NCBI GenBank assembly: GCA_035546335.1
Contig: DATKDP010000056.1
Location: forward strand, 120,577 to 184,576
Source of the DNA: Thermoanaerobaculia bacterium
GTDB lineage: Bacteria; Acidobacteriota; Thermoanaerobaculia; Gp7-AA8
Direction: 5' to 3'
Length of the DNA stretch: 64,000 bases
Part shown: positions 1-64,000 of the stretch, in pieces
How the letters are laid out: the number at the start of each line of letters is the position of its first letter
How positions within the stretch are numbered: position 1 is the stretch's first letter
The notes under the pieces: generated by a model
Told to the model about the DNA's origin: nothing
The model's input: only the letters and a program-made list of their open reading frames with translations
Database searches by the model: none
Translations under genes and position numbers: made by a program

Positions 1-249
1 CTTCTTCCGGTAGTTGTTGATGAACGTGTTCTTCATGATCTTGAAGAGCCACGCCTTGAAGTTCGTACCCTCTTCGAATTTGTCGTAGTATTTGTACGCC
101 TTCAGGTACGTCTCCTGAACCAGGTCCTCGGCGTCCTCCGAGTTCCGCGTCATCCGGTACGCCGTGTTGTAGAGGGAGTCGACGTACGGCATCGCTGCCC
201 GCTCGAAGTCCCATCCCTGCTCGTGCTCGTATGCTTCCGCGCTCTTCAT
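1..249 (-). CDS. ECF (sigma-24/RpoE-like) RNA polymerase sigma factor, 5' part only (gene continues past window start)
   Basis: Minus-strand translation from ATG at 249 reads [83 protein letters not shown], the canonical sigma-70 region 2 of ECF sigma factors. GGAGAG RBS sits 5 nt upstream of the ATG. Confidence 0.85.
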
Positions 250-632
250 GATCTCTCCGGTTAGCCCATCCGCCCCGTACGTGAATCGTTCATAAGTCGT
301 GCCGCCTGGTAGGTTAGATGCGATCACCTCGAAAATAGTTACCAGTAGCAGCAAAATAACTTTTCTGCGGCCCCCAACTTGCTAATCGGCAGCAAGTTAC
401 GGTCTCGACCGGACCGCACAACCGCTCTGCGCGCATCCGCTCCAAATCGACGAGGGTCCAACCGATCGCCTCCTGACCGTCGCCTGTTCGAGACACATTC
501 GTCCTCCATTGGCGACTCACTTCGATCATTCTACGCTTGTCAGGGAAAGTTGGTCTGAGGGAACGCTGGTAAACAAACTGTGAACGAACGGTATTCCTCG
601 CCAGGAGATTGTATCACCGACCCGATCCCAAA

Positions 633-1385
633 TCAATCGTCCTCGCAAAGACGCATGAGCTGCTCGTAGCTCTCGGTCAGCCGGATGAACCGCTCCGCGG
701 CCAACTGCTGCTCTCCAGCCGGCGCCCCGAAGAAACGGTCGGGATGCCAGGCGGCCGCCTGTTTTCGATAGGCGGAGATCACGCGCTGCCTCGTGACGGG
801 AGGCTCCAGCCCGAGCTCGCTCAGCAAGGCCGCAGAGTCGACGACCGGTTTCCGCCGGCAGAAGGTCGCCGCCCCGGCCCTGTCGGCGGAAGCCGGCCTG
901 GCATGCTTCGCGTAGTCGATGTACTCGAAGCGGTAGCGAGCCCGCAACCGCGCCAGCGCATCGGTCTGGAAACCGAGTGCAAAGCTGAGCTCGAGCAGTG
1001 CGTCGTACTGCACGAGAGGAACGGTCGACCCGCTCGCCACCGCCGTTCGCACCGCGGATTCGAGGAGTGCGGTGCTCTCGGCACGGCTGCTCCTTCGGGC
1101 GAATTCGGCGGCCCAGCTTCCCAGATCGATGTTGGTCGTGTACGGTGCGAACGCGTTTCCCACCTCGCGGATCAGCCGCACCGACTGGCTCGGATTCAGC
1201 CCTCCCAAGCGAGCGATCTGGAAGAGAATCGACGCTGCGATCGCCTCGCGGCTCCGATCCGCACCGTCGGGCGCTCCAGCTCGCGCGCGATCCCGTTCGG
1301 CCCTGCTCAATCCAGACGCGATCAGGAGGAATCCCGCGAGCCCCGCCCCGACGATCACCATCACCACGGCAGCCACGAACGCCAT
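633..1385 (-). CDS. djlA: DjlA-like membrane-anchored DnaJ-domain co-chaperone
   Basis: 250 aa. N-terminal TM helix (MAFVAAVVMVIVGAGLAGFLLIASGL). C-terminal J domain with HPD motif (RQRVISAYRKQAAAWHPDRF). TM plus central plus C-terminal J domain matches DjlA architecture. Confidence 0.6.
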   Translation of the reverse strand: MAFVAAVVMVIVGAGLAGFLLIASGLSRAERDRARAGAPDGADRSREAIAASILFQIARLGGLNPSQSVRLIREVGNAFAPYTTNIDLGSWAAEFARRSSRAESTALLESAVRTAVASGSTVPLVQYDALLELSFALGFQTDALARLRARYRFEYIDYAKHARPASADRAGAATFCRRKPVVDSAALLSELGLEPPVTRQRVISAYRKQAAAWHPDRFFGAPAGEQQLAAERFIRLTESYEQLMRLCEDD

Positions 1386-1569
1386 GCCGTAATCATCGCA
1401 TCGGAATCCTCGCAGCGCACTCCAAGGACGTTTCCGACCCCGGAGAGGGCGGGGCTCGGGCTCCTCCGGGCGGCTTGGGTCGCTCTGGCAAGCACCTGGA
1501 CGAAGCGATTTGCGCTTCGTTGCAGTCGTGCGAGCCTGTTGCTCCGGCCGGCGCGCAACTGCTTCGCCC

Positions 1570-2136
1570 TTACGAGCTCAGTATCCGCTGAAGCTCTCCG
1601 ACTCTCTGTTCGAGCTCGGAATCAGGCAGAACCGGCACGGAACCATCGACATCGATCGACTCGTCGACGCTGATCCAGCTTCGGCAGCCGGCATACTCGC
1701 TCCGATTGATCACCTCGACGGGATGCGGAAGACGAAATGCTCGGACGGCAATGACGTGGACGAGCTGATCGGGCCTGAATCGAAAGCGCTCCTCGATCGT
1801 GTCCCGCTCGAAGATCACGAAGGGCTCGACCTGATGAAGGAGCCCCAACTCTCGAACACGAAAAACCGCTGCGACTTCACACCACAGCTCGATCGGCACA
1901 TGTTCCGGATTCTCGTCGGCGCGGTCCGTCCCGAGAAAGTGCCGGACGAACGACGGCTTGAATTGCCGTTCCTTCTGGTGCAGAAACGTCGGAAAGAGAT
2001 AGAAGCGATCCGCCTCGATCCCGAACGTCGGATCGGCAATCCCTCCTTTGCGCAGCAGGACGACCTGGTCGCCGGCCCCGAGCGCCGAGATCACAGACGC
2101 CCATTCCTTGAGCGCAGTGTGATTCGGCAGCTTCAT
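1570..2136 (-). CDS. conserved hypothetical protein (resembles DUF1802 family)
   Basis: Start MKLPNHTALKEWASVISALGAGDQVVLLRKGGIADPTFGIEADRFYLFPTFLHQKE. Its ATG overlaps the queD stop (ATGA on the minus strand at 2133-2136). Family name is from recall, not a search. Confidence 0.55.
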   Translation of the reverse strand: MKLPNHTALKEWASVISALGAGDQVVLLRKGGIADPTFGIEADRFYLFPTFLHQKERQFKPSFVRHFLGTDRADENPEHVPIELWCEVAAVFRVRELGLLHQVEPFVIFERDTIEERFRFRPDQLVHVIAVRAFRLPHPVEVINRSEYAGCRSWISVDESIDVDGSVPVLPDSELEQRVGELQRILSS

Positions 2137-2531
2137 GACGCCGCATCCGAGGTCAGCGTCACCGAGTTGAATCGTCCCTCCCAGATGGTGACGGTCATGA
2201 CGACCGCATTCTCCGGCATGACGGAGGCCGAGAGACGATCGAAGAACCACCGGGCGAGGTTCTCAGCCGAGGGATTGATCTCGTCGAACGGGGTGACCTC
2301 GTTCAGATAGGTGTAGTCGAGCTCCTTCGCCAGGCGCTCGAGATGCCGCCGGGCACTCACGAAATCGACCGCGATGTCGTCGTCGTCCAGCTCCCGAGCC
2401 GCCCCCGACAACTCCGCCTCGACCTTGTACGAATGGCCGTGCAGCGGCTCGGTGACCCCGCGATAGCTGCGAAGATTGTGAGCCGCTTCGAAAAACGCTT
2501 CGACGCGAATCGCGAACCGCGATCTCATCAC
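2133..2531 (-). CDS. queD: 6-carboxy-5,6,7,8-tetrahydropterin synthase (QueD / 6-pyruvoyl-tetrahydropterin synthase family)
   Basis: MRSRFAIRVEAFFEAAHNLRSYRGVTEPLHGHSYKVEAEL...TVTIWE. Matches the QueD/PTPS fold signature (CxxxHGH, E...H). Confidence 0.8.
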   Translation of the reverse strand: MMRSRFAIRVEAFFEAAHNLRSYRGVTEPLHGHSYKVEAELSGAARELDDDDIAVDFVSARRHLERLAKELDYTYLNEVTPFDEINPSAENLARWFFDRLSASVMPENAVVMTVTIWEGRFNSVTLTSDAAS

Positions 2532-2719
2532 TCGCTTCTCCAGAGATGCTCGACCAGCTCTCTGTCGACACCCGCTTCGAGCAGCTCCTCGCGCGTGAAG
2601 TGGGATCGAAGAAGGACTTCGGCACGTTCCGTTCCCCAGCAGCTCGTGAAATCCGAACTGTCGGCGATCAAAGCGAGAAGCTCGATTCGTTTTCGCCGTG
2701 ACTCGTCCATCGATCTCAA
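2528..2719 (-). CDS. small acidic hypothetical protein (about 60 aa), possibly translationally coupled to queD
   Basis: ORF MRSMDESRRKRIELLALIADSSDFTSCWGTERAEVLLRSHFTREELLEAGVDRELVEHLWRSE. Its stop abuts the queD start. No recognisable motif. Confidence 0.25.
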   Translation of the reverse strand: MRSMDESRRKRIELLALIADSSDFTSCWGTERAEVLLRSHFTREELLEAGVDRELVEHLWRSE

Positions 2720-2841
2720 TCCGTGCCACTCCTCCGGTGAGGAGGCATTATCGCGACTTTTCGCTTACCTGTCACCGAGCTCGCGAGCCGGCCCGAGGTC
2801 GTTCGCGAAGAGTCGTGTAGAATTCCGCCTCGCAACGAATA

Positions 2842-3350
2842 TGCCGTTACCGAAGAGCCTTCTCTGCGCCTCCTGCAAACACACCTACCCTGAAGGGTGG
2901 AGACGCTGCCCCTATTGCGGATACGACGCGGCAAGGGCAAAAAAAACGGCGGACGAAGCCAGACGACCGGGCGTCCAAAACAAAGGGGAGGAGCGTCGAG
3001 ATCAAGGCGATTCACGGCGGCGTGCGTCTCAGCCCAACAGGAGCGGGCGCCCAAGACCTCCGGCGGCTGGCACGCAGCAGCCGAAGCAACGACCTCAGCC
3101 TGCTCCCTCGTCACAGCCTCCAGCCGAGCGAGCCGCCGACGGCATGCGCCGGAAGCGGCGCCGGAGGCGGCGCGGAAAACAGAACGCCGCAGAAGGAACG
3201 GCGAGTGCGGAGTCCCCGAGAACACCCGCAGTCAGCACGGAGAAACCGGAAACTCCTCGGAACGGAGTGCCGGCAGCACCTCCGCAGCCGCCGCCTTCGA
3301 CCGATCAACCACGGCGACGACGGCGGCGCCCACGCCGGCGCCGCCCCTAG
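2842..3350 (+). CDS. putative zinc-ribbon protein with long Arg/Pro-rich low-complexity tail
   Basis: MPLPKSLLCASCKHTYPEGWRRCPYCGYD (CxxC-N12-CxxC) followed by a disordered tail ending RRRRRRPRRRRP. Three frames are open across 2850-3500, so the coding call is uncertain. Confidence 0.3.
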
Positions 3351-3354
3351 TCAA

Positions 3355-3440
3355 GCACCCGGACGAAGCTATTGCGCTGCGTTGCGGCATAGCAAGCCCT
3401 CGGCTCTGTCCCTCGCGCAAATGCTTCGTCCCTACGAAGA
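3355..3440 (+). repeat. about 86-bp inverted-repeat dispersed element (MITE/REP-like), copy 1
   Basis: Terminal IRs GCACCCGGACGAAGCTATTGCGCTGCG ... CGCGCAAATGCTTCGTCCCTACGA are near-perfect reverse complements. Four more copies lie at about 49394-49480, 49575-49662, 51860-51937 and 52029-52118. This copy sits between the convergent 3' ends of the Zn-ribbon ORF and the rhomboid-like gene. Confidence 0.8.
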
Positions 3441-3511
3441 GCACGGCAAGGGTGCTCTCGCCTCTCGCCTCTCGTCTCTCGCCTCTCAGGCGCTGGACGC
3501 CCGCTCTGGGT

Positions 3512-4441
3512 CTAGGATGACGAGGCTTCCAGACCCGATCGGTTCGCTTCTCGCTCGTCGTCTTTCGCCTCGGAATTCAGTCGCACGTACCGCACCGAGC
3601 ACTCCGCGAATCCCTCGCATCGAATGCAGTAGCGATCCTCATGCTCCGGCTTGTAGTCGGCGGGAGGACAGATGTTGACGCCGGGCACGATCTCCGGCTG
3701 GATCGTCGTGATGAGCGCATCGATCCGTCCGCGATCGCCACTGACGAGCGCCTCCTTCATGGTTCGGAATCGCTCGAGATTTGCGTCGCCGCCATCCTCC
3801 GCCTCACCGGAGGCCGGTTCGACGGGCTTGAAGGCCGGCCGTGGTCTGGCGATTCGAATGCGCCGGAATCGGAGATAGTAGACGAGGTAGGTGATCGCCG
3901 ATCCTCCGAACGCAGCGATGCCGATCGGACTGCGTCCCAGCACCTGAAGGATCAGATATCCGACTCCGATGTAGGCGAGCCATTTGACCTTCACCGGCAG
4001 AATGAAGAAGAGATAGAACACCTGGTCGGGGACCATGGTCGCAAAGATGAAGAGAAGGGGAAAGCTGATGAAGAAGGAGCCGAGCAGCGGCGTTCCGAGA
4101 ACCAGAGCGACGGCTGCCGATCCGACGACGGACAGCAAAATGAAGAGAACAAAATTCCGCGTCCCATACTCTTCCTCGACCGCACTTCCCATGATGTAGA
4201 GGATGAGCAGATTGAAAAAGAGTGCGATGGGCCCCGACTGCAGGAAGGGATAGGTGAAGAGGCGCCAGAATTCGCCCCCCAGGAACCGGCTTGCTTCGAA
4301 GGCGAAGAGAAACTGATACTTCTGAGCATCCTGGATCTGAAAGAAATAAAAAGCGATCGTCAGGAACAGAAGAATGTAGATCGAATTCAGATTCTCTCGA
4401 TAGCGCATCTCGGATTCCGGGCGAATGGATGGGCTGCGCAT
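3512..4441 (-). CDS. rhomboid-family-like polytopic membrane protein with Cys-rich C-terminal tail (catalytic Ser motif not evident)
   Basis: Multi-TM, low-GC hydrophobic core. TM2-like motif FFNLLILYIMGSAVEEEYGTRNFVLFILLSVVGSAAV resembles rhomboid HxxxN...G..E..G...F. No clear GxSG. C-terminal CIRCEGFAEC. Start chosen at MRSPS; MRYREN at 4408 is the alternative. Confidence 0.5.
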   Translation of the reverse strand: MRSPSIRPESEMRYRENLNSIYILLFLTIAFYFFQIQDAQKYQFLFAFEASRFLGGEFWRLFTYPFLQSGPIALFFNLLILYIMGSAVEEEYGTRNFVLFILLSVVGSAAVALVLGTPLLGSFFISFPLLFIFATMVPDQVFYLFFILPVKVKWLAYIGVGYLILQVLGRSPIGIAAFGGSAITYLVYYLRFRRIRIARPRPAFKPVEPASGEAEDGGDANLERFRTMKEALVSGDRGRIDALITTIQPEIVPGVNICPPADYKPEHEDRYCIRCEGFAECSVRYVRLNSEAKDDEREANRSGLEASSS

Positions 4442-4559
4442 CCCGCTCTCTCGGGAGCGCTTCCAGGGCGCCGCTCGTCTGGGCAACAGATGCGGCGCTC
4501 TCGAAAGTCCCATCGGGAGTGATTCCGGCGCGTGCGCATTGCCCAGCACGTCGTCGGTT

Positions 4560-4660
4560 CGCGCGCGTCACAGGAGCGGGCGCGGGACGCCCGCTCTCCC
4601 CGACGGTCGGCGACATCTTCGCGCGCGTCACAGGGGCGGGCGCGGGACGCCCGCTCTCCC
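4560..4660. repeat. tandem duplication (period about 59 bp) of a GC hairpin motif CGCGCGTCACAGGRGCGGGCGCGGGACGCCCGCTCTCCCC
   Basis: Two near-identical units at 4560-4601 and 4618-4660 (1 mismatch). Each contains a 9-bp stem GAGCGGGCG/CGCCCGCTC with loop cggga. The same hairpin recurs at 49527-49553, 51938-51965, 54258-54290 and, as a variant, at 62991-63029. Confidence 0.85.
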
Positions 4661-4701
4661 CGGGCCGGCGTCGCCGCTCACGACGCAGCGACACCGTCTC
4701 G

Positions 4702-5217
4702 TCAACGGACCTCGAGCGCCTGGACCGCGTGAAACTTCACGCCCTTTCCCGCAGCCACACCGTGCTCGCGGGCAGCACCAGCGCGCAGTTCGAGCACGTA
4801 ACGCGCAGCGGCGCGCGGCGCATAGCTGGGGCACGGGTCTGCGCGACACGGCGGTACGTGCTCCGCGACATCGACGATGGCCAACGTCTCGTCGATCCAG
4901 ATGATGTCGAGGGGGATCATCGTGTTCTTCATCCAGAAGGGATAAATGTCCGTCGCGGGGAAGAGGAACAGCATGCCTCGTCCCTCGGGCACACTTTCGC
5001 GATACATCAATCCCTGTTGCCGCATCGCCTCGTCGGCCGCGATCTCGACCGCGATCGGCGTTCCGTCCGGCAACACCACGGTCGGAACATCCCGGTTCGT
5101 CTGCGGAGGGGCGGGAGCCGCCGGAGGCGGCTCGGTGCCGCGACCCGGCTGGCAGCCGGCGAGCAGCATCGCCGTCACGATCGTGATCGAGGCGCACAGA
5201 GGAGTCATGTCAGTCAC
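4702..5217 (-). CDS. DUF192-family lipoprotein
   Basis: Lipoprotein signal (MLLAGC). MLFLFPATDIYPFWMKNTMIPLDIIWIDETLAIVDV matches the DUF192 core. Its start overlaps the stop of the upstream response-regulator gene. Confidence 0.7.
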   Translation of the reverse strand: MTDMTPLCASITIVTAMLLAGCQPGRGTEPPPAAPAPPQTNRDVPTVVLPDGTPIAVEIAADEAMRQQGLMYRESVPEGRGMLFLFPATDIYPFWMKNTMIPLDIIWIDETLAIVDVAEHVPPCRADPCPSYAPRAAARYVLELRAGAAREHGVAAGKGVKFHAVQALEVR

Positions 5218-6577
5218 GAGCGATCAGGTCATACTTCTTAGCGTAGTAGCGAAAGGAGCGGAAGGACATCTTCAGCAATTCCGCAGCCTGAGTCTGAACG
5301 CCGTTGGACCGCTCGAGAGCCTTGAGCATGAGACTCTTGCCGATATCCTCGAGATGCTTTTCGAGACTGAGTCCGCCCTCGGGCAGATCGAACGAGCTGT
5401 CCGGGATCTCGAAGCCGAGCAGAACAGCTTCGGGAAGGCTCTTGGTCGTCAGCACGTCCGAAGGCTCGAGGGCGATGGTCCGCTCGATGATGTTCTCCAG
5501 CTCTCGCACATTGCCCGGCCAGGGATACTTTTCCAGCGCCCTCATGGCCTCGGCCGAAATGCGTTTCGTCGGCACATCCATCTTCTTGCAGAACTTGGCG
5601 ATGAAATGGTCGGCCAGCAGCGGAATGTCCTCCTTCCTGCGCCGCAGGGAGGGGAGCTCGATGGGGATCACATTGATGCGATAGAACAGATCCTCCCGAA
5701 ACATTCCCTTCTGAATCCCATCGGCAAGGTCGCTGTTCGTGGCGGCGATCACACGCACATCCACCTGCACCTCTTCGTTGCCCCCGACCTTGCGTACTAT
5801 TTGATCCTGCAGTACCCGCAGGAGCTTGATCTGCATCGCCGTCGACATCTCACCGATCTCGTCGAGAAAAATCGTCCCGAGGTGCGCCTCCTGAAACAGT
5901 CCCTTTTTCTCTCGAATCGCACCGGTGAAGGCGCCGCGCTCGTGCCCGAACAGCTCCGACTCGAGAAGCGTCTCCGGAAGAGCCCCACAGTTGATCGACA
6001 CGAACTTCCCACGCCGCCCGGAGTTGTAGTGAATTGCCCGGGCAATCAGCTCTTTCCCCGTTCCCGACTCTCCGGAGATCAGAACGGTCGAGCTCGTCCC
6101 GGCGATTCTGGAAACGATCGAAAAAACCTCCTGCATCTTCCGGCTCTTTCCGATGATGTTCGAGAACGTGAACCGCTCCTCGAGTGCCGTGCGCAGATGA
6201 ATGTTCTCGTCCTCGAGCTCGCGATGCTCCACCGCTTTCCGGACGATGATCTTCAGCTCTTCGATGTCGAACGGTTTGGCGATGTAGTCGAACGCGCCCG
6301 CCTTCAACGCTTCGACCGCCGTCTTCGTCGACGTGTGAGCGGTGATCATGATGACGGCCACCGAGGGGTTCGTGCTCTTCACGCTGCGAAGCAGATCGAT
6401 TCCACTGCCGTCAGGCATCATGAGATCGCAGAGAATCAGTTCGGGCTCGTTTCGCTGGACGATCTCGCGGGCCTCGGCGAGTGAAGACGCACACTCGACG
6501 CGACAGCCATCGTCCTCGAACACGATCTGCAGAAAATCACGGAGTGACGCTTCGTCGTCGACGATCAGAAGATTCAA
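5210..6577 (-). CDS. sigma-54-dependent two-component response regulator (NtrC/Fis family)
   Basis: Receiver domain (LLIVDDE...LILCDLMMPDGSG...ITAHTS). AAA+ sigma-54 interaction domain (ISGESGTGKELIARAIH, GAFTGA, GNVRELEN). C-terminal HTH. TTG start at 6577 proposed (NLLIVDDE); an upstream GTG is possible. Confidence 0.85.
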   Translation of the reverse strand: MNLLIVDDEASLRDFLQIVFEDDGCRVECASSLAEAREIVQRNEPELILCDLMMPDGSGIDLLRSVKSTNPSVAVIMITAHTSTKTAVEALKAGAFDYIAKPFDIEELKIIVRKAVEHRELEDENIHLRTALEERFTFSNIIGKSRKMQEVFSIVSRIAGTSSTVLISGESGTGKELIARAIHYNSGRRGKFVSINCGALPETLLESELFGHERGAFTGAIREKKGLFQEAHLGTIFLDEIGEMSTAMQIKLLRVLQDQIVRKVGGNEEVQVDVRVIAATNSDLADGIQKGMFREDLFYRINVIPIELPSLRRRKEDIPLLADHFIAKFCKKMDVPTKRISAEAMRALEKYPWPGNVRELENIIERTIALEPSDVLTTKSLPEAVLLGFEIPDSSFDLPEGGLSLEKHLEDIGKSLMLKALERSNGVQTQAAELLKMSFRSFRYYAKKYDLIARD

Positions 6578-6655
6578 TGGTCTCGGACCTCGGAAACAAT
6601 TATATTTCACGTTACCATCAACATCGGTCGGGGCGCCTGGTCCTCGATCGGGGAA

Positions 6656-8233
6656 GTGCAAACGAAAATGCGCCTCACGAACAGGAACCGCTGCACCCCA
6701 CACGGGACGGCCTTCCGTCCGGTCGGACCGCGAGGCGTCATCTTTTTTCTGCTGGCCACAGCCATTTCTCTGCCCGCCCGCACCGACGATGACTTCTCTC
6801 TCGTCATCAGCTCCTCGTCGGCCAGAGCAGGCACTGTCACCGACGTTTTCGTCACGCTCGATGGAGATGCGCGCCCTGCCGCTCTCGCCTTCGTTCTCGA
6901 ATATGACGCAGGAATGCTCTTCGCCGACCCCGAGTCGGTCACCCTGCTCGCGGGATCGGAGTTCCGGCTGTCGGTTTTTGCGCTCGCTCCGGGACGGCTG
7001 GGAATCGTTCTCTACGATCCGCGTCCGCCCATCTCGACGCTCCCGGCGGGAGACATCGTGAGGCTTCGTTTCTCGATCCTGCCCGGCGGCGCAGGCTTCG
7101 CTCGCGTCGCAATCGCGGCCGACCCTCCGCCGAACGCTTCAGATTCGTCGGAGCGGCTTCTTCGAGCAGGCCTGCCAGCGAACCGGATCTCGGGGATCAC
7201 CATCACTCCACTGCGACCCGAGCTCCTCGTCTCGCCGCTGCGGCTCGACTTCGGATCCATTCCGACGGAAACATCAGTCACGAAACAGATCGTTCTCGCC
7301 AACATCGGAGAAGCACCCCTCGCCGTCGAGAGGATTCATCTCGACGATGAAGGCGCACCGTTCGTGCTCGGGCCCCTCCCCCCACTGCCGCTCGTTCTGG
7401 GCGCCGGCGAGAGCATGGCGATCGACGTCAGCCTGGCGGCTGAGATCGAGGGAAGTTTCGCTGCGCACCTGGTGATCGAGCATGACGGATCACCTCCCCG
7501 ATCGGTCACGATTCCCATCCTGGCAACGACCACCACAGGTTCCGGTCATGTCCATTCGACGCGCCTGGTGATTCCGGTCGTGACTCGCATGAAAGTCACC
7601 GACAGCTCACTCTGGCGCAGCACGCTGACACTCCACAATGACGGAGCTGCTCCGGCTTCGATTCGGCTCACGTTTCGTCCCGGCACTTCGGATGCGCTTC
7701 TCCGAGAGCTGCTCGTCGAGCCGGGCCACACGCGCGGGCACGATGACCTCCTCTCGGAGCTGTTCGAACTGGAGGGAGGGATCGGTCCGCTTCTGGTCGA
7801 AGCATCGTCGCCCGATGTCGTCGTTCGCAGCGCAGCCGTCCGCGACGATGGCGAGGAAGGGACCATCAGCCAGCAGATACCGACGCTCCAATGGAGCGAG
7901 CTGTTACGAAGTGGGGAGCGGGGCGTCCTCACAGGGCTGGAACGATCGATCTCGAAGGAGACCAGGATCGCGCTGATCAACTTTTCGTCCGCAGCGATCA
8001 CCCTGCGGCTCGATGTTCTTCTCGCGGACGGGACATCCGCGGGTCTCGTCGACTACACCGTGGAGGGAGGGGAGTTTGTCCCCATGGTCGACGTTTTCGA
8101 CAGGCTCGACATCGACGATGCAAAGAACGTCACCGTGGTGGTGACTTCGCGCTCCCCGAACGCGACTTTCTTTGCTTACGCCTCGACGCTCGATCTCAGG
8201 AGCGGCGCTCCGCTGTTTCAGCCGGTCCGGTGA
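6656..8233 (+). CDS. secreted hypothetical protein with cohesin-like and choice-of-anchor-D-like beta-sandwich domains
   Basis: Signal peptide (GVIFFLLATAISLPA). LDFGSIPTETSVTKQIVLANIGEAPLAVERI motif typical of choice-of-anchor D domains. Divergent from the sigma-54 regulator. Confidence 0.55.
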   Translation: MQTKMRLTNRNRCTPHGTAFRPVGPRGVIFFLLATAISLPARTDDDFSLVISSSSARAGTVTDVFVTLDGDARPAALAFVLEYDAGMLFADPESVTLLAGSEFRLSVFALAPGRLGIVLYDPRPPISTLPAGDIVRLRFSILPGGAGFARVAIAADPPPNASDSSERLLRAGLPANRISGITITPLRPELLVSPLRLDFGSIPTETSVTKQIVLANIGEAPLAVERIHLDDEGAPFVLGPLPPLPLVLGAGESMAIDVSLAAEIEGSFAAHLVIEHDGSPPRSVTIPILATTTTGSGHVHSTRLVIPVVTRMKVTDSSLWRSTLTLHNDGAAPASIRLTFRPGTSDALLRELLVEPGHTRGHDDLLSELFELEGGIGPLLVEASSPDVVVRSAAVRDDGEEGTISQQIPTLQWSELLRSGERGVLTGLERSISKETRIALINFSSAAITLRLDVLLADGTSAGLVDYTVEGGEFVPMVDVFDRLDIDDAKNVTVVVTSRSPNATFFAYASTLDLRSGAPLFQPVR

Positions 8234-8264
8234 ACGGATCCGTGCCGGCGGGCGGCCTCCGCCG

Positions 8265-8900
8265 TCATCGAGTCGCCGCGGCGCGGCCGTTTCCGTCCGG
8301 CAATCGCCGTTCGATCGCATCCCAGTCGATGTTCGAGAAGAACGCCTCGATGTACTTCGGCCGGTCGGATGGCGAATAGTCGAGCAGATACGCATGCTCC
8401 CATACATCCATCACCAGGATGGGGGAAAAGCCGGCGACATTGCCGATCTGATGCTCGCCGACCCAGTGATTCGAAAGGGCCTCGTTCGCCGGATTCCGGA
8501 AGCAGATCGCCCAGCCCACCCCCCGCATCGTGCCGACGCTGGCGAAATCGGCCTTCCAGACCTCGTAGGAAGGGAAGCTCGATTCGATCGCCCGCCGGAA
8601 GGACGAGCCTCGATCGGGCTCGCCGCCTCCCTGCCGTTTCATGTTCTCGAAGTAATACTCGTGCAGAACCATCCCGTTGTACTCGAATCCCAGCCGGCGC
8701 GTGAGCTCGGAGTAGGCGGGCATCTCTTCCTGATCGACGTTTCCGTCGCTCACCAGCTCGGCGATGCGCGCGGTGAGGTCGTTGGTTGCTTTCACGTAGC
8801 CTTCGTAGAGCTTGAAGTGCATCTCGAGTGTCTGATCGGAGATTCCCTGCAAACCATCGAGATCGAACGAGCGGGATTTGTAGACGGTCTGAACACCCAT
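8265..8900 (-). CDS. Fe/Mn-family superoxide dismutase
   Basis: MGVQTVYKSRSFDLDGLQGISDQTLEMHFKLYEGYV ... DVWEHAYLLDY (SOD metal-ligand signature). GGAGGTG RBS upstream of the ATG at 8900. The longer 359-aa ORF is an artefactual N-terminal extension. Confidence 0.85.
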   Translation of the reverse strand: MGVQTVYKSRSFDLDGLQGISDQTLEMHFKLYEGYVKATNDLTARIAELVSDGNVDQEEMPAYSELTRRLGFEYNGMVLHEYYFENMKRQGGGEPDRGSSFRRAIESSFPSYEVWKADFASVGTMRGVGWAICFRNPANEALSNHWVGEHQIGNVAGFSPILVMDVWEHAYLLDYSPSDRPKYIEAFFSNIDWDAIERRLPDGNGRAAATR

Positions 8901-8914
8901 GATCACCTCCGGAT

Positions 8915-9718
8915 TCAACGTGATTGCACGGCCACGCCCCCCCTGCTCGATTCGCCGACTGCCGCGGACTGCGGTTCGCCCGCCGGCAGGGTCTGAAGCT
9001 CGATGACGCGGATTGGAATGCGATCGGGAAACTCTTTCTGGAGCAGTTGCAGGCAGACGTTGTACACCGGAATTCCCGATTTGGTCTTCCCTTCGAGGCT
9101 GCCGTGATGCGCATGCCCATGGAATACGGCGGTCGCGCGGTAACGGATCAGGGGCTCCTCGAGACGACTCGATCCGAGAAACGGAACGATCTCCGGCGGC
9201 TCTCCGACGACCGTCCCCTGGATCGGGGAGTAATGCAGCAGGACGACCCGATTCTCGGTGCGCAGCCCGGCGAGGGCACGCTCGAGCTTGAGAGCCTCGT
9301 TGATCGCCTCCTGAACGAAGTTTTTGATCGCCGCTTCTCCCCATGGTGAGAGCGATCGACGACCGAATCCCCCCGCGAATCCCTTGGCGCCCGCGAAACC
9401 GATTCCCCGCACTTCGACCGCGTCGCCGTCGAGAATGGTGACACCGGCGTCGGTCAGAATGCGAACGACCTCCTCCTCCTGGCCCGCTTCATGATCGTGA
9501 TTGCCGAGCACGGCGAGCATCGGAACCTTGACATTCTTCAGATCCTGCGCGAGCAGTCGCGCCTCCTCCGGGAGCCCGTAATCCGTCATGTCGCCGCAAA
9601 GAAGAAGAATGTCCGCATGCTCGCTGACCTGCGTGAAGAGCGGATTCAGCATTCCACCCGAGGTCTTCCGGTAATGCAGGTCGCCGACGGCACCGATCCG
9701 AATCGTATTCGCGGCCAC
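8915..9718 (-). CDS. calcineurin-like metallophosphoesterase
   Basis: GDLHY, LLLCGDMTDYG, GNHDHE, VLLHYSP, GHAHH motifs. GTG start follows 1 nt after the upstream gene's TGA (TGAgGTG). Confidence 0.75.
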   Translation of the reverse strand: MAANTIRIGAVGDLHYRKTSGGMLNPLFTQVSEHADILLLCGDMTDYGLPEEARLLAQDLKNVKVPMLAVLGNHDHEAGQEEEVVRILTDAGVTILDGDAVEVRGIGFAGAKGFAGGFGRRSLSPWGEAAIKNFVQEAINEALKLERALAGLRTENRVVLLHYSPIQGTVVGEPPEIVPFLGSSRLEEPLIRYRATAVFHGHAHHGSLEGKTKSGIPVYNVCLQLLQKEFPDRIPIRVIELQTLPAGEPQSAAVGESSRGGVAVQSR

Positions 9719-9719
9719 C

Positions 9720-10520
9720 TCAGGTCTCTCCCTGGATCATGGCCGTCCAATAGGCAACGTCTTCCGGCGACATCGTCCCGATTGGTTGAAGGCGTGCATC
9801 CTTGTAGCCGCAGCGACCGATGTCCGCGATGTATTGCGCGCGTGAGAGCAGCGTGCCGAAACAGATCTTTTCCCCGGGTGATGGCGCAGGATCGCGCCTC
9901 AGCTCGACCAGCAGCCCGTCCATGACCTCTTCCGGGATGTTGTCCCTCAGGTCGGGATAGATGAATCCGAACAGGATCAGATGCGCAAGGAGAAGGCGAG
10001 GAAACGGCGCAAAGCGAGCGAGCAGCCGATTCCAGTCGAGCGTCCGGCCGCACGCCTTGATCAGGTGCGCCACATCCGCACCATCGAAACGTTCACGCTC
10101 CATGATGAACGCCTTCGACCAGATCATCTCCTCGGGCGGACAGAGCGTGACCGGAATTCCGAGGACTTCGCCCACGACCGCATGCTCGAACCACTGGTCA
10201 TCCACCAGGGCGATGCCGTTGCCGGCGCCATAGATGAGGTCGATGAACTCGTCTCCGGCGTAGGCCTTGCCGAGCCAGTGCGGGAAGAGCATCTTGGTCC
10301 GAAATCCGGCGTCGGCGAGACGCTCGAGGGCAGGCTCGAGATCCTGCTGGCGGAGAAAGATGTCGAAGTCCTTGGTATTGCGCGCGATCCCCGTATACCA
10401 CTCGAAAGCGTAAGCACCGCCGACGAGCAGATCGATCCCCGATTCGCCCAGGGCTCGAATGGCGTTTCGATAGATCTCCCTGGTGCTCTGCTCCAGTCCA
10501 TTGTCGACCAGAAGTCCCAT
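9720..10520 (-). CDS. nucleotidyltransferase-fold protein (Pol-beta superfamily, uncharacterised NTase family)
   Basis: LLVGGAYAFEWYTGIARNTKDFDIF matches the GS-x(n)-DxD minimal NTase motif. First gene of a three-gene minus-strand operon with the phosphoesterase and SOD. Confidence 0.6.
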   Translation of the reverse strand: MGLLVDNGLEQSTREIYRNAIRALGESGIDLLVGGAYAFEWYTGIARNTKDFDIFLRQQDLEPALERLADAGFRTKMLFPHWLGKAYAGDEFIDLIYGAGNGIALVDDQWFEHAVVGEVLGIPVTLCPPEEMIWSKAFIMERERFDGADVAHLIKACGRTLDWNRLLARFAPFPRLLLAHLILFGFIYPDLRDNIPEEVMDGLLVELRRDPAPSPGEKICFGTLLSRAQYIADIGRCGYKDARLQPIGTMSPEDVAYWTAMIQGET

Positions 10521-10731
10521 AGAAGTCCTCTCCGGGGCCCTTGCGCGCCCGCTGCAAAGACCTCTGCGGCGGAGAATCGCTACCCGTCATTTGCACCTTC
10601 CATGCCGCGCTCTCGCGACCGGTTGGGCCGCACCCGTTGCACAGATGACACATGAAGGTGATTGCATCTTCGGCGATCTGACGTTATGAAAGACGGCGCA
10701 GCTCGAAACTCTCGCCGACAGGAGCCAGCCG

Positions 10732-12261
10732 ATGCGATTTTCACCACGACCTGCACTCGCGATCGTCCTCATCTTCGGTTGCGCCGTCCTCGCCCGGGCC
10801 CAGGACCTTCGTTCCTTCGAAAAGAAGGTGACGACGAAGGTGCTCGACAACGGGCTCACCCTGATCGTCGTCGAGCGCCCGGAAGCTCCGGTGTTCTCGT
10901 TTTTCGTACATGTCGACGCCGGCTCTTCGCAGGAAGTTCCCGGGATCACCGGACTCGCGCACATGTTCGAGCACATGGCCTTCAAAGGGACCGACAAGAT
11001 CGGTACGACCGACTGGCCTGCGGAAAAGGTTGCCCTCGAGCGAGTCGAATCGGCCTATGCCGCCTACAGCCGCGAACGGCTGCGGCAAACAGGGCGTGAC
11101 GAAGCGAGGCTCGCCGAGCTGGAAAAGGGGTGGCGCGACGCGATGGCCGCTGCCGATCAGTACGTCATCCCGAGCGAGTTCGAAGAGATCCTCGAGCGGG
11201 AGGGAGGCCGCGACGCAAACGCGTTCACCAGCAACGACGAGACCGCCTATTTCTACTCGATGCCTTCGAACCGCCTCGAGCTGTGGGCTCATCTCGAATC
11301 CGAGCGCTTTCTCACGCCGGTGATGAGAGAGTTCTACAAAGAACGCGACGTGGTCGTCGAGGAGCGGAGAATGCGTGTGGAGAGCGATCCGTTCGGAATC
11401 CTCTTCGAAGAGTTCCTCGCTCAAGCCTTCGCCGCCCACCCTTACGGCTTGCCGGGAACCGGCTGGCCTTCCGACCTCGAATCGTTCTCGGCAACCGACG
11501 CAATGGAGTTCTATCGAACCTATTACGTCCCGGCGAACATGGTCGTTGCAGTCGTCGGCGATGTCCGGGCGGGAGAGGTGATACCGCTTGCCGAGAAATA
11601 CTACGGACGCCTCCCCTCGGGCGCCGAGCCGCCGACGCTCCGCACCGTGGAGCCTCCGCAGAGCGGCGAGCGGACCGTCCTTCTCCGCCTATCCGCGCAG
11701 CCCGTCTATCTCGAGGGATACCACAAACCGAGCACGCTCCATCCGGACGACTCGATCTACGAAGTCATCGGCGACCTGATGTCGACGGGAAGGACCTCGC
11801 GCCTCTACCGCGCCCTCGTGCGCGATCAGCGGATCGCGGCATGGTCCGCCGGCTTCAATGGTCTGCCCGGGGAGAAGTATCCCAATCTCTTCGCCTTCGC
11901 AGCGATTCCGACGCCGGGACACACTCCCGGCGAGCTGCGCCGAGCCATCCATGCCGAGATCGAGCGCCTGAAAAAAGAGGACGTCACTGACGAGGAGCTG
12001 CGGATGGTCAAGACGCGCGCGAAGGCGGCTCTGATCCGCGGTCTCGACAGCAACGCCGGGCTCGCCGCTCAGCTGGCGACAGCACACGCCCGCCATGGCG
12101 ACTGGCGCGAGCTGTTCCGGCAGGTCGACAAGATCGAAAAGGTGACCAAAGCCGACATTCGCCGCGTGGCGAACGAAGTGTTCGTCGAGTCGAACCGCAC
12201 GGTCGGCATCATCGAGACTCGCACGACCGGCACTCCGAGCCAGGAAGGAACGGACGAATGA
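10732..12261 (+). CDS. M16 (pitrilysin/insulinase) family zinc peptidase, active subunit
   Basis: Signal peptide. HMFEHMAFKGT (HxxEH inverted zincin motif). 509 aa. Confidence 0.85.
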   Translation: MRFSPRPALAIVLIFGCAVLARAQDLRSFEKKVTTKVLDNGLTLIVVERPEAPVFSFFVHVDAGSSQEVPGITGLAHMFEHMAFKGTDKIGTTDWPAEKVALERVESAYAAYSRERLRQTGRDEARLAELEKGWRDAMAAADQYVIPSEFEEILEREGGRDANAFTSNDETAYFYSMPSNRLELWAHLESERFLTPVMREFYKERDVVVEERRMRVESDPFGILFEEFLAQAFAAHPYGLPGTGWPSDLESFSATDAMEFYRTYYVPANMVVAVVGDVRAGEVIPLAEKYYGRLPSGAEPPTLRTVEPPQSGERTVLLRLSAQPVYLEGYHKPSTLHPDDSIYEVIGDLMSTGRTSRLYRALVRDQRIAAWSAGFNGLPGEKYPNLFAFAAIPTPGHTPGELRRAIHAEIERLKKEDVTDEELRMVKTRAKAALIRGLDSNAGLAAQLATAHARHGDWRELFRQVDKIEKVTKADIRRVANEVFVESNRTVGIIETRTTGTPSQEGTDE

Positions 12262-13709
12262 GAGAGCTCAGCAGGAGAAAAACCACAGCCGTCGTTCTGC
12301 TGCTGGTCGCCACATTGACCGCTCCTCTCGCAGCGCAGGTCGAGCACTGGGAGGAGATTCGGATCCCGCCGCTGCGAGCGATGAAAATCGAGCAGCCGAA
12401 AAAGATCGTTCTCGGCAACGGAATGACGATCTTCCTGATGGAGGATCGCGAGCTACCGCTCATCCGCGGCAGCGCAATCGTGCGCGGAGGATCACGCGAC
12501 GAGCCCGCCGCCAGAGTGGGTCTCGCCGATGTCTACGGCGAAGTCTGGAGAACGGGCGGGACGAAGTCGAAGACCGGCGATGAGCTCGACGACTTTCTCG
12601 AAGCTCGTGCCGCGCGCGTCGAGACGGGAAGCGGCATCGACTCGACGACGATCGGCTTCGATACATTGAAGTCGGACTTCGGCGAAGTGTGGACCATCTT
12701 CGTCGATCTTCTTCGCAATCCCGCCTTCCGCCCGGAGAAGATCGTACTCGCCCGAAACCAGCTCGAGACGGTGATCGCACGCCGCAACGACGATCCGCTG
12801 GAAATCGCCGGCCGCGAATCGATCAAGCTCGTCTACGGACCAGCATCTCCCTACGCGCGCACGATCGAATACGCGACCGTCGCTGCGATCACTCGCGACG
12901 ACCTCGCCGCGTGGCACCAGCGACACGTGCATCCGAACAACATCATTCTGGGAATCGTGGGCGACTTCGATACCCGATCGATGGAGCGAACGATCCGAGG
13001 CGCGTTCGAACGCTGGCCGAAAGGCCCGTCCATACCTCGCGCGGATGATGCGATCACCCCGGCCGAGCCGGGCATGTACTTCGTCGCCAAAGACGACGTG
13101 ACGCAGAGCAACATACGGATCGTGCACCTCGGTACGACCCGCAACAACCCCGATTACTGGGCACTCGAGGTCATGAACGAGCTGTTCGGAGGAGGGAGCG
13201 CATCGCGCCTCTACGGCAACATTCGCTCGCGCAAGGGACTCGCATACAGCGTCGGCGGCGGGGTGGGAAGCAGCTACGATCGCCCCGGGGCCTTCCGCGT
13301 GGTGATGGGAACCAGAAGCGGCAGCACCGCGGCAGCAATCGACGCACTTCTCGAGGAGATCGACAGGCTTCAGCGTGATCCGATCACGCCGGCAGAGCTG
13401 AAGCGCGCCAAAGAGACGATTCTCAACTCGTACATTTTTCGCTTCGATCGCAGAGAAAAGATCCTCAACCAGCAGATGCTCCTCGCTTTTTACGGCTATC
13501 CTCCCGACTTCATCGAGCGCTATGCAAAAGAGGTGGAGAAGGTGACAGCCGAGGACGTGAGCCGCGTCGCGAAAAAATACATCGATCGCAATCGCGCGGC
13601 GATCCTCGTGGTCGGCCGCGCGGCCGACTTCGATCGTCCCCTCTCGACCCTCGGTCCCGTCCGGACGATCGACATCACCATCCCCGAACGGAATCCATCA
13701 CTCGAGTGA
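12258..13709 (+). CDS. M16 family peptidase, second (likely non-catalytic) subunit
   Basis: Signal peptide. M16 fold with no HxxEH. ATGA start overlap with the upstream M16 gene. Confidence 0.75.
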   Translation: MRELSRRKTTAVVLLLVATLTAPLAAQVEHWEEIRIPPLRAMKIEQPKKIVLGNGMTIFLMEDRELPLIRGSAIVRGGSRDEPAARVGLADVYGEVWRTGGTKSKTGDELDDFLEARAARVETGSGIDSTTIGFDTLKSDFGEVWTIFVDLLRNPAFRPEKIVLARNQLETVIARRNDDPLEIAGRESIKLVYGPASPYARTIEYATVAAITRDDLAAWHQRHVHPNNIILGIVGDFDTRSMERTIRGAFERWPKGPSIPRADDAITPAEPGMYFVAKDDVTQSNIRIVHLGTTRNNPDYWALEVMNELFGGGSASRLYGNIRSRKGLAYSVGGGVGSSYDRPGAFRVVMGTRSGSTAAAIDALLEEIDRLQRDPITPAELKRAKETILNSYIFRFDRREKILNQQMLLAFYGYPPDFIERYAKEVEKVTAEDVSRVAKKYIDRNRAAILVVGRAADFDRPLSTLGPVRTIDITIPERNPSLE

Positions 13710-13859
13710 GCGTAGCGCCGTCTCCTGCTTCTCTCGCTCAGGATGACCGCAAGGCTTGCTGCGCGATGACTCGGAGGATGACTACCCTGCGACGAGATGC
13801 CGGGCGTATGCTGGGCAACTGATTCCACGAGGGCGGAATCGACGAGCTGCGAGCGATCG

Positions 13860-14771
13860 ATGAGCAGAGACCAGGAGCCATGGCCGGACCTGCCGCTCCA
13901 GGCATGGCAGCCGACCTGCGTGACGCTGCATCTCTGGACACAGATCGCCGGCAAGATCCGGCTCGTTCAGAGTCCGTGGGTCAACCATTCATGGCACGTC
14001 ACACTCTACGTGACGGCACGAGGACTCACGACGTCACCGATTCCGTACGGGACACGTACTTTCCAGATCGACTTCGACTTCATCGATCACCGCTTGACCG
14101 TGGAATCGACGGACGGAGGGCGCGGCGGATTCGCACTCGAGCCGCAGTCGGTGGCCGCCTTCTATTCAAGGCTGATGGACGCGATGCACGCTCTCGGCCT
14201 TCACGTGCGGATCGCCCGGAAACCCAACGAGATCGCCGAGGCAATCCCGTTCGATCGCGATGAGACACACGCGGAATACGATCGGGAGTACGCGAACCGC
14301 TTTTGGCGCGCGCTGGTTCAGGCGGACCGGGTCTTCAAGGCGTTTCGCGGACGCTTCATCGGCAAGTGCAGCCCGGTGCATTTCTTCTGGGGTGGTCCCG
14401 ATCTCGCCGTCACGCGCTTCTCCGGCCGGAGGGCTCCTCAGCATCCGGGCGGAGTTCCCAATCTTCCCGACGAGGTGGCACGCGAGGCCTACTCGCATGA
14501 AGTCAGCAGCTGCGGATTCTGGCCCGGCGGAGGAGCCATTCCCTCCGCCGCCTTCTATTCCTACGCCTACCCGGAGCCTCCCGGATTCGCCGACGCCGTC
14601 GTCGAGCCGGCATCCGCTTTCTACAGCTCCGACCTCCGCGAGTTCATTCTGCCGTACGACGCGGTCAGGAAGGCCGAGTCGCCCGATGATGCACTCCTCG
14701 CATTCCTGCTGACGACCTATGAGGCCGCGGCCGACCTCGGTGGGTGGGATCGTTCCGAGCTGGAAGAGTGA
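13860..14771 (+). CDS. conserved hypothetical protein (DUF5996/Ava_C0101-like)
   Basis: MSRDQEPWPDLPLQAWQPTCVTLHLWTQIAGKIRL...HSWHVTLYVTARGLTT motif recalled from that family. The upstream in-frame ATG at 13797 is the alternative start. Confidence 0.5.
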   Translation: MSRDQEPWPDLPLQAWQPTCVTLHLWTQIAGKIRLVQSPWVNHSWHVTLYVTARGLTTSPIPYGTRTFQIDFDFIDHRLTVESTDGGRGGFALEPQSVAAFYSRLMDAMHALGLHVRIARKPNEIAEAIPFDRDETHAEYDREYANRFWRALVQADRVFKAFRGRFIGKCSPVHFFWGGPDLAVTRFSGRRAPQHPGGVPNLPDEVAREAYSHEVSSCGFWPGGGAIPSAAFYSYAYPEPPGFADAVVEPASAFYSSDLREFILPYDAVRKAESPDDALLAFLLTTYEAAADLGGWDRSELEE

Positions 14772-14826
14772 GGGGCGGTTCAGGTCGTCGCGGCCGCCTT
14801 CGCGGGCATGCCTGTAGAATTATGTC

Positions 14827-15597
14827 GTGATGCGAATCAACCCGCTGCTCGCCGCGAGCCTCATACTCGGATGCGCGCTTCAGACGCCGCTGAATAGATA
14901 CGGCCTGCCGGTCATCGACTCGGTCGCGATCTACCAGAGAAGCGTCCGGCTCGATTCTTCGAAGGCGATGATCGATCTCGCGCGGCACGCACCTTCGATC
15001 CGACTCGACATTCGCTACGCGAGCGAGAACAACTTCATGGGGAAGGTCCTCTACCCGGAGGCCCGTGCGTTTCTACGGCTGCCTGCGGCCGACGCCATCC
15101 GGGCGATTCAGCAGGAGCTGTCGGCTGAAGGAATCGGCCTGAAGATCTTCGACGCCTATCGTCCCTATCACGTCACCGAGATGATGTGGGAGCCGTACAA
15201 GGATCCGAATTATGTCGCCGATCCTGCGAAGGGCTCGCGACACAATCGCGGAGCGGCGGTCGACGTCACGCTCGTTCGCCTCGATTCAGGGGAGGAGCTG
15301 GCCATGCCGACCGCCTACGACGACTTCACGCCGCGCGCCGCGCACGCCTTCACCGATCTCCCCGCAGAGGTCCTCGAGAACCGGGCACGCCTCAGAGCCG
15401 TCATGGAGAAGCATGGATTCGAGGCTCTGGAGTCGGAATGGTGGCATTACGACTACACCGGCTGGCGGCGCTTCGAGCTGATGGATCTTCCCTTTTCAGC
15501 GTTCGGTTCACAGCCGGAAACAGGGGCAATTGGGGAGCGGCCTCCCGGCCCGATCGAGGCGGCGTCCCGCCGCCCCTCCCAAACCACGCAGATCTGA
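14827..15597 (+). CDS. D-alanyl-D-alanine dipeptidase (VanX/DdpX, M15D) lipoprotein
   Basis: Lipobox (ASLILGCA). DIRYASENNF, IFDAYRPYHVTEMMW, GSRHNRGAAVDVTL, EWWHYD motifs. About 35-aa C-terminal low-complexity tail. Confidence 0.75.
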   Translation: MMRINPLLAASLILGCALQTPLNRYGLPVIDSVAIYQRSVRLDSSKAMIDLARHAPSIRLDIRYASENNFMGKVLYPEARAFLRLPAADAIRAIQQELSAEGIGLKIFDAYRPYHVTEMMWEPYKDPNYVADPAKGSRHNRGAAVDVTLVRLDSGEELAMPTAYDDFTPRAAHAFTDLPAEVLENRARLRAVMEKHGFEALESEWWHYDYTGWRRFELMDLPFSAFGSQPETGAIGERPPGPIEAASRRPSQTTQI

Positions 15598-15639
15598 CGA
15601 GGCTCGCCTGGCGATGGCGAGGGCGCCCATGAAGTGCAC

Positions 15640-16077
15640 TCAACCGCCGGGACCGTCCGCTGTCAGGAACGCCTCGAGGGCATCCGCTTCGCTGATCGCC
15701 TTCTCGAGCTGATTCTGCAGAAGGTCGCGAATCGACAGCATTCCGAGCATCCGCCCTGCCTCATCGACCACGGGGAGGTGACGGATGTGGCGTCTGAGCA
15801 TCATGTGCAGAGCGTCCTGCGGATCGTCGCCGGCCTTCACGCTGGTCACCGGCGTGGTCATGACCGTTTCGATCGGCGTCGTTCCCGGATCGCGGCTCGC
15901 GAGAACGATCCTCTCCATCAGATCGCGCTCGGTGAAGATGCCGACGAGCTTGTCGCCAGTCACCACACCGACGCCGCCGACGCGGCGGCCGGACATCATC
16001 TCGACCGCTTCCAGCACGCTGCTGTCCGGAGTCGTCACGACCGGCGGACGCCCCGACAGACGGAGAAGAAGATCCAT
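15640..16077 (-). CDS. CBS-domain pair protein
   Basis: Two CBS repeats (VGIFTERDLM...; HIRHLPVVDEAGRMLGMLSIRDLL). Confidence 0.75.
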   Translation of the reverse strand: MDLLLRLSGRPPVVTTPDSSVLEAVEMMSGRRVGGVGVVTGDKLVGIFTERDLMERIVLASRDPGTTPIETVMTTPVTSVKAGDDPQDALHMMLRRHIRHLPVVDEAGRMLGMLSIRDLLQNQLEKAISEADALEAFLTADGPGG

Positions 16078-16175
16078 CGCTCACCTCCTTGCCTGCTTGA
16101 ATCCTGTCTCAATGTAGGGCTCGACCGGGAGCCGGAGCAAGTCCCTTTCGGAACCAGCGAGCACACACAGGTCGA

Positions 16176-17558
16176 TCAGAATCGGAACACGCCCGACAAG
16201 GAGCCGACCTTGAACGAATCGGAGGTTTCGTACGCGGCGTCGAGCTGAAAGTTCGGCCATGCGAGACCGACTCCCACCGAACGGTGATTCTGATCCTTCG
16301 TGCCGGGGAAGAGAATCGCCGAAGCGACGCGTTGCGGCGAGTCGATCGGCCCCCGATATCGCAAACCGTGCGCAGGCTCGCGCCACCAGCCAACACGGAT
16401 CGCGAGCGGAATCCGCGTCGCGAAGAAGTACTCGGCTCCGGCATGAATCTCGGTGACATCCTTCGTCTCGAACGGATCGGTGAGTGCGCGGATCTCTTCG
16501 TTGATGGAGATGAAATTGTCGGAGAGATTCGAGTAGTCGATCTTCACGGCGTCGACGTTGATCGTCAGAACCGGCATAGGGCGCCACGACACGCCGACTC
16601 CCGAGACATCAGGAACGTGGAACGTGGTTTCGGCGAGCTGCGAAAACGTTCCTCCGGCCACCTGTGCGAAGGTGGGGGCATCGAACTCGCCGCCCGTCTT
16701 GTAGACACCGCCGAAGCTCAGACTCGCCGCCGGCGCCCACTTGAATCCGATCGTGTAGGTGATGTCCGTCTCTTCGTCGATCACCAGCTGCCCGTTCTCC
16801 AGCGTTCCGGTGGCCTGCACTGCGATGCTGCTCGGATTGCCCTGAAAATCCTCTCGGAAGGTGAAGGCGGCCTGCTCGAAGGTCTGGTGCTTGGCAGCAA
16901 ATCCGAGCGAGAGCGTTCCCATCTTCCAGGCCAGTGCCGCGCCGTAGGTCTGCAGATCGACGTCGACCGCAGTCACGAACGGGAGAATGCGGAATTCGAG
17001 ACAGGCGGACTGGTCGCCCGGGTTCTGCCCGATGATCTCGAGACAGCGCTCGAGCGAGACCGGAGCTCCGTTTCGTGGCAGATAGAAATTCGGCACCTGC
17101 TGAACCAGACGACCTCGCGAGTCGAACAGCGGAAGAACCGTCGCAGAGTTCGTGTAGCGCACTGCCTGGTGATAGTAAGCCGCAAAGGCGAAATTTCCCG
17201 CCGGAAAGACCACGCTCGCAAAGGCGACCTCCGCCCGGCGGCTGAACTCGGAGAATTCATCGTTGATCACATCGGGGAAAGTGCCTGAAACAGCGACATC
17301 CTGCGCGACCCTGAAGTTACGCCCCTCGAGCGAAACCTCCGCTTTCCGCAGGATCGTCAGCCCGGCGGGATTGGTCTCGGCTGCCGACGCATCATCGGCC
17401 AGGCCCAGAAACGCTCCTCCCATCCCGAGCGAGCGGGCACCCGGATTGCCGAAGTTGAAGTTGATCCCTGCAAGAGCTTCGATGTCGGTGTTCTGCGCAT
17501 ACAGCGCGAACGGTAGAAGAAGGAAAGCGATTGCCGTCAATGTTGCGTTCTTCGCCAT
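16176..17558 (-). CDS. FadL/TodX-family outer-membrane hydrophobic-compound transporter
   Basis: Signal peptide. ARSLGMGGAFLGLADDASAAETNPAGL N-terminal hatch motif. Beta-rich, ends in aromatic residues (FRF). Confidence 0.7.
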   Translation of the reverse strand: MAKNATLTAIAFLLLPFALYAQNTDIEALAGINFNFGNPGARSLGMGGAFLGLADDASAAETNPAGLTILRKAEVSLEGRNFRVAQDVAVSGTFPDVINDEFSEFSRRAEVAFASVVFPAGNFAFAAYYHQAVRYTNSATVLPLFDSRGRLVQQVPNFYLPRNGAPVSLERCLEIIGQNPGDQSACLEFRILPFVTAVDVDLQTYGAALAWKMGTLSLGFAAKHQTFEQAAFTFREDFQGNPSSIAVQATGTLENGQLVIDEETDITYTIGFKWAPAASLSFGGVYKTGGEFDAPTFAQVAGGTFSQLAETTFHVPDVSGVGVSWRPMPVLTINVDAVKIDYSNLSDNFISINEEIRALTDPFETKDVTEIHAGAEYFFATRIPLAIRVGWWREPAHGLRYRGPIDSPQRVASAILFPGTKDQNHRSVGVGLAWPNFQLDAAYETSDSFKVGSLSGVFRF

Positions 17559-17626
17559 GGGTCGAATGCCTCCGACGATTCGCTGACGTTGCCGAGTCCT
17601 GAAAGCTGAGACAGAGCTGAGTCTAG

Positions 17627-17850
17627 GTGGCAGGCTCGGGGAAAGTCAACTCGGGGCTCGAGGCTCGAGGCTCGAGGCTCGAGGCTCGAGGCTCGGGGCT
17701 CGGGGCTCGGGGCTCGGGGCTCGGGGCTCGGGGCTCGGGGCTCGGGGCTCGAGGATTCCCACGACCTGGATTTCGAGCCTCTAGTCTCGAGCCTCTAGTC
17801 TCGAGCCTCTAGTCTCGAGCCTCTAGTCTCGAGCCTCTAGTCTCGAGGTG
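17627..17850. repeat. tandem heptamer array (GGCTCGA)5(GGCTCGG)8 followed by (TCGAGCCTCTAGTC)5, forming a long imperfect palindrome
   Basis: Direct reading of 17660-17752 and 17773-17848. The 14-mer contains TCGAGCC, the reverse complement of GGCTCGA. Short copies also lie at 49318-49340 and 49690-49715. The proS stop codon (TAG) lies inside the 14-mer array. Confidence 0.9.
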
Positions 17851-19554
17851 GGCAGCGACTTCCGCGGTCACCTCGCTGGGCGAGCTCATCCTCTTCTGCC
17901 GTCCGGCGCGGAGGCTCCACTCGACCTGTCCGTTGGCCAGGCTCCTGCTGCCGACGACGATGCGGATGGGAAACCCGATGAGATCGGCGTCCTTGAACTT
18001 CACGCCCGGCCGTTCATCACGATCATCGTAGATCACATCGATTCCGGCGCCGAGAAGCTGGTCGTAGATCTTCGAGGCGACATCGAGCACGGCCTCGTCG
18101 TTTCCGGCGGCGGTGACGACGACCTCGAACGGTGCAATCTGAACTGGCCAGACGATGCCGTCGTCGTCGTGACTCTGTTCGATCGCCGCGGCGACCGTGC
18201 GCCCGATTCCGAGCCCGTAGCAACCCATGACCATCGGCTGCCGTTCCCCGTTCTCGTCGAGAAAGACGCAGTTCATCTTCGACGAGTATTTGGTGCCGAG
18301 CTTGAAGACGTGACCGACCTCGATTCCTCGATGAATTTCCAGAGGAGCCCCGCAGGTGCAGCATGGATCTCCGGCCGCAACGAGCGTGAAATCGGAAAAA
18401 CTCGCGAGATCGATCGCGAAGTCACGTCCCGGTCGCGCTCCGCTGAGGTGCGTATTCTGCTTATTTCCGCCGACGATCCAGTTCGCGAACGATCGAAGGG
18501 ATTCGTCCGCGACGATCCGCAGTCCTTCCTTCGCGCGGACGGGACCGCAGTAGCCGACGGGCCCGCCCGTGACCTGCTGGAATCGTTCGTCGGGAAGCAT
18601 CTCCAGTGTCTGCACTCCGAGAAAGTTCCTGATCTTGATCTCGTTGGCTTCCCGATCGCCGCGAACGAGCACCATCACCGCCCCCTGCTCGGTGTCGAAT
18701 ACGAGCGTCTTCACGAGTCGGGAGGTGGGGATTCCGAGGAATCGGCCGACATCGTCGATCGTCTGCGTGCCGGGTGTCGCGATCTCGGTCAACTCTTCGG
18801 CCGGCTCTTCGCCGGCGGCATCCGGGCCGCGATGAAACGCCGAGACCGCCTTCTCGAGATTAGCGGCATAGCTGCAACCCGGGCAGCGCACGACCGCATC
18901 CTCACCCGACTGAGCGAGGACCATGAACTCGTGCGATGCGGAGCCGCCGATGTTTCCGGTGTCGGCCTCGACGGGCACGTGATCGAGACCGCAGCGCTCG
19001 AAGATGCGGCTGTAGGCGGTGCGCATTTTCTGGTAGGTCTCATCGAGCGAATCGACGCTCGTATGAAAGGAGTAGGCGTCCTTCATGATGAACTCTCGAC
19101 CGCGCATCAATCCGAACCGGGGGCGGATCTCGTCGCGGAATTTCGTCTGGATCTGATAGAGGTTGAGCGGCAGGCTGCGATAGGACGAGATCGCATCACG
19201 GACGGTCTCGGTGATCACTTCCTCGTGCGTGGGGCCGAAGACGAAGTCGCGGTCATGGCGGTCCTTGATTCGAAGCAGCTCTTTGCCGTACACCTGCCAT
19301 CGCCCGGACGCCATCCAGAGCTCGGCTGGCTGAATGGCGGGCATGAGCAGCTCGACCGCGCCCGCGCGGTTCATCTCCTCGCGAACGATCGCTTCGAGCT
19401 TTCGAATCGATCGGAGGCCGAGAGGGAGGTAGGTGTAGATGCCGGCGGCGACTTTGCGGATCATCCCGGCCCGCATCATCAGCTTCTGGCTGATCACATC
19501 GGCATCTGCGGGAACCTCCCGCAGCGTGTTGATGAAATATCGACTCCAGCGCAT
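17809..19554 (-). CDS. proS: prolyl-tRNA synthetase (bacterial type)
   Basis: MRWSRYFINTLREVPADADVISQKLMMRAGMIRK... class II aaRS motifs plus editing domain. The last about 10 codons (ETRGSRLEARD) are encoded by the 14-mer repeat. Confidence 0.9.
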   Translation of the reverse strand: MRWSRYFINTLREVPADADVISQKLMMRAGMIRKVAAGIYTYLPLGLRSIRKLEAIVREEMNRAGAVELLMPAIQPAELWMASGRWQVYGKELLRIKDRHDRDFVFGPTHEEVITETVRDAISSYRSLPLNLYQIQTKFRDEIRPRFGLMRGREFIMKDAYSFHTSVDSLDETYQKMRTAYSRIFERCGLDHVPVEADTGNIGGSASHEFMVLAQSGEDAVVRCPGCSYAANLEKAVSAFHRGPDAAGEEPAEELTEIATPGTQTIDDVGRFLGIPTSRLVKTLVFDTEQGAVMVLVRGDREANEIKIRNFLGVQTLEMLPDERFQQVTGGPVGYCGPVRAKEGLRIVADESLRSFANWIVGGNKQNTHLSGARPGRDFAIDLASFSDFTLVAAGDPCCTCGAPLEIHRGIEVGHVFKLGTKYSSKMNCVFLDENGERQPMVMGCYGLGIGRTVAAAIEQSHDDDGIVWPVQIAPFEVVVTAAGNDEAVLDVASKIYDQLLGAGIDVIYDDRDERPGVKFKDADLIGFPIRIVVGSRSLANGQVEWSLRAGRQKRMSSPSEVTAEVAAHLETRGSRLEARD

Positions 19555-19701
19555 AGTTTCTCGTTTTCCGGAGGATTCGTTTCGAATCCCGCGTCAAAAG
19601 TGGGTCATTCTAACCCTGTGGCGGCGGCCAGTCGAGCCGCGTGAGGTGGTGAACGCCGCGCGCGCGCAAACGGTTCGGATCTTGAAAGGTGATCCAGCGA
19701 A

Positions 19702-20166
19702 ATGAACCCCGAAGCTCCCAATGCCGTCCTGGTCTTCGATCGCACGCCACTCGCCCGTCTCGTCTCCTGCGCCGCGGCCTTCGGAGCGGCGGCTCTCTTC
19801 TTCGACTATCTCTCGCGTGGCAGCGACGATCTTCATTTCGTGCCTCTGATCGCCCTCGGGCTGCTGCTCGTCGGAACGATCCTCTCCGCCCTGCTCCAAT
19901 ACGGCGACCACATCTACGTCGGTTCGACCGGCCTGCTCTACGAGAACCGCTGGCTTCCGTTTCTCCGCCGCGGCCGCTGGATGCGATGGGACGACGTGGT
20001 CGAGGTCCGTGAGATCAGGCGGAAGATCCTCATCCTTCTCTCGCGCGACGGACGCCGTGTGCTCGTCGATGCGATCATCGGATACGCGATCGCCAGGCGA
20101 GAGATTCTGCGACGAACCCCGCATGCGGTCATCTCGGGCACGCTGACCCAAGAAGACCGCCCGTGA
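19702..20166 (+). CDS. hypothetical membrane protein (2 TM)
   Basis: Two hydrophobic helices. Stop overlaps the slt start. Confidence 0.4.
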   Translation: MNPEAPNAVLVFDRTPLARLVSCAAAFGAAALFFDYLSRGSDDLHFVPLIALGLLLVGTILSALLQYGDHIYVGSTGLLYENRWLPFLRRGRWMRWDDVVEVREIRRKILILLSRDGRRVLVDAIIGYAIARREILRRTPHAVISGTLTQEDRP

Positions 20167-22574
20167 GACAGCGAATCATCATCAGCGTAGCGGTGCTTCT
20201 TCTCCTCGTCGCCTTCACCGCGCTCATGATCGCCCTCCAGCGACCGCTCCAACGCCGCGGCCTCCTGCCTCGAACCACTGCGCCGGAGCCGGCACCGATC
20301 GAACCGATTCACCAGCGTCCAGTCGAAGAATGGACCGGGATGATCATCGCGATTCAGGCGTCGGGAAACTGGCAATTACTCGACTCCGAGCTCGACGAGA
20401 TCCGCCAGCGTCGAGCCGGAGAGTACTCGCGATTCGGCCTGGAATATCTGCACGCGCGTGCCCGCCTCGAGATCGGAGAATGGGCCGGTGCAGCGGAGCT
20501 TCTCGAGCCCCTTGCCGCTGGTGGGAGCGAGATGCGCGACCTTGCCCTCCACTACCTGGCTCAGGCCGCAGCCGCTGGCAACGAGCCCGAGCGGGCTGCC
20601 GCTCATCGCGAATCGCTGATCTTCGAATTCCCGGATGCTCTCTACCGCAGCGAGGCCATCGAAGATCAGCTCGCCTGGCTGGAATCATCCGGCGAGATGC
20701 AGCCTCTGCTTCGTTTCGTCGATCGCCTCCGGCCGAGCGCCGAGACCCGACTGCGGCGCGAGCTCGACGCTGCCGCTGCAGCGTCCCTCATGCGAGCACG
20801 GCGGCTCGACGAAGCGATCGCCAGAGGAATGACGATCCTCGAGGGAAGCGTCTCCGACGATGCGGCGGAAAAAGCGTTCCGGCTTCTCGACCGCCCGGAA
20901 GTGCTGTCGCGACTACAGCCCGATCAGATCGCCCTTCTCGGCGAAAGTGCCGCGAGCCACCGCCATTACGATCGCGCTGCGCACCTTCTCCGGAGGGCGC
21001 TTCCCCATCTTCCCGACAGGCAGGACGAGCTGATGTTCGCGATCGGCCGTGCGCAATTCGGCAACGAGCAGTACGGCGAAGCGGAAAAGACATACCTTCG
21101 AGGCGCGGAAACGACCGCGGATGCGCAGGCCCGCGCGACCTTCTACTTCCATGCCTCTCGCACTGCGCAGCTCCTGGGAGACGACGCGCGGGCCGAGCGC
21201 TTCATGACCTCCGCGATCGCCGTTCCGGGCAGCTTTCCCGCAACGAAGGCGGCTCTCAACCAGCGTATTCGAACGCGTGCCGCCGCCGGACGGCTCGCCG
21301 AAGCGCGCAGCGATGTGTCTCTTCTGAAGCGACTCTTTCCGAACGACTACGCGCTGGTCGAAGGGACGAAGGCCTATGCCCTCGCGGCACTCGGCGCGGG
21401 GCGTGGTGACGAGACCATCGCTCTGCTCGATTCGCTTCCGAGCCGCCTCCTCGATCGCTACGATTCTCCGGAGATCGCATACTGGAAGGCTCGGGCGCTC
21501 GAAAAGATGCAACCTGACGAAGCGATGGATCTCTACCTCGAGGTTCTAACGTCACCGGTACCGACGCACTTCGCCTACTTCACCCGCCAGCGGCTCTCTT
21601 CCGGCTCCGCAGCGAAACGGATCCGCCAGGGACTCGAGAAGCGACGAGCGGAGGTCGCACGCCTGGTTCAGGAAGAGTCTTACGATGTCGCGCGAGGCGT
21701 GCAGACCCAGGTGGTTCTCCTATCTCCGGGCGAGAGCATCCAGCGCGAGCTCGCTTTGCTTCGATCGATCTACCTGAAGGTGCCCACGTATGCAGAGATC
21801 CTCGAGCTTCGTCCCGAGCCTCTTCCCGGGCTCGGCGGGGGGAACGAGCTTTCGAGACTCGATCGATTGCTCGCGCTCGGTCTGTTCGACGACGCGATCG
21901 ATCGGGTTCCGGAGCGATATCCGCTGCAACGAGCCGGCTCGGCGCTGACCCAATCGCTGCTGCTTCATTGGGGAGGGGCGGCTCGCGAGTCGATTCACGC
22001 AATCGAGGTTCTGATGCGCTCGGTACCGGAAGACTTCGTCCCGGAGCTTCTGCCGCGTCACGTCCAACAGCTCCTCTACCCTCGCTACTTTCATCGGTAC
22101 ATCCTCGACGATGCGAAGCGTTTCGACGCCGATCCCCGCCTCGTTCTTTCGATCATGCGGGAGGAGTCGCGTTTCGATCCGCGCGCACGATCGGCCGCCG
22201 CAGCGCGAGGACTGCTTCAATTCATCATCACCACGGCGCGGGATGTGGGGCGGCAGATCGGGCTCATCGAGCTGACAGCCGAAGACCTCTACGATCCGCG
22301 CATCGTGATCCAGCTCGGCGCAAAATACGTGGGCGGCCTTCTCGGGGAGCTCGACGCCAATCCCTATCAGGCAGCGGCTGCATACAATGCGGGCCCGAAT
22401 CAGGTTCGCCTCTGGAAGCGCCTGCTCCCTGCCCGCGGCGACGACTGGTTCCTCTCCTCGATCAACTTCGACGAGACGAAGCACTACGTCCGGAAAGTGA
22501 TGAACAGCTACGAGCGCTACGGGCAGATCTACGAGAACGAAGAGGTGGTGGGCGGCTTGCGCATCGAGCCGTGA
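20163..22574 (+). CDS. soluble lytic murein transglycosylase (Slt family) with N-terminal superhelical domain
   Basis: C-terminal SLT domain SIMREESRFDPRARSAAAARGLLQF...YNAGPNQV. N-terminal TM anchor plus TPR-like helical region. Confidence 0.8.
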   Translation: MRQRIIISVAVLLLLVAFTALMIALQRPLQRRGLLPRTTAPEPAPIEPIHQRPVEEWTGMIIAIQASGNWQLLDSELDEIRQRRAGEYSRFGLEYLHARARLEIGEWAGAAELLEPLAAGGSEMRDLALHYLAQAAAAGNEPERAAAHRESLIFEFPDALYRSEAIEDQLAWLESSGEMQPLLRFVDRLRPSAETRLRRELDAAAAASLMRARRLDEAIARGMTILEGSVSDDAAEKAFRLLDRPEVLSRLQPDQIALLGESAASHRHYDRAAHLLRRALPHLPDRQDELMFAIGRAQFGNEQYGEAEKTYLRGAETTADAQARATFYFHASRTAQLLGDDARAERFMTSAIAVPGSFPATKAALNQRIRTRAAAGRLAEARSDVSLLKRLFPNDYALVEGTKAYALAALGAGRGDETIALLDSLPSRLLDRYDSPEIAYWKARALEKMQPDEAMDLYLEVLTSPVPTHFAYFTRQRLSSGSAAKRIRQGLEKRRAEVARLVQEESYDVARGVQTQVVLLSPGESIQRELALLRSIYLKVPTYAEILELRPEPLPGLGGGNELSRLDRLLALGLFDDAIDRVPERYPLQRAGSALTQSLLLHWGGAARESIHAIEVLMRSVPEDFVPELLPRHVQQLLYPRYFHRYILDDAKRFDADPRLVLSIMREESRFDPRARSAAAARGLLQFIITTARDVGRQIGLIELTAEDLYDPRIVIQLGAKYVGGLLGELDANPYQAAAAYNAGPNQVRLWKRLLPARGDDWFLSSINFDETKHYVRKVMNSYERYGQIYENEEVVGGLRIEP

Positions 22575-22633
22575 CGCAGACTTGCATGAAATCGGCAACC
22601 ATGAAATAAGCATCGGAATCAGGAGTGCCGGCG

Positions 22634-23080
22634 ATGGGAACACTGAATGAACGGATCCGCGCGGAGCTGACCGCGGCAATGAAGGCGCGCGACGCACTGA
22701 AGACCTCGACTCTCCGTCTCCTGCAGTCGGCGGTGAAGAACGAACAGATCGCCCGAGGGCGCGAGCTGACCGACGACGAGGTGGAAGCGGTCGTGCGCCG
22801 TGCCGTCAAACAGAGGAACGACTCGATCGAGCAGTATCGCCGCGGCAATCGCGACGATCTGGCGGACAAAGAGGAAGCCGAGCTGCGAATTCTCGAGGGG
22901 TATCTTTCGCAGCAGCTCTCCGACATCGAGATCGAAGCGATGATCAACGACGTGATCGCGATGGTCGGTGCCGACTCGAAAAAAGACCTCGGAAAGGTGA
23001 TGAAGGAAGTGATGGCGCAGGCGAAGGGTCGCATTGACGGCAGGCGCGTGCAGGAGATCGTGAACCGGATCCTTCCGTGA
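22634..23080 (+). CDS. GatB/YqeY-domain protein
   Basis: LTAAMKARD...KTSTLRLLQSAVKNE...EAELRILEGYL typical of YqeY. Confidence 0.7.
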   Translation: MGTLNERIRAELTAAMKARDALKTSTLRLLQSAVKNEQIARGRELTDDEVEAVVRRAVKQRNDSIEQYRRGNRDDLADKEEAELRILEGYLSQQLSDIEIEAMINDVIAMVGADSKKDLGKVMKEVMAQAKGRIDGRRVQEIVNRILP

Positions 23081-23667
23081 GCCAGCCGGCCATGCCCGAT
23101 CTGCCACGACTTCTCGCCGAGACCGGAGCCCTTCTCGAGGGGCATTTCCGTCTCTCTTCCGGTCTCCACAGTCGCGCATACGTCCAGTGCGCACGCCTCC
23201 TCGAGCATCCGGCGAATGCTCGCGCCATCGGTGCGGCTCTCGCCTCGCGAATCGAATCATGGAAACCACAGAGGATCGTGGCGCCAGCGCTCGGAGGTCT
23301 GATCATCGGATACACGGTCGCCGAGGCACTCGACATCCCGATGATCTTCACCGAAAGGAAGGAGGGAGCGATGTCGCTCCGTCGCGGCTTCTCTCTCGGT
23401 CAGCGAGTCCGTGCGGCGATCGTCGAGGATGTCGTCACCACAGGCAAGTCGACGCGTGAAACGGCCGCCGTGATCGAGCAGCTCGGCGGCGAGATCGCGG
23501 GGTTCGCCTCGATCCTCAACCGCAGCGGCCGCGACAATCCCTTCGGCGCACCCTACGAAGCCCTTCTCGCCATGGCCCTGGAAACGTGGGCCGAAACGGA
23601 CTGTCCCCTCTGCCGCGGAGGCCGGCCGATCGACGCCCCGGGCAGCCGTTTCTCCGGTGGAGCATGA
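23077..23667 (+). CDS. pyrE: orotate phosphoribosyltransferase
   Basis: LLEGHFRLSSGLHSRAYVQ ... AIVEDVVTTGKST PRPP-binding motif. Confidence 0.8.
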   Translation: MSQPAMPDLPRLLAETGALLEGHFRLSSGLHSRAYVQCARLLEHPANARAIGAALASRIESWKPQRIVAPALGGLIIGYTVAEALDIPMIFTERKEGAMSLRRGFSLGQRVRAAIVEDVVTTGKSTRETAAVIEQLGGEIAGFASILNRSGRDNPFGAPYEALLAMALETWAETDCPLCRGGRPIDAPGSRFSGGA

Positions 23668-24152
23668 GCAAACGACGCATCACGATCGGCGGGGAAGAGT
23701 ATGAGGTGGCGATCGAGCGCGCCGGTGGCTCGTGGCTCGTCCATCTGAGGGAGCAGACCCTCGAGGTTCGAGCCGTCCGACTCACCGATCACGAAGCGGA
23801 GCTGATCGTCGGCGATCGCCGCATGAACGCCGACTGGTTTGCCGAAGGCGACCGGCTTCATCTGATGGTCGACGGCGAGCGATGGACAGCCGAGATCGAA
23901 TCGGTGCTCGCCCGGCCGAAGGCTCGCCATCGCGAGCACTCCATGACTGCACCGATGCCCGGAATCGTGCTCAAAATTTCGGTCACCCCGGGCGGTGTTG
24001 TATCGAAGGGAGATCCGCTGATCGTTCTGGAGGCGATGAAGATGGAGCATCAGATCACGGCGCCTCATGACGGAGTCGTCGAGTCGCTACACTGTCGCGT
24101 GGGTGATCTCGTCCAGCCGGGAGTGGAGCTGATCACTCTGGAGGAACGATGA
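23664..24152 (+). CDS. biotin-carboxyl-carrier-like protein (biotinyl domain, EAMKME)
   Basis: C-terminal LIVLEAMKMEHQITAPHDGVV biotinyl-lysine motif. ATGA overlaps with pyrE upstream and the HMG-CoA lyase downstream. Confidence 0.65.
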   Translation: MSKRRITIGGEEYEVAIERAGGSWLVHLREQTLEVRAVRLTDHEAELIVGDRRMNADWFAEGDRLHLMVDGERWTAEIESVLARPKARHREHSMTAPMPGIVLKISVTPGGVVSKGDPLIVLEAMKMEHQITAPHDGVVESLHCRVGDLVQPGVELITLEER

Positions 24153-25084
24153 AGATCGATGTCGATCGCGCTCGCATCGTCGAGGTCGGTCCACGCGACG
24201 GGCTTCAGAACGAGAAGGTGACGATTCCTGTCGAAGCGAAGGTGGAGCTCATCACCGCCCTCGCCGATGCCGGACTCCGCACGATCGAAGCGGGCGCATT
24301 CGTCCATCCGAAATGGGTTCCGCAGATGGCCGACAGCGCCGAGGTCTATCGGATGATTCCGAAGGACCCCGGCGTCGACTATCCGGTCCTGGTACCGAAC
24401 GAGCGGGGGCTCGACAGAGCCGTGGAGGCAGGGGCTCGCTCCATCGCCATCTTCACGGCGGCGTCGGAGACCTTCAACAAGCGCAACATCAACATGACGA
24501 TCGAGGAGTCGTTCGAGGCGTTCGCCCCCGTGGCGGCTCGGGCGCACGCGAACGAGATTCGCATCCGCGGCTACGTCTCCTGCTCCCTCGGCTGCCCTTA
24601 CGAAGGAGCGGTCGCCCCCGAAAAGGTCCTCGAAGTGACCGCGCGTCTTCTCGATCTCGGCTGCTACGAGGTGTCCGTCGGCGACACGATCGGGGTTGGA
24701 ACGCCACTCCAGGTTCAGGGCCTTCTGTCACTTCTGCTTCAGGTCGTTCCCGCCACTCGGCTGGCAATGCACTTCCACGATACGCGCGGCACGGCACTGG
24801 CGAACACGCTGGCGGCGCTCGAAATGGGAATCGCCTCGTTCGACTCCTCGGCGGGGGGGCTCGGAGGTTGCCCCTACGCTCCCGGGGCGTCGGGAAATCT
24901 CGCCACCGAAGATCTGCTCTATCTCCTGCACGGAATGGGGATCGAGACGGGAGTCGATCTCGAGGGTGTCGTGCGCGCTTCGATCCTGATCGCACCCTGG
25001 ATCGATCATCCACTGCCCGGGAAGTATCTTCAGGCGTCCAGCAGCGCCGCGTCGCTGGCGGGATCGAAAACTGCCGTACAATGA
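24149..25084 (+). CDS. hydroxymethylglutaryl-CoA lyase
   Basis: VEVGPRDGLQNE, HFHDTRGTALAN, GLGGCPYAPGASGN signature motifs. Confidence 0.85.
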   Translation: MKIDVDRARIVEVGPRDGLQNEKVTIPVEAKVELITALADAGLRTIEAGAFVHPKWVPQMADSAEVYRMIPKDPGVDYPVLVPNERGLDRAVEAGARSIAIFTAASETFNKRNINMTIEESFEAFAPVAARAHANEIRIRGYVSCSLGCPYEGAVAPEKVLEVTARLLDLGCYEVSVGDTIGVGTPLQVQGLLSLLLQVVPATRLAMHFHDTRGTALANTLAALEMGIASFDSSAGGLGGCPYAPGASGNLATEDLLYLLHGMGIETGVDLEGVVRASILIAPWIDHPLPGKYLQASSSAASLAGSKTAVQ

Positions 25085-25170
25085 GGAGAGCATTCGGAAG
25101 ACTCCCCCGAAGATGATGCACCGCGTGGAGGTTCGGTGGCGCGCGACAGGGTGCAGGCAGGAGCCGCAGA

Positions 25171-25635
25171 ATGAGTGACGGCCGCAGCGAATGGGTCGGC
25201 GGCTGGCACACCGTGCGGCACGAAGTCACCTGGCGCGAGCTGGACGCCGCGGGGCACGTCAACAACGCGGTCTATTTCACCTACTTCGAGTGGGGGCGCA
25301 CGAAATACTGGTTCGGCCTCCATGGAAAGCAGGAGGGGCCGTTTTCGATCGGCGACCTCGGGTTCATCGTCGCACGAGCCGAGTGCGATTTCCGCCGGCA
25401 GCTCTCGCTGGGTGAGGCGATCGAGATCCGAACGAGAGTTGGAGAGGTTCGCCGCACCTCCTTCGACTTCCACAATCAGATCGTCAGAAACGACGGTGCG
25501 GTCGCCGCAGTTGGCAGAGTAGTTGTAGTCCGCTACTCGTGGAGCCGCGGCGAGAAGATCGCGGTGGAGGAGACGCTGCGAGAGAGGATTGTTGCATTTC
25601 AGCCCATGGAGAGCGACGAGGGGAGGGAGAGATGA
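25171..25635 (+). CDS. acyl-CoA thioesterase (4HBT/YbgC-like hotdog fold)
   Basis: VRHEVTWRELDAAGHVNNAVYFTYFEWGR hotdog signature. Confidence 0.65.
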   Translation: MSDGRSEWVGGWHTVRHEVTWRELDAAGHVNNAVYFTYFEWGRTKYWFGLHGKQEGPFSIGDLGFIVARAECDFRRQLSLGEAIEIRTRVGEVRRTSFDFHNQIVRNDGAVAAVGRVVVVRYSWSRGEKIAVEETLRERIVAFQPMESDEGRER

Positions 25636-26489
25636 TGCAGCCAGGGAGAGTGTTGACGCATCCGGCGCTTGCTCGAAACCGTTTCCGGGAAATGGCTACG
25701 CTACCCGACGCGGAGCTCGATCTGACGGAGGCATCTCTGATCATCGCCCTGGAAGAGTATCCGGGGCTCGAAGTCGGCGAGTACGTGGAGCGCGTCGGGC
25801 AGTGGAGCGAAGCGATTCGCGAGCGGGTCGATGGCTCGCGCGACATCGAGCGTCTGGTCGACGCGATCAACCGCTTCCTGTTCGACGAAGAGGGATTTCA
25901 CGGCGAATCGGGCGACTACTACGATCCCCGCTACACTTTTCTGAACGAAGTGCTCGATCACCATGCCGGCCTGCCAATGGCCCTTTCGATCGTCTACATC
26001 GAGATCTCACGACGCCTCGGGATCGAAGCCGCCGGAGTGGCTCTTCCAGGTCGCTTTCTGGTCAAGGCGAGCGGAGCGTGGGGAGAGATCCTGATCGATC
26101 CCTCCGAAGGGGGACGGGTGCTCTCGACCGTCGAATGCCAGCAGATCATGGACGAAGTGTTCGGCGGCGGCGTCCGGCTCCGCGAGCATCATCTTCGATC
26201 CTTCTCGCGTCATGAGATTCTGGCGAGAATGCTCGCTCATCTGAAGGCCGTCTTTCTCGCCCGTCACGATCTGGAGCGAGCTCACGCATTCATCGATCGG
26301 CTGCTGATTCTCGACGAGCGCGATCCGTGGGAGACACACGATCGCGGCATGGTGGCAATGCAGCTGCACCGCTACGAGGAGGCGCTGGTCGACCTCGAGC
26401 GCTATCTCGAGATGGCTCCTCACGCCGAGGACGGGTCGAGAATTCGCGAACAGATCGCCTGGCTGCGAGGCTGGCTCGATCGCAACTGA
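25632..26489 (+). CDS. transglutaminase-like/SirB1-family protein with C-terminal TPR-like region
   Basis: GLPMALSIVYIEISRRLGIEAAGVALPGRFLV matches the transglutaminase-like core. ATGATG start overlaps the thioesterase stop. Confidence 0.55.
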   Translation: MMQPGRVLTHPALARNRFREMATLPDAELDLTEASLIIALEEYPGLEVGEYVERVGQWSEAIRERVDGSRDIERLVDAINRFLFDEEGFHGESGDYYDPRYTFLNEVLDHHAGLPMALSIVYIEISRRLGIEAAGVALPGRFLVKASGAWGEILIDPSEGGRVLSTVECQQIMDEVFGGGVRLREHHLRSFSRHEILARMLAHLKAVFLARHDLERAHAFIDRLLILDERDPWETHDRGMVAMQLHRYEEALVDLERYLEMAPHAEDGSRIREQIAWLRGWLDRN

Positions 26490-26599
26490 TCGCGTTCTGG
26501 AATCGCGTCATCGAGCTACAATGAGTCGCCTCCTGCGAGCGGCCTCCGAGCGCTTCTTTTGGTAAACTGAAGATCCATCACTGGCATAGGACGACGGAC

Positions 26600-27286
26600 T
26601 TGATCACCGGCTTCAACACGGACATCCGGCACAACGAGAAGGTGTACCACATTCAGACCGAGGACAAGGGACTTCAGAATCCCTACATCGAGTCTCTGGT
26701 CTACGTGGGTGGGGAAATCCTCGCCAGCAAGAAGACCTCGTATGCCGATCATGTGCGGGACGGAATCGACGAGAAGTGGATCGGTGGATTGATGGAGCAA
26801 CAGCACCGGACGATGATCGCGGCGATCAAGCGGGGCCGCTTCGATCATCCTGCGGACGACACGCAATCGAAGCGCATCGCAACCGGCACGCTGGCCGTCG
26901 ATGTCCCGGCCGGCGCGGGCGAGTCGGAGAAGACGCTCGATCAGGTGATCATCGACTACCTCGCCTCGGAAGCCGAGAGCGAGCACATGGAGCTGTCGAT
27001 CCTCTCGCAGGGCGACTTCGTGAGCGGACAACCGGTCGAGGTCCGCATTGCGACTCGAAAGAGCATCTCTCAGCAACCGATTCCGCAGGCTTCGATCGAG
27101 GTGAAGGTCATCTCCACCGTGGAGCCTCCTCGAGTCATTTTTCGAGGTGAAACGGCCAGCGACGGTTCGGCAGCCATCCGTTGCACGATGCCCATCTACA
27201 ACGAAGGAACCGCGGCCGTAATCATCTCCGCCCAGAGCGCCTTCGGAAACGACGAAGTGAAACAGCTGGTCAAACGAAAGAAATGA
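26600..27286 (+). CDS. hypothetical protein (no recognisable family), translationally coupled to thiS
   Basis: 228 aa, soluble, C-terminal beta-sandwich-like segment. Stop overlaps the thiS ATG (ATGA). Confidence 0.5.
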   Translation: MITGFNTDIRHNEKVYHIQTEDKGLQNPYIESLVYVGGEILASKKTSYADHVRDGIDEKWIGGLMEQQHRTMIAAIKRGRFDHPADDTQSKRIATGTLAVDVPAGAGESEKTLDQVIIDYLASEAESEHMELSILSQGDFVSGQPVEVRIATRKSISQQPIPQASIEVKVISTVEPPRVIFRGETASDGSAAIRCTMPIYNEGTAAVIISAQSAFGNDEVKQLVKRKK

Positions 27287-27504
27287 GCCCCCGCGCCACA
27301 GCGATCGAGATCGAGGTCAACGGCACCCGCAGGGACGTCGCCGCCGGGACCACCCTGCTCGCGCTCGTCGAGTCTCTCGGGCTGAAGAAAGAACTGATCG
27401 CCGTCGAGGTCAATCGCCAGCTCGTTCGTCGGAAGAATCTGGAGTCGCATCGCCTCGTCCCCGGTGACCGGGTGGAGATCCTCGAATTCGTCGGCGGCGG
27501 CTGA
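27286..27504 (+). CDS. thiS: ThiS/MoaD-family sulfur-carrier (ubiquitin-like, C-terminal GG)
   Basis: 72 aa, IEVNG...VPGDRVEILEFVGGG terminus typical of ThiS. No thiF/thiG/moaE partner in the window. Confidence 0.65.
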   Translation, partial: SPRATAIEIEVNGTRRDVAAGTTLLALVESLGLKKELIAVEVNRQLVRRKNLESHRLVPGDRVEILEFVGGG

Positions 27505-27520
27505 GGCGCGCCGGAAGGTG

Positions 27521-28783
27521 GCCGTTCGCTTGCCGGAGCGCCTGTCACGAGACGACGACCTCTCAGCCGATTTCCGGCTGTTGCGAGACATCTACCAGCG
27601 CGCACTCGATCGCTGCACTCCTGAGCGCCTCGTGCTTCGAGCGATCGATCGCGATCCGCTCGACGGCACATTCGATGTCGCAGCCGTCGGAAAATGCGCT
27701 GCGGGACTCCTCGCCGGGGCTGCAGCACGTGTCGAGATCGCCCGCGCGTTTCTCGCTGTCCCCCAGGGCTACCCGATCACCGTGCCCATGGAGGCCGAGA
27801 TCGCGTTCGGCTCGCATCCTCAACTCGACTCCGCGAGCTTCGACGCTGGAGACCGGCTGCAGCGCTTCGTCAGCAGCTCCCTGCATCCGCTGCTCGTGCT
27901 CGTTTCGGGAGGAGCGTCCGCCTCGGTCGAGCTGCCACTGATCCCGTGGTTCTCCGAGGACGACGTCCGTCACGTCAACGCGATTCTGCTTCGCTCCGGC
28001 CTTCCGATCGATCGCATGAATGTCGTCAGAAAACACATCTCTGGCATCAAAGGAGGACGGCTGATCACATCGATCAGCAGCTCCTGCACCACGCTCGTCT
28101 ACTCCGACGTCGCCCCCGGACGGCTCGCGGATGTCGGGTCCGGACCGACACTCCCCGACCCCTCGACCAACGAGGACGCGGCAGCAATTCTCGAGCGCTT
28201 GTCCGATCCACGCTGCCGATCCGCAGCCGTCCTACTCCGAAGCGGCGAGGTTCCCGAGACGCCGAAGGCGCTGCGCGGCGCAGTACGGCTCATCGCCGAC
28301 AACACCGATCTCGTCGCTGCGGCAGCGGATGCCGCCGTCGAGCTCGGGGTGTCCGCCTCGCCGCTGGGTGTCTCGTTGGATGATGACGTCGAGAGCGGCG
28401 CACGGCGGCTTCTCGCATCGATCCGCCTCTCGGACCATCGCGTTCTGCTGGTTGCAGGAGGAGAGCCGACCATCACCGTCCAGGGCGATGGAAAAGGAGG
28501 CCGTTGCAGCGAGCTGGCTCTCCGGTTTCTCCGCGCCGCGGCCGCCGAGCACCTCCGATTTTCGGCTCTCTTCGGATCCTCCGATGGGGTCGACGGCAAC
28601 AGTGGAGCCGCGGGAGTGTACATCGACGATGGGGCGGCCGCGAAGACAGCGGTGGGCGAGATCGACGATGCGATCGCTGCTTCGGACAGCTTCGGACTGG
28701 TGCAGAGAATCGGCGAGCCCATTATGATGCAACCGACTGGCAATAATCTCCGCGATCTGTTCCTGCTGATGGCGCGTGGTTAG
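27521..28783 (+). CDS. glycerate 2-kinase / hydroxypyruvate reductase (MOFRL family)
   Basis: LLVSGGASA...VRKHISGIKGG and VLLVAGGEPTITVQGDGKGGRCSELAL motifs of the DUF4147+MOFRL glycerate kinase. GTG start at 27521 with a GGAAGG RBS is proposed; the long ORF begins at 27464 inside thiS. Confidence 0.65.
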   Translation, partial: AVRLPERLSRDDDLSADFRLLRDIYQRALDRCTPERLVLRAIDRDPLDGTFDVAAVGKCAAGLLAGAAARVEIARAFLAVPQGYPITVPMEAEIAFGSHPQLDSASFDAGDRLQRFVSSSLHPLLVLVSGGASASVELPLIPWFSEDDVRHVNAILLRSGLPIDRMNVVRKHISGIKGGRLITSISSSCTTLVYSDVAPGRLADVGSGPTLPDPSTNEDAAAILERLSDPRCRSAAVLLRSGEVPETPKALRGAVRLIADNTDLVAAAADAAVELGVSASPLGVSLDDDVESGARRLLASIRLSDHRVLLVAGGEPTITVQGDGKGGRCSELALRFLRAAAAEHLRFSALFGSSDGVDGNSGAAGVYIDDGAAAKTAVGEIDDAIAASDSFGLVQRIGEPIMMQPTGNNLRDLFLLMARG

Positions 28784-28833
28784 CAAGCGACAGCCGCTCG
28801 GAAGGCTCTCTCGGAGACGCAGCTGATCATCCG

Positions 28834-31800
28834 ATGGCAGATACTGACAAACCGCCCGTGACGGAAGAGCCTCATCGGTACGAGCGCGAAGGGCTGGAAC
28901 GCCAGAAAGGGCGGCCGATGTGGGGTTGCGTTCGTGCACTCCTCGCCCTCTTCCTGGTGATCGGCGCCATTCTCGGCCTGATCGGTCTCGGGGCTTATCG
29001 ATACCTCGGCAGTGCACGCTTCGCGGAGCTCGTGCGCGCACGGATCGAAGCCAATCTCGAGGCACGCCTGGGACGCGATGTCTTCATCGGCAGAGTCACT
29101 GTCATTCGCACTCCCAATGCGCGCGTGATCCTCGACGACGTCCGCATCGGCAATGCACCAGGAGCGCTTCAGGAGTGGTTTGCCACGGTCCGGCAGGTGG
29201 AGATCGTCGGGGGGATCGACTCGTTCCTCCAACGGCGCGTGCGCCTGGGCCACGTCGACATCCGCGATCCGCACTTCTACTTCGAGGTTTTCCCCGAGGG
29301 TCTGCCGCTGACTCACAACTTCCCCACATGGAAGCCGAGTGGGCCCCGCAGGTTCGAGATCGTGCGCGTCGACGTCTCGAGGCTTTTCGTAACCGGCGGA
29401 CACTTCGACTTTCTCGACCGGCGTCACGATATCCGCGCGGAAGTCACCGGGATTCGATCCGAAGTGATTCCGACGATTCGCGAACAGATCTATCGCGGCA
29501 CCATGGTCAGCCCCGAAGTGATCGTGCGGCTTCAGGATTATCGGCCGTTCTCCCTCTCGCTCGAAGGCAGCTTCCTCTATCGTCCCGGATCGCTCGACAT
29601 TCAGAAGATCGTGATGCGAGGCCGCGGCATGGATGTGGGAATCGACGGGCGCCTTCAGCCGATCACCGAGGGAGCGTACGACCTCGGAATCCGCTCGACG
29701 GTCGACCTGGCGAGGTTGCGGGAGATCTTCGCGATCGAACGGGAGCTGCAGGGAAGTGCCACCCTGGACGCGACGCTGCGCGGCAGGCAGGCGGACTTCA
29801 CTCTCGAGGGTCCGTTCTCCGTTCCGCAACTGGTGGCGGACGCCTACGAGCTCGGCGAGCTGCGTGGAACGCTTCATCTCACCGACGAGCGCTTGTCGGC
29901 GAAGATCGACACCGCACGCTACGGAGGGGGCACACTGTCGGGCAGCTACCGGCTCGCTGAATATCGGGATCCCTACGCGATGGATGTCGACCTCGCCTTC
30001 GATTCGATCTCCCTCGAGAAGCTCTTCGAAGATTGGGGACTCGCCGAGACGGGTCTCCGAGGTGCCGCGACAGGCACCCTGTCGTATGCGTGGGAGAAAG
30101 ATAGAATCCTCGATGGGCGCGGCGAAGGAACGGCGCGCCTGCGACCCGGCGCTGTCGCCTTCGGCAGTGCCCCCTATCCAATGCCTTTCGCTGGATCGGC
30201 GCGATTCGGCCTCACGCGGGGCGTGGTCGATTTCCGGCAGGCGGCCTTCCAGACCGACAAGACGCAGATCGAGCTCGGAGGGACGCTTCGCATCGAAGAC
30301 CTTCGAGCGAACCTTCGTGTCGATGTCACCTCGAGCGATCTGGCCGAGCTGGACAAGATCGCCCTGAACTTCGCTCGCGCGACCGGAACACCCGATCCCG
30401 AGCTTCTCGGCCTCGGCGGAACGGGCACGATACGCGGAAGCGTCGAGGGTCCGCTCGATTCACCTCTCGTCGTCGCGACCGTCGAAGCCCCCACCTTCAT
30501 CTACAACAACATCGAGATCGGCTCGGCCTCGATTGCTCTGCGCTACGACGGTCCGGCCGAGCGGCTGACATTCGAGCGCGCCCGCTTCACGCGAGATGAC
30601 GCCGTGATGCTCATGACCGGGAGCGTGACCTTTCCCTCGAGTGCACCTACGCGCTTCGATCTCGCGTTCGTCGCGACCAACTGGCCGGTCGCTCATGCAA
30701 TCTCGGTCGTCGAGCTCGATCTGGTCGCCAGCGGGCTCGGAACCGGCGAGCTCCATGTCTCGGGAACGCCTGATGCGGGCACGGTTCGTTTCGAGGAGAT
30801 GGTCATCACGCGCGAGCGGGCGGAGCTGCGCCTCAACGGTCTCGTGCGCTGGGCTCCGGGCGAAGGCAATGTCACATTCGATCTCGCGATTGCCGCACGC
30901 TCGTTCCCCGTCGCCGATCTCGTGGCGTTTCTCGACCTCGGAGACATTCCCATCAGTGGCGAGCTGACCGGGACCCTGCGGCTCGAAGGACCTCGCACGG
31001 CTCTCGAAGGGGCGGGCTCGATCACGATCCGGAGCGGAACGATCTACGACGAGCCCCTCGATCTGGCGACGGCCGACATTCTCTTCACGACCGGACTCAT
31101 GCGCGTGACCCATGTCGAGATCCAGGCTCCGGCAGGGACGCTGACCGGCGAGGCCGAATACGAATTCGCCACCGAGCGGTTCAGCTATCTCGTCACCGGC
31201 ACGGAACTCGACATCTCGCGAATCGGCGCTCTCTCCTGGCTGGCGGGTCTGATCGGCGAAGCGGGGCTGCGCATCACATCCAGCGGAGCAGGGACACTGC
31301 AGCAGCCGGAGATCGTGCTCGAGGCTTCGATCGAGGGCCCGCCCCCTGCAGGCCTCGAGATCGGCGACGACGCGGCGCCTCCGACGTTCTATCTGGCGAT
31401 CCGCAATGGAGAGCTGATCGTGCGCGGATCGGCCTGGGGAGCAGTCGAGATCGAGGGGACCGGCACCGTACTGGATGGGCAGCTCGATGGGCTCGTGCAG
31501 CTGAGAATCGCCGACCTGGCGCGCTTTGTCACGGTCTTCGGCGGGATGACGACTGTACCGGTCGCGGGTGAGATCGTCGTCGACCTGCGACTCGGCGGAG
31601 AGCTCGGCGAGTTGACGGCTCTGCGAATCGAAGGGACGGTTCCCACGTTCGACATCGACATCGCGGGCCATCCGTTCGTGGCTGAAGAGCCCATCCGCTT
31701 CACTCTCCACGAAGGACGCGTTGACATCGAGTCGTTCCGACTGGCACGCGACACTTCGGCCTTTTCCATCTCGGGCTTCGTCTCGTTCGTCGAGGATCGC

Positions 31801-33093
31801 CGGATCAACCTGACGATTCGCGGTGCTCTGGAGGCAGCGCTCCTGCAACTGTTCGTGCCGGATACCTCCGCGGCGGGCACGGTGAACATCGCCGCCGGGA
31901 TTACCGGGACAATCGACGAACCGCGCGTGAACGGAACGGCCGAGATTCTCGACGGTCAGGTGCGGATCGCCGGCTTTCCGCAGCTCATCGGCGACATCAT
32001 GGCTTCGATCGTGTTCCATGGCGACCGCCTGGAGATCGATTCGTTCCGTGCGACGCTCGGCGGAGGAGCTCTCGTCGCCGGTGGAGACATCTGGCTCAGC
32101 GGTCTCTCGGTCGAGCGGGTACGAATCAACATGCAGGGGACCGACGTCGCTATCCGTTATTTCGAAGGGCTGTCGATCACCGGCGATCTCGATCTTCGGC
32201 TGACAGGAGATGCGGAACGTGCACTGCTGCAGGGCGACGTTCGCGTCAACCGCGCTCTCTACTTCAGAGACTTCGACTTTACAAGCTCCATTCTGAATCT
32301 CCTCCTGGAACGGCGTGGTCTCGCTCCCGTGGTCGCCGCGAACTGGCAGGAGCGAATCGGGCTCAGCATCAACGTGAGCGCTGCCGAGACTCTCGCCATT
32401 CGCAACAACATCGCCGATGTGACAGGGAGTGCCCAGCTGGAGCTGACCGGCACTCTGGCCAATCCGAACGTTCTCGGCGTGGTGACGATCGACGAAGGGG
32501 GAACCGTCCGGTTCCAGGATGTCGACTATCGCCTGGTGCGCGGCACGATCAATTTTCAGAATCCGTTTCGAATCGATCCGTACTTCGACGTGACCGCCGA
32601 GGCGCGCGTTCAGGAATACGACCTGACGGTGAACCTGACGGGAACGCTCGACCGCATCACCCCGACCGTGACCAGCGATCCGCCGATCAGCGATCTGACC
32701 ATCCTCTCCCTGATCGGACCCTCCTCGATCGGAGCAGACCGCGGCGGCTTTCCCTTCAGCGCACAGTCACTGCAGATGACCGGCACCTCGCTCCTCTACC
32801 AGAGCCTGGCGGGCCTGATCGGGCCGCGCATCCTCCCCTTCGCCGATGCCGTGCGGCTCGAGCTGGAAGGGGTGACCGCGGACCCGACGGTCACGGTCGA
32901 AAAAAGAATCCAGAACGACCTTCGAGTCATCGTCATCTACAACACCCGAACGAACCAGAACCGCGAGATCATCGAATGGCAGGTCACACCCGACTGGATC
33001 CTCGAGCTTTCCCGTGACAGCGAGAAGGAGGACACCTATCTGATCAATGCCGTCGACGCCAGGTTCCGCAGGCGATACGAAGGACGGTGGTGA
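28834..33093 (+). CDS. tamB: translocation and assembly module subunit TamB (AsmA-like, DUF490 C-terminus)
   Basis: 1419 aa. N-terminal signal-anchor, repetitive beta-rich body, C-terminal DUF490-like region. Followed by an Omp85 gene with overlapping start. Confidence 0.75.
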   Translation: MADTDKPPVTEEPHRYEREGLERQKGRPMWGCVRALLALFLVIGAILGLIGLGAYRYLGSARFAELVRARIEANLEARLGRDVFIGRVTVIRTPNARVILDDVRIGNAPGALQEWFATVRQVEIVGGIDSFLQRRVRLGHVDIRDPHFYFEVFPEGLPLTHNFPTWKPSGPRRFEIVRVDVSRLFVTGGHFDFLDRRHDIRAEVTGIRSEVIPTIREQIYRGTMVSPEVIVRLQDYRPFSLSLEGSFLYRPGSLDIQKIVMRGRGMDVGIDGRLQPITEGAYDLGIRSTVDLARLREIFAIERELQGSATLDATLRGRQADFTLEGPFSVPQLVADAYELGELRGTLHLTDERLSAKIDTARYGGGTLSGSYRLAEYRDPYAMDVDLAFDSISLEKLFEDWGLAETGLRGAATGTLSYAWEKDRILDGRGEGTARLRPGAVAFGSAPYPMPFAGSARFGLTRGVVDFRQAAFQTDKTQIELGGTLRIEDLRANLRVDVTSSDLAELDKIALNFARATGTPDPELLGLGGTGTIRGSVEGPLDSPLVVATVEAPTFIYNNIEIGSASIALRYDGPAERLTFERARFTRDDAVMLMTGSVTFPSSAPTRFDLAFVATNWPVAHAISVVELDLVASGLGTGELHVSGTPDAGTVRFEEMVITRERAELRLNGLVRWAPGEGNVTFDLAIAARSFPVADLVAFLDLGDIPISGELTGTLRLEGPRTALEGAGSITIRSGTIYDEPLDLATADILFTTGLMRVTHVEIQAPAGTLTGEAEYEFATERFSYLVTGTELDISRIGALSWLAGLIGEAGLRITSSGAGTLQQPEIVLEASIEGPPPAGLEIGDDAAPPTFYLAIRNGELIVRGSAWGAVEIEGTGTVLDGQLDGLVQLRIADLARFVTVFGGMTTVPVAGEIVVDLRLGGELGELTALRIEGTVPTFDIDIAGHPFVAEEPIRFTLHEGRVDIESFRLARDTSAFSISGFVSFVEDRRINLTIRGALEAALLQLFVPDTSAAGTVNIAAGITGTIDEPRVNGTAEILDGQVRIAGFPQLIGDIMASIVFHGDRLEIDSFRATLGGGALVAGGDIWLSGLSVERVRINMQGTDVAIRYFEGLSITGDLDLRLTGDAERALLQGDVRVNRALYFRDFDFTSSILNLLLERRGLAPVVAANWQERIGLSINVSAAETLAIRNNIADVTGSAQLELTGTLANPNVLGVVTIDEGGTVRFQDVDYRLVRGTINFQNPFRIDPYFDVTAEARVQEYDLTVNLTGTLDRITPTVTSDPPISDLTILSLIGPSSIGADRGGFPFSAQSLQMTGTSLLYQSLAGLIGPRILPFADAVRLELEGVTADPTVTVEKRIQNDLRVIVIYNTRTNQNREIIEWQVTPDWILELSRDSEKEDTYLINAVDARFRRRYEGRW

Positions 33094-35972
33094 TGTCGCC
33101 CGAGCGAGCAACCAGGGCCGGTCTGATCCGCTCCGGCATTGCCGGACTGGCAATCCTGCTGGCCAGCTCGCCTCTCTGCGCGCAGTTCGAGTTTCGAGGG
33201 CTCGTCGTCCGCGACATTGCGATCCGGCCCGATGCCCCCATCGACGAGCCGTTGGTCCGCGAGCTGATCGCGATCCAGCCAGGCGAGCCGCTCTCCATTG
33301 CTGCCGTTCAGTCGACAATCAAGCGCCTCTACGGCACGGGAGACTTCCGTGACATCCGCATCGAGGGCGACACCGCCGGCGATGGAACGGTCGACATCGC
33401 GCTCATTCTCTCGCTCAGCTACCGGATCGCGACGCTCGCGATCGAAGGGGCGGGAGATGACCGCGACCGCGCCAGGCGGGAAGTTCTGATTCGCGTCGGC
33501 GACGTCCTGAGCCTCGATGCGGTCGATCGCAGTGCAGTCGCCATCCAGCAGATGTTCGCGCGGCGAGGTCACCTCGCGGCATCCGTCGATCCCGAAACTC
33601 GGTTCGAGCGCGAGCAGAACCTCGCCGACGTCATCTTTCACGTCACCCCCGGACCGCAGGCGACGATCGCCGCGGTCGAGATCGACGGAGAGACCGCGCC
33701 ATTCACGCGCGAGCAGATCATCGACGCGATGCGCGTGCAACCGGGCGACGCATTCCGTCCCGATCGCGCCCGCCGCGCCGCCGATCGGGTGCGCGCCTTT
33801 CTCTCCCGACGCGACCATCGACGCGCCGACGTCCGCTACCTCGGCGAGACGCATGACCCCGAGACCGACCAGGTCACTCTCCGTTATCGGGTCAATACCG
33901 GTCCCATCGTTCGCGTCGAGGTCACCGGCGTTCCTCGCAGATCCGTCCGCCGTCTCCTTCCCTTCGGTCGCGATGACGAGTACTCGGAGGATCTGATTCA
34001 CCGTTCGGCCTCTCGAATGGTGACCGAGCTCCAGAGTCGAGGCCACTTCCTCGCGGCAGTCGACACGGAAGAAAGGCTCGAAGGGAACGAGTGGATCGTC
34101 GAGTTCCAGGTCCGCCCGGGCCCCGTATACCGTCTTTCCTCGGTCGAATTTCAGGGCAATTCACAGATCTCGGAAGCGCAGCTGCGGGACGTGGTCCAGA
34201 TCCATCGCCGCGGCGGATTCCGGAGCGTGATTGCCGGGCTGTTCCGGCGCCCTACGGGATTGACCCAGGAGATGCTCGCCCAGGATCGGGATGCACTCGA
34301 AGCGTTCTACCGCACGAGGGGATTTACCGAGGTCGAGATTCGCCAACCGGTCGCCGCGCCGTTCCCTGATCAGTCGCTCGTCGTCACCTTTCCGATCCTC
34401 GAGGGTCCGCAGACCGTCTTGACCGAGGTCAGGCTCGAAGGGAATGAGGTAATCAGTACGGCGCGCCTTCCGAATCCGAAACTGACGACCGGCTCTCCGC
34501 TGAATCCGATTCTGTTGACCGGCGACATCATAGCGCTGCAGACGTACTACGCCGTGCGAGGCTACGTCGAAGTTCAGGTCGCCCCGCGCATTACTTTTAC
34601 TTCCGACAAGACCGGCGCGGAGCTGATCTACAGCATCACCGAAGGTCCTCAAGTCAACGTCGACCAGATCATCGTTCGAGGCAACACCTACACCGATCGT
34701 GACGTCATTCTGAAGAAAGTCTCCATCGAGAAAGGCGATCCATTCAGCTACCGGTCGATCTACCAGGCGCAGCGCGATCTGTATCGACTCGGAATCTTCC
34801 AGCGTGTCGATCTCATCCCCGAACAGGCAGGCACGAACGTCGGGCTCCGCAACATCGTCGTCCAGGTCGAAGAGGGAAGAAACCTGACGATCGCCGGATC
34901 GGTCGGCTATTCCACCGATCAGGGAGCACGCGGATCGGTCTCCGTCTTTCACCGGAACCTGTTCGGCTCGGCGCGCTATCTCGGCGTCGAGGCTCGTATC
35001 TCCCAGCGCGAGGATCGCTATGTGCTGACGTACCGGGAGCCATTCATCTTCAACTACGACATTCCGACGCAGCTCACCATCTTCCGCGCCGAGGAGCGCG
35101 CAGGTCGCGTCCGCGATGCCGAGTTCCAGCGTCTCGGTACCTTCATCGAGGCCTCGCGCGTCGTGGGGCTTCGCCAGCGGTGGGCTCTGCGTTACGAGTA
35201 CAAAGTGACTCGCTGCGTTCGAGGGGCGGTCTGCGAAGCGGCAACAGGCGACATTCCCATTCCCGGTCTTCCGCTCGAAGATCAGGAGGTCCAGATCTCC
35301 AGCCTCTCGCCGACCTGGTTCTGGGACAGCCGCGACGACCCGATCAATCCGAGCCGTGGGCTGTTCGCCAGCTCGACACTCGAGTACGCGTTTCCCCTGT
35401 TTCAGGCGGAGACGCAATTCCTGAAGGCAGTCGAGCACGCAACGTGGTATCGACCGCTGAGTGAGCGAACCCTGGTCGCCCTCTCGGTTCGCATTGGCCT
35501 GATCGAGCCACTCGGCAGGAACGAAGTCGAACAGACCGTCCCCATCTCCGAGCGGCTCTATGCCGGCGGCGAGCTGACTCATCGCGCCTTCGAGCTCGAC
35601 TCGCTCGGCATCGAAGGCGAGACCATCGTCTGTCTTCGTCCCTCGGAAGTGGAGAACGGCCCGCCGGAAGTGATTCCCTGCAGCGAGGGAGGACGCCTCA
35701 CTGCACTCGGCGGAAAAGGCATGGTCCTGCTCAACGCCGAATACCGCTTCCCGATCTTCGCCAGCCTCAGCGGAGCGCTCTTCGTCGATGCCGGAAACGT
35801 CTGGCGGACGATCGGCGACATCGACACGGGCGATCTTCGCTACGGTGCAGGCGTCGGAGCCCGCTATCTGACGCCCGTCGGACCGTTGCGAGTCGACATC
35901 GGGTTCAAGCTCGATCGCGAGGCCTTCGAAGATCCATACGCCGTCTTCGTCACGCTGGGGTTCCCGTTCTGA
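33087..35972 (+). CDS. Omp85-family outer-membrane protein assembly factor (BamA/TamA-like, multiple POTRA domains)
   Basis: Signal peptide, POTRA repeats, C-terminal 16-strand barrel ending ...VFVTLGFPF. Confidence 0.85.
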   Translation: MVMSPERATRAGLIRSGIAGLAILLASSPLCAQFEFRGLVVRDIAIRPDAPIDEPLVRELIAIQPGEPLSIAAVQSTIKRLYGTGDFRDIRIEGDTAGDGTVDIALILSLSYRIATLAIEGAGDDRDRARREVLIRVGDVLSLDAVDRSAVAIQQMFARRGHLAASVDPETRFEREQNLADVIFHVTPGPQATIAAVEIDGETAPFTREQIIDAMRVQPGDAFRPDRARRAADRVRAFLSRRDHRRADVRYLGETHDPETDQVTLRYRVNTGPIVRVEVTGVPRRSVRRLLPFGRDDEYSEDLIHRSASRMVTELQSRGHFLAAVDTEERLEGNEWIVEFQVRPGPVYRLSSVEFQGNSQISEAQLRDVVQIHRRGGFRSVIAGLFRRPTGLTQEMLAQDRDALEAFYRTRGFTEVEIRQPVAAPFPDQSLVVTFPILEGPQTVLTEVRLEGNEVISTARLPNPKLTTGSPLNPILLTGDIIALQTYYAVRGYVEVQVAPRITFTSDKTGAELIYSITEGPQVNVDQIIVRGNTYTDRDVILKKVSIEKGDPFSYRSIYQAQRDLYRLGIFQRVDLIPEQAGTNVGLRNIVVQVEEGRNLTIAGSVGYSTDQGARGSVSVFHRNLFGSARYLGVEARISQREDRYVLTYREPFIFNYDIPTQLTIFRAEERAGRVRDAEFQRLGTFIEASRVVGLRQRWALRYEYKVTRCVRGAVCEAATGDIPIPGLPLEDQEVQISSLSPTWFWDSRDDPINPSRGLFASSTLEYAFPLFQAETQFLKAVEHATWYRPLSERTLVALSVRIGLIEPLGRNEVEQTVPISERLYAGGELTHRAFELDSLGIEGETIVCLRPSEVENGPPEVIPCSEGGRLTALGGKGMVLLNAEYRFPIFASLSGALFVDAGNVWRTIGDIDTGDLRYGAGVGARYLTPVGPLRVDIGFKLDREAFEDPYAVFVTLGFPF

Positions 35973-36000
35973 CCGAAGGGGCGGAGGGAGTGCGGTGCAA

Positions 36001-36340
36001 CTCGTGGTGAGCGCGAAGCGCCACCACCGGTCACGGCACGACACGTCATGAAGTCGCGGCACCCCGAAGGGGTGAATGGAACACAGCCGGTGGTGAGCGC
36101 GAAGCGCCACCACCGGAACTGCGACGTTCCGCCGAAAGAACGCGGCACCCCGGAAGGGGTGCCCGGATCCCCTTACCAGAGGAATCGTGAATCGAACTCG
36201 AGTCCATTCGCTTCACCACCGGCTGTGTTCCGGGCACCCCTTCGGGGTGCGGGATGTGACGATGTGTTGTGCCCTGACCGGTGGTGGCGCTTCGCGCTCA
36301 CCACCGGCTGGAATCCCTGCACCCCTTCGGGGTGTCGTTG
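36001..36340. repeat. composite palindromic cluster of two alternating hairpin motifs (H1 CCGGTGGTGAGCGCGAAGCGCCACCACCGG; H2 GCACCCCGAAGGGGTGC)
   Basis: H1 at 36003-36030 and 36086-36115, reverse at 36278-36310. H2 at 36057-36075, 36143-36165, 36233-36255 and 36317-36338. Left-arm units are reverse complements of right-arm units around about 36190. Confidence 0.85.
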
Positions 36341-36381
36341 GCGCGAAATCTGAAGACTTTCGACTCCGAAGGAGCTGGGAC

Positions 36382-36624
36382 ATGGCCAACGAGATCGAAC
36401 AGATGTTGCGCGAGATGTTCGGCGAATCGTGGAACAAGCTGACGAAGTTTCAGTCGGAGCAGGTCGCCAAAATCACGTCCAGAGTCGAGGATCTCGCCCG
36501 AGCTGCTGTCCGGGATGACCTGGCGCGGCTGGCATCCGAGGTCGCGGAGCTCGAGCGCCGCGTGGCCATGCTCGAGGAGGAACGGGTCAAGACGGCAGCG
36601 GAAGGAACCCAGGCGAATTTCTAG
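36382..36624 (+). CDS. small coiled-coil hypothetical protein (80 aa)
   Basis: GGAG RBS. MANEIEQMLREMFGESWNKLTKFQSEQVAKITSRVEDLARAAV... predicted helical. Confidence 0.4.
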   Translation: MANEIEQMLREMFGESWNKLTKFQSEQVAKITSRVEDLARAAVRDDLARLASEVAELERRVAMLEEERVKTAAEGTQANF

Positions 36625-36680
36625 CCCGCATTTCTCACACGTCTTCCTCGGGAGAGCGGTGTTTCGCGACGATGTTGTGA

Positions 36681-38063
36681 TCAGCGCGGCATGGCGGCAA
36701 ACACGAGAGTCTCGAGTACGACATCCACCGGCACTCCACCCGATTTTCTCAGGTAGTCGGCTTCGGCGATCTCCCGAAGGGCGCCGATCAGCTCGTCCTC
36801 GTGAAAGAAGCGCACAGCCTCGAACCGCTTGTGCAACGGAAAGGGATGCGGCTTCTGACGTACCAGCCTGCGACGCACGAGATACTCTCCCAGCGGCTCG
36901 GCGAGTCGATCGCGGAATTGGCTGTACGAGATCGCCTGCCGCGGATCGAGCTTCCGCACGCGGCAGAACGAATGGATCCCGAGAAGCTGACGGATCTCGT
37001 CTGCTAAAGCGAAAAGAAAGCGGCCGTAGTGACCCTCGTTCGTCGTTTTCGGATCATCGCGTCGCGCCTGCGCGATCAGATCGCGCAGCTTCTCCACCGC
37101 TTCGGCCGGCTTTCTGTCCGTGAAAAGAGCACCGAACTCGTAACGCGCACCGCCTGCCACGACAGACACCTGCGCCATGACCAGCTCCCGTGTCACTTCG
37201 GCGCCGGTGCCGGCATAGATCGCCAGTCTCTCCGCTTCGGCGATCGCAGGCCGGAGGTCGGGAACCTCCTTCGAATATTTGTCGCCGAGTGTGCGATCGA
37301 TTCCGAGCGCTCTTCGAAGCGCACTGACCGCTTCAGGCTGGAAGCTGACTCCATACTCCGCGGCAATCTCCTGCACGGCTTCATCCAGTACCGCGGCAAC
37401 GTCCTCACGGCGGAGATTGGCGATGACGACCGCACCGACGCGATCGATCAGTGCCACGCTGGCCGAATCCTTCGGCACTTCTCCCGCACGGAGCAAAAGG
37501 GTCGTGCCCGCGGCACCGCCCCCCCCGATCGCTTCGGCCAGCAGCGCCGCATCGCCTTCGCCTCTCGTTGCCTTCCTGCCGGATGCTCGCGCACTCTGAA
37601 GCATCTCGACCAGATCCTTCTCCGCGGTTCCCAGGCCGATCGCAGCAGCGATCCGACCGTCCGCCGAATCAGCATCGAGACCGACGAGGCCGAGAACATG
37701 AAGCAGCTTCGCCACCGAGGACGAGCGCTTTCGATCGGTCTTCGCGGTACGCCACCCCTCGACCGCCTTTTCGTAGAGCCGCACCAGCTCCTTGTTGGTC
37801 ACGAAGGCGTTCACTTCCGGAACGATGACGAGGCGCCTTCCGCCGAAGAGCGATCCGGTACGAAACGAATCGAGAACCGTCGCGAGATCGCTCGCCTCCC
37901 CCCAGCTCTCGACCTGAACCGCCGCGTCGCAGGCGAGAATGCGATCGCGAATGGCCGTGAATGCTCTCTCGACGGTGTAATCATTGTCACCTCCGACGAG
38001 AATCACCGGCGGGATGGAGCCGCGATCGATTTGCTCGAGCAGGGTAGAGAGAGAGAGAGGCAC
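36681..38063 (-). CDS. holA: DNA polymerase III delta subunit
   Basis: Delta N-terminal fold (ILVGGDNDYTVERAF...). Conserved synteny with nadD/rsfS/rlmH. Unusually long (460 aa) with a Gly/Ala-rich insert. GTG start. Confidence 0.65.
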   Translation of the reverse strand: MPLSLSTLLEQIDRGSIPPVILVGGDNDYTVERAFTAIRDRILACDAAVQVESWGEASDLATVLDSFRTGSLFGGRRLVIVPEVNAFVTNKELVRLYEKAVEGWRTAKTDRKRSSSVAKLLHVLGLVGLDADSADGRIAAAIGLGTAEKDLVEMLQSARASGRKATRGEGDAALLAEAIGGGGAAGTTLLLRAGEVPKDSASVALIDRVGAVVIANLRREDVAAVLDEAVQEIAAEYGVSFQPEAVSALRRALGIDRTLGDKYSKEVPDLRPAIAEAERLAIYAGTGAEVTRELVMAQVSVVAGGARYEFGALFTDRKPAEAVEKLRDLIAQARRDDPKTTNEGHYGRFLFALADEIRQLLGIHSFCRVRKLDPRQAISYSQFRDRLAEPLGEYLVRRRLVRQKPHPFPLHKRFEAVRFFHEDELIGALREIAEADYLRKSGGVPVDVVLETLVFAAMPR

Positions 38064-38084
38064 GGGGGGAGAGTATAGGGGATG

Positions 38085-38280
38085 AGAGTAGAGGGCAGAT
38101 AGCAGAGGGCAGAGGGCAGATAGCAGAGGGCAGATGGCAGATGGCAGATGGCAGATGGCAGAGAGCAGATAGCAGAGAGAGGGCGTGGAAGGCGGTCGGG
38201 AGGGGGAACGCAGACGGCAGATGCGAAGCGCGCATCTTCCGTCTGCTATCTGCTATTTGCTATCTGCTCTATCCGCTCTC
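38085..38280. repeat. tandem octamer array (GGCAGATR/GCAGAGG) plus inverted partner array (CTGCTATCT) forming a large imperfect palindrome with a central 15-bp stem
   Basis: 38091-38180 (GGCAGATG x4 perfect). 38211-38245 hairpin CAGACGGCAGATGCG-aag-CGCATCTTCCGTCTG. 38246-38280 is the reverse-complement array. Confidence 0.9.
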
Positions 38281-38647
38281 AAAGAAGTCCCTGCTCTTCG
38301 AGCTCCTGACAATCGATGCAATGGCGCGTCCAGGGGACCGCTTTCAGCCGCTTTTCATTGATCACCTGGCCGCAGTTGATGCAGATGCCGAACGCGTTTT
38401 CGTCGATTCTCCTCAGCGCTTCGTCGACCAGCACGAGAATCTCGCGCTCGGCGTCAGAGAGTGAGAAGTTCAACTCCTTCGAGTAGGCGCTCGCCGCCTT
38501 GTCCGCCAGATCCTGGATGCCGTCATCCGGCTGAGCATTGCCTGCAGCCATGTCGCGAGCATAGGAATCGTTCAGCTCCGACTGCTTTCTGAGCAGGAGC
38601 TCGCGATACTGTTCGAACTGACTCGCTTTTGTCTTGGTTCTTGCCAT
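38279..38647 (-). CDS. DksA/TraR-family C4 zinc-finger protein
   Basis: CINCGQVINEKRLKAVPWTRHCIDCQ. Confidence 0.8.
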   Translation of the reverse strand: MARTKTKASQFEQYRELLLRKQSELNDSYARDMAAGNAQPDDGIQDLADKAASAYSKELNFSLSDAEREILVLVDEALRRIDENAFGICINCGQVINEKRLKAVPWTRHCIDCQELEEQGLL

Positions 38648-38662
38648 GCGCCCCGGTTCTCC

Positions 38663-39133
38663 TTACTTGTGGTAGCGAATGTTCCGCATCAGCGTACACG
38701 CCCGATAAATCTGCTCGATCAGGACCAGCCTCGCAATCTGATGCGGCAGCGTCATCGCCGAAAGGGAAAGGATCCTGTCGGCACGGCTTCGTATTGCATC
38801 ATCGAGGCCGACATCGCCGCCCATGACGAAGTGGATTCCATCCGGACTCTGCGACGAGATCCTTTCGAGCCACTTCGCGAATTTCAAAGAATCGATCGAC
38901 TCCCCCCGCTCGTCCACGACCACGGTAATGCCGCGCGCTGGGATCGCTGCAATCAGCCTTGCCGAATCGGCGCGTATGATAGCGGCATCCTTCTTTTTCT
39001 GTCTATCTTTTTCGGCTGCAACTTCAATGATCTCGATCGGAAAGAATCGCCCGATCCGCTCCCTGTACCGCTCGATCGCCGCGCCGAGCTGAGCGTCAGC
39101 ATTGGAACCGATCCAAATCAGGCGAAATTTCAT
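38663..39133 (-). CDS. rlmH: 23S rRNA (pseudouridine1915-N3)-methyltransferase
   Basis: SPOUT fold, 156 aa, MKFRLIWIG...GGDVGLD...LSLSAMTLPHQIARLVLIEQIYRA. Confidence 0.85.
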   Translation of the reverse strand: MKFRLIWIGSNADAQLGAAIERYRERIGRFFPIEIIEVAAEKDRQKKKDAAIIRADSARLIAAIPARGITVVVDERGESIDSLKFAKWLERISSQSPDGIHFVMGGDVGLDDAIRSRADRILSLSAMTLPHQIARLVLIEQIYRACTLMRNIRYHK

Positions 39134-39211
39134 CGTCGAGCCGATCCCGAAGCGCCTGAAATCAGGGTACCGATCGTCACGCTTCGACCCCCACGACCGC
39201 CGTTTTCGAGC

Positions 39212-40166
39212 TCAGCCGAGCCCGTAACGCTTTCGCTTCTCCAGCAGCGTCTTTCGGTTGATCCCCAGCAGCTCCGCTGCCCGTGTGTAGTTCCCACGCG
39301 TGCGGCGCATCACCTCCCGAATGTACCTCAGCTCCAGCTCCTCGAGGCTCCAGCGTTCTTCTGCCGCCGCGGAGACCAGCTCCGGTGCGCTGATCAGATC
39401 GAACGGCAGTGAGGCGAGCGAGATCGACGGTCCTGTCTCCAGCAGCACCGCGCGCTGAACGACGTTGCGGAGCTCGCGCAGGTTCCCGGGCCATGAATGG
39501 CTCCGCAGCAGATCGAGAGCATCCTCGGAAAAACCGCTGATCCTCCGCCCTGCCTCGCGGGCCGCCTCACGAAGAAAGAGGCGTGCGAGCTGCGGAATGT
39601 CTGCGCGGCGAGCGCGCAGCGGCGGAATCTCGACCGTGACGACGTTGAGCCGGTAAAAGAGATCCTTCCGCAGCTCACTGCCATCCGCGAGACGGGCAGG
39701 CGGAACGCTCGTCGACGCGATGACGCGGATGTCGACTTCGATCGGCCGGCTCCCGCCGATCCGGCTGATGCTCCGCTCCTGCAGGACGCGAAGTAGCTTC
39801 GCCTGGAGCGGGGAGGGAAGGGCCGTTACCTCATCGATGTAGAGTGTCCCTCCTCCCGCCAGCTCGATCCTCCCGATCTTCCGTCCATAGGCTCCGGTGA
39901 AGGCTCCCTTCTCGTGTCCGAAAAGCTCGCTCTCGAACAGATCGGGCGGGACGGCCGGACAATCGATCCGTACCAGCTGGCACTCGCTTCGCGGGCCGCA
40001 GCGGTGAATCACATCGGCCAGATGATCTTTCCCGCTGCCAGTTTCTCCCACCAGCAGAACGTTCACGTCGTGCGCGGCGATCTTCTCCACCGTCTCGACC
40101 AAAGAGCGCATCGCAGCGCTCCTCGTCGGCAGCAGCTTCCGCAAGACCGCCTGGCTACCTCTCATG
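39212..40166 (-). CDS. sigma-54 activator (AAA+ plus HTH) with no receiver or sensor domain (PspF-like)
   Basis: LLVGETGSGKDHLADVIH, GAFTGA, GNLRELRNVV, C-terminal HTH. Starts directly with the AAA+ domain. Confidence 0.8.
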
Positions 40167-40550
40167 TCTCTGCAGCTTCTCGTCCGGCAGGTACTCCCCG
40201 GTGACGTTGGGTGCGTCACCCCACAGTCTCTCCAGTCCGTAGAAACGCCGGCAATCCTCGGTAAAAATGTGGACGATGAGGTCGCCGTAGTCGAGGAGAA
40301 CCCATCGGCCGGGCGTGATACCTTCCACCAGCAGCGGTTTCACTCCGTCCAGCTCGCGCAACTTCGTTTCGATCTCCTCGGCGATCGCCTGGGTCTGGCG
40401 CTCGGTCGTTCCCGAGCAGATGACGAAGTAGTCACCGATCGACGTGAGCTTGCCGACTGAGAGGACGTCGAGAGCGATTGCCTTCTTGTCGAGCGCGGCC
40501 TCGACGGCGTGTGCCACGCGCTGCTGAGTCCGATCCATCATCATCACCAT
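40155..40550 (-). CDS. rsfS: ribosome silencing factor RsfS (Iojap)
   Basis: DYFVICSGTTERQTQAIAEEIE...WVLLDYGDLIVHIF. Confidence 0.85.
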   Translation of the reverse strand: MVMMMDRTQQRVAHAVEAALDKKAIALDVLSVGKLTSIGDYFVICSGTTERQTQAIAEEIETKLRELDGVKPLLVEGITPGRWVLLDYGDLIVHIFTEDCRRFYGLERLWGDAPNVTGEYLPDEKLQRHER

Positions 40551-40565
40551 CCAACAGACAATCGA

Positions 40566-41201
40566 TCATGCATAAAGACCGAGCCGGCGAATATAGCGTG
40601 CGACTCGGGGATGAACGAGCGTCTCGATGCTCTCCTTCGCTCCAATGCGACGTCGAATCTCGCTCGCCGAGACGGCGATGACCTCGTTCTCGGCGAATAC
40701 GATGGCGCCGGCCCCCTCCCGGCGAGCCGGCGGGAGAACGCGATCGCGGAGCTCGGGCGGCACCAGATCCGGCGAAGGATGGCGAGCGAGAACGACGAAA
40801 TTCGCCAGCTCGAGGATTCGGTCGATCGTTTTCCATCGAAGCAGCGCAGCGAGATTGTCATCGCCGATCACCCATTCGAGCGCCGTTCCGGGATTTTGCC
40901 GGCGGAGCTCCTCGAGTGTGTCGACGGAATACGACACTTCGCCTCGCTCCAGCTCCAGCGGAGACACCTCGATTCTCGGATCGTGCTCCGTGGCGAGCAC
41001 CGCCATGGCAAAGCGGTGATACGAAGAGGCCGCCGGTCGATCGTGCTTGAACGGCTGCCGGAGCGCCGGCAGCACGATGATCCGCGACCACCTCATACGG
41101 GGAAACGCATCGAGAAGCGGCAGCAAGTGACCGTTGTGGAACGGATCGAACGTTCCTCCGCAGATCGCGATCCGATCGAGTCTCGTCTCGTTCGTCATCA
41201 C
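40566..41201 (-). CDS. nadD: nicotinate-nucleotide adenylyltransferase
   Basis: IAICGGTFDPFHNGHL (H/TxGH motif). Confidence 0.85.
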   Translation of the reverse strand: MMTNETRLDRIAICGGTFDPFHNGHLLPLLDAFPRMRWSRIIVLPALRQPFKHDRPAASSYHRFAMAVLATEHDPRIEVSPLELERGEVSYSVDTLEELRRQNPGTALEWVIGDDNLAALLRWKTIDRILELANFVVLARHPSPDLVPPELRDRVLPPARREGAGAIVFAENEVIAVSASEIRRRIGAKESIETLVHPRVARYIRRLGLYA

Positions 41202-41209
41202 CGCCGGCC

Positions 41210-42235
41210 CTACGCGTCGGCAACCGGGATCTCCTCCCCCTGCGAGCGAACGGCATCGACCATCGCCGCGAGCCGGTGTACCAACTGCTGAACGCCGTCC
41301 CCGGCAACCGCCGAAATCTCATGATACTGGAAGCCGTGCTCCAGGGCGTATCTTCGAAGATCATCGGATGCTCCCGGAAATGCCGCGTCGAGCTTCGATC
41401 CGCAGATCAGGCGCGGTTTTCGCGACAGCTCTTCGGAATAGAGAGCGAGCTCACGCGCGATCATCGCGGCATCTTCCGACGTGCCGGCATGCTCGGACAG
41501 ATCGACCAGCTGCACCAGCGCTGCGCACCGCTCGACATGGCGCAGAAAACGATCCCCCAGCCCCTGCCCCTCGTGCGCACCCTCGATCAGTCCCGGGATG
41601 TCGGCGACGACGAGTGTTCGGTCTCCGTCGACATCGACGACTCCGAGATTCGGAACCAGCGTGGTGAAGGGGTAGTCGGCAATCTTCGGCCGGGCTGCGC
41701 TGATCACCGAGATCAGCGTCGACTTCCCGGCGTTCGGCAGGCCGATCAGGCCGATGTCGGCGATCAGCTTCAACTCGATGAACAGCTCGCGCTCCTCCCC
41801 CGCTTCGCCCGTTTGGGCGAACCGGGGCGCCTGCCGCGTCGCAGTCGCAAAATGCTGGTTCCCCAGTCCACCGCGACCACCCTTCACCACCTGAACCGTG
41901 TCGCCGTCTTTCATCAGCTCGGCGACCAGCTCGCCGCTTTGTTTGTCGCGAACGACCGAGCCGATCGGAAGCTCGATCGTGACGTCCGCGCCCGCCGCTC
42001 CGGAACAGTTCGACCCCATGCCGTGCTGCCCGCGCCCCCCTTTCCACTCCCTGCGGAACTGAAGGTGATAGAGCGTGTTGAGCCGCTGCGACGCTCGAAC
42101 GAAAATCGAACCTCCAGCCCCACCATCACCTCCGGAAGGCCCACCTCGCGGAACGAATTTCTCGCGACGGAATGCCACGCATCCATTCCCGCCGTCGCCT
42201 GCCTTGACTCGAATCGAAGCCTGGTCGATGAACAT
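41210..42235 (-). CDS. obg: GTPase Obg/CgtA
   Basis: MFIDQASIRVKAGDGGNGCVAFRREKFVPRGGPSGGDGG..., GLPNAGKST G1 motif. Confidence 0.9.
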   Translation of the reverse strand: MFIDQASIRVKAGDGGNGCVAFRREKFVPRGGPSGGDGGAGGSIFVRASQRLNTLYHLQFRREWKGGRGQHGMGSNCSGAAGADVTIELPIGSVVRDKQSGELVAELMKDGDTVQVVKGGRGGLGNQHFATATRQAPRFAQTGEAGEERELFIELKLIADIGLIGLPNAGKSTLISVISAARPKIADYPFTTLVPNLGVVDVDGDRTLVVADIPGLIEGAHEGQGLGDRFLRHVERCAALVQLVDLSEHAGTSEDAAMIARELALYSEELSRKPRLICGSKLDAAFPGASDDLRRYALEHGFQYHEISAVAGDGVQQLVHRLAAMVDAVRSQGEEIPVADA

Positions 42236-42440
42236 CGATCTCCATCAGTCGCCCTTCCGGGCGGCCGAATCCTCACTCCTTACAAGAAACCTACCCGAAA
42301 AACAAAACCCGGAGCCATCCTGAGCGAAAAGAACGAGCGCTCCGCGCCGGTTGAAGAGGGAATGACATCGCAAACCGTGCAGTGTCATCAGACGCGAGGA
42401 GGCGCGGGTGGGCGTGAGCGAAGGATGACGCGGAGGATGA

Positions 42441-42704
42441 CTACGCGATCTCGGCCGCAACGACGCTGATGAATCGGCCCTGACGGCCCCGGTCGCGGAA
42501 CTGCACCACGCCATCGACCTTCGCGAAGAGCGTGTGATCACGGCCCATGCCGACGTTGACTCCGGGATAGAAACGTGTGCCACGCTGGCGGACGAGAATC
42601 GATCCCCCCGTCACGAACTGACCGGCGAATCGCTTCACCCCGAGCATTTTCGGCTGCGAGTCGCGCCCGTTGCGCGACGAGCCTTGTCCTTTTTTGTGAG
42701 CCAT
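42441..42704 (-). CDS. rpmA: 50S ribosomal protein L27
   Basis: [31 protein letters not shown]. Confidence 0.9.
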
Positions 42705-42717
42705 GGGGCACTCCTCC

Positions 42718-43032
42718 CTAACCCTGAATGCTGTCGACGCGCAGCTCCACCAGATCCTGCCGGTGTCCATGCTTGCGCTTGTACTGCTTCCGGCGCTTCT
42801 TCTTGAAGACGATCACCTTGTCCCCGCGCGTCTCGCGCACGATCGTCGCGCTGACCGAAGCACCCTCGACGAAGGGGGCGCCGACCTTCGGCGAATCGCC
42901 GCCGATCAGAAGCACCTCGCCGAAACGGACGCTGTCGTTCTCCGCCGAGCCGAGAACTTCCCGCTCGACGAAAACCCGGTCGCCCTCGGCGACACGATAC
43001 TGCTTTCCACCCGTACGAATGATCGCGTACAC
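42718..43032 (-). CDS. rplU: 50S ribosomal protein L21
   Basis: GTG start after a [32 protein letters not shown]. Confidence 0.9.
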
Positions 43033-43058
43033 ACGAACCTCCAGAAATCGAGCCCCGC

Positions 43059-43088
43059 GTTGTAGCACACCCCTCCCGTCCGGTCAAT
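43059..43088 (-). promoter_or_regulatory. candidate sigma-70 promoter for the rplU operon (-35 TTGACC, 17-nt spacer, -10 TACAAC)
   Basis: Reverse complement of 43059-43088 reads TTGACCggacgggaggggtgtgcTACAAC. It lies about 27 nt upstream of the rplU GTG. Confidence 0.4.
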
Positions 43089-43137
43089 GCGAAGCAGGCT
43101 CGTTAACCCGCGGCCCAAAGGGTCTATTCCGGTCCCC

Positions 43138-44688
43138 TCAGAGCGGTATATTGCCGTGTTTCTTCGGAGGATTCCGATCGCGCTTGTTGCGCAGCATGGC
43201 AAAGGCGGTGATCAGCTTTCTGCGTGTGAAGCGAGGCTCGATGATCTCGTCGATGTATCCCCGCTCGGCGGCGATGAAGGGATTGGCGAACTTCTCCGTA
43301 TATTCGGCGATCTTTTCCGCACGCGCCGCCGATGGATCCGCCTCACTCTCGATCTCCCGGCGATAGAGGACGTTCACCGCCCCTTCCGCCCCCATGACCG
43401 CGATCTCCGCCGTCGGGTAGGCGAAGTTCACGTCGGCTCGGATGTGCTTCGAGTTCATCACGCAATAGGCTCCGCCGTACGCTTTCCGCGTGATCAGCGT
43501 GACCTTCGGAACCGTGGCTTCCGCCAGGGCATAGAGCAGCTTCGCTCCGTGAACGATGATCCCGCCATGTTCCTGGTCCATCCCCGGAAGGAACCCGGGG
43601 ACGTCCTCGAGCACGAGCAGCGGAATGTTGAAGGCATCACAGAAACGAACGAAGCGCGCTCCCTTGCGCGAAGCATCGATGTCGAGGACGCCGGCGAGGA
43701 ACGACGGCTGATTCGCAACGATACCAATCGGTGCCCCGTCGAGCCGGATGAAGCCGACGACGAGATTGCGGGCGAAATGCTCGTGCACCTCGAGAAAATG
43801 GCCACGATCGGCGATGGTTCGCACCAGATCGCGGATCTCGTAGGGCTGATTCGCACTGTCGGGAACGAACGTGTCGAGTGCCGGATCGATCCGATCGATG
43901 TCGTCCGTCGATGCGATCCGCGGTGGATCGTCGAGATTGTTCGATGGCATGAAGGATAGGAGCTCCCGAATCGTCGCCAGACAGTCTTCGTCCGACTCTG
44001 CGGCGAAGTGCGCGACTCCCGACACCTGGTTGTGCGTCTCGGCTCCGCCCAGCGCCTCCTTGGTCACCTCTTCGTGCGTGACCGTTCGAATCACGTCGGG
44101 TCCGGTCACGAACATGTAGCTCGTCTTCCTGACCATCAGAATGAAGTCGGTGATCGCCGGCGAGTAGACCGCGCCGCCGGCACAGGGCCCCATGATCGCG
44201 GAGATCTGTGGAATCACCCCCGAGGCGAGCGTATTGCGAAGAAAGATGTCGGCGTATCCTCCGAGCGAGACCACGCCTTCCTGAATGCGTGCACCACCCG
44301 AATCGTTGAGACCGACGATCGGCGCTCCATTCTTCAGTGCGAGGTCCATGATCTTGACGATCTTGGCTGCATGCGTCTCGCTGAGTGAGCCGCCGAAGAC
44401 GGTGAAATCCTGCGCGAAGGCGTAGACGAGGCGACCCTCGATCGTCCCGTAGCCGGCGATCACGCCATCACCCGGGATCTTCTGCTGGTCCAATCCGAAG
44501 TCGCGCGAGCGGTGAACCACCAGCTGGTCGAGCTCCTGGAACGAGCCGTCGTCGAACAGCAGGGAGATCCGCTCGCGAGCAGTCAGCTTCCCTTCGGAGT
44601 GCTGCCGTTCGATTCTCGGCTCGCCGCCTCCCAGCTCGGAAGCCCTTCGGCGACGCTCGAGCTCCTCCATCTTCTGCTCGATCGACAA
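43138..44688 (-). CDS. pccB: acyl-CoA carboxylase carboxyltransferase subunit (propionyl-CoA carboxylase beta chain family)
   Basis: [41 protein letters not shown]... with both CT subdomains. Confidence 0.9.
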
Positions 44689-44704
44689 CCCTTTGCTCTC
44701 CCCA

Positions 44705-44968
44705 TCACAACGTGAAATTACGCTCCGCCGCCAGGCGTCGCACTTCGGCGTCGAGCTCTTCGTTCGAGGGCTCGCGCTCCCCGACCGTCCTTGCGAGCCG
44801 CTGCTTCGCCTCCTGCACGATCGCTTCGAGGGCTCGATCGTCCTCGGCGAGGATCTGCATCACGATCTCGATCCCCCGCTCCGCGTCCCCGAACTCGACC
44901 AGACCGCGATCCTCGAGCCGATTCACGATCGCCCGTGCGAGATACTCGATCTGCTTGCTGGTCATCAT
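44705..44968 (-). CDS. small conserved hypothetical protein (DUF507-like), immediately upstream of pccB
   Basis: [26 protein letters not shown]... 87 aa. Family name is from recall. Confidence 0.5.
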
Positions 44969-45152
44969 GCGAGGCCAGCCGGATTCTGGCAGCGCACGGC
45001 TCGAGTGGCAAGAGTTTATCCGGCACCGCTGCTCGGTGGCCCGGCGGGCGGGCCGCGTCCGCTCCCGATGGAATACCGGAATGCAGCCCGCCGTTGAACG
45101 CACGGCTTACGAGCAACGTCCCATCGAGCATGGGAGGAGTGGAGAGCGACCA

Positions 45153-45311
45153 ATGCCTGAACAGAGAATCAAAGACGTGCTGAAAAAGCACAATCTCGAC
45201 GTCGACGACGTTCGCGACCGGAAGACCACGCTGCACCACCTTCGCCACATCGTCCGGACCGAGAACCTCCCGTTCGACGTGTTCCAGACCCTCGTTCGAC
45301 TTCGCCGGTAA
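45153..45311 (+). CDS. possible small ORF (52 aa)
   Basis: GGAGAG RBS. MPEQRIKDVLKKHNLDVDDVRDRKTTLHHLRHIVRTENLPFDVFQTLVRLRR. Confidence 0.25.
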   Translation: MPEQRIKDVLKKHNLDVDDVRDRKTTLHHLRHIVRTENLPFDVFQTLVRLRR

Positions 45312-45396
45312 CGACATCGTGAGGTGGATCTGCGGCCGGATCGCGGGAAGCCTCGCGGTCCGGCTTTTGTTTTTTCACCGACCGGAGGTGACTCAT

Positions 45397-47477
45397 TGGA
45401 TCTGCTGGAAGAGGCCGGGCCGCTGATCGACGAGCGGCGATTCGATCAGATCGAAGCCCTCTGGATGTCGAAGCTCGAAGCGGGCCTGTCACCTGATGTC
45501 GATATCGCTGCGTTCCTCGAGCTGGCAAGGCTGCTCCGCCGCTCCGACGAGCGGACGCGCGCCGATGCGCTGCTCGGTCTCCTCGCCGATTCCCTCCAGG
45601 AGGCGGACGCCTGGCCGCAGCGGCTGAAGCTGCTCAAGGAGCTCGCGCGCCTGGCGAAGAACCCTGCAAACCTCCGGAAGGAGATCGAAGAGGCGGTCGG
45701 CAAGGCCTGGGGCTCACGTCCCAGCTTCCGCCGTGTCGCGGCGCAGGTAGGTCTCGGCCAGCCGGCGGGGAATCCGCTGGAGAAGGCCGAGAAAATCGAG
45801 AGCTGGCTCCTGTTCGATCAAGGCGAGATCTTCTTCATGCCCGGAAGGGGCGCCGGAGTCGTCGTCGAGCTGAATCCGGACCTCGGAATCTGCCGGCTCG
45901 ATTTCGAGAAGGAAAAGCGGGTATCGATCCCGCTCGGAGCGGCTCCGAAGTTTCTCACTCCGCTGCCTCCGGGACATCTCCTTCGCGACAAGATCGAGAA
46001 TCCCGAAGCGCTGCAAAAGAGAGCGGTGAGCGATCCGGCGGGAACCTTCGCGCAACTGCTGCAGAGCTTCGGCAGGGCGATGACCGTCTCGGAAGTGAAA
46101 GACGCGGTGCTCGGCATCGTTCCCGAAACGCGCTGGTCGAGCTGGTGGACGGCTGCCCGAAAAAATCCGCAGATCGTCACCTTCGGCAGCGGCGCTAAAG
46201 CGACCTACGGCTGGAACGACTCCAGCGAGCAGGCCGAGCTGAGCATCCGGAGAGATTTCGCCCAGGCCTCGCCGCGGGCAATGATCGAGATCGCCAGGAA
46301 GCATGGCTCACGAAGTCCGCAGCTCACCCGGCATTTCGCCGCATCCCTCTCGAAGGAAGCCGAACGCCTGGCGCGCTCGGAGCCTTCGCTCGCCTGGGAG
46401 ATCATCGCTCTGATCGAGCGTCTTCCCGTCGAAGTCCCTCCTCCCTTCGATCCGGCCTCGCTCATCGCCGGCTCCGGAGCCGCGCGCATCGTGGCCGGAA
46501 TCTCCGATCGCGCGCTCCGGGAACGTGCCCTCGACGTCATTCAGAACAGCCAGGCCGAGTGGACCAAGATCTTCGGCGAGCTTTTCTTCATGGAGGAGGA
46601 TCCGCGCATTCTGTCGCAGATCGTCTCCCGGCTCGAAAGCGGAGGAGCGGCCGAGATCCGGGACCGGCTCATCGATGAGACTCTCCGTTACCCGCGACGC
46701 CATCCACGAGCGTTCTACTGGTATTGCAAAATGATCAGCGAAGCCGAGCCTCTGCCCGAGCGCGCGAGCTACGCGCTGCTCTGGCAGATGGTCGAGGCGA
46801 CCGGATCCGACGAATTCGGCGCACTGAAGCCGCGATTCCGCGAGCTCTTCGATCGCGGGGGGCTCGGCATCCGAATCATCATGAACAGCGACAATGAAGA
46901 GCAGGCTCGCAAGCTCGTCGAGACGATCGAGCGCTACGGAAGTATCGAAGAGTACCGGCGCGAGACGATGAAAGCGGCGGCTCACATGAAATACCCGCAG
47001 CTGCGCGAGCCGCAGGCCGAGCCGGTGTATGCCACGGCGGAAGCCTTCGCGGCGAAGCGTGAAGAGCTCGAGCACCTCCGCAAGGTCGAGATTCCGGCGA
47101 ACTCGAAGGCGCTGCAAACGGCTCGCGAGATGGGAGACCTGCGCGAGAACTTCGAGTACAAGGCGGCGCGCCAGCGGGCGGAGTATCTCTCGGCGCGCGT
47201 CGGCGAGCTCCAGTCCGAGCTCTCACGCGTTCGCCTGCTCGACCCGAACGAGATCGACACTTCGGTGATCAGAATCGGAACGCGCGCCTCACTCCGCAAC
47301 GGCGACATCCAGCGCGACGTCACGATCCTCGGGCCGTGGGAGTCGGATCCCGAGCATGGCGTCTACTCCAATCAGTCGGAAGTCGCCAGGGCGCTTCTCG
47401 GCAGGAGCGCAGGCGAGATCGTCAGTTTCATGGGAAACGACTATCAGATCGAGTCCATCTCGCGTTGGAAGTCGTGA
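45397..47477 (+). CDS. GreA/GreB-domain fusion protein (about 540-aa unknown N-terminal region plus C-terminal Gre coiled-coil/FKBP-like domain)
   Basis: C-terminus REMGDLRENFEYKAARQRAEYLSARVGELQSELSRVRLLDP...VTILGPWESDPEHGVYSNQSEVARALLGRSAGEIVSF matches the Gre factor signature. TTG start after a GGAGGTG RBS is proposed; the ATG at 45324 is the alternative. Confidence 0.6.
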
Positions 47478-47490
47478 CCGCGGAGCGCAC

Positions 47491-47754
47491 TCACTGATTC
47501 TTGTACCAGTCGGCGTTGATCTGCGTGAAGTGCTGCCACTTCTCCGGCACCAGATCCTCAGGAAAGATCGCCTGAACCGGGCACGCCGGCTCGCAGGCGC
47601 CGCAGTCGATGCAGACTTCCGGATCGATGTAGAGCATCTCCGCGGCGGCGAAGGCATCTTCGTCCTTCCGAGGATGGATGCAGTCGACCGGACAGACGTC
47701 GACGCACGCTGTGTCCTTCGTACCGATACACGGCTCTGCAATCACATAAGTCAT
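47491..47754 (-). CDS. 7Fe ferredoxin (FdxA-type)
   Basis: MTYVIAEPCIGTKDTACVDVCPVDCIH...CIDCGACEPACP. Confidence 0.85.
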   Translation of the reverse strand: MTYVIAEPCIGTKDTACVDVCPVDCIHPRKDEDAFAAAEMLYIDPEVCIDCGACEPACPVQAIFPEDLVPEKWQHFTQINADWYKNQ

Positions 47755-47846
47755 TCCTTTTCCTCCGAGGGCCCGCACTACGCGAGAGGGCTCCTGGCTC
47801 CTATTTTAGCCGGATCATCCACTGATCCGTACTCCTTCGATGCATC

Positions 47847-49271
47847 TCAACCGAGCGGCAACTGCTCGAGCAGCCTTCTGAGGCGCCTCAGCGTCCTCTC
47901 GCGTCCCAGGGCGATCATGACGTCGAAGATCGGCGGAGAGTTGCCGACCCCCATCAGCGCCACCCGCAGCGGATGAATGTACTTCGCCGCCGAGACCCCC
48001 TCCCCCTCCGCGAGCTTACGCAGCGCCGCTTCTGCCGCCGCTTCGTTCCACTCGCCGAGCGCCGAAAACGCCTCGAGAAGAGCGTCCAGCCGTCTCGTCA
48101 CGTCCGCCCCTTTCAGATGCTTCTTCACCGCCTCATCGTCATAAGCGATCGTTTCGTCATCGACGAAATAAGGAGCGATGAGCTCCGCGAGGTCGCGCAG
48201 CGTCCGCCCCCGGGCTTGATTCAGTCGGATCACGCGCAACAGCCGCTCCCCATCATCGATCGCGACGGTGAGAAACGGCTCGAGATGCGGAACGATCTCC
48301 TCGGGCGGCTTGCGGCTCAGATACTGACCGTTCATCCAGACCAGCTTGTCGGCATCGAACACGGCCGGAGCCTTGTGCACATCACGGAGGTCGAACGCCT
48401 CGATCGCCTCCTCGCGCGTGAGAATTTCCCGATCGCCCCCGGGCGACCAGCCGAGAAGCAGCAGGAAATTGAAGAGAGCGTCGGGAAGGATGCCCATCTC
48501 ACGATACTCCTCCGCGGACGTCGCGCCCGTCCGTTTGCTCAACCGCTTCCGATCGCTGCCGAGGATCAGCGGCAGGTGTGCGAACTGCGGCGGCTCTGCG
48601 CCGAATGCGCGGAAGAGAAGAATATGCTTCGGGGTGTTCGACAGATGATCGTCACCGCGGGCAACGATCGTTATGCCCATGTCGATGTCGTCGACCACCA
48701 CGGAGAGGTGATACGTCGGGTGCCCGTCCGATCGCAGAACTACGAAATCGTCGATCGTCTCTCCCTCGAAGTGAACCGGGCCGCGGATCAGATCGTCGAA
48801 ATCGACCGGGCCGGGCGGGACGCGAAAGCGAACGACGAAACGCTCCTCCTCCCGCGACTCTCCCCTGTCGGCTGCACTCCGGCACTTGCCCGAGTAGCGA
48901 TAGGAACGGCCGTCCTTTTCCGCTTCCTCGCGCTCGCGCTCGAGCTCTTCGACCGTGCAATGACAGCGGTAGGCACCGCCGCGCTCGACCAGCTCGATCG
49001 CCCGCTGACGATATCGGTCGATGCGATCGCTCTGGTAGATGGGTCCCTCGTCCCACGCGACACCGAGCCACTCGAGCGAAGCGACGATCTGCTCGGCATG
49101 ATGCTGCCGCGAGCGCTCCGCGTCCGTGTCCTCGATCCGCAGAAGCATCGTGCCGCCGTAACGCCGTGCGTGCAGCAGATTGAAAATCGCCGTCCGCGCA
49201 CCTCCTACATGGAGGTACCCCGTCGGAGAAGGGGCGAATCGAAGCTTCATTCGGTCGTTGATCTCACGCAT
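47847..49271 (-). CDS. gltX: glutamyl-tRNA synthetase
   Basis: KLRFAPSPTGYLHVGGARTAIFN (HIGH), KLSKR (KMSKS). Start taken at MREINDRMKLRF; the longer ORF upstream is a translation of the repeat element. Confidence 0.9.
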   Translation of the reverse strand: MREINDRMKLRFAPSPTGYLHVGGARTAIFNLLHARRYGGTMLLRIEDTDAERSRQHHAEQIVASLEWLGVAWDEGPIYQSDRIDRYRQRAIELVERGGAYRCHCTVEELEREREEAEKDGRSYRYSGKCRSAADRGESREEERFVVRFRVPPGPVDFDDLIRGPVHFEGETIDDFVVLRSDGHPTYHLSVVVDDIDMGITIVARGDDHLSNTPKHILLFRAFGAEPPQFAHLPLILGSDRKRLSKRTGATSAEEYREMGILPDALFNFLLLLGWSPGGDREILTREEAIEAFDLRDVHKAPAVFDADKLVWMNGQYLSRKPPEEIVPHLEPFLTVAIDDGERLLRVIRLNQARGRTLRDLAELIAPYFVDDETIAYDDEAVKKHLKGADVTRRLDALLEAFSALGEWNEAAAEAALRKLAEGEGVSAAKYIHPLRVALMGVGNSPPIFDVMIALGRERTLRRLRRLLEQLPLG

Positions 49272-49299
49272 TCGAGAGCCGGAAAGTCTACCCCACCCG

Positions 49300-49745
49300 G
49301 CCCGGCGTCGAGTAGCGAGGCTCGGGGCTCGAGGCTCGAATGGCAACCGGTCTTTGGCCGCGTCGATGGTTCTCAGGAAACCCCGTCGAATTCTCGTAGG
49401 GGCGAAGCATTTGCGCGCAGGCCGCAGCGACAGGCTCGCGTTACCGGAGCGCAGCGCAATAGCTTCGCCCGGGTGCTTGCGAGAATGTGACATGGCGGTG
49501 GGTCGATTCGCGCCGCCCTGCAACCCGGGGCGGCGCGGGACGCCCGCTCTCCCGCAGAGGTTCGTTCGATCATCGCAAGCACCCGGACGAAGCTATTGCT
49601 CTCCGTTACGGCGTTGCAAGCCCGCCGCTCTGTCCATCGCGCAAATGCTTCGTCCCTACGAGGGCCGCCCGTCGATGTTCCGGAAGCCCCCCTCGAGCCT
49701 CGAGTCTCCAGCCTCCCCCCCGCGCATCTCCGCTACAATCGATGG
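49300..49745. repeat. composite repeat cluster: heptamer fragment, MITE-like copy (reverse), GC hairpin, MITE-like copy (forward), heptamer fragment
   Basis: 49318-49340 GGCTCGGGGCTCGAGGCTCGA. 49394-49480 element copy 2 (reverse). 49527-49553 GGGGCGGCGCGGGACGCCCGCTCTCCC. 49575-49662 element copy 3. 49690-49715 CCTCGAGCCTCGAG. Confidence 0.85.
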
Positions 49746-49746
49746 A

Positions 49747-50151
49747 GTGCAGAGAAGCTGCTCACGGCTGGCCGGGTTCACGCTGGTCGAGATCCTGGTG
49801 GCGCTCGTCATACTCGGCCTGATCGTGACGACGTCGCTGGCCATCTTCTACGATCGCCAGAAACGGCTGCGGGCCGCGGATGAGATGATCATCGCCTGGC
49901 AGATTCTCGCCAACGAGGCGGAGGTCTGGAGGCACCGCCCGTACGACTCTCTCGTGCCCGGCGCATCCTCCGCGTTTCTCTCCGATCCGGAGCTTCTCGC
50001 GCAGCTCCCGGGCGCCAAGGCGTCAGCGGCAATCGAGCACTCCGGGCCGGCATTGAGAAGCATTCACCTGACAATCCACTGGAGCGACAGCGCGAAGAAA
50101 GCCGAGGTCGCAGTACTGCGGAGCGACACGGGAGGAGGAAGCCTGTGGTGA
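49747..50151 (+). CDS. prepilin-type N-terminal cleavage/methylation domain protein (pseudopilin, GspG/H-like)
   Basis: GTG start gives leader MQRSCSRLAG followed by FTLVEILVALVILGLI (class III signal). Confidence 0.6.
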   Translation: MQRSCSRLAGFTLVEILVALVILGLIVTTSLAIFYDRQKRLRAADEMIIAWQILANEAEVWRHRPYDSLVPGASSAFLSDPELLAQLPGAKASAAIEHSGPALRSIHLTIHWSDSAKKAEVAVLRSDTGGGSLW

Positions 50152-50645
50152 GCAGGCGGCGGCCGAGCGGCTTTTCTCTGATGGAGATGGTCGTGGCGAT
50201 CGCGCTGCTCGGAATCTTTCTTCTCGTTCTCGTCGCTCTGGAAAGCGAGATGTTCCGGCTCGAGCGGTCGATCCGGATCAACATGATGTCGCATCCCGAT
50301 CCGACCGCTGTGCTGAGCCGGTTGCGGCGCGACGTCCTCGACTCTCACGGCTATCCGGAGGCGATCGATGGTCACGAGCAGAGCGAATCGACTCTGATCC
50401 TGCTCGGCCTGGCGGAAGATGGAGCGTGGGAGACGATCGCATGGGACTTCAGCGAAGAGGGGGTGGCGCGACGGATCACCTACAGAAGCGGGGAGAAGGT
50501 GGGAGAATGGACCGCCGGAAACGTCCCCGTTTTCACGATCGCGAGCTTCGACATGCCGGATGGCGGGGTCGCGGTGCGCGTTCAGGCCCGCCACGGAGGG
50601 AAGCTTGCAATCGACGGGATTTTCCAGCCGCGCATCCACGGCTGA
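50145..50645 (+). CDS. prepilin-type pseudopilin
   Basis: MVSRRRPSG-FSLMEMVVAIALLGIF. Confidence 0.6.
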   Translation: MVSRRRPSGFSLMEMVVAIALLGIFLLVLVALESEMFRLERSIRINMMSHPDPTAVLSRLRRDVLDSHGYPEAIDGHEQSESTLILLGLAEDGAWETIAWDFSEEGVARRITYRSGEKVGEWTAGNVPVFTIASFDMPDGGVAVRVQARHGGKLAIDGIFQPRIHG

Positions 50646-51024
50646 CCAGCGAGGTTTCGCACTGATCAGCGCGCTGGTTCTGGCGATGCTCTTCTTCGCC
50701 CTCATGACGCTCGTGATGGTCGAGTCGACGTCCGCCTTGCGATCCGCGACGCGATTCCGCGCGCGCGTCCGTGCCGAGATCCTCGCCGAGAACGCCGCCG
50801 AGCTGGCCGCCAGGAACATGGTCAGCGCACCCGGCTCCGACGCAACCCTTCAGAACGATGACGGCACGATGCACGGCAGCTATCGGCGCCTGGCGGAGAA
50901 TCGGTTCGAGATCACCGGGACCGGAGACGCGGCGGGCCCGATGAAAGTCTCCGCGAGAGTCCGCCTCTTCGGAACCGTGGAAGGGAGCACGATTCGACTC
51001 GATCGGACGATCCACGGGCGATGA
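50560..51024 (+). CDS. prepilin-type pseudopilin-like protein (start uncertain)
   Basis: ...QRG-FALISALVLAMLFFAL. The only in-frame ATG upstream of the G-F site is at 50560, giving an 85-nt overlap with the previous gene. The ATG at 50686 would remove the cleavage motif. Confidence 0.4.
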   Translation: MAGSRCAFRPATEGSLQSTGFSSRASTADQRGFALISALVLAMLFFALMTLVMVESTSALRSATRFRARVRAEILAENAAELAARNMVSAPGSDATLQNDDGTMHGSYRRLAENRFEITGTGDAAGPMKVSARVRLFGTVEGSTIRLDRTIHGR

Positions 51025-51863
51025 AGGCGGGAACGCGAGGGTTGATACCGGTCCTGCTGTCGGTGCTGGTCATCGCCGGCTGCATGGACCGCGAGCAGCG
51101 GGCGTTCTCGCTCGGGACGACGACGAGCATCGAGAACTCCGGTCTTCTGGCCCACCTCACCCGCGCATTTCACGAGCACCACGGAATCGCCGTCCGGCCG
51201 ATTGTGGTCGGCTCGGGAAAGGCGCTGCGTCTCGCCGAGCAGGGAACCATCGATCTGGTCCTCTCACACGACCGGCACGGTGAGCAACGTCTCCTCCAGA
51301 GCGGGCGCGTTGCGCTCTACCGGCAGTTCATGCGCAACGATTTCGTGATCGCCGGTCCTGCGGAGAACCCCGCCGGCCTCGAGCAGAGCGACACGCCTTC
51401 CGCGGCGCTGGCGAAGATCGCATCTTCCGGCAATCGATTCGCCTCGAGAGGAGATCAGTCGGGAACTCACATCCGGGAGCTCTCCCTCTGGCGCGAAGCC
51501 GGAATCGACCCCCGACAGCGTTCCTTCTATTACCCGCTGGGACAGTCGATGAGCTCTCTTCTTCGTTCGTCCAGTGAGCTGCGCGCCTACGTTCTGACCG
51601 ATCGCGCCACCTTCGAGCAGGTCCGCAGCGCGATTGCCCTGACGATTCTGATCGAGGACCACCCTTCGCTCGAGAACCTGTACGCCGTGACGCTCATGCA
51701 ACCGACAGCCCGCAATCGGGAGGAGTGGGAGCATGCGCGCCTATTCGCCGAATGGCTGCTTTCCGCCGAGGGGATGGCAGCGATCTCGAGTTTCACGATT
51801 CGAGGCCGGACCGTTTTCGTTCCGATCGAACCAGGCCGCGTCCCGCCGTCAAACTCCCCGTAG
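51021..51863 (+). CDS. tupA: tungstate/molybdate ABC-transporter substrate-binding lipoprotein (TupA/WtpA-like), orphan
   Basis: Lipobox (VIAGC). FSLGTTTSIENSGLL...PIVVGSGKALRLAEQGTIDLVLSHD...NDFVIAGP...FASRGDQSGTH matches TupA. No permease or ATPase genes adjacent. The stop TAG lies inside a repeat-element terminus. Confidence 0.7.
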   Translation: MKAGTRGLIPVLLSVLVIAGCMDREQRAFSLGTTTSIENSGLLAHLTRAFHEHHGIAVRPIVVGSGKALRLAEQGTIDLVLSHDRHGEQRLLQSGRVALYRQFMRNDFVIAGPAENPAGLEQSDTPSAALAKIASSGNRFASRGDQSGTHIRELSLWREAGIDPRQRSFYYPLGQSMSSLLRSSSELRAYVLTDRATFEQVRSAIALTILIEDHPSLENLYAVTLMQPTARNREEWEHARLFAEWLLSAEGMAAISSFTIRGRTVFVPIEPGRVPPSNSP

Positions 51864-52135
51864 GGACTTGTGCGAGGGACAGAGTGGGGAACTTGCGAAA
51901 CCGCAGCGCAGCGCAAATGCTTCGTCCGGGTGCTTGCAGGGAGAGCGGGCGTCCCGCGCCCGCCTCGGGTGGGCGGGTGGCGCGCATTCAGGCGGTTCAT
52001 GCGAGCACGTGCCGAAGCTGCCGTGCTCCTCGTAGGGACGAAGCATTTGCGCGAGGGACGGCGCAGGGGACTTGACAGAGCGCAGCGCAGCGCAATAGCT
52101 TCGTCCGGGTGCACGGGTAGCCCGCAAACGGTCCT
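51860..52135. repeat. composite repeat cluster: MITE-like copy 4 (reverse, small internal deletion), GC hairpin (reverse), MITE-like copy 5 (reverse)
   Basis: 51860-51937; 51938-51965 GGGAGAGCGGGCGTCCCGCGCCCGCCTC; 52029-52118. Confidence 0.85.
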
Positions 52136-52168
52136 GCGCAAGGCGTTCCCGAATCGTGGTGTGACTTC

Positions 52169-54223
52169 ATGACCGGAATGACGATATCGCCTATCGCTGC
52201 CCTCACCGGAAACGCCGTCGGGGCGTTCGTCATCGCGCTGCTGTTTCTCGCGTTCCTCTTCCGTTATCGGGGAGCCTACCTTCGACCGTGGGCCTTCTTC
52301 TGGATCGCAACGACACTTCATCACGCAGCGAGCGCCCTGACCCTGCACCTGCGCGCGTCGAGCCAGTCTGGAGCGGTCCTGGCGGGTTGCGCTGCGGGAG
52401 CATTCGGCTGGGCGGCGCTCGGATGGCTGCTGCTCGGCTGCCACGAGCTCGCCTTCCGGCGGCCGGCGCGACCCCTGCCGCGATCGATCCTGGTTCCCGC
52501 TCTCGCGGCAACGGGCGCGGTCGCAGGCGCACTGCTGCTGCTCATGACGAGCCGCAACGAGCCGTTTCTCTCGCTTTCGACCCAGGGTCCCATCGCCGCC
52601 GTGGTCGCCATCCTGGCCGCACGCTGGTTGTGGCGCGAGGGTGGACGGCGCAACCTTCTCGGATTCAACCTGATGGTGGTCGCCCTGGCGGTCTATGCAG
52701 CCGTTCAGATGCATGCCACCAGCGTCGTGGTGGAGCTGATGACCGGCGGGAGCTCGTGGAGACTCGGACTGCTGGTTCCCTTCCTCGACTTTTACCTTCA
52801 GGCCATGCTTGCGGTCGGGATGGCGTCGTCGATTCTGGAAGACGAGCGCGAGACCGCGCGACTGGCGACGATCGCGATCGAGCGGCTCGCCTATCATGAC
52901 GCCCTGACCGGACTGCCCAACCGTCCTCTCTTCATGGACCGGCTGATCATGGCTACGGCCCTGGCCGAGCGTACGAAACAACAGATCGCCGTCTTCTTTC
53001 TCGACCTCGACCGCTTCAAGGACATCAATGACTCTCTCGGGCACACCGCGGGAGACATGCTGCTCAAAGGGGTGGCCGAGCGGATTCGCGGCTGCGTGCG
53101 CCAGTCGGACACTCTGGCACGCTTCGGAGGCGACGAGTTCACGATTCTCGTTCAGAGGCTCGAGAAGGTGGAGTATGCAGCGAAGGTCGCGCAGAAGATT
53201 CTCGAAGTCATCCGGATCCCTTTTCTGATCGGCGAGCGCGAGCTGTTCGTGACCACGAGCATCGGCATCAGCATCTACCCTCATGACGGACTCGATGCCG
53301 AGACGCTGGTCAAGCATGCCGACATCGCGATGTATCGCGCGAAGGAGCGCGGCCGCGACGACTATGAGCTCTACACCGCGGCGATGAATCAGCACGCGCT
53401 CGAGAGAATCGCCCTGGAGGGAATGCTTCGAAAAGCGATCGGCAGCGACGAGCTCATCCTCCATTACCAGCCGATCATCGACCTCCACACGCATCGATTG
53501 GTGTCGGTCGAAGCGCTCATCCGGTGGAACCACCCCACGCTCGGGCTGATCGCGCCCGCGCATTTCATCTCCGTCGCCGAGCTCTCCGGCCTGATCATTC
53601 CGATCGGCAAATGGGTCCTCAGCGAAGCGTGCCGCCAGGCACGCGCCTGGAAGGGGAAGACGGGAAGGGACATCCGCGTTTCGATCAATCTCTCCGCCAG
53701 GCAGTTCCAGCAGACGGACCTGCTCACGATGGTGCGGACCACCCTCGAACGGACCGGACTCGAGCCGCATCTTCTGGAGATCGAGATCACCGAAAGCAGC
53801 GCCATGTCGAACGCCGATCTGGCGATCCGGACACTACTCGATCTCAAATCGCTCGGCGTGCGGATCGCCATGGATGATTTCGGCACCGGCTACTCCTCGC
53901 TCAGCTATCTCAAACGCTTCCCGATCGACTGTCTGAAGCTCGATCAGTCCTTCGTCCGTGACATCGTCACCGACGAAGGCGACGCGGCGATCATCGGCGC
54001 GGTCGTGGCCATGGCGCACATCCTGGGGATCGAAGTCGTCGCCGAGGGGGTGGAGACGGAGGAGCAGTTTCGACTGCTGGCAGCGAAGTCGTGCGATCGG
54101 ATTCAGGGATTTCTCTTCAGCCATCCCCTCCCGGCCGAACGGCTCGAGCAGCTCCTGCTCGCCGATCCCACCTGGTTTCTTCCCTCGGCTTCAGCCGAGC
54201 GCGTCCGATCGATCGAAACGTGA
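52169..54223 (+). CDS. membrane-anchored diguanylate cyclase/phosphodiesterase (multi-TM sensor plus GGDEF plus EAL)
   Basis: About 8 N-terminal TM helices. ARFGGDEF (intact GGDEF). EALIRW and downstream EAL-domain motifs (DDFGTGYSSLSYL, QGFLF). Confidence 0.85.
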   Translation: MTGMTISPIAALTGNAVGAFVIALLFLAFLFRYRGAYLRPWAFFWIATTLHHAASALTLHLRASSQSGAVLAGCAAGAFGWAALGWLLLGCHELAFRRPARPLPRSILVPALAATGAVAGALLLLMTSRNEPFLSLSTQGPIAAVVAILAARWLWREGGRRNLLGFNLMVVALAVYAAVQMHATSVVVELMTGGSSWRLGLLVPFLDFYLQAMLAVGMASSILEDERETARLATIAIERLAYHDALTGLPNRPLFMDRLIMATALAERTKQQIAVFFLDLDRFKDINDSLGHTAGDMLLKGVAERIRGCVRQSDTLARFGGDEFTILVQRLEKVEYAAKVAQKILEVIRIPFLIGERELFVTTSIGISIYPHDGLDAETLVKHADIAMYRAKERGRDDYELYTAAMNQHALERIALEGMLRKAIGSDELILHYQPIIDLHTHRLVSVEALIRWNHPTLGLIAPAHFISVAELSGLIIPIGKWVLSEACRQARAWKGKTGRDIRVSINLSARQFQQTDLLTMVRTTLERTGLEPHLLEIEITESSAMSNADLAIRTLLDLKSLGVRIAMDDFGTGYSSLSYLKRFPIDCLKLDQSFVRDIVTDEGDAAIIGAVVAMAHILGIEVVAEGVETEEQFRLLAAKSCDRIQGFLFSHPLPAERLEQLLLADPTWFLPSASAERVRSIET

Positions 54224-54257
54224 CGGGAGTCGAGCACGTTGCATCGTCTCGTGTTGT

Positions 54258-54290
54258 GACAGGTGCGGGCGCGAAACGCCCGCTCTCCCC
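54258..54290. terminator. GC hairpin (GCGGGCG-cgaaa-CGCCCGC) between convergent GGDEF-EAL and EF-G genes; probable bidirectional terminator or REP-like element
   Basis: Member of the conserved hairpin family. Lies in the 69-bp gap between stop codons at 54223 and 54293. No U-tract. Confidence 0.4.
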
Positions 54291-54292
54291 TA

Positions 54293-56380
54293 CTAGGCGT
54301 GCTCGGCTTCGTGCGGCTTCTTCGATTCGGCGATGATCTTTTCCTGAAGATTCCTCGGCACTTCCTCGTAATGTGAGAACTCCATGTGGAACGAGCCGCG
54401 ACCCTGCGTGATCGAGCGAAGCGCCGAGCCGTAAGCCAGCATCTCCGCCATCGGCACGTGGGCCTTGATGACCTGCGTGTCGCCTTCGATGTCGATCCCG
54501 TCCATTCTTCCCCGCCGGGAGGTGAGATCTCCCATCAGGTCGCCGATGTACTCGCTGGGGGCATAGACCACGACGTTCATGATCGGCTCGAGAAGAGTGG
54601 GCTTTGCATTGGCCATCGCGTCTTTGAAGGCGAGAGCCCCGGCGATCTTGAAGGCCAGCTCGGACGAGTCGACCGGATGGAACTGGCCGTCGACCAATCG
54701 GATGCGGAAGTCCACCACCGGATAGCCGGCGAGATATCCCTGTATCCGGGCATCCTGAATCCCCTTCTCGACCGCAGGGATGTATTGGCGGGGAATCGAT
54801 CCGCCGAAGATGTCGTCGACGAACTCGAACTCGGCACCGCGCTCGAGCGGCTCCATTCTGATCTTGCAATCGGCGAACTGCCCGTGCCCGCCGGTCTGTT
54901 TCTTGTGGCGCCCATGCGCATCCGTCGCGCGGGTGATGGTCTCGCGATAGGGGACCTTCGGTGGATGGAGGATGACGTCCACGCCGTATTTTTTCTTGAG
55001 CTTTCCGACGGCGACCTCGACGTGCAGCTGCCCCTGTCCCGAGATCAGCATCTCCTTGGTCTGTTCGTCGCGACCGAATCGGATGGCGGGGTCCTCCTCC
55101 ATCACTCGGGCCAGTGCCGTGGAGATTTTGTCCTCGTCGCCTTTGGATTTCGGCTCGAGCGCGAAGGCGATCGCCGATTCGGGGTAGGCGATGTGATCGA
55201 GCTGGACAACGTGATCGCGCGCGCAAATCGTGTCGCCGGTTCGCGTGTCCTTCAGCTTGGCCACCGCTCCGATGTCTCCCGCCCGAAGCTCGGACACGGG
55301 AACCTGCTGCTTGCCCTGCAGCAGCTGCAGCTTGCCGACCCGCTCTTCGTGATCGCGGCTGCTGTTCCAGTACGCCGAGTCCGATTTCACGGTTCCCGAG
55401 AAAACGCGGAATGCCGAAACGCGGCCGGCGAACGGATCCGAGGTGGTCTTGAAGACGAGCGCCGCCGGAAACGCCTCGGCCCGTCGCTCGATCCGCATCT
55501 CCTCGCCGTTCTTTCCTTTGCCGGCAACCTCGCCTTCGACCGGTGAGGGAAGGAGCGTGACGAACGCATCGAGCAGAGCATGACCCCCGATGTTGTGCGA
55601 CGAAGAGTCGAACAGGAGAGGAAAGACGGCCCGCGCCGCGATCTCGCGCCGCAGCCCCTCCACCAGTTCCTCCTGCGAAAGCCCCCCCTCCTCGAAGAAG
55701 CGCTCCATCAGGGTGTCGTCTCCCTCCGCCACTTTCTCGATCAGTTTCTCCCTCCACTCCTCCGCGGTCGCCCTCAGCTCGGCAGGGACCTCGATGTCCT
55801 CGTATTTTCCCGAGCCGTCTGTGTCGTAGCGGAACGCTCTCATCGAGAGGAGATCGACGACGCCGTGAAAATCCTTCTCTTCGCCCATCGGAAGCTGGAT
55901 CGGAACGACGTTCCTGCCGAACTTCCTCTGCAGCGAGTCGATCGTCCTCTGGGCCGATGCGCGTTCACGATCCATCTTGTTGGACACGATGATCGAGGGG
56001 AGCCCCATCTCCTCGGCGAATTTCCAGACTTTCTCGGTCGTGACTTCGACGCCGGTGACCCCGCTGACGACCACGGCGGCAGCATCGGCCACGCGCATGC
56101 CGCTCCTGGCCTCGGTCAGAAAGATGCCGAATCCCGGCGTGTCGATGAGGTTGATCTTCTTTTCCTTCCACTCAGCGAACGCGACCGCAGCCGAGATCGA
56201 GTGTTTTCGCTCGATCTCATCGGCGTCGAAGTCGGTCACCGTGGTACCGTCATCGATGCTGCCAAGGCGCGTAACCGCCCCTGAATTGAACAATAACTGG
56301 GCGACGAGGGTCGTCTTCCCCGTGTCGTTGTGCCCCACCACGGCGATGTTTCGAATCTCGGGTCCCGAATAAACCTTCAT
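54293..56380 (-). CDS. fusA: elongation factor G paralog (standalone, not in str operon)
   Basis: MKVYSGPEIRNIAVVGHNDTGKTTLVAQLL (G1), DTPGF, all five EF-G domains. GAGGAG RBS. Confidence 0.85.
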   Translation of the reverse strand: MKVYSGPEIRNIAVVGHNDTGKTTLVAQLLFNSGAVTRLGSIDDGTTVTDFDADEIERKHSISAAVAFAEWKEKKINLIDTPGFGIFLTEARSGMRVADAAAVVVSGVTGVEVTTEKVWKFAEEMGLPSIIVSNKMDRERASAQRTIDSLQRKFGRNVVPIQLPMGEEKDFHGVVDLLSMRAFRYDTDGSGKYEDIEVPAELRATAEEWREKLIEKVAEGDDTLMERFFEEGGLSQEELVEGLRREIAARAVFPLLFDSSSHNIGGHALLDAFVTLLPSPVEGEVAGKGKNGEEMRIERRAEAFPAALVFKTTSDPFAGRVSAFRVFSGTVKSDSAYWNSSRDHEERVGKLQLLQGKQQVPVSELRAGDIGAVAKLKDTRTGDTICARDHVVQLDHIAYPESAIAFALEPKSKGDEDKISTALARVMEEDPAIRFGRDEQTKEMLISGQGQLHVEVAVGKLKKKYGVDVILHPPKVPYRETITRATDAHGRHKKQTGGHGQFADCKIRMEPLERGAEFEFVDDIFGGSIPRQYIPAVEKGIQDARIQGYLAGYPVVDFRIRLVDGQFHPVDSSELAFKIAGALAFKDAMANAKPTLLEPIMNVVVYAPSEYIGDLMGDLTSRRGRMDGIDIEGDTQVIKAHVPMAEMLAYGSALRSITQGRGSFHMEFSHYEEVPRNLQEKIIAESKKPHEAEHA

Positions 56381-56619
56381 GCGTGTCTCCTCGAAGGGAT
56401 GTAACAATTCACGGTCCGAACGCGAATCATAATTTAAAATGGAGTCAGGTTCCCACGACATCCGGAAGGATCGGATGCACCGAGCGGTTTCCTGAGGACG
56501 AGCAGGGAGTATATCATTGCGCTTCGACATGCCGTGGCGGGCGAGCTCGACGGATGGCATGAGCAGAGGGATACGAGAATGCGACCAGCGATGTGGTTGA
56601 CGGATGGAGGATCTCGACG

Positions 56620-58644
56620 TTGAAGCTCGCCCGATACGAAGTAGTTCGCGAGCTCGGCAAAGGCGCGATGGGAATCGTCTATCTCGCCAAGGATCCGCTC
56701 ATCGGCCGGCTCGTCGCTCTCAAGACCATACGCCCTGCAACCGGCGATGACGACGAGGCGAAGGAATTCCAGGAGCGTTTCGTTCGCGAGGCGCAGGCAG
56801 CCGGGATTCTCAGTCACTCCGCCATCGTCACCGTTCACGACATCGGACAGGATCCCGAATCCGGCGTCTCTTTCATCGCCATGGAGTACATCGAGGGATC
56901 GAACCTGAAGGAGGTCCTCCAGCAGGGGACTCCGTTCGATCATTTCCAGGTCGCCGAGGTCGTCTCTCAGGTGGCTGACGCGATCGACTATGCCCATTCG
57001 AAGGGAATCATTCATCGCGACGTCAAACCGGCGAACATCATTCTCTGCGGCGAAGCGCGCGCGAAGATCACCGATTTCGGCATCGCCAAGATCGCCTCGG
57101 GGGTGAGCAATCTCACGACGACGGGGCAGTTCCTCGGAACGCCGAACTACATGGCGCCGGAACAGATCAAGGGAACGAAAATCGACGGACGAACCGACAT
57201 CTTCTCGCTGGGCATCGTTTTCTACGAAGCTCTGTCACGCCGCAAGCCGTTCGGCGGCGACTCCCTCACTACGATCTCCTACAAGATCGTTCATGAGCCT
57301 TTCCCTCCCCTTCGCGACATCGATCCGTCGATTCCCGAAGGCTTCGAAGAGATCATCGGCCGGTGCCTCGCGAAGGATCCCGCCGATCGCTATCAACGAG
57401 CGCGCGAGCTGGCAAACGACATCCGGGCCATCGTTCGAGGCGAAGCGCTCGAACGGCAGGTCGATTCTTCGGCATTCGAAGAAACGGTGATGAGCCACGA
57501 TGGCGAAAAGATCCCGACGATGGAGATTCCATTCCCCGAGGCGGACTCCGAAGCCACGGCCATCGGCAGTGAAGGAAGGCTGGAATCGAGTGCAACGCGG
57601 GCACGACGCGCCGCAGCCGGTGCGACTGCCGCAACAGCAGCACCGGTAGCTGCCGCTACACCTGCCGCGCGCACGGCTCGCCGCGCCCCCAGCGCCATCG
57701 CACGGCCCGCCGCCGCACAGCTCCGTCAATTGATCACCTCGAAGATCTCCGCTCCGGTCTTCTTCGGGATCATCGCGATCATTCTGATCCCGCTCACCAT
57801 CGGGGTGATCGCGATCAAGCAGGGGGAGGTTCCGGTCCCCGAGGTCGACGAGCAGCGCGCGGCTGTGGTGGCGAGACAGCGTCTGCTCCGGCAGCAGGGA
57901 ACGGCTCACTTGCGCCGAGGCAATGTGGAAGCGGCCTACGCCTCCTTCCAGGAGCTTCACAAGATCGCTCCGAAATCGCCGATGGTGATCAATGTTCTCG
58001 GCAAGCTCGACGAGATCCGCATCCAGGACATGACCCAGCAGCAACGACTCGGTCAGGCGAAGACGATCTTCGACGAAGGGCGTCTGCTCTACGACGAGCG
58101 CAACTACGAAGATGCCATTCCCCTCTTCGAGGAGGCGTTTCATCTCGATCCGAACCTCAACGAAGCGGTCAACTACCTGAAGATGAGCCGCGAACAGCTC
58201 GCAGTCCAGGCCAGAAGCACCGAGCGCGCAGAAACACGAGCGGAGCTCGCGCGGGTCACCGAGCAGGGCAGCCAGAGCTCTGCGCAACCGAACGGGCAGA
58301 CGACTTCACAGCCCGCCAGACAGCAGCCGGCTACACTCGTCACCTCGTTCAAGGGAACGGTCAACGACGGTTACATTCTGGTGAAGGTCAACGGCGAGAC
58401 CATCGTCTACGAGAACCTTTCCGAAGAGCCGAAGGGCTTCCTTCGCCGTCGCGTCCCGCGCGACATCGCCAAGAGGAGCGAGGTCCCCTCCGGGCGCGTC
58501 GAGATCGAAGTGTGGGTCGTCGTCCAGAGACTGGGAATCCAGGAACAGCGCAAGCTGCAGGAGACGCTCCAGCCGGGAAGCGTGCGAAGCCTGATCGTCA
58601 CGCTCGACCCGGGCAGCAAACGGCTCACGCTCACGCTCTCGTAG
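56620..58644 (+). CDS. Hanks-type serine/threonine protein kinase with one TM segment and extracytoplasmic TPR-like/C-terminal domain
   Basis: [66 protein letters not shown] start after GGAGGA is proposed; the long ORF begins at 56593. Confidence 0.8.
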
Positions 58645-58729
58645 CGAGCCCGCCGCTTGTCGCCCGCTGTCGTGCTCGAACCATCTCCGCGGGCTGACCG
58701 ACGCCGCTTTCGAGCATTCGAGGAGGACC

Positions 58730-59242
58730 ATGGACACCGGGGCCATCAACTTCAAGCAGTGGATCGAGGAGTACCGGCATCTTCTCCAACCGCCGGTTGG
58801 AAACAAGAAGGTCTTCGACAGCGACGAGTTGATCGTCATGGTCGTCGGCGGTCCGAACAGTCGCAAGGATTACCACATCGACGAAGGTCCCGAGTTCTTC
58901 TATCAGCTCGAAGGGGAGATGCTCCTCAAGACCATCCAGGATGGAAACGTCGTCGACATCCCGATTCGCAGCGGAGAGATCTTCCTGCTGCCGCCGCGCG
59001 TACCTCACTCGCCGCAACGCTTCCCGAATTCCGTCGGCCTGGTCATCGAGCGCAAGCGCCTCGAGAACGAGCTCGACGGCCTTCAGTGGTATTGCGACAA
59101 CTGTACGAACCTGCTCTATGAGGAGTTTTTTCCGCTGAAGAACATCGAGAAAGACTTTCCTCCGGTGTTCGACCGCTTTTTCGGCAACATCGAGCATCGC
59201 ACCTGCGACCGATGCGGAACGGTGATGCCGCCACCGAAGTGA
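58730..59242 (+). CDS. 3-hydroxyanthranilate 3,4-dioxygenase (cupin) with C-terminal rubredoxin-like Cys4 site
   Basis: [32 protein letters not shown]...[11 protein letters not shown]...WYCDNC...CDRCG. Confidence 0.85.
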
Positions 59243-59265
59243 GCCGCACTGGCTCGATTCTCAAC

Positions 59266-60294
59266 GTGCTCAAGATCGACATCCACACTCACATCCTGCC
59301 GGAGCGGTGGCCCGACCTGGCCGGCAGATACGGCTACGGCGGATTCGTGGCTCTCGAACATCATCGTCCCGGAAAGGCTCGGATGATGATCGACGACACC
59401 TGCTTCCGCGAGATCGGAAGCAACTGCTGGGACCCGGAGGTCCGCCTCGCGGAATGCGACCGTGAAGGAGTCGACGTCCAGGTTCTTTCGACCGTTCCCG
59501 TCATGTTCAGCTACTGGGCGAAGGCGCAGGATGCACTCGATCTCGCGCGGATGCTCAACGATCACATCGCCGGAGTCGTGCACGATCACCCGAAGCGCTT
59601 CGCCGGCCTCGCTACGCTGCCGATGCAGGATGCCGATCTCGCGGTCCGCGAGCTCGAGCGCGCCGTCCGCGAGCTCGGCCTCGCTGGCGTGCAGATCGGC
59701 ACGAACGTCAACGGAACGAATCTCGACGCGCCTGAGCTCTTCCCGGTTTTCGAGGCCGCATCCGATCTGGATGTGGCGATCTTCGTCCACCCCTGGGAAG
59801 TGGTCGGTCGCGAGCGCATGGCGAAGTACTGGCTTCCGTGGCTCGTCGGGATGCCGGCGGAGACCTCGCTGGCGATCTGCTCACTGATCTTCGGCGGAGT
59901 CCTCGAACGGCTTCCCCGGCTGCGCATCGCCTTCGCGCACGGTGGAGGCGCCTTTCCCACGACCATAGGGCGCATTGCACGCGGCTTCGAAGCGCGTCCC
60001 GATCTCTGCGCCGTCGACAACGAGGTCGACCCGCGCGAATATCTCACCAGAATCTACGTCGACTCTCTTTCACACGATCCGCGGATCCTCTGCTACATGG
60101 TCGATGCCATGGGCGCAGACCGAATCGCCCTCGGAACCGACTATCCGTTCCCCCTGGGAGAGCGTCATCCCGGCGAGATCGTCGATTCCTGCGGCTTCGA
60201 TGAACCGACCGTCGCACGTCTGTTTCATGGTACGGCCCTCGAGTGGCTCGGAATGGAGCGGGAGCAGTTCGTCCCCGACGGCGGTTCGAGATGA
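59266..60294 (+). CDS. 2-amino-3-carboxymuconate-6-semialdehyde decarboxylase (amidohydrolase-2 family)
   Basis: [11 protein letters not shown] ... HPW ... FAHGGGAFP ... [13 protein letters not shown] start at 59266 (the ATG at 59212 is the alternative). Confidence 0.8.
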
Positions 60295-61595
60295 CGATCC
60301 GGCCCGACTTCACCCGTGGGATCGACAGGGCGCTCGAGCTCGATCGAGCCGATCCACTCGCCTCGTTTCGAGATGAATTTCACATTCCCGGACGAAGCGA
60401 CGGCAAAGATGAGATCTACCTCGCTGGTAACTCCCTCGGGCTTCAACCGAAACGAACCGCGGCCCACATCGAACAGGAGCTCTCCGACTGGCGCCATCTC
60501 GCGGTCAAGGGACACCTCGAGGCGCGCAGCCCATGGCTTCCCTACCATGAATTCCTGGCCGAGCCGATGGCGGCAATCGTCGGAGGACTGCCGGTGGAAG
60601 TCGTCACGATGAACTCGCTGACGGCGAACCTCCACTTTCTGCTGGTCAGCTTCTACCGGCCGACTGCTTCGCGGCATCGCATCCTGATGGAGGATCGCGC
60701 ATTCCCCTCCGATCATTACGCCGCGACCTCGCAGATCCTTTTTCATGGCTACGATCCCGCCGCATCGCTTCTGCTGGTCAGACCTCGTGAGGGAGAGGAG
60801 GCCATCCGAAGAGACGATCTGCTCGAGCTGATCGAGCGCGAAGGGGAGTCGATCGCGCTGATCCTCCTTCCGGGCGTTCAGTACTACACCGGCCAGGCAT
60901 TCGACATGGAAGCGATCGCCGCAGCAGGGCGGGCGAAAGGATGCGTGATCGGCTTCGATCTTGCCCATGCCGCCGGGAACCTCCTTGTCCGGCTTCACGA
61001 CTGGAATGTCGACTTCGCGTGCTGGTGCACCTACAAGTATCTCAACTCCGGACCGGGCTCGACGGGCGGGGCGTTCGTGCACGAGCGCCACGCGAAGCGA
61101 TTCGACCTGCCGCGGTTCGGGGGGTGGTGGGGGCACGACAAGAGCACGCGATTCCTGATGGGACCTGAGTTCCGCCCGATGGCGGGAGCCGAGGGGTGGC
61201 AGGTGAGCAACCCGCCGATTCTTTCGCTTGCTGCGATTCGCGCGTCGCTGGAGGTGTTCACCGAGGCGGGTGGAATGGAGCCGCTGCGCGAGAAATCGGC
61301 CCGGCTGACCGGGTATCTCGAACAGCTCCTTCGCTCCATGCCCGGCGGTTCGGTGTCGATCCTGACGCCGTCGAATTCAGAGGAGCGTGGATGCCAGTTG
61401 TCGCTGACGGTCGGGCATCCTGAAAGATCGGGAAGGGAGGTGTTCGAGCGTCTGGAGGCGGGAGGGGTTGCCTGTGACTGGCGCGAGCCGAACGTGATTC
61501 GCGTCGCGCCGGCGCCGCTGTACAACAGCTTCACCGATGTCTATCGATTCGCCGACATTCTGGGAAGAGAGCTCGGCCTTCATGACACGCGATGA
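60291..61595 (+). CDS. kynU: kynureninase
   Basis: ATGA overlap with the upstream stop. [13 protein letters not shown]..., PLP-lysine region [13 protein letters not shown]. Confidence 0.85.
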
Positions 61596-62931
61596 TTCGC
61601 GAGACGTGACGCTCATCGGCGCCGGACTGGCCGGCTCCCTTCTCGCGATCTATCTCGCCAGGCGCGGTTTCGAGGTCGCCATCTTCGAGCGTCGCCCCGA
61701 CCTTCGCAGAGTGAACATCGCCGCCGGACGCTCGATCAATCTGGCGCTGGCGAATCGCGGCATCCATGCACTTCGCGAAGTGGGGCTGATGGATCGGATC
61801 GAGCCACTGCTCATTCCGATGGCCGGGCGAATGCTCCACGACGAAGCCGGAAATCTCCAGTTCCTTCCTTACGGCAGCAGGCCGGAAGAAGTGATCTATT
61901 CCGTTTCGCGGGGAGCACTCAACGGAATCATGATGGATGCCGCGGAGGCGGGAGGAGTCACGATTCATTTTCTTCACAATTGTCGTGAGGTCGATTTCGA
62001 GCAGCGCGAGGTGACGGCCATCATCGATGACGGCCGCGCCCGACGATTTCCCTATCGCACGCTGATCGGTACCGACGGGAGCGCCTCCGCTGTTCGCGAC
62101 GCGGTCATGCGTGCGACCGGAGGAGAATCGCGCGAGGAGCCTCTCGAGCACAGCTACAAGGAGCTGTCGATTCCACCCTCTCCGGATGGCGGATTTCGCA
62201 TCGAGCGGAACGCGCTTCACATCTGGCCGCGGGGGGAGTTCATGCTCATCGCCCTCCCGAACATCGACGGCAGCTTCACGGTGACGCTCTTTCTGCCGAA
62301 TGAAGGTCCCGAGAGCTTCGCCTCACTCACCACCGCAGAGGCCGTGCTCTCTTTCTTCGAGCGGCGGTTCGCCGATGCCGTTCCCCTTCTCCCCGATCTG
62401 ACGGAGGCATTCTTCGAAAATCCCACCGGACACCTCAGCACGATACGCTGCTGGCCGTGGCACTATCGCGATCAGGCGGTCCTTCTCGGCGACGCTGCGC
62501 ACGCGATCGTCCCCTTCCACGGTCAGGGAATGAACTGCGCATTCGAGGACTGCAGTGAGCTGAATGCCTGTCTCGATTCGTCCGATGGAACGTGGGAGCC
62601 CGTCTTCGCCGAGCTCGCACGGCGGCGCAAGCCGAACGCCGAAGCGATCGCCGACATGGCACTCGAAAATTACGTCGAGATGCGAAGCTCGGTGCGCGAT
62701 CCGAAGTTTCAACTTTGGAAGGAGGCCGCCTTCCGGCTCGAGGAGCGCCAGCCGGGACGGTTCATTCCGCGCTACTCGATGGTCATGTTTCATTCGATCC
62801 CCTATGCCGAGGCAAAACGACGCGGCGCGATCCAGGACGAGATTCTCGAGGAGCTGACTCGCGAGACGGCGACCGCGGCCGAGGTCGACTACGAGAAGGC
62901 CGATCGCCTGATCGCCTCCCGGCTCGGGTAG
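61582..62931 (+). CDS. kmo: kynurenine 3-monooxygenase (FAD)
   Basis: VTLIGAGLAGSLLAIYLARRGFEVAIFERR (FAD Rossmann), GDAAHAIVPFHGQGMNCAFED. Start overlaps the kynU 3' end by 14 nt. Confidence 0.85.
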   Translation: MTRDDSRDVTLIGAGLAGSLLAIYLARRGFEVAIFERRPDLRRVNIAAGRSINLALANRGIHALREVGLMDRIEPLLIPMAGRMLHDEAGNLQFLPYGSRPEEVIYSVSRGALNGIMMDAAEAGGVTIHFLHNCREVDFEQREVTAIIDDGRARRFPYRTLIGTDGSASAVRDAVMRATGGESREEPLEHSYKELSIPPSPDGGFRIERNALHIWPRGEFMLIALPNIDGSFTVTLFLPNEGPESFASLTTAEAVLSFFERRFADAVPLLPDLTEAFFENPTGHLSTIRCWPWHYRDQAVLLGDAAHAIVPFHGQGMNCAFEDCSELNACLDSSDGTWEPVFAELARRRKPNAEAIADMALENYVEMRSSVRDPKFQLWKEAAFRLEERQPGRFIPRYSMVMFHSIPYAEAKRRGAIQDEILEELTRETATAAEVDYEKADRLIASRLG

Positions 62932-62990
62932 GGACGCTTTCAACCTGCGCTCCTGGGCGCTGGTCTGTCACAGTTGCCGGACTCGCGAGG

Positions 62991-63029
62991 GGCGGCGGGA
63001 CGCCGCCTCGATCGGGCGAGGACGCCCGA
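62991..63029. terminator. pair of short GC hairpins (GGCGGCG-gga-CGCCGCC; TCGGGCG-agga-CGCCCGA) between convergent kmo and DAO genes
   Basis: Lies in the 134-bp gap between the two stop codons. Variant of the conserved hairpin family. Confidence 0.35.
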
Positions 63030-63065
63030 CCCCCTCGGACGCGGGCATCCTCTCCGCGTGACTCT

Positions 63066-64000
63066 CTACGCCTTCGCCAACTCCACCACTTCGGCGGCGC
63101 ATCCCCAGGAGAGGGTGAATCCCGCGCCGCCGTGCCCGTAGTTGTGGATGACCTTGCAGCCGTCGCCCAGCATTTCGGATTCGAGCCGGACTTCCGAGCG
63201 CCCCGGGCGCAGCCCGACCGCCGCTCCGAGGATCTCGGCCCGCTCGAGCCCGGGCTCGAGCTGCATACAGCGGCGGACGATGTCGCGAGAGACCTCCTCG
63301 TCGGGCTCCAGTTCCCAGACATCCCGTTCCGCAGTTCCGCCGAGAATGCAATCGTCCGACCGCGGCACGACGTAGGCGAGGGAGAGGTGGCCGAAATCGT
63401 CGGCGATCGCCCGCCGCAATCCCGGATTCGTCGTCCTGACCACCTGACCCCTGATCGGATGAACGTCGGAATCGCGACTCAGATCTCGCGCTCCCAGGCC
63501 GCTGCAGTTGATGATCAGGCCAGCGGGAGCGGCCACGTCCTGAAGGTCCGCGAGCCCTCCTTCGATCATAGTGATCGTGCCGCCGAGCTCAGCGAACCGT
63601 CGCATCAGGAACGGCAGATACCGAGGCGTCTCGATCAGCGGAACCGTTGCGACGAGCCCATCACGATATCCATGCGGCAGCTCAGCGGCGGCGAGTCGCC
63701 GGAGCCCGATGACGCTCCCCATCCAGTCCGGATCATTCGCCGGCTCGTCGAAGAGCTCGATCATCTCCACCATGGAGATTCCACTGTCCGGTGTCTCCGC
63801 CAGCTCGGCGAAGATCTCGTAAGAGTGTCGCGCCCATCGAGTGACACGATCTGCCGGATAGGCGAGGTACGGAAACCAGATCGCCGCCGCACGGTCGGAG
63901 GTGGTGTTCGGGGGTACCTCTCTGGTGACGATCGAAACATCGAGACCCGCCTCTTGGAGCGCGACGGCCGATGTGAGACCGGAAACACCCGAGCCGATCA
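63066..64000 (-). CDS. D-amino-acid oxidase family FAD oxidoreductase (N-terminus beyond window end)
   Basis: The frame is continuous to the window edge. N-terminal part reads ...IGSGVSGLTSAVALQEAGLDVSIV... (GxGxxG). C-terminus HNYGHGGAGFTLSWGCA is the DAO signature. Confidence 0.8.
   Translation of the reverse strand, partial: IGSGVSGLTSAVALQEAGLDVSIVTREVPPNTTSDRAAAIWFPYLAYPADRVTRWARHSYEIFAELAETPDSGISMVEMIELFDEPANDPDWMGSVIGLRRLAAAELPHGYRDGLVATVPLIETPRYLPFLMRRFAELGGTITMIEGGLADLQDVAAPAGLIINCSGLGARDLSRDSDVHPIRGQVVRTTNPGLRRAIADDFGHLSLAYVVPRSDDCILGGTAERDVWELEPDEEVSRDIVRRCMQLEPGLERAEILGAAVGLRPGRSEVRLESEMLGDGCKVIHNYGHGGAGFTLSWGCAAEVVELAKA

Follow-up and report, generated by a model that had tools for sequence, protein, structure and literature searches.

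The hairpin repeats most similar to those described here are the repetitive extragenic palindromes (REPs) of TnpA_REP (RayT) transposases of subclass 2.4, which, in the survey by Quentin et al. (2018; PMC6006769), are reported as common in cyanobacteria and scattered over many phyla; this subclass is equated with RAYT group 4 of Bertels et al. (2017) (PMC6006769; PMC5581495). According to the same survey, the transposases carry the motifs NH[IFV]H, WQ, and YIxNNP; their "canonical long" REPs have three G-C pairs at the bottom of the stem, their "double foot" REPs combine a 5' GT[AG]G with a 3' C[TC]AC, and an in-frame REP inside the tnpA_REP gene, between HuH and Y, is reported as unique to this subclass (PMC6006769). 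Some genomes reportedly contain REPs without a tnpA_REP gene (PMC6006769; PMC3733652). The REP/BIME elements of Escherichia coli share with the element described below a GTAG foot on an imperfect palindrome, clusters of alternating orientation that are interleaved with other short motifs, and an extragenic location, often right after stop codons; yet they are only about 35 nt long with short loops, their arms show no sequence similarity to the arms found here, and the E. coli RayT (TnpA_REP, YafM; PDB 4ER8) belongs to subclass 2.2, as opposed to the subclass 2.4 enzymes that are linked to the widespread form of the present arms. The REPINs of Pseudomonas fluorescens SBW25 (Bertels and Rainey, 2011; PMC3116915) offer a parallel in layout, with two inverted arms and a spacer forming one hairpin; they measure roughly 70-110 nt, are non-autonomous, are thought to be moved by a single-copy RayT, and form a diverging population within the genome (PMC3116915). 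Their RayT falls into RAYT group 3 instead of group 4, their sequences are unrelated, and, unlike theirs, the arms described here are not themselves clear palindromes. Finally, bacterial MITEs such as Nezha, Correia/NEMIS, and RUP are also small and extragenic, have terminal inverted repeats, and may fold in transcripts; in contrast to these, the present element has neither a target-site duplication nor a parental DDE insertion sequence, and the enzyme class linked to it is HUH/Y1. As candidates, attC sites, CRISPR-like units, and Tn3-type ends were discarded; their end motifs do not fit, and the GTA/TAC of the element lies within the palindrome and is not a duplication.

The element in the window (the whole 64-kb stretch of DNA that was analysed, from a Thermoanaerobaculia MAG of the Acidobacteriota, with a G+C content of 62.7%) is a REP/REPIN, a member of a known and fairly ordinary class, and not a MITE in the strict sense. 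Six copies occur in the window (Table 1), and an nhmmer profile of the copies returned exactly these six and no more. A sequence-only reading had listed five copies, all of which exist within a few bases of where it had placed them; the diverged copy 0 came to light in a search with the 17-nt arm core GGACGAAGCWWTTGCGC, which, at up to three mismatches, has 10 matches in the window against 1.08 expected, a number that none of 100 shuffles reached. The copies are distributed equally over both strands (three each), and four of the six lie in two clusters. Identity between copies ranges from 60 to 91%. A MAFFT alignment has a mean column identity of 76% and shows (near-)invariance at the left arm, GCACCCGG(A/G)CGAAGC, and at the right end, CCCTACG; a value of 82% was also obtained for mean column identity. 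An origin as fragments of a protein family was ruled out, since the copies occur in both orientations, lie between anchored genes, and can be aligned as DNA but not as codons.

Table 1. Positions of the 86-bp element, of other short repeats, and of anchored genes in the window, and arrangement of hairpins around rayT genes in other loci (locus coordinates are given where available).
Feature	Position	Strand	Remarks
Copy 0, diverged	1489..1575	+	Family D3, 60% ungapped identity; nhmmer E=1.6e-21
Copy 1, intact hairpin	3352..3437	+	Left arm GCACCCGGACGAAGCTATTGCGC; right arm GCGCAAATGCTTCGTCCCTACGA
Copy 2, intact	49394..49479	-	Compensatory stem variant GGGCGAAGC/GCTTCGCCC; GTAG foot 49396-49399, + strand
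Copy 3	49576..49661	+	Outer stem intact; one inner-stem change (TTGCTC)
Copy 4, degenerate	51858..51937	-	7-nt deletion takes most of foot-side arm
Copy 5, intact hairpin	52030..52114	-	Best fold statistics of the copies: z=-2.95, DNA z=-3.37
G+C-rich hairpin unit, GAGCGGGCG-CGGGA-CGCCCGCTC	49511..49555		Unrelated to the 86-bp element; between copies 2 and 3; family D5
G+C-rich hairpin unit, inverted copy	51939..51971		Between copies 4 and 5
G+C-rich hairpin unit, further copies	4558-4602, 4618-4662, 54247-54291
Tandem heptamer arrays and runs	17650-17751, 17773-17847, 38090-38177, 38242-38268, 3455-3487, 49316-49339		Intergenic
J-domain gene	633-1385	-
Rhomboid gene	3512-4549	-
gltX	47847-49250	-	467 aa; GltX 100% identical to record of source MAG
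Pseudopilin-like gene	from about 49759	+
PBP-like gene	51021-51863	+	HVT44031.1, 280 aa
GGDEF-EAL gene	52169-54223	+
L128			Two GTAGGGGCGAAGC-type hairpins upstream of rayT
L129-L134			Two or three GTAGGGGCGAAGC-type hairpins, ending 12 bp short of the rayT start codon
L135/L136 (Anabaena azotica)	L136 3335-3353 (arm)		One hairpin 36 bp upstream of rayT; arm inside the gene
L143 (Deltaproteobacteria MAG)	2784-2855		Hairpin inside rayT
L144/L145 (Chloroflexi MAG)	L144 2766-2807		Hairpin inside rayT; upstream foot remnant
L146/L147 (cyanobacterium)	L146 2841-2853 (arm)		Upstream array; arm inside rayT

The termini had been described as imperfect reverse complements of each other, and the arm alignment and the predicted fold agree. 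The predicted hairpin of an intact copy consists of a 9-bp outer stem (GGACGAAGC / GCTTCGTCC, also written GGACGAAGC/GCUUCGUCC) that is followed inward by a 2x2 internal loop, an inner stem of 6 bp (UUGCGC/GCGCAA), and a 37-nt interior that is partly conserved between copies; with arms of 17-23 nt and a spacer of 37 nt, it has the two-arm layout of REPINs. The decay of REPINs gives rise to singlets, and copy 4 looks like a unit in decay. Both stems are predicted in five of the six copies with RNA as well as DNA parameters, the exception being copy 4, which lacks one arm; the internal loop (TA opposite AT) is identical in all intact copies, and the outer stem of copy 2 shows a compensatory change (GGGCGAAGC/GCUUCGCCC) that replaces one A-U pair by G-C. 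Taken singly, the copies have fold z-scores of modest size (-0.8 to -3.4). The stem of copy 0 is weak, with an A.C mismatch and an altered internal loop, and copy 4, which has AT in place of TA in its other arm, has no stable predicted fold (z=+1.86). On the foot-bearing strand, 5'-TCGTAGGGACGAAGCATTTGCGC, the GTAG is unpaired and lies directly 5' of the predicted stem; (C)GTAG immediately precedes the stem in copies 1-5, on one strand only (in copy 1 the - strand, 3432-3435), and copy 0 has GTAA in this position. The opposite end reads GCACCC, which is not a foot, and the element therefore has a polarity. At the bottom of the stem, the triplet is GGG/CCC in copy 2 alone and GGA/TCC in copies 1, 3, and 5; among the decayed copies, the foot-side arm is deleted in copy 4, and copy 0 has the A.C mismatch at the third position. 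A GTAG foot directly below the stem is the defining geometry of REPs, and it was this foot that pointed to REPs and RayT transposases (PMC3733652, PMC2817692).

All copies are intergenic, as had been proposed, with respect to the anchored genes (gltX and the pseudopilin-like, PBP-like, GGDEF-EAL, rhomboid, and J-domain genes); four proteins of the window carry accessions of the MAG in the range HVT43981.1 to HVT44038.1, and the window belongs to a contig of 226,849 bp. Copy 0 is located upstream of the J-domain gene, copy 1 between convergent genes, copies 2 and 3 in the divergent spacer between gltX and the pseudopilin-like gene, and copies 4 and 5 between the PBP-like and GGDEF-EAL genes, with copy 5 ending 55 bp upstream of the latter. 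Two stop codons had been reported to be supplied or abutted by an element terminus, and both were found: TAG at 3348-3350 stops one base short of copy 1, and TAG at 51861-51863 is part of the GTAG foot of copy 4 (51860-51863) and ends HVT44031.1. Since the GTAG of copy 4 supplies the stop of the PBP-like gene, its insertion defines the present C-terminus of this protein. The anticipated hazard to gene calling is real as well, with the longest open reading frames crossing the repeats: the frame at 47847-49523 (-) yields a 558-aa "GltX" instead of the real 467 aa starting at 49250, and the frame at 49180-50151 (+) yields a 323-aa pseudopilin-like product whose real start lies near 49759. The value of recognizing the element lies mainly in annotation; the hairpins create spurious reading frames and false N-terminal extensions, once supply a gene's stop codon, and break assemblies, as seen in an independent contig of the same organism and in the many metagenome contigs that end in the related form (both described below).

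The position of copy 1 one base past a stop codon and between convergent genes, the position of copies 4 and 5 after a gene end, and the conservation of the stems would also be in keeping with a host-selected cis element, i.e., an RNA 3'-end stabiliser, a terminator, or a binding site for a host protein that is kept for its function. Secondary roles of the RNA 3'-end and protein-binding kind are known for E. coli REPs (reviewed in PMC3733652). Selection for such a function is nevertheless a very unlikely explanation of the element; the copies point either way with respect to the genes beside them, copies 0, 2, and 3 lie in divergent promoter regions, no U-tract follows the stem, the gene neighbors of the wider family are unrelated, and syntenic loci of relatives are without the element. 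What comes after the stems is CCCTACGA or GGGTGC, neither of which has the T-run of an intrinsic terminator, and a terminator/promoter scan placed no site at the copies. Rfam 15 gave zero matches at the gathering score over the whole window, and a search of 49250-52250 at E<=5 gave matches at chance level only. Where REP hairpins moved by a RayT happen to fall into transcripts, they could act secondarily as 3'-end stabilisers or protein-binding sites.

Comparison with related genomes shows that the copies fill spacers that are short elsewhere. The nearest GltX relatives are about 70% identical, and their gene order is the same, with gltX divergent from three adjoining pseudopilin-like genes; the spacer between them measures 53 bp (L138, L139) or 105 bp (L140), vs. 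about 508 bp in the window, where the additional sequence consists of copy 2, a G+C-rich hairpin, copy 3, and heptamer repeats. Neither an arm search nor the nhmmer profile found the element in 45 kb of these relatives. In one of them (L140), the PBP-like gene is absent, and the pseudopilin genes meet the GGDEF-EAL gene across an 18-bp spacer. A Logan assembly made independently for this organism (SRR8556377) includes a 2,327-bp contig whose start lies within copy 3 and whose end lies immediately past copy 4; these breaks suggest that many similar copies exist genome-wide.

At least 127 stretches from public genomes and metagenomes, ranging in G+C content from 31 to 68%, contain the arm sequence, GTAGGGGCGAAGCATTTGC ... 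GCAAATGCTTCGCCCCTAC. A two-arm search pattern (12+12 fixed bases, spacer 25-50) located seven stretches in 185,579 species genomes (one genome per species), hosted by cyanobacteria, one Armatimonadota MAG, and one unclassified MAG; a slightly relaxed pattern gave at least 120 metagenome matches, on contigs of 31-68% G+C. With a single match in viral contigs, phages do not suggest themselves as the vehicle. In its widespread form, the element is a perfect palindrome with a foot at either end, in which GTAGGGGCGAAGCATTTGC and GCAAATGCTTCGCCCCTAC enclose 29-37 variable bases (mode 34, as measured from the TTGC to the GCAA that the search pattern fixes). As a caveat, part of the arm conservation in these collection scans follows from the search pattern itself, which prescribed 12+12 bases; across 109 non-identical complete elements, seven bases outside this fixed pattern (GTAGGGG) are conserved on both sides, the first pair inside it covaries (AT 25, GC 18, CG 18, TA 9), and pairing drops to background just past GTAG/CTAC, where the flanks are random. 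Several metagenome contigs bear two or three copies, and many stop inside an element, as is expected for a dispersed repeat; the Armatimonadota contig has half-sites in tandem clusters, and half-site arrays occur in L007 and L026. An all-against-all BLASTP comparison of the 127 loci did not yield a conserved gene neighbor, as only ABC ATPases recurred, a chance result of paralogue abundance, and the neighbors are unrelated. A literature search by arm sequence returned unrelated primer matches or nothing.

One metagenomic population of about 50% G+C (Ga0105046, Ga0335394; loci L012, L020, L028, L031, L038, L043, L044, L059, L073, L086, L103, and L104) contains many near-identical double-foot hairpins in both orientations, which are set in a mosaic of other short repeats 120-250 bp in length; roughly half of these contigs break off within a hairpin. 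A longer parent element was considered and rejected, as all that is shared around the hairpin in this one population is the mosaic.

The window element and the widespread form are nearly identical in the arm (TCGTAGGGACGAAGCATTTGCGC vs. GTAGGGGCGAAGCATTTGC(GC)). When the widespread elements were compared with the nhmmer profile built from the window copies, they matched only weakly (E around 1e-6 or weaker) and only from profile position 10 on. The widespread metagenomic and cyanobacterial elements have a foot at both ends, whereas the window copies have CTAC at one end and GCACCC at the other; the conserved 2x2 internal loop of the window form is absent from the widespread form, and the bottom of the stem mostly has G-C, G-C, and A-T pairs in the former and three G-C pairs in the latter. 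The window element resembles subclass 2.4 REPs in having a 5' GT[AG]G foot directly below a long hairpin whose stem is G-C-rich at the bottom, and both are extragenic, multi-copy, and without target duplication; it differs in having one foot instead of two, an A-T pair at the third stem position in four of the six copies, an interior of 37 nt as compared to the 29-37 nt (mode 34) found elsewhere, and a host among the Thermoanaerobaculia. By these sequence likenesses, the window element is a single-foot relative of the subclass 2.4 double-foot REP. Its earlier designation as a previously unannotated family holds for the exact single-foot variant, which was not found beyond the window in the genome and metagenome data searched, but not for the long, double-foot type to which it belongs, which is among the REPs described in the subclass 2.4 survey (PMC6006769).

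The assignment to subclass 2.4 is based on RayT genes near the widespread hairpin. Phmmer searches with 19 published RayT/TIRYT sequences found no Y1_Tnp/RayT gene in the 64-kb window or in L001-L007, and four Y1-transposase-like ORFs among the metagenome loci (L066, L014, L097, and L092). The RayT-like genes of L014 and L097 were left out as evidence, since they have their own, different REPs (GTAGCGCGGG... and CCCAGGCNGAGCCTGGG), and L092 contains a 62-aa Y1-like fragment without Pfam match, about 1.1 kb from the element. In L066, a Y1_Tnp ORF of 168 aa begins 38 bp downstream of the hairpin, between moxR-like and DUF58 genes; at E<=1e-10, 7,831 homologues of this RayT were found, many of them named "REP element-mobilizing transposase RayT" by JGI, and their hosts include Chloroflexi, Anabaena, and Deltaproteobacteria. 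Against PDB sequences, phmmer gave no match for it at E<=0.01. Further loci were obtained from the DNA around six homologues of 46-62% identity (Table 1), and in all seven independent loci examined, a GTAGGGGCGAAGC hairpin lies 12-50 bp upstream of the RayT gene and/or in frame inside it; in none of the seven does a hairpin lie downstream of rayT. The inner stem varies by locus (ATTTGC, ATCGCC, TTCGCC, ATTCGC, ATTGG), and the opposite arm changes with it and stays complementary. The aligned RayTs share the motifs MPNHLHGI, WQRNYYE, and YIxxNP, and contain a variable insert, GEALAN...QCFAPT, which is the translated hairpin; this peptide resembles the RKCFVPT of the six-frame translation of the window. 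This RayT clade thus shows the published hallmarks of subclass 2.4 (NHxH, WQ, YIxxNP, and in-frame REPs between HuH and Y), and the widespread element is therefore a double-foot REP of this subclass. As judged from sequence comparison, the arms of the window element are homologous to a hairpin of many phyla that is physically linked to genes of subclass 2.4 RayTs, which are IS200-like HUH/Y1 enzymes.

The surroundings of these genes add some detail. In two metagenomic genomes, the hairpin(s) and rayT (L066, 1762-2378; L128, 2759-3507) are flanked by a moxR-like AAA ATPase gene on one side and by a DUF58 gene on the other, with the rayT stop overlapping the DUF58 start, and the two RayTs are 62% identical; the identical site suggests vertical inheritance of a single-copy RayT. 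The RayT-like genes of L097 (1-960) and L014 (7359-8095) are found amid the REP families GT(T/G)CCCAGGC(N)GAGCCTGGG(A/C)AC and GTAGCGCGGG/GTAGCGCCGA, respectively; since a GTAGGGGCGAAGC hairpin has landed near them, several REP families coexist at repeat-rich spots.

The recurrence of a Y1/HUH transposase, which makes no target-site duplications, as the sole recurrent neighboring enzyme also bears on the designation "MITE/REP-like" that had been given to the element. A classical MITE would be an internally deleted insertion sequence of a DDE transposase, moved in trans via its terminal inverted repeats and creating target-site duplications; the length of about 86 bp, the terminal inverted repeats of 17-23 nt, and the extragenic location would suit it. 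Such an origin is extremely improbable. Flanking direct repeats were found neither at the ends of the six window copies nor at those of the 109 related elements, in which pairing and conservation end at GTAG/CTAC, and about 1 Mb of loci yielded no transposase ORF with the arms at its ends; in L003, L040, and L063, unpaired arms have a possible partner 0.7-3 kb away, and an unpaired arm lies 0.7-2.5 kb from a complete element in opposing orientation. The REP-like half of the designation stands, on account of the GTAG foot, the multi-copy and extragenic occurrence in both orientations, the mosaics, and the homology of the arms to RayT-linked hairpins; the MITE half lacks support, since neither a target-site duplication nor a longer element or DDE transposase enclosed by the arms was found.

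It is probable that the six elements are non-coding, non-autonomous, GTAG-footed hairpin repeats of REP/REPIN type, moved by a RayT whose gene would be located elsewhere in the genome. A RayT encoded there, now or formerly, would bind the hairpin that folds in single-stranded DNA, such as that of the replication fork, read the GTAG foot, and cut and rejoin the strand, thereby excising the element or copying it into other extragenic positions; cutting and rejoining in this manner would leave no target-site duplication. The chemistry would be the hairpin-guided, single-strand cutting and joining that is established for E. coli TnpA_REP and the IS200/IS605 transposases. Recognition of the element as REP-type predicts a RayT gene elsewhere in the Thermoanaerobaculia genome; if present, it would extend the REP-RayT system to the class Thermoanaerobaculia, which is not mentioned in those parts of the surveys that name some Acidobacteria. 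The extent to which the copies have diverged, together with the decay of two of them, suggests a population that is old and slow to turn over, as opposed to a recent burst; with copies 60-91% identical and two of them degenerate, current mobility is doubtful. Taken further, the copies could be relics that were spread by a since-lost RayT and are now immobile and decaying, their present role being incidental or acquired by the host later. Differences of 9-40% between copies, the lost arm of copy 4, the mismatched stem of copy 0, and a window without RayT would agree with this, as would the REPs without tnpA_REP gene reported for some genomes (PMC6006769, PMC3733652). Relic status is nevertheless unlikely, as four copies have both stems intact, including the compensatory change, and an independent assembly breaks at the copies; the search for RayT covered 64 kb of the genome.

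The 19-nt arms of the widespread form are almost invariant in genomes of 31-68% G+C, while the loop of approximately 34 nt varies freely. This near-invariance across phyla provides a modest lead on what constrains RayT specificity, and opens no new kind of biology. One could speculate that the GTAGGGGCGAAGC-footed hairpin and the subclass 2.4 RayT travel between phyla as one unit, a hairpin-plus-transposase element whose recognition site would be unusually constrained, and that the window form, with its single foot and fixed 2x2 internal loop, is a lineage-specific re-specification that co-evolved with a divergent RayT of the Acidobacteriota; the proposal is rather unlikely to be correct.

The REP/REPIN element shares the window with other small repeats (Table 1). 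In both of its two-copy clusters, a G+C-rich hairpin unit sits between the copies and creates a mosaic; this unit has conserved flanks, TTCGCGCGCGTCACAGG...TCCCCG, and no GTAG foot, and two of its further copies (4558-4602 and 4618-4662) form a tandem pair after the rhomboid gene. The intergenic tandem heptamers include CTCGGGG repeated 14.6 times and followed by a 14-mer repeated 5.4 times, and AGATGGC repeated 12 times, with an inverted TCTGCTA array 65 bp off. Short heptamer runs adjoin copies 1, 2, and 3; in inverted orientation, they also fill the gltX spacer of the relative L140 (about 9900-10000), and they flank the related hairpins in Nostocaceae contigs as well (L002, L004). At 36004-36337, in the spacer that follows a 961-aa ORF, the small palindromes GGTGGTGAGCGCGAAGCGCCACCACCGG and GGCACCCCGAAGGGGTG form a dense mosaic in both orientations, which may represent another REP-like family.

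Follow-up and report, generated by a model that had tools for sequence, protein, structure and literature searches.

The question raised by this locus is whether a short G+C-rich hairpin, which recurs almost letter for letter in gaps between unrelated genes, is kept there as a signal at gene ends or has been carried there as a repeat. The DNA analysed, hereafter the window, comprises 64 kb of a 226,849-bp MAG contig of an uncultured Thermoanaerobaculia bacterium (Acidobacteriota; protein accessions HVT43992-HVT44036), and all copy counts given below cover the window only. An earlier note on this DNA had proposed a terminator or RNA-protective function and, as an alternative, a REP-like element. 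Our findings suggest that the hairpin, designated A, probably represents a lineage-specific, insertional REP/REPIN-like repeat family arranged in mosaic with other repeats, and that a terminator or RNA-protective role may be secondary at most, a side effect, as far as can be judged from sequence.

The core unit reads GCGGGCG-CGGGA-CGCCCGC followed by TCTCCC and is present in five strong copies (A1-A5) in the 64-kb window. It measures about 25-35 nt, with a G+C stem of 7-9 bp, a 5-nt CGRRA loop and an unpaired TCTCCC tail, which on the other strand is read as the head GGGAGA, and is thus a stem-loop palindrome within the 20-40 nt expected of REPs. Folded as RNA, the hairpin reaches -16 to -21 kcal/mol on either strand. 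The sequence CGGGACGCCCGCTCTCCC is invariant across the copies except for one loop variant, CGAAA, in A5; this 18-mer was found in the window four times exactly and once with 2 mismatches, ~0.5 occurrences being expected at ≤3 mismatches, and the pattern CGGGCG-N3-5-CGCCCG occurs 5 times in the window as against 0.135 in shuffles. A covariance model (R1), built on six copies and run unfiltered over the whole window, returned exactly five matches at 46-54 bits, the next best reaching 13.5 bits. Conservation is asymmetric, since the loop (apart from CGAAA), the 3' arm and the unpaired tail are constant in the window copies and in one external copy, and the 5' arm and all sequence beyond ~28 nt are variable, A3 having lost its 5' arm. 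Flanks on both sides had been described as conserved; this is so for the tail, as all copies carry the unpaired end TCTCCC(C), but the 5' flank CAGG is common to only three of the five. Neither the GTAG nor the CGTC tag is present, and GACG is found in the copies within loop or stem only. Extrapolated from these window counts alone, 5 copies per 64 kb would amount to ~80 per Mb.

The first two copies form a tandem pair on the plus strand. A1 (4558..4602) contains the hairpin GAGCGGGCG-CGGGA-CGCCCGCTC at 4574-4596 with the tail TCCCC (-20.4 kcal/mol; 54.4 bits), and A2 (4618..4662; 54.1 bits) begins 60 nt downstream of the A1 start, the two being 98% identical over 45 nt, with 15 nt between the two units and 39 nt between the end of A2 and the stop codon of the DUF192 gene (4702-4704, minus strand). 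The pair had been reported with one mismatch and a period of about 59; the 45-nt units do differ at one position, and the period is 60. The units are in direct, head-to-tail orientation, which is an unusual arrangement for REPs. A CRISPR array was rejected on the grounds that there are two tandem units only, a 15-nt spacer, no cas genes and dispersed remaining copies, and so was an attC/integron site, the flanking genes being housekeeping genes in conserved synteny. A3 (49523..49557, plus strand; hairpin 49529-49547; 46.1 bits) has an intact 3' arm, loop and tail and a degenerate 5' arm, A4 (51935..51969; hairpin 51945-51963; 48.6 bits) lies in reverse orientation on the minus strand, and A5 (54259..54293, plus strand; hairpin 54265-54283; 50.1 bits) is the CGAAA variant. 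These three hairpins, together with those of the tandem pair at 4576-4594 and 4636-4654, account for the sites at which the hairpin had been reported, and it is present at each of them.

A variant form, A', accompanies these copies. The degenerate pair noticed previously at 62991-63029 proved to be genuine and corresponds to a double hairpin (62980..63033, plus strand), in which GGGGCGGCG-GGA-CGCCGCCTC is followed by TCGGGCG-AGGA-CGCCCGA and a C-rich tail (-30.6 kcal/mol), the second hairpin scoring 12.6 bits with R1. Two further copies were added to the known sites. One is a second A' on the minus strand (15532..15598), whose 27-nt core at 15548-15574 is identical at 27/27 positions to 62991-63017 and which extends into the final codons of the called M15 peptidase ORF (14827-15597). 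The other is a degenerate A copy on the plus strand, TCAGGCGCTGGACGCCCGCTCTGGG (3486..3510, core 3486-3504; 9.3 bits with R1), directly past the rhomboid stop codon and adjoining both a (CTCTCGC)n array and a copy of the repeat B described below.

The surroundings are those of an ordinary chromosomal region, with 61-65% G+C throughout. Pfam searches of ~50 window ORFs identified PilR, DUF192, rhomboid, PTPS, two pitrilysins, proS, the ribosomal proteins L21/L27, Obg and gltX, as well as pilin-like genes, a phosphate-binding-type PBP, a GGDEF-EAL protein, EF-G and a kynurenine-pathway cluster; no transposase (including Y1_Tnp) or phage gene was found among these ORFs. No tRNA or tmRNA was detected in the window; no Rfam family matched at the gathering threshold, and a relaxed cut-off of E <= 1 yielded nothing but spurious miRNA/snoRNA matches to the heptamer array. 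Non-coding sequence makes up ~8-9% of the window according to the gene map, and all five A copies, at four independent loci, lie within that share. Four of the five are located past a stop codon and one, A3, lies in the divergent gap between gltX and a pilin-like gene, so that the copies are extragenic and mainly placed in co-directional or convergent gaps near 3' ends, as is typical of REPs.

The preference for convergent gene ends claimed in the earlier note was weaker than stated. Two of the three sites described as convergent are so, namely the 69-nt GGDEF-EAL/EF-G gap, in which the tail of A5 ends 2 nt from the EF-G stop codon (54293-54295), and the FAD monooxygenase/DAO gap, which holds the A' at 62980..63033. 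The third is not, as the tandem pair is flanked by DUF192 (4702-5217) and rhomboid (3512 to ~4441), both on the minus strand and thus co-directional, and A4 also lies between co-directional genes. Convergent gaps account for one of four core loci, plus two variant loci and two loci in relatives; the A' at 15532..15598 sits at a convergent junction, between the M15 peptidase and a CBS-domain gene. An ORF at 2343-3350 on the plus strand, which would make 3351-3511 a convergent gap, was rejected as a gene, since synteny and Pfam point to PTPS on the minus strand (2133-2729).

The A copies are interwoven with other repeats. Repeat B, of ~90 nt and present in six copies in the window, is itself a long hairpin (arms GGACGAAGCWTTTGCGC), one end of which reads CTCGTAGGG on the reverse strand; its copies flank or adjoin A3 and A4 and lie near the degenerate copy at 3486. 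A3 occupies the 90-nt spacer between the inverted B copies 49393-49482 and 49573-49662, giving a B(-)/A3/B(+) mosaic of 270 nt (49393..49662), in which two ~90-nt B arms, 80% complementary, enclose the A hairpin. Another mosaic lies on the minus strand (51850..52112), B/A4/spacer/B in one shared orientation, where 2 nt separate A4 from the B copy 51850-51937. The PBP gene ends on a stop codon (51861-51863) provided by the GTAG head of the first B of this mosaic. Further gaps of the window contain heptamer arrays and a 330-nt super-palindrome. Window positions 49639-51965 recur without a difference in an independently assembled Logan contig, L031 (run SRR8556377); one end of this contig falls inside a B copy and the other 2 nt past the A4 stem (51965). 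Such ends fit a de Bruijn assembly broken by repeats, and poor coverage of GC hairpins could do likewise. A further Logan contig, L026, ends in unique sequence and not at repeats.

Comparison with relatives at the DUF192-rhomboid locus showed how variable such gaps are. Relatives with a PilR 82-83% identical to that of the window keep the order PilR-DUF192-rhomboid-PTPS-DUF1802-DnaJ, which is also the order of the window, on its minus strand. The DUF192-rhomboid gap measures 10 nt in two JGI contigs and 36 nt, without a hairpin, in L039, versus at least 260 nt with the tandem pair A1/A2 in the window, where N-terminal alignment puts the rhomboid start no higher than 4441. Between DUF1802 and DnaJ these contigs have 2 nt, versus 184 nt with a B copy in the window. 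In L040, a more rearranged relative, an inverted heptamer array palindrome lies past the DUF192 3' end. No A copy was found in L028-L030, whose EF-G is 78% identical to that of the window, and a relative keeping the Pkinase-EF-G arrangement has no A copy and carries an unrelated element downstream of EF-G. The closest relatives in protein databases (EF-G 78%, PilR 82-83% identical) are distant, and at 78-83% protein identity an insertion in the window would not be strictly separable from a loss in the relatives at the window loci.

A graded series of relatives could be compared in a second clade. The strict 25-mer had one match in JGI metagenome contigs, in L027, and the L027 clade has no orthologous genes in common with the window in the compared sequence. 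In L027 the convergent junction between a SpoIIE-type phosphatase and a PKD/M10 protein (SpoIIE/PKD) is 107 nt long and holds four hairpins, with inverted A-type hairpins at both ends. With the phosphatase of L027 as reference (100%), the same junction contains a perfect AT-rich 33+1+33 palindrome in L032 (97% amino acid identity), where the phosphatase ORF now extends into the palindrome, a different GC palindrome in L037 (92%) and a heptamer-like palindrome in L038 (91%); in L036 (89%) no palindrome is present and the genes share a 7-nt overlap. The adjacent convergent chlorite-dismutase-like/MFS junction is empty in L032, holds other hairpins in L036 and L038, and in L037 is occupied by a ~180-nt composite bounded by inverted A-type hairpins, as in L027. 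Inverted A-type pairs (310-421 in L027, 63-241 in L037) thus delimit composites of 105-180 nt; in the window A1/A2 are direct, and A4 and A5 are single. Because the contents of the junctions turn over among relatives, the A element must be inserted or lost within short evolutionary times, at differing junctions in differing relatives, and the junctions function without it. Presence and absence at orthologous sites, as known for REPs, was therefore observed at DUF192-rhomboid, SpoIIE/PKD and chlorite-dismutase-like/MFS. A palindrome of some kind is nevertheless found at four of five and three of four orthologous junctions of the second clade, which could equally be read as selection for the presence of a hairpin.

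With regard to the wider distribution of the family, hairpins with the CGGGCG/CGCCCG stem also occur in two further Thermoanaerobaculia lineages (L037, L040), fused to an AGA-loop hairpin, the stem of this second hairpin varying between copies with its pairing kept. The hairpin pattern with a free 5-nt loop gave at least 25 chance matches in unrelated high-GC genomes of a genome collection, without the CGGGA loop or a shared flank in any of them. Neither A nor B was found in viral contigs, and the B-A-B composite had no match in a plasmid collection.

REP repeats have long been known from E. coli and Pseudomonas. Like the REPs and BIMEs of E. coli and other Proteobacteria, the A unit is an imperfect palindrome of 20-40 nt, extragenic and mainly located by gene 3' ends, with near-identical copies at unrelated loci, mosaics with short motifs, variability at orthologous sites and some overlap with ORF ends; it differs from them in lacking the GTAG/CGTC tag and ending in TCTCCC / GGGAGA, in that the sole dimer of the window is head-to-tail, and in its acidobacterial host. 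REPs have been reported mostly between co-directional and convergent ORFs, often <20 bp from a 3' end, some of them reaching into the ends of ORFs (PMC3733652). Two REP super-families are tagged GTAG or CGTC, and untagged families have been acknowledged (PMC3733652, Di Nocera et al. 2013). We read the A family as REP-like because its combined properties are those of REPs and of their mosaic and inverted-pair forms, with a placement as described in PMC3733652. The REP-like alternative offered earlier is therefore borne out by copies that are short, palindromic, extragenic, near-identical at unrelated loci, mixed with other repeats and missing at the orthologous junctions of relatives. Similarities extend to the REPIN-RAYT system of Pseudomonas fluorescens (Bertels and Rainey 2011, PMC3116915), as inverted A-type pairs surround a short spacer in the L027/L037 clade and the family is common to diverged lineages, at differing loci, whereas in the window the copies stand alone or as a direct pair and no RAYT gene was present in the sequence searched.

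The tail of the unit offers another point of comparison. According to PMC3733652, TIR repeat families flank TIRYT (RAYT-like) genes, among which the Acidobacteria contribute a sharply defined group; a GGGGWSAS motif is reported there in TIRYT TIRs, and some TIRs are described as self-complementary, forming moderately abundant families. On the reverse strand A1, A2 and A5 begin with GGGGAGAG, which fits GGGGWSAS, a match of 8 degenerate bases with a chance of ~3e-4 per position. A3, A4 and the L027 copy have only (C/A)GGGAGAG, and no TIRYT gene was found in the 410 kb searched. The tie of the tail motif to TIRYT repeats is a lead and not a test.

Taking these observations together, the A copies probably reached their present places by insertion or duplication; they are not conserved there. 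They occur singly, as a direct tandem pair, or fused to B (~90 nt), to heptamer arrays or to the TCGGGCG-AGA-CGCCCGA hairpin, the fused forms resembling the mosaic BIMEs of E. coli, and the inverted A-type hairpins that end a 105-180 nt composite in the related clade correspond to the REPIN layout. The family possibly spreads as single-stranded DNA whose hairpin would be bound by a Y1/HUH transposase of RAYT or TIRYT type, which would be encoded elsewhere in the genome; tblastn with the E. coli RAYT and six acidobacterial TIRYTs (PMC3733652) gave nothing below E = 0.4 in 410 kb (the window and about 350 kb of other loci). Persistence chiefly beside gene 3' ends would be explained if insertions are harmless there, and, as a by-product, the transcribed hairpin (-16 to -21 kcal/mol) may hinder the progress of 3' exonucleases or of RNA polymerase.

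A different explanation is that the hairpins are U-tract-independent, often bidirectional terminators or protective 3'-end stem-loops selected at gene ends, their repetition reflecting selection for a single optimal sequence. This had been the first proposal for the hairpin, and as the main explanation it is not supported by the sequence; we regard it as unlikely. The absence of a U-tract, already noticed earlier, was confirmed, as no T-run adjoins any A copy on either strand, with 0-2 T among the 10 bases that follow each hairpin in either orientation; the feature that defines an intrinsic terminator is thus missing from the copies, and a terminator consensus scan of the window listed no A site. 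Hairpins that lack a U-tract are not known to stop bacterial RNA polymerases efficiently in vitro, which counts against such a role. The hairpins are strong (-16 to -21 kcal/mol), and like intrinsic terminators, including the proposed U-tract-less 'I-shaped' ones, they are G+C-rich and follow soon after stop codons, with two sites shared by convergent genes; the location of four of the five copies past a stop codon, and of A5 and the L027 copy ending 1-2 nt from a convergent stop codon, fits this explanation. However, A3 lies between divergent genes, in a promoter region, and conservation extends to the loop and the unpaired tail, neither of which is required of a terminator. Moreover, terminators of unrelated genes are normally alike in structure and do not share 25 identical bases, whereas the A copies are identical in sequence and not merely in structure. 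Orthologous 3' ends of relatives have unrelated hairpins or, in L039, L036 and L032, no hairpin at all, although some palindrome is found at most orthologous convergent junctions. Canonical terminators are almost missing from the window, where a hairpin at 45334-45365 followed by the U-tract TTTGTTTTTT (to 45375) is the one convincing case among ~37 gene ends and the 15 terminator-like matches compare with 11.9 +/- 3.0 in shuffles, a scarcity that speaks for hairpins of another kind at gene ends; Thermoanaerobaculia seem almost devoid of canonical hairpin-plus-U terminators. It is also conceivable, if rather improbable, that palindromes of unrelated families (this hairpin, AT-rich palindromes and inverted heptamer arrays) have been recruited in Thermoanaerobaculia as selected, U-tract-independent, bidirectional 3'-end insulators. 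If true, this would explain why palindromes fill nearly all of the convergent junctions examined and why their sequences turn over among relatives in which the flanking protein is 89-97% identical, and transposition would then be a source of terminators.

Two other explanations concern the shape of the element. The copies might be solo ends or fragments of a ~105-270 nt MITE with hairpin-forming terminal inverted repeats, moved by a DDE transposase and not by a Y1 enzyme, as the inverted A-type hairpins bounding a 105-180 nt composite in L027 and L037 and the 270-nt B(-)/A3/B(+) structure with its 90-nt inverted arms would suggest. The insertions in L027 and L037, compared with empty sites, show no target-site duplication such as a MITE would leave, A1, A2 and A5 have no inverted partner, and no transposase was seen in the window, so that we consider this origin quite improbable. 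Correia elements of Neisseria and the rickettsial RPEs are MITE-like, small, non-coding, inserted palindromic repeats with inverted ends that can enter ORF ends; unlike them, the A unit is much shorter, and neither a target-site duplication nor a DDE-type terminal repeat was recognised. The 7-5-7 inverted repeat could instead be the binding site of a dimeric protein (a regulator, a nucleoid-associated protein or gyrase), the copies forming a regulon or structural sites. The perfectly dyad-symmetric arms, their fixed 5-nt spacing and the very high identity would be expected of such a site, and the binding of gyrase, IHF and Pol I by E. coli REPs (PMC2817692, PMC3733652) also speaks for it. Nevertheless, the sites lie at 3' ends of unrelated housekeeping genes and not at promoters, they are missing at the orthologous positions of relatives, and their asymmetric conservation, with a TCTCCC tail and a damaged 5' arm in A3, is unlike that of a symmetric operator, all of which makes this explanation highly improbable.

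On the REP/REPIN-like reading, the A family adds one more case to a common class of element. Thermoanaerobaculia are a soil lineage known almost solely from MAGs, and in the literature searched there was no earlier description of such repeats in them, so that a REP-type family and a dense mosaic of palindromic repeats are here documented for this class. Such repeats have practical consequences for its genomics, as they break short-read assemblies, lengthen or shorten ORF calls at gene ends, and can be mistaken for terminators or small RNAs. The tail motif provides a concrete route to link the family with acidobacterial RAYT-like transposases. Finally, the turnover of junctions among close relatives constitutes a natural experiment that could help to tell a 'safe landing site' from a 'selected hairpin' in the case of REPs.

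The window carries six copies of a second repeat family, B, each of about 90 nt, at 1490-1575, 3352-3448, 49393-49482 (minus strand), 49573-49662, 51850-51937 (minus strand) and 52019-52112 (minus strand). B reads GCAAGCACCCGGACGAAGCTATTGCGC...GCGCAAATGCTTCGTCCCTACGAG and is predicted to form a long hairpin (22 pairs, one compensatory change); its reverse strand begins with CTCGTAGGG, that is, with a GTAG head. At 51861-51863 the PBP gene takes its stop codon from the GTAG of a B copy. B resembles a GTAG-tagged REPIN or MITE more closely than does the REP-like GC hairpin described in the earlier note.

Inserted palindromes are also absorbed by ORF ends, as seen in three relatives that share the SpoIIE/PKD and MFS junctions (L032 11490-11572, L036 6220-6300 and L037 188-241) and in the window, where the M15 peptidase ORF reads through a copy of the variant double hairpin A' (15532-15597). 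The SpoIIE phosphatase ends in ...RRGQVFNF* within an AT-rich palindrome in L032 and in ...RRME* in L027, a JGI metagenome contig. The MFS C-termini differ by 16-21 residues, which are coded by inserted hairpins.

Tandem 7-nt repeats, with arrays in inverted orientation, occur in intergenic gaps of the window (17636-17862 and 38065-38279, also 3455-3487), of L028, whose EF-G is 78% identical to that of the window (12096-12345 and 15020-15200), of L032 (995-1077 and 5458-5526) and of the more rearranged relative L040 (8920-9030). The heptamer is different at each locus and in each lineage, for instance (CTCGGGG)n...(TCGAGCCTCTAGTC)n, (GGGCAGA)n...(TCTGCTA)n and (GTTGTCC)n...(GGACAAC)n, and the arrays form very long hairpins (-153 kcal/mol for 17559-17808), reminiscent of STRR, the heptamer repeats of cyanobacteria. 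A super-palindrome of about 330 nt (36004-36337), composed of CCGGTGGTGGCGCTTCGCGCTCACCACCGG and GCACCCCGAAGGGGTGC units, lies 3' of a 961-aa gene, in a 409-nt gap with a predicted fold of -271 kcal/mol. Another palindromic repeat, which includes GTCATCC(C/T)GAGC...GCGA(A/G)GGATC, is widespread between genes of several Thermoanaerobaculia relatives (L028 5222-5347, 12132-12262, 14585-14681 and 21819-21971; L032 16151-16254; L038, which shares the SpoIIE/PKD and MFS junctions, 1230-1260) and is absent from the window.

Among about 37 gene 3' ends surveyed in the window, the sole convincing canonical intrinsic terminator was that at 45334-45375, a 14-bp stem followed by TTTGTTTTTT; in the window scan, consensus matches resembling terminators showed no excess over the shuffle expectation. 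The final gene of a co-directional kynurenine-pathway cluster (58730-62931) adjoins an A' site; the cluster, comprising 3-hydroxyanthranilate dioxygenase, an Amidohydro_2 protein, kynureninase and a KMO-like FAD monooxygenase, looks ordinary.

Pfam and synteny with relatives place PTPS on the minus strand (2133-2729), so that 782 nt (2730-3511) between rhomboid and PTPS are non-coding; this stretch is long in relatives too (565-855 nt). The long plus-strand ORF at 2343-3350, which matched no family, is probably spurious.

In Logan's independent assembly of run SRR8556377, one contig is identical to window 49639-51965; it breaks off within a B copy on one side and where the REP-like hairpin copy A4 ends on the other. 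Assemblies of this lineage are probably fragmented by such repeats.

Follow-up and report, generated by a model that had tools for sequence, protein, structure and literature searches.

Insertion sequences of the IS200/IS605 family have direct, strand-specific ends, the left differing from the right, with hairpins on one strand, and they often come with tnpB. For the single-strand transposases of E. coli (TnpA-REP), IS608, and ISDra2, recognition of a hairpin and its foot, cleavage, and rejoining have been shown on ssDNA (PMC6006769). Each tnpA-REP is tied to its own REP family, and TnpA-Y1 subclass 1.2 has been reported without associated terminal structures (PMC6006769). The RAREFAN preprint describes REPIN–RAYT systems as inherited mostly vertically within lineages. 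In the account of the GTAG REP superfamily (PMC3733652), PVC bacteria, represented by families of O. terrae and R. baltica, are reported to abound in these repeats and to have many flanked tyrosine transposase genes, and about 600 copies of CnGA-footed structures of class 3 are given for Solibacter usitatus (PMC3733652, PMC6006769).

The locus compared here with these systems lies in a 64,000-nt stretch of DNA from a Thermoanaerobaculia bacterium (the window) and is a palindrome cluster at 35973–36335, between tamA (+) and an 80-aa ORF (+). We regard it as probably a non-autonomous repeat cluster of the REP/REPIN type that is gene-less, locally amplified, and partly decayed. It begins immediately 3′ of the tamA stop and ends 46 nt upstream of the start codon of the small ORF, which has an AGGAG Shine–Dalgarno sequence. 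The small ORF is conserved and is flipped relative to tamA where the cluster sits. A sequence-only reading of this DNA had placed the hairpins after a bamA-like Omp85 gene; the gene is TamA-like and not BamA, because it is paired with TamB. An exact-protein look-up with the 80-aa ORF and with the 961-aa reading of TamA found no record; the database holds TamA in a 959-aa form. The cluster is absent from the orthologous tamA–small ORF locus of four relatives, and it is lineage-specific because the gap between the two genes there measures just 11–85 nt. On the best reading, it sits at a lineage-specific rearrangement junction beside tamBA, and for this organism it would serve as a marker of that rearrangement next to outer-membrane assembly genes.

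The three H1 hairpins, four H2 hairpins, and inverted arms that the sequence-only reading had described are all present, together with a 16-nt H1 stump. H1 is a 30-nt hairpin, CCGGTGGTG-A-GCGC-GAA-GCGC-CACCACCGG, with a stem of 9+4 bp, a 1-nt bulge, and a GAA loop, and H2 is (G)CACCCC-GAA-GGGGTG(C). The period is 86 nt in the left arm and 85 nt in the right arm, the inversion centre lies at about 36185, and positions 36057–36116 and 36278–36337 of the two arms are 90% complementary. The left arm (+ strand) opens with a decayed start, E0 (35973–36000), in which an H2-type 3′ half, CCGAAGGGGCG (35973–35983), follows the tamA stop directly and is succeeded by a lengthened linker; in the fold of the whole region this remnant pairs with 36314–36330. 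H1 copy 1 (36001–36030) shares its 27-nt core with the other copies, and its 5′ arm is degenerate, CTCGTGGTG, with CTCG in place of CCGG; only a partial match, at 36004–36027 (21.8 bits), is found by R1, a covariance model built from units of the repeat family described below. Long spacer S1 (36031–36058) follows and is homologous, at 68% identity, to spacer S4 on the opposite arm. The intact forward unit (36059–36118) comprises H2 copy 1 (36059–36074), a linker with a CAG foot (36075–36086, AATGGAACACAG), and H1 copy 2 (36087–36116). It scores 62.0 bits against R1 (E = 3.8e-13) and folds as ssDNA into two hairpins (−22 kcal/mol, z = −6.0). After spacer S2 (36117–36143), which aligns poorly with S1 and S4, the arm closes with H2 copy 2 (36144–36163), GGCACCCC-GGAA-GGGGTGCC, which thus comes after an H1 and a spacer; it has an 8-bp stem and a GGAA loop, and a single loop base separates it from the hairpin GCACCCC-GGCA-GGGGTGC of Verrucomicrobiota.

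The palindrome centre (36164–36206) is unique sequence with no ORF and no similarity to a transposase. Beyond it, on the − strand, lies a truncated reverse unit (36207–36250), made up of H2 copy 3 (36234–36250), a linker ending in ACAG (36223–36233), and the stump (36207–36222), which consists of the first 16 nt of H1, CCGGTGGTGAAGCGAA, cut at the loop. This unit is 92% complementary to 36059–36096 and is matched by R1 at 36202–36250 with 19.4 bits. Spacer S4 (36251–36277, −), the inverted homologue of S1, leads to the intact reverse unit (36276–36335, −), with H1 copy 3 at 36278–36307, a CAG-footed linker, CAGGGATTCCAG, at 36308–36318 in + strand coordinates, and H2 copy 4 at 36319–36335; it scores 62.9 bits against R1 (E = 2.2e-13) and has a folding energy as ssDNA of −22.5 kcal/mol (z = −6.2). 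The window's hairpin cores do not differ from one another, homologous spacers are at most 68% identical, and the feet read ACAG, CCAG, and ACAG.

The structure is neither a product of chance nor, most likely, of one assembler. Chance origin of H1 and H2 is excluded because no shuffle of the window yields matches to either. As RNA, the 411-nt intergenic region has a folding energy of −271 kcal/mol, whereas shuffled versions give −174.8 ± 6.6; the z score is −14.5 for the + strand and −16.1 for the − strand. The whole region folds into a single long hairpin, and H1 alone as ssDNA gives −15.5 kcal/mol (z = −6.8). In a Logan assembly made independently from this sample, a contig stops at window position 36033, just where a 30-mer common to H1 copy 1 and to copy 3 (reverse-complemented) ends and the two sequences part. 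Such an end is expected of a 31-mer graph, which we take the Logan assembly graph to be (k = 31); it supports the structure and argues against a single-assembler artefact. The three ORFs that run across the cluster are spurious, as had been proposed. A mismatch-tolerant search of 5.8 billion proteins with the 101-aa one returned no candidate. The region should be annotated as a repeat and these ORFs should not be called genes. The rest of the 64-kb window holds no further copies, either at up to 6 mismatches or with the covariance model, a result that rules out only densities above about 1 per 20 kb.

Because both intact units score 62–63 bits (E ~1e-13), the window cluster belongs to a repeat family that is found in genomes of Planctomycetota, Verrucomicrobiota, and Acidobacteriota and on about 55 metagenome contigs. 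The family unit, about 58 nt long, consists of a small hairpin h, which corresponds to H2, a linker of 10–12 nt that ends in the foot (consensus CAGCnnnTAG), and a long, bulged H1 with a loop of the GNA type. The foot is mostly (G/A/T)TAG, with CAG in the window; the first alignment includes 11 further units, which carry GTAG (5), ATAG or TTAG (4), and, in the remaining two, ATAA and GTGG, the last of which still fits GT[AG]G. The CAG foot recurs at L155, directly after a transposase gene and with a linker similar to that of the window (CTGGATTCCGG vs CTGGAATCCCT), and at L242, a gene-less element elsewhere that has the arm of L155 in common. Units were also found on two contigs of one other genome (L059 and L111). 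The family can be low-copy, since L247 has only its two flanking units in 20 kb.

Exact matches to the H1 core of the window number zero in 185,579 species genomes, JGI metagenomes, and viral contigs; these collections do not include the source genome, so the result says little about copy number there. The cluster gave no blastn match among plasmids. The family pattern has three matches in viral contigs, all at about 23 bits, and we rejected them as family members because this score corresponds to a stem-only chance match. Most CAG-footed metagenome matches were likewise set aside as chance occurrences in coding DNA.

Both hairpins of the unit covary. Hairpin h, absent from every search pattern, is paired in 100% of cells, with both sides changed in three of its five pairs, a score that 0 of 500 shuffles reach. 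The outer stem of H1, measured in copies that were not selected by an exact stem, is 94% paired, and both-side changes occur in four of eight pairs (0/500 shuffles). There are no G-U pairs in 466 cells. The loops are of the GCGNAGC type, a motif described in PMC13037366 as an extraordinarily stable DNA mini-hairpin.

Among the 83 full units counted, 24 of the 27 neighbouring pairs run forward-then-reverse. The gap between paired units is 62–159 nt in 13 cases, which are gene-less, and 502–564 nt in 7. The longer gaps (~500–560 nt) enclose the gene of a 148-aa Y1 HUH transposase: gene content was assessed for six of the seven, and four of the seven (L162, L146, L154, and L234) contain a readable ORF of about 148–162 aa, L181 has a frameshifted transposase remnant, and in L191 neither ORF listing nor tblastn found a recognisable transposase. 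With tblastn, transposase genes or remnants adjoin units in 13 loci. The three loci fetched through the protein (L246, L247, and L248) all have a unit about 50 nt upstream of the gene and an inverted unit about 60–66 nt downstream. A Terriglobia MAG is one of the three. Flanking of the transposase by inverted units is seen in L162, L146, L154, L234, L192, L204, L175, L246, L247, and L248. The REP option of the sequence-only reading is supported: the unit belongs to a family of structured palindromes that spans several genomes and phyla, with inverted pairs flanking a Y1 (IS200/RAYT-type) gene. The transposase link emerged only with the larger metagenome set; an all-against-all BLAST of ORFs from 11 PVC genome loci showed no recurrent neighbour. 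A test of whether gene-less elements fall within long stop-to-stop ORFs was discarded; it is of no use in high-GC DNA, since it flags the window's own intergenic cluster.

The three gap ORFs that were scanned match Pfam Y1_Tnp (E = 3e-22 to 3.5e-18). One ORF was scanned against NCBIfam and reaches 59.9 bits with NF033573 (IS200/IS605; cutoff 55) and 20.1 bits with NF047646 (REP_Tyr_transpos, RAYT), below the cutoff of 80; IMG labels many members of the transposase family RayT. An alignment of six transposases (A6) displays the Y---Q--HH signature of TnpA-Y1 subclass 1.2, in which Y114, H121, and H122 are invariant and position 118 is Q in the five readable sequences. The closest solved structures are TnpA proteins of the ISDra2 type, and the PDB matches at E ≤ 0.01 do not include E. 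coli TnpA-REP. With E ≤ 1e-15 there are at least 7,978 homologous proteins, a large share of them on short contigs, and identity is 72–99% among the 120 best-scoring ones. The occurrence of near-identical transposases in different phyla suggests horizontal spread. The 64-kb window itself contains no transposase gene by tblastn; a match at 36154–36249 was rejected as translation of the hairpins (HPEGV) and not a gene remnant.

A probable route to the window cluster can be outlined from these observations. In other genomes a forward and a reverse unit flank the 148-aa Y1 HUH transposase gene, in the manner of a REPtron, and deletion derivatives, which have lost the gene and retain inverted units 62–159 nt apart, occupy unrelated intergenic sites. 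The window probably holds one such gene-less element after tamA, extended by tandem duplication of an 86-nt unit on one arm and partly decayed, as seen in the degenerate 5′ end of one unit and the H1 cut at its loop. The units are putative ssDNA substrates of the Y1 transposase. The features it would recognise are the H1 hairpin, the unpaired base of that hairpin, and the 5′ foot, and it would then cleave and rejoin the strand. By analogy with the enzymes studied biochemically, we infer that the family transposase mobilised the units of the window, placing or copying them there. Selection by the enzyme, or recent copying, could account for hairpins that stay identical while the spacers diverge.

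The sequence-only reading had also offered a terminator or attenuator array and an sRNA. An RNA-level element of the tamBA operon, acting as terminator, as 3′-end stabiliser against exonucleases, or as leader or attenuator of the 80-aa ORF, would suit the position of the cluster directly after the tamA stop and 46 nt ahead of an ORF with a Shine–Dalgarno sequence; the predicted RNA structure is extremely stable, and the text of PMC3733652 mentions transcription termination and mRNA stabilisation as hypothesised REP functions. We nevertheless consider such an origin unlikely. Between 35500 and 37000 there are no intrinsic terminator sites on the + strand, where no hairpin is followed by a T-run, and the lone terminator-like site, on the − strand, is no more than shuffles give; the terminator array is thus not borne out. 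The sRNA proposal fares no better: Rfam 15 has no matches at the gathering threshold in the whole window, and in E-value mode sub-threshold miRNA-precursor models alone respond, which is uninformative because any long hairpin is expected to do so. The four relatives have no cluster at the same locus, the stems covary without G-U pairs, and units of the family turn up in either orientation, both at unrelated sites and on the two sides of a transposase gene. If the repeat does have a function in RNA, this would be an exaptation and would not explain where the repeat came from. Judged by its sequence, the cluster is a selfish REP/REPIN-type element and not a conserved regulatory RNA of the tamA locus; the hairpins may have a secondary effect on the tamBA transcript, and if they alter its stability or termination, this would be a side effect.

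A further proposal, which we hold to be quite improbable, is that an ordinary, active insertion sequence of the IS200/IS605 type has these units as its ends, that the gene-less pairs are MITE- or PATE-like derivatives, and that the window contains a dead PATE. The only difference from the REP/REPIN-type explanation is whether the gene itself moves. The transposase passes the IS200/IS605 equivalog and fails the RAYT one, ISDra2 TnpA is its best solved relative, and the very large size of the family, with near-identical proteins across phyla, also speaks for it. However, the flanking units are inverted, unlike the direct, strand-specific ends of IS200/IS605 elements, and neither the three top ORFs listed between paired units nor the called genes of L246–L248 include one that resembles tnpB. 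Peptidase_M16 is a constant neighbour of the transposase gene in three loci from at least two organisms, and the signature is that of subclass 1.2, which is described as low-copy and not IS-like (PMC6006769).

Far less probable is a purely local product with no mobile family behind it, whether a terminator hairpin was duplicated in tandem and by folding back or the assembly itself is at fault. The 64-kb window has no other copies, the exact H1 core is missing from the public collections searched, and the arms are related by local duplication (S1 and S4, as noted, and linkers s1 and s3, which share GGAACACAG). Duplication accounts for the number of units, not for their origin: linker, foot, and hairpin order are common across phyla, with family membership at E ~1e-13, L159 has the same inner GCGCGAAGCGC variant as the window, and the independent assembly backs both H1 contexts. 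CRISPR and integron attC readings are ruled out by the 86-nt period, the mixed orientation, and the lack of cassettes.

The REP/REPIN-type explanation leaves a well-defined structured unit of about 58 nt with two covarying hairpins, and it connects a transposase subclass that is IS200-like, yet non-IS, with REP-type repeats, in phyla where systems of this kind have received little study. It is possible, and we propose it tentatively, that the family is an undescribed REPtron/REPIN system built on an IS200-like TnpA-Y1 of subclass 1.2, with a bipartite guide structure and with a unit and an enzyme that differ very little among Planctomycetota, Verrucomicrobiota, Acidobacteriota, and probably Sumerlaeota. 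If so, it would be a horizontally spreading, living intermediate between IS200 and RAYT systems, and the window cluster, with its small ORF flipped relative to tamA, would exemplify elements that drive local rearrangement.

Among the described systems, the acidobacterial TIRYTs/TIRtrons and class 3 TnpA-Y1 resemble the family in their dispersed copies and in Y1 genes bordered by inverted repeats or atypical hairpins, as outlined in PMC3733652 and PMC6006769. In those accounts, however, the class 3 enzymes have the motifs NHVH, W[TA], and YV..EQ and a CnGA foot, and most TIRYTs are of subclass 2.1 with HTH domains and a TIR of GGGGWSAS. With IS200/IS605 elements and PATEs the family shares a Y1 HUH transposase of about 150 aa (Y1_Tnp, NCBIfam IS200, ISDra2 TnpA nearest) and hairpins near the ends with an extrahelical base; it differs in that its ends are inverted copies of each other and its gene keeps a conserved chromosomal position in three loci. 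The proteins agree with TnpA-Y1 subclass 1.2 (Quentin et al. 2018, PMC6006769) in the Y---Q--HH signature, in their short length of 148 aa, and in a conserved C-terminal stretch, but a REP association is not reported there, whereas the family's genes of this type, in PVC bacteria and Acidobacteriota, are flanked by structured inverted units.

The GTAG REP superfamily (Di Nocera et al. 2013, PMC3733652) is comparable in its repeats. As described there, it has an unpaired (G)TAG tag, which most relatives of the window units also carry, it forms tail-to-tail and head-to-head dimers and clusters, and its long-stem type GTAG-24, with 12–13-bp stems and a 1-bp bulge at the tenth position, has exactly the geometry of H1. 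The comparison is one of descriptions; the tag is CAG in the window, and the small hairpin and linker have no counterpart in the text of PMC3733652 as compared.

The overall architecture is reminiscent of the REP/BIME/REPIN and RAYT "REPtron" of E. coli and Pseudomonas (PMC3116915, PMC3337134, PMC6006769). Both have an imperfect palindrome, rich in G+C, that carries an unpaired base and a short conserved 5′ foot, inverted unit pairs that fold to one long hairpin, intergenic clusters after genes, and, in the relatives of the window units, a Y1 HUH gene flanked by inverted units with gene-less copies elsewhere. H1, at 30 nt with a 13-bp stem, falls within the 20–40 bp of REP palindromes, the cluster lies between unidirectional genes (tamA and the 80-aa ORF, both +) as REPs do between unidirectional or convergent ones, and two inverted units with a short spacer can form the single long hairpin of a REPIN. 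The window feet, by contrast, are not the unpaired GT[AG]G of REPs, the enzyme fails the RAYT equivalog and carries the IS200-like subclass 1.2 signature, and the unit is bipartite, with an extra small covarying hairpin and a conserved linker before the REP-like hairpin. Unit and enzyme are, moreover, nearly the same across three phyla, in contrast to the lineage-bound, mostly vertical picture of REPIN–RAYT systems in the literature, and this near-identity means that the origin of RAYT domestication could be tested with a single enzyme and a single oligonucleotide.

In terms of gene context, the hairpin cluster (window 35973–36335) lies directly 3′ of a TamA-like Omp85 gene (33087–35972), itself preceded by a TamB gene (28834–33093); the sequence-only reading had correctly seen an Omp85 gene ending at 35972 but had taken it for bamA-like. 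On the 3′ side are an 80-aa ORF (36382–36624) and then holA. The 410-nt gap between the TamA-like gene and the ORF is composed of two hairpin types: H1, a long bulged hairpin (CCGGTGGTG-A-GCGC-GAA-GCGC-CACCACCGG), and H2, a small one ((G)CACCCC-GAA-GGGGTG(C)). H1 is present as three copies plus a 16-nt stump, and H2 as four copies plus a half remnant immediately 3′ of the tamA stop codon. The modules run [remnant-linker-H1]-S1-[H2-linker-H1]-S2-H2-centre-[stump of H1-linker-H2]-S4-[H1-linker-H2], where S1, S2, and S4 are the long spacers (36031–36058, 36117–36143, and 36251–36277). The inverted arrangement of repeated units proposed earlier is confirmed, the right half being the opposite strand to the left, with periods of 86 nt (left arm) and 85 nt (right arm).

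The cluster's structure is genuine and not random. Shuffles of the window never yield the H1/H2 matches, and the region folds into a single giant hairpin of −271 kcal/mol, compared with −175 ± 6.6 kcal/mol in shuffles. H1 copy 1 and the complement of copy 3 have a 30-mer in common, and a Logan assembly of the same sample stops at the exact point where the two part beyond it. Logan assembly graphs use k = 31, and the contig end thus fits a branch point of a 31-mer graph, indicating that an independent assembly saw both H1 contexts. The stacked cluster of three H1 and four H2 hairpins, as first described, is borne out by these results. All three H1 copies have the same 27-nt core, and three of the four H2 copies the same 15-nt core (CACCCCGAAGGGGTG), yet S1 and S4, clear homologues, share only 68% identity and S2 is hardly alignable; either the hairpin sequence has been held constant or it was recently copied into older surroundings.

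Other structures were seen in the same DNA. The intergenic tract at 17640–17850 has about five tandem GGCTCGA heptamers, then about nine GGCTCGG, and next a 14-mer (CTCGAGCCTCTAGT) that is repeated about five times and is partly complementary to the heptamers; the tract forms the most stable 120-nt fold of the window (−88 kcal/mol, z = −6.2) and bears no sequence relation to H1 or H2. A heptamer palindrome, (GGATCTC)n ... (GAGATCC)n, upstream of the small ORF at a relative's tamA locus (L003 7241–7330) resembles it in style, so that palindromes of this kind may characterize these Thermoanaerobaculia genomes. At 49440–49600, a 26-nt inverted repeat (CAATAGCTTCGCCCGGGTGCTTGCGA / TCGCAAGCACCCGGACGAAGCTATTG) around a G+C-rich hairpin at the end of ORF 47973–49490 is among the window's most stable local folds (z about −4).

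A terminator or attenuator array, one option of the sequence-only reading, finds no support in the cluster itself, where T-runs are missing after every + strand hairpin. A structured ncRNA or sRNA, another option, fares little better: Rfam gives no match for the cluster, which is missing at the orthologous loci of relatives. Given these results and the membership of the units in a transposase-linked repeat family, a regulatory RNA identity is not supported.

The exact H1 core was found in none of 185,579 species genomes, JGI metagenomes, and viral contigs, collections that exclude the source genome, and a looser scan with the H1 outer stem alone gave mostly chance matches. The inner part of H1 (AGCG-NA-GCGA) occurs with the entire unit grammar at 11 loci of Planctomycetota and Verrucomicrobiota: a small G+C hairpin with loop GAA, GGA, or GGC; a 10–12-nt linker (consensus CAGCnnnTAG); an H1-type hairpin followed by a spacer of about 20 nt; and a second small hairpin, whose Verrucomicrobiota form, GCACCCC-GGCA-GGGGTGC, differs from window H2 copy 2 by one loop base. 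The suggestion of a distinct REP family is upheld, as units of the same grammar occur in other phyla, in inverted pairs around a Y1 transposase gene. Regarding copies elsewhere, a covariance model finds no further units within the 64-kb window; family copies exist in other genomes.

Both stems covary. In 13 aligned units, the small hairpin, which lay outside the search pattern, is paired in every cell and changed on both sides in three of five pairs; its covariation score is reached by 0 of 500 shuffles. This alignment is the basis of the covariance model, against which both intact units of the window reach 62–63 bits (E about 1e-13); the model also recovers copies not chosen by exact stem. 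When 18 such copies are taken together with the two units of the window, pairing in the outer stem of H1 amounts to 94%, with four of eight pairs altered on both sides (equalled by 0 of 500 shuffles). Neither count includes a G-U pair, and the H1 loop with its closing pairs matches GCGNAGC, a motif that PMC13037366 presents as a DNA mini-hairpin of extraordinary stability. Folded as ssDNA, H1 reaches −15.5 kcal/mol (z = −6.8) and the unit −22 kcal/mol (z = −6). Together, these observations favor a constraint acting on DNA hairpins. Conservation of the small hairpin and linker suggests that both are part of the recognized substrate.

A second, family-level scan of metagenome contigs returned 120 loci, of which the covariance model accepts about 55 as true members. 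In a census of 83 full-length units, neighbors are arranged forward-then-reverse in 24 of 27 cases, with gaps of 62–159 nt (n = 13), 502–564 nt (n = 7), about 1,185 nt (n = 3), and 1,726 nt (n = 1). Six of the seven 502–564-nt gaps were examined; four hold a readable ORF of about 148–162 aa and one a frameshifted remnant, and L191 (500–560-nt gap) has nothing recognizable as transposase. All three gap ORFs scanned match Pfam Y1_Tnp (E = 3e-22 to 3.5e-18). For one of them, the NCBIfam IS200/IS605 model gives 59.9 bits (cutoff 55), and the curated model for REP-associated tyrosine transposases gives only 20 bits (cutoff 80). Transposase genes or remnants adjoin units at 13 loci. The 1,726-nt gap separates a forward from a reverse unit at L225 (56–1895) and contains a 467-aa DDE_Tnp_1 transposase ORF, which appears to be an IS nested inside the repeat element. 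On three contigs (L192 4217–5518, L204 258–1559, and L175 20–1320), one and the same transposase-containing element is longer by about 600 nt between one unit and the gene, which may be an insertion or a longer element variant.

A profile of the unit-associated transposases has at least 7,978 homologues; the best 120 are 56–99% identical to the query, nearly all ≥72%. IMG often labels these homologues RayT, and those named by NCBI come from Terriglobia, Verrucomicrobiae, and Sumerlaeota. In the reverse test, the gene at all three loci fetched via the protein, one a Terriglobia MAG, is preceded by a unit at a distance of about 50 nt and followed by an inverted unit at about 60–66 nt. In L246 (635–1081), L247 (10001–10447), and L248 (331–777), Peptidase_M16 genes come directly after the Y1 gene; this neighbor, shared by all three, suggests a fixed chromosomal position and not random insertion. 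The two flanking units of L247 are the sole units in 20 kb. The 64-kb window contains no transposase.

In L155, the closest relative, a divergent transposase gene (45% identical to the main type, motifs retained) is present as its 3′ end and is followed by a small hairpin, a 27-nt spacer, an H1-type hairpin, CTGGATTCCGG, and a small hairpin, a series matching the window's right arm module for module. Its foot is CAG, as in the window, and its linker is similar to the window's CTGGAATCCCT. L242, where a forward/reverse element without a gene occupies an unrelated site, has an arm nearly identical to that of L155, and gene-carrying and gene-less copies therefore have common ends. The inner GCGCGAAGCGC variant of the window also occurs in L159.

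The nearest TamA homologues of the source MAG (uncultured Thermoanaerobaculia, Acidobacteriota) are about 53% identical. The four relatives with enough contig have a 75–80-aa coiled-coil ORF without a Pfam domain, convergent to tamA on the opposite strand 11–85 nt past it (L002 6916–7152, L003 7013–7240, L005 6860–7087, and L006 6938–7180). Those of L002 and L003 align with the window's 80-aa ORF (38–44% identity); for those of L005 and L006, agreement in size, position, and strand is the basis for assuming orthology. The window ORF is inverted relative to these, being co-directional with tamA and 410 nt off, and holA downstream replaces the relatives' Mpo1-like/adh_short genes. The cluster coincides exactly with the inversion breakpoint; with its absence from the four relatives' tamA loci, this marks it as lineage-specific and at a rearrangement junction. 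In a second Thermoanaerobaculia population of the same sample (L004, TamA 52% identical), the Logan contig ends about 88 nt past the tamA stop, and that stretch (6850–6938) is without H1 or H2 sequence.

Recognition, cutting, and rejoining of ssDNA hairpins are described as established for E. coli TnpA-REP, IS608, and ISDra2 (PMC6006769). By analogy, a Y1 enzyme would recognize the H1 hairpin and foot on ssDNA, cut, and rejoin. A gene-less unit pair would have been placed 3′ of tamA in this lineage, one arm would afterwards have gained a second unit via tandem duplication, and parts would have decayed; the window element may be a relic. What the analysis demonstrates directly is the unit anatomy, family membership, two-stem covariation, the rule of inverted pairs, the presence of the transposase between such pairs in relatives, the ends common to both kinds of copy, and the orthologous-locus absence.

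The cluster is best read as a repeat cluster of REP/REPIN type and not as a regulatory RNA, and the main value lies in the cross-phylum family and its IS200-like enzyme more than in the window copy. Di Nocera et al. (PMC3733652) report that PVC bacteria contain GTAG-tagged REPs as well as flanked genes for tyrosine transposases. They also describe a type whose long stem has a 1-bp bulge at position ten; by that description, its geometry is that of H1. The window foot, CAG, differs from the canonical GT[AG]G, and the enzyme differs from canonical RAYTs, failing the RAYT equivalog model. Its best solved relatives are ISDra2 TnpA, and it carries Y---Q--HH (YIARQEVHH), the signature of TnpA-Y1 subclass 1.2. 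In the account of this subclass by Quentin et al. (PMC6006769), members are IS200-like in sequence, low-copy, and not IS-like, generally miss terminal structures, and come mostly from Cyanobacteria and Bacteroidetes; where that account treats REPs, it reports them solely for other subclasses. In its arrangement, the unit family corresponds to a REPtron accompanied by REPIN-like derivatives (PMC3116915, PMC3337134, PMC6006769).

Follow-up and report, generated by a model that had tools for sequence, protein, structure and literature searches.

The window, the whole 64,000-nt stretch of DNA analyzed here, comes from a member of the Thermoanaerobaculia (Acidobacteriota) and carries a dksA-like gene followed by a holA-like gene on the minus strand, and the spacer between them is largely made of 7-nt repeats arranged as an inverted pair. 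The features of the locus are given below, with the strand where one applies and the basis of each call.

36681-38063, minus strand: holA-like gene (DNA polymerase III delta), 460 amino acids, GTG start at 38063; TIGR01128 and a PDB match
38064-38094, minus strand: pyrimidine-rich leader of 31 nt next to the holA GTG, which it separates from the long arm; sequence
38095-38178, no strand: long arm, 12 in-register GCAGANN heptamers on the plus strand; TRF, register parse, and pattern count
38179-38209, no strand: non-repeat insert between the long arm and the hairpin, G-rich on the plus strand, 31 nt; sequence
38210-38246, no strand: hairpin at the center and apex of the inverted pair; inverted repeat, RNA and DNA folds, and terminator scan
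38247-38278, no strand: short arm, about 4.5-5 further inverted units; TRF, inverted pairs, and reading of the sense strand
38279-38647, minus strand: dksA/traR-family C4 zinc-finger gene, 122 amino acids; PF01258, E=2.6e-13

The dksA-like protein scored below the cutoffs of the NCBIfam DksA equivalogs. The product of holA, a core replisome (clamp loader) subunit, scored 80 bits against TIGR01128, exactly at the cutoff of 80, and matched PDB delta 3zh9_B with an E value of 3.5e-8. Its GTG start agreed with an alignment of 20 homologues. The best holA homologue was only 58-60% identical, and no record of the exact window product was found in other assemblies. The dksA-like stop (38279) and the holA GTG (38063), both on the minus strand, lie where the preliminary description of this DNA had placed them. 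The GA run that it had seen reaching into the first holA codons is (AG)7 on the plus strand at 38046-38059, equivalent to a (CT)7 run encoding codons 2-6 (PLSLS).

A direct array, its inverted partner, and a hairpin had been reported between the two genes, and all three were present. The repeat unit, however, was not an octamer. TRF returned a period-7 tandem array at 38090-38176 with 12.4 copies, 85% matches, and a score of 111, and the block that had been written as four copies of GGCAGATG is GCAGATG x4 at 38130-38157, inside the long arm. The 12 in-register units of that arm end, in order, in ATA, AGG, AGG, ATA, AGG, ATG (four times), AGA, ATA, and AGA, and they also follow a 21-nt super-period (TRF period 21, 4.2 copies). 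Variant units are interspersed, and the longest exactly periodic run is ~34 nt. The pattern GCAGANNGCAGANNGCAGA had 14 matches with at most one mismatch, all of them in 38088-38267, compared with an expectation of 0.00 from 100 shuffles. The adjoining insert (38179-38209) belongs to the most purine-rich stretch of the window, whose richest 140 nt begin at 38041 (81% purine on the plus strand), with runs of >75% purine reaching 38236.

The hairpin had been treated as a separate element; it is the apex of the inverted pair, and its arms are built from heptamer units. These arms (38210-38225 and 38231-38246) are 16 nt each, complementary at 15 of 16 positions (94%), and separated by a 5-nt loop (38226-38230). 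Each consists of two heptamer-like units, GCAGACG GCAGATG on one side and CATCTTC CGTCTGC on the other. Overlapping the apex, TRF found the reverse-complement array TCTGCTA x3.9 (period 7) at 38242-38268, degenerate up to 38278; the short arm itself reads TATCTGC TATTTGC TATCTGC and then the degenerate TCTATCCGCTC.

Read on the sense (minus) strand, the locus starts with the dksA-like stop codon (38281-38279), which directly adjoins a G-rich 5' arm of ~6.5 GCAGATA-type units. The 5-nt loop follows, then a C-rich 3' arm made of 2 units, the 31-nt insert, and 12 CATCTGC-type units, and finally the leader and the holA GTG. The arms are unequal, ~14 units against ~6.5, and alignments of the long arm gave 73-79% complementarity over 44-47 nt, with the aligned segments 58-121 nt apart. 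The whole had been called a large cruciform-capable palindrome. The central hairpin, with its 16-bp arms and 5-nt loop, has the near-perfect, closely spaced form that such a palindrome would need; the outer arms are unequal, imperfectly complementary, and interrupted by the insert, and the whole is not a clean palindrome. No Shine-Dalgarno-like sequence was found in the leader (38064-38094). Between 38209 and 38064, the 146 nt of sense strand (73 C, 44 T, 16 G, and 13 A) contain no ATG, GTG, or TTG, as was also the case in 5.9% of shuffles.

We considered whether the structure could be an assembly artefact of collapsed, duplicated, or chimeric reads, the explanation that had been named in advance as its refutation. 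Repeats are error-prone in assembly, and a Logan contig from SRR8556377 (1.8 kb, the sole Logan contig carrying the dksA-like protein) ends at 38141, inside the perfect repeat block. Against an artefact, the contig and the window show no difference from the dksA-like gene to the contig end, a stretch that includes 38141-38281. No exactly periodic run is as long as a read, and the variant units provide unique anchors. Equivalent, orthologous pairs were present in >30 independently assembled genomes, including the complete chromosomes OY970284.1 and OY970380.1. The unique 22-mer CATCTGCCGTCTGCGTTCCCCC had no match in metagenome contigs. As far as these data allow, an artefact is scarcely credible.

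The window contains further period-7 arrays, as follows.

3455-3487, no strand: single array, CTCTCGC x4.7; TRF
17650-17751, no strand: CTCGGGG/CTCGAGG x14.6, G-rich on the plus strand, second locus of the same class; TRF
17773-17847, no strand: partner arm of the 17.6-kb locus, (TCGAGCCTCTAGTC) x5.4; TRF
49316-49339, no strand: G-rich arm of a third locus, CGAGGCT x3.4; TRF
49691-49715, no strand: C-rich partner of the preceding array, CCTCGAG x3.6; TRF

The 17.6-kb locus had been described as similar in design, and we saw the same build there. On the sense (minus) strand, 17650-17751 is a C-rich 3' arm lying 92 nt upstream of the ATG (17558) of a fadL/todX-like gene. Every second heptamer of its partner is CGAGCCT, the complement of AGGCTCG, and this partner extends over the 3' end of proS, taking in its stop and its final 12 codons. 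For annotation this is a warning, since arrays of this kind extend across stop codons and, as at proS, can give open reading frames a tail encoded by the repeat. The minus-strand RNA fold of 17560-17860 reached -142.6 kcal/mol (z -5.5). The 49316-49339 array shares its GGCTCGR unit with the 17.6-kb locus, and the ~350-nt "loop" between this array and its partner contains two inverted copies of a dispersed element of ~88 nt. The single array at 3455-3487 is G-rich on the sense strand and lies 25 nt past the stop (3512) of a minus-strand rhomboid gene, in agreement with the gene-boundary rule described below. Counted over the window, period 7 accounted for five arrays, and no other period between 4 and 13 had more than one. 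The arrays use at least three units (GCAGANN, GGCTCGR, and GCGAGAG), and in all three pairs the G-rich strands point inward, i.e., the pairs are convergent.

The dksA-holA spacer folded better than its shuffles, both as RNA (z -4.6) and as DNA (z -5.4); as RNA, the antisense strand reached -74.5 kcal/mol versus -55.6 for the sense strand. Both this locus and the 17.6-kb locus had been assigned to promoter regions. A scan of 37900-38800 found no sigma-70-like promoter and no canonical terminator, inspection by eye found no sigma-54 -24/-12 motif in the spacer, and both loci lie in stop-to-start spacers of co-directional genes. The sense strand 3' of the hairpin reads GUUCCCCCUCCC, with no U/T tract of the kind expected of a Rho-independent terminator. 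Over the whole window, Rfam gave no matches at the gathering threshold, and the tRNA scan returned no genes. Several known element types were rejected: a CRISPR, as there are no spacers; a MITE, as terminal repeats and a shared body are lacking; a DnaA or iteron-type origin, as the cumulative GC skew stays monotonic from one end of the window to the other; and membership in a REP/REPIN family, as loops and units are not conserved between pairs. Separate from the heptamer arrays, a genuinely REP-like cluster is found at 36003-36305.

We then counted arrays in 80 related genomes (1.29 Mb of sequence, 18% of it called non-coding), with gene boundaries taken from an ad-hoc codon-usage caller. Absence of related arrays had been put forward as another possible refutation; they proved abundant. 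The sample contained 142 period-7 arrays, 104 of them in the non-coding part, whereas intergenic arrays numbered 19 for period 8, 19 for period 9, 4 for period 10, and none for periods 4 to 6. About two-thirds of the arrays (89, forming 46 pairs) were in inverted pairs, and 21 more had weak partners; an adjacent direct pair occurred only once. The earlier suggestion that the genome tolerates or exploits such structures thus extends to the lineage. Seventy distinct units were found among 145 arrays, mostly without G-tracts (GAATGTT, GAATGCA, GGTTGTC, and others). Within one genome some units are shared by several loci, and strictly locus-specific units were rejected, because an identical unit recurs at non-orthologous sites. 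Arm size was narrow, 4-6 units, and the copy numbers of the two arms showed no correlation (Spearman 0.03). Typically, one end of a pair lies within a few nucleotides of a stop codon or terminator and the other 2-25 nt upstream of the following start. There was no enrichment in co-directional spacers beyond the baseline (85% versus 81%).

The neighbour genes of pairs were of all kinds and included housekeeping genes (proS, rlmH, and fadL-like genes). This bears on the possibility of a phase-variable (contingency) switch, in which gain or loss of heptamers would alter promoter or 5'-UTR spacing and so switch holA. Two tracts are prone to slippage, the perfect GCAGATG x4 block and, within holA codons 2-6, the (CT)7 run, and the end of the Logan contig in the perfect block could reflect copy-number heterogeneity. 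However, holA is a core replisome gene rather than a surface or restriction-modification gene, the spacer has no detected promoter, the same repeat type flanks proS, rlmH, and fadL-like genes, and the period is 7 whatever the context. Rehm et al. were equally negative for Xanthomonas. We consider such a switch very unlikely.

The dksA-holA spacer of many relatives contains an inverted heptamer pair whose unit varies by species. The partner arm always co-varies, giving GAATGCA/TGCATTC, GAAGGCA/TGCCTTC, GAATGTT/AACATTC, GAATTCA/TGAATTC, and others. Among three species whose holA is 98% identical, the paired arms had 5.6/4.6, 5.6/5.9, and 5.6/6.0 copies. Species with and without arrays are interleaved on the holA tree, so presence is patchy; in the array-less relatives the dksA stop lies 0-20 nt from the holA start, an operon layout. 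Many relatives have a canonical terminator between dksA and the pair, and if it works efficiently, transcription from upstream would stop short of the pair. It is plausible that the GCAGATG unit is homologous to the CGCAGATGA 9-mers of L057 and to GCAGAAT/GCAGAAG units in other species, a homology inseparable from convergence at 53% holA identity. The relatives' pairs had a median of ~39 bp paired and -60 kcal/mol; by comparison the window stem is weak, degenerate, and lopsided. Selection for folding of the sense-strand RNA was not detected in 43 pairs from relatives. If anything the trend was reversed, with the antisense strand folding slightly better in 27 pairs versus 16 (p=0.08, a value that is optimistic because of the ad-hoc gene boundaries and the non-independence of orthologous sites), and G-U pairs numbered 111 on the antisense versus 75 on the sense strand.

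The clear pairs of the relatives shared a fixed handedness. The G-rich arm was 5' and the C-rich arm 3' in 43 of 46 pairs, and the opposite order was never found. Handedness was 16:1 in unrelated metagenome contigs bearing GCAGATG arrays. It is not a general trait of intergenic hairpins, an explanation we rejected because generic hairpins were just 128:90 (59:41). On the sense strand, arrays were G-rich after stop codons in a ratio of 38:9 and C-rich before start codons in a ratio of 39:10. ATG, GTG, or TTG occurred in only 1 of 44 3'-arm units versus 22 of 44 5'-arm units, and stop triplets in 17 of 44 5' arms versus 6 of 44 3' arms. Thus, as a result of the fixed handedness, the arm that precedes a start codon almost never contains a start triplet.

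The G-rich-5'/C-rich-3' order is identical on both strands, as a property of the duplex would predict. This agrees with a DNA-level non-B structure (a cruciform, H-DNA or triplex in the 160-nt polypurine-polypyrimidine tract, or a G-quadruplex) acting on replication, supercoiling, or transcription, and so do the purine-rich stretch from 38041 and the DNA fold z of -5.4. The GGGGCTC x9 array at 17.6 kb, with a G-tract in every unit, is a textbook G-quadruplex (G4) motif, and the Xanthomonas and Nostoc units form G4 in vitro. At the dksA-holA array, G3 is absent from the GCAGATG, GCAGATA, and GCAGAGA units, which therefore fall short of one G-tract of at least three per unit; the only GGG tracts are four, from three in-register GCAGAGG units and the partial unit at 38090-38094, spaced 4-12 nt apart. 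Because GCAGATG and most of the relatives' units lack G-tracts, G4 cannot be the general explanation. The 73-79% complementarity of the outer arms and their long spacers disfavor cruciform extrusion. On balance a non-B DNA function is improbable.

A regular 7-nt spacing could also indicate an array of sites bound by a sequence-specific protein, whether as an operator, as iterons, or as a platform for RNA binding; one model is a HutP-like protein that reads UAG-N4-UAG-N4-UAG. UAG does recur every 7 nt in the 5' arm of the window (UAGCAAAUAGCAGAUAG) and in the relatives' AGTAGCC, TTAGGCC, and AGTAGAC units. However, units vary by site and species, many are without UAG, a 7-bp period mismatches the helical repeat of DNA, and the inverted partner and the handedness would be left unexplained. 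A HutP-like UAG-N4 platform was rejected on the diversity of units, and we regard binding-site arrays in general as highly improbable. We read the dksA-holA locus as neither a misassembly, nor a sequence-specific operator, nor a phase switch of holA.

A stronger competitor is that the pairs are purely a mutational by-product, generated by a 7-nt slippage bias together with fold-back or template-switch copying, while purifying selection removes harmful configurations such as start codons before genes. Units are arbitrary and differ from site to site (70 distinct among 145 arrays), presence is patchy, the sense-strand RNA has no signature of selection, neighbour genes are of all kinds, and copy number drifts between near-identical species. 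The window copy itself is decaying and lopsided, and the Xanthomonas repeats are likewise without a role found. The strict handedness (43:0 and 16:1), the 4-6-unit size, and the complementarity kept through unit turnover at an orthologous site stand against this explanation, and they show only that some constraint exists. Together they call for either an intrinsically chiral mechanism or selection. We judge a pure by-product to be possible and rather unlikely.

Our preferred reading, to which we lean by a small margin when it is taken as a whole, is that the locus belongs to a lineage-wide class of paired inverted heptamer simple sequence repeats that fill stop-to-start spacers in Thermoanaerobaculia, are made by slippage, and are capable of forming hairpins, and that this copy would modestly tune holA. 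Its parts differ in strength. Class membership and an origin by slippage are very probable. Replication slippage in a 7-nt register would make and resize the arrays in situ, and recent expansions of one arm may account for the 21-nt super-period and for the perfect GCAGATG x4 block, which has no counterpart in the other arm. The arms would then stay complementary through selection, through template switching in which the hairpin guides correction, or through the two together. The handedness may be maintained since a C-rich stretch free of start codons precedes starts and a stop-richer stretch follows stops. At dksA-holA the spacer would be transcribed with both genes, the arms would pair in RNA or single-stranded DNA, and a long imperfect stem-loop would bridge the dksA stop and the holA start. 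This functional step is the tentative part of the preferred reading, with the intercistronic stem-loop adjusting holA output modestly against that of dksA and not switching it on or off.

A bolder formulation, which we offer as speculation and think unlikely, is that "heptad hairpins" form a class of intergenic element of their own, widespread in bacteria and recognized not by sequence but by a period of 7 nt, an inverted pair of arms, and an invariant G-rich-5'/C-rich-3' handedness. Unit families specific to a genome would be spread to non-orthologous spacers by a dedicated chiral mechanism, with fold-back priming by G-rich nascent strands or other templated synthesis, not ordinary slippage, as one candidate, and the elements would act as operon punctuation, linking a stop codon with the start that follows. 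If so, they would set the relative expression of adjacent cistrons, here low holA after dksA, and G-quadruplexes would not be the general explanation of the Xanthomonas and Nostoc repeats.

The dksA-holA spacer is a natural comparative series in which the unit changes by species while complementarity, size, and handedness stay. It sets the constrained features (the period, the pairing, the G-to-C polarity, and the lack of start codons ahead of genes) apart from the free ones (sequence and G-tracts), and it argues against either a G-quadruplex or a sequence-specific binder as a general explanation.

Several known systems resemble these pairs in part. Quasipalindrome template-switch mutagenesis corrects imperfect inverted repeats toward complementarity and has been studied as point mutagenesis rather than as a generator of arrays. 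It would explain the co-varying arms without selection, but not the 7-nt period or the handedness. Repeats involved in phase variation are expected in the promoter spacer or 5' coding region of surface, restriction-modification, or virulence genes, whereas the genes here are dksA-like and holA and no promoter was found. With REP, BIME, and REPIN elements the pairs share an intergenic, hairpin-forming, often intra-operon position between a stop and the next start. REPs, however, have a conserved consensus of 20-40 nt and are mobilized by RAYT transposases, whereas the pairs here have only the 7-nt period and the handedness in common. The roles proposed for REP-type elements in PMC3733652 include mRNA stabilization, termination, and insulation.

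The TAACTGA direct repeats of marine Beggiatoaceae, cyanobacteria, and Bacteroidetes (MacGregor 2015, PMC4679880) are also heptamers lying a few nucleotides upstream of the starts of unrelated, often essential genes. A post-transcriptional role has been proposed for them and horizontal spread is suspected (PMC4679880). Unlike the arrays here, they have a single conserved unit in 2-6 direct copies, with an inverted partner in 1 of 170 cases (PMC4679880). Heptamers in general are the commonest long simple sequence repeats (LSSRs) in bacteria and are credited to polymerase slippage in a register of ~7 nt (Mrazek 2007, as cited in PMC4679880 and PMC4692102). As summarized in the same two papers, heptamer LSSRs and the cyanobacterial STRRs are enriched in the large, high-G+C genomes of free-living bacteria, with several unit families per genome. 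The present arrays fit that class, having tandem 7-nt units beyond chance, an excess of period 7, and a mainly intergenic location. As these papers present them, the Mrazek and STRR surveys concern direct arrays, and inverted pairing, strict handedness, and conservation at orthologous sites fall outside that description. In the literature that we searched, heptamer arrays were not described from Acidobacteria or Thermoanaerobaculia.

The closest parallel is provided by the GGGAATC repeats of Xanthomonas, in which ~185 arrays include 70-75 "convergent" pairs, the mode is four units, and 89-93% are intergenic (Rehm et al. 2015, PMC4692102). Downstream of stops the G-rich strand of those repeats is the coding one and upstream of starts it is the non-coding one, and no role has been found for them (PMC4692102). 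With them and with the Nostoc GGGGAYT repeats, the present arrays share a 7-nt unit and a location that is ~90% intergenic, mostly between co-directional open reading frames. They share with Xanthomonas the inverted pairs with G-rich strands facing inward (here 46 pairs among 142 arrays), a typical size of ~4 units, a copy number that differs among related species even though they retain one type of pair, and the strand rule at stops and starts (here 38:9 and 39:10). The two systems differ in phylum, the present one being from Acidobacteriota, and the window copy is far more lopsided, with ~14 versus ~6.5 units. Finally, Xanthomonas has one genome-wide unit with a G-tract, read as a G-quadruplex, whereas here there are many unit families, mostly without G-tracts.

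The 215-nt spacer between the dksA-like gene and holA holds a hairpin-capable inverted pair of tandem 7-nt arrays that fills the interval from stop to start codon. It is a member of a class of such pairs that extends across the lineage and keeps one handedness.

Features of the dksA-holA region
38647..38279, minus strand: dksA/traR-type zinc-finger gene, 122 aa (PF01258, E=2.6e-13)
38242-38268: short-arm array (TRF period 7, 3.9 copies)
38210-38225 and 38231-38246: central hairpin, 16 nt per arm, one mismatch
38095-38178, plus strand: twelve in-register GCAGANN units (register parse)
38090-38176: long-arm array (TRF period 7, 12.4 copies)
38063..36681, minus strand: holA-like gene, 460 aa (TIGR01128, 80 bits at the 80-bit cutoff; PDB delta subunit 3zh9_B)

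On the sense strand, the TGA stop is followed by a G-rich arm (GA GCGGATA GA GCAGATA GCAAATA GCAGATA GCAGACG GAAGATG), a loop (cgcgcttcg), CATCTGC CGTCTGC, a 31-nt C-rich insert, twelve units of the CTGCNNT/CATCTGC type, a 31-nt pyrimidine leader and the holA GTG. The heptamer pattern matched 14 times versus 0 expected, far above chance. The window's most purine-rich 140-nt stretch begins at 38041 (81% purine on the plus strand). The 146-nt leader before holA contains no start triplet, which is also true of 5.9% of shuffles.

The preliminary description had placed a large octamer palindrome with a 15-bp hairpin between a dksA-like gene and the holA GTG at 38063. The observation is real, and profile matches identified both genes, but it was misdescribed in period and symmetry, and its interpretation was partly right. 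Both arrays have period 7, not 8. The hairpin exists but is not separate: its arms are heptamer units, making it the apex of the inverted pair. The pair itself is lopsided (~14 units versus ~6.5), and its outer arms show 73-79% complementarity across 44-47 nt alignments. The long arm includes a GCAGATG block of four perfect copies and has a super-period of 21 nt, both of which we read as recent one-sided expansions.

The dksA-like protein falls short of the NCBIfam cutoffs for DksA equivalogs. An alignment of 20 homologues, all beginning MPxxL, is consistent with the holA GTG start. As described earlier, a GA run extends into this gene: (AG)7 at 38046-38059 on the plus strand, (CT)7 on the sense strand, lies within codons 2-6 (PLSLS). 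A 2-nt slip there would frameshift a core replisome gene; the run is absent from the 20 aligned homologues. Throughout the lineage the holA-like protein is ~460 aa long, ~110-145 aa longer than the matched delta references (the TIGR01128 profile, 316 positions, and PDB chain 3zh9_B, 347 aa). It barely attains the TIGR01128 cutoff, and its Pfam C-terminal domain match is under threshold.

Assembly error, raised earlier as a possible explanation, is unlikely or unsupported. A Logan contig from run SRR8556377, L001, encodes an identical dksA-like protein and shows no base difference from the window across the short arm, hairpin, insert and first three CATCTGC units, ending at 38141. The longest exactly periodic run is ~34 nt, variant units anchor the remainder of the array, and structures of this kind are present in dozens of genomes assembled independently. 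L001, the only other assembly of the locus, breaks off 17 nt inside the perfect GCAGATG block, at a point where the window has no repeated 31-mer; a low coverage or a mixture of copy numbers in that sample could account for this end.

We then evaluated how common such arrays are. The closest holA homologues, at most 58-60% identical, came from Thermoanaerobaculia (Acidobacteriota) MAGs. TRF was applied to 80 related loci, each with flanks of up to 10 kb, plus the window and L001 (1.29 Mb); a rough codon-usage caller marked 82% of this sequence as coding. Period 7 was by far the most frequent tandem period (144 of 534 TRF rows). Intergenic arrays numbered 104 for period 7, 19 each for periods 8 and 9, four for period 10 and none for periods 4-6. 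Eighty-nine of the 142 period-7 arrays make up 46 inverted pairs, defined by reverse-complementary units with at most one mismatch within 200 nt, and 21 others have weaker partners; a single adjacent pair is direct. The density was ~110 arrays per Mb overall (median among long loci, 94), reaching 421 per Mb in L035, a stretch of the complete 6.6-Mb chromosome OY970284.1. The 145 arrays used 70 distinct units, the majority without G-tracts. Certain units recur at non-orthologous sites within one genome: L035 has three CGGTTGT sites, the window has two GGCTCGR sites, and several species carry AAGGCAG at several sites.

The pairs share a handedness. The left arm had G>C and the right arm C>G in 43 of 46 pairs, the opposite in none; A/T skew was unbiased (21 versus 22). 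Since this arrangement reads the same on both strands, it is independent of locus orientation. The corresponding ratio for generic perfect hairpins was 128:90 in the same intergenic DNA and 120:129 in coding DNA. An independent sample comprised metagenome contigs (37-71% G+C) with GCAGATG x3; among the 80 read of at least 120 matches, the CATCTGC partner lay 3' of the G-rich arm in 16 arrays and 5' in one. Arrays adjoining a stop codon were G-rich on the sense strand (38:9) and those adjoining a start codon C-rich (39:10); these ratios, like those for handedness and, below, for start triplets, are strong trends rather than exact probabilities, because orthologous sites are non-independent and gene calls approximate. 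The G-rich arm often begins right at the upstream stop codon or takes it in (gagTAGccagTAGccag; attgatTAGgccTTAGGCC), and the C-rich arm terminates a few nucleotides ahead of the next ATG. ATG, GTG or TTG occurred in 1 of 44 distinct 3'-arm units versus 22 of 44 5'-arm units, and the handedness would leave the pre-start region without start codons. Pairs were not enriched in co-directional spacers (85% versus a baseline of 81%). In relatives, the spacer upstream of rlmH is also filled stop to start by heptamer pairs whose units differ widely, the stop codon often lying inside the first unit (L006 8900-8967, L022 8901-9006, L042 9018-9092, L074 7261-7380, L035 8810-8939); no array was found in the window's 78-nt counterpart (39134-39211).

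All three window pairs show the same handedness, and the two others, at 17.6 and 49.3 kb, fit the stop-to-start geometry. The earlier statement that the 17.6-kb locus is akin in design was borne out. There, the proS ORF (stop 17811..17809) runs into (GACTAGAGGCTCGA) x5, followed by a spacer, (CCCCGAG/CCTCGAG) x14.6, 92 nt and a fadL-like ATG. The 14-mer repeat (17809-17847) supplies the last 12 proS codons (LETRGSRLEARD) and the stop; therefore, the array extended or replaced the prolyl-tRNA synthetase C-terminus. The 14.6 heptamers at 17650-17751 include nine GGGGCTC, eight in a continuous run, forming a canonical G-quadruplex motif (3-nt loops) on the plus strand, which is the template for the flanking genes. 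The 49.3-kb pair consists of 49316-49339 and 49691-49715, which are separated by a 350-nt loop and have the GGCTCGR unit of the 17.6-kb pair. A hairpin-like ~88-nt element (CAAGCACCCGGRCGAAGCTATTGC...CGCGCAAATGCTTCGYCCCTACGA; 81% mean column identity) occurs at 3353-3440, 49395-49480 (minus strand) and 49576-49660. Each adjoins a heptamer array, and the loop of the 49.3-kb pair contains two of them, inverted to one another; Rfam gave no match at the gathering threshold. Distinct from the heptamer class is a REP-like cluster in the bamA-downstream spacer (35973-36378), with three copies of the palindrome GGTGGTGAGCGCGAAGCGCCACCACCGG (36003-36030 and 36089-36116, plus; 36278-36305, minus; 0 expected) and several CACCCC-loop-GGGGTG hairpins.

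We compared the 260 nt upstream of holA in all loci. Some species have an operon layout, with 0-20 nt between the dksA stop and the holA start. Others have a canonical terminator-like hairpin (GGGAGCGC-ttcg-GCGCTCCC-TTTT) with the holA start within ~10 nt. In a third state, the terminator is followed by a heptamer array (4-6 units), a spacer, an inverted array (4-6 units) and, after 2-36 nt, the ATG. Units vary by species and the partner arm always co-varies: GAATGCA/TGCATTC, GAAGGCA/TGCCTTC, AAATGCA/TGCATTT, GAATGTT/AACATTC, GAATTCA/TGAATTC, GAATTGA/TCAATTC and TTTTGGA/TCCAAAA (5'/3'). After rotation, many of these units are 1-2 changes from GCAGAAT, resembling the window's GCAGATR, and one relative, L057, has CGCAGATGA/CATCTGCGT 9-mers; for these likenesses, homology and convergence are indistinguishable at 53% holA identity. 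Unit families track clades of the holA tree only in part, and species lacking arrays are scattered among those that have them. Three species whose holA is 98% identical all carry AATGTTG, at 5.6/4.6, 5.6/5.9 and 5.6/6.0 copies. Thus, pairs are inherited over moderate distances, quickly resized and often lost or replaced. Non-heptamer hairpin elements occupy this spacer in L007 (9918-9993) and upstream of holA in L010, L018, L025, L015, L020 and L068: 21-nt GGGCTTCAGCCCGTCCAGCGT repeats, TAGGACGGGCTTCAGCCCGTCC hairpins or ~30-nt long inverted repeats.

A perfect block on one side only, drifting copy numbers and units beginning with the local stop codon suggest that arrays arise and are resized through 7-nt slippage; arm complementarity may be upheld by template switching, selection or both. 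The preliminary description had set the array in a promoter region. A scan of 37900-38800 found neither a promoter nor a canonical terminator, which, with the operon layout of array-less relatives, suggests that dksA, the spacer and holA share one transcript. The spacer would form a long imperfect stem-loop (predicted RNA MFE for 38050-38290, minus strand, -68.4 kcal/mol, z -4.6; predicted DNA fold, z -5.4). Among possible roles, the likeliest is that of an intercistronic structural element, which would modestly lower or insulate holA expression. The main rival, a tolerated mutational by-product shaped by purifying constraints only, remains strong because the comparison of strands came out against a sense-strand RNA function: in relatives the sense strand folded better in 16 pairs and the antisense in 27, G-U pairs numbered 75 versus 111, and in the window spacer, too, the antisense strand folds better. 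A phase-variation switch for the essential replisome gene holA and a dedicated operator are both unlikely or unsupported. So is a G4 element; the 38-kb array does not constitute a canonical G-quadruplex motif. Unit diversity and recurrence argue against a G-quadruplex or a sequence-specific binder as the feature common to all.

The 38-kb element is a case of intergenic heptamer repeats in convergent inverted pairs, a kind already known yet unexplained. The predominance of heptamers among long simple repeats and its attribution to polymerase slippage date from Mrazek et al. 2007 (summarised in PMC4679880). Also related are the TAACTGA arrays of Beggiatoaceae, which lie immediately before start codons. 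The Thermoanaerobaculia pairs have almost identical properties to the Xanthomonas GGGAATC arrays (Rehm et al. 2015, PMC4692102). The latter number ~185 per genome, 89-93% of them intergenic, most commonly of four units, with 70-75 "convergent" inverted pairs. Their G-rich strand is coding within 50 bp after stops and non-coding within 50 bp before starts; length differs among species and the pair type is kept. That study interpreted the repeats through G-quadruplex formation and did not identify their role. The Thermoanaerobaculia arrays differ in their 70 units, most without G-tracts, and these families are nearer to the cyanobacterial STRR families than to a single consensus. In the literature searched we found no description of heptamer arrays in Acidobacteria; what is new here is the presence in Acidobacteriota of multiple unit families, mostly free of G-tracts.
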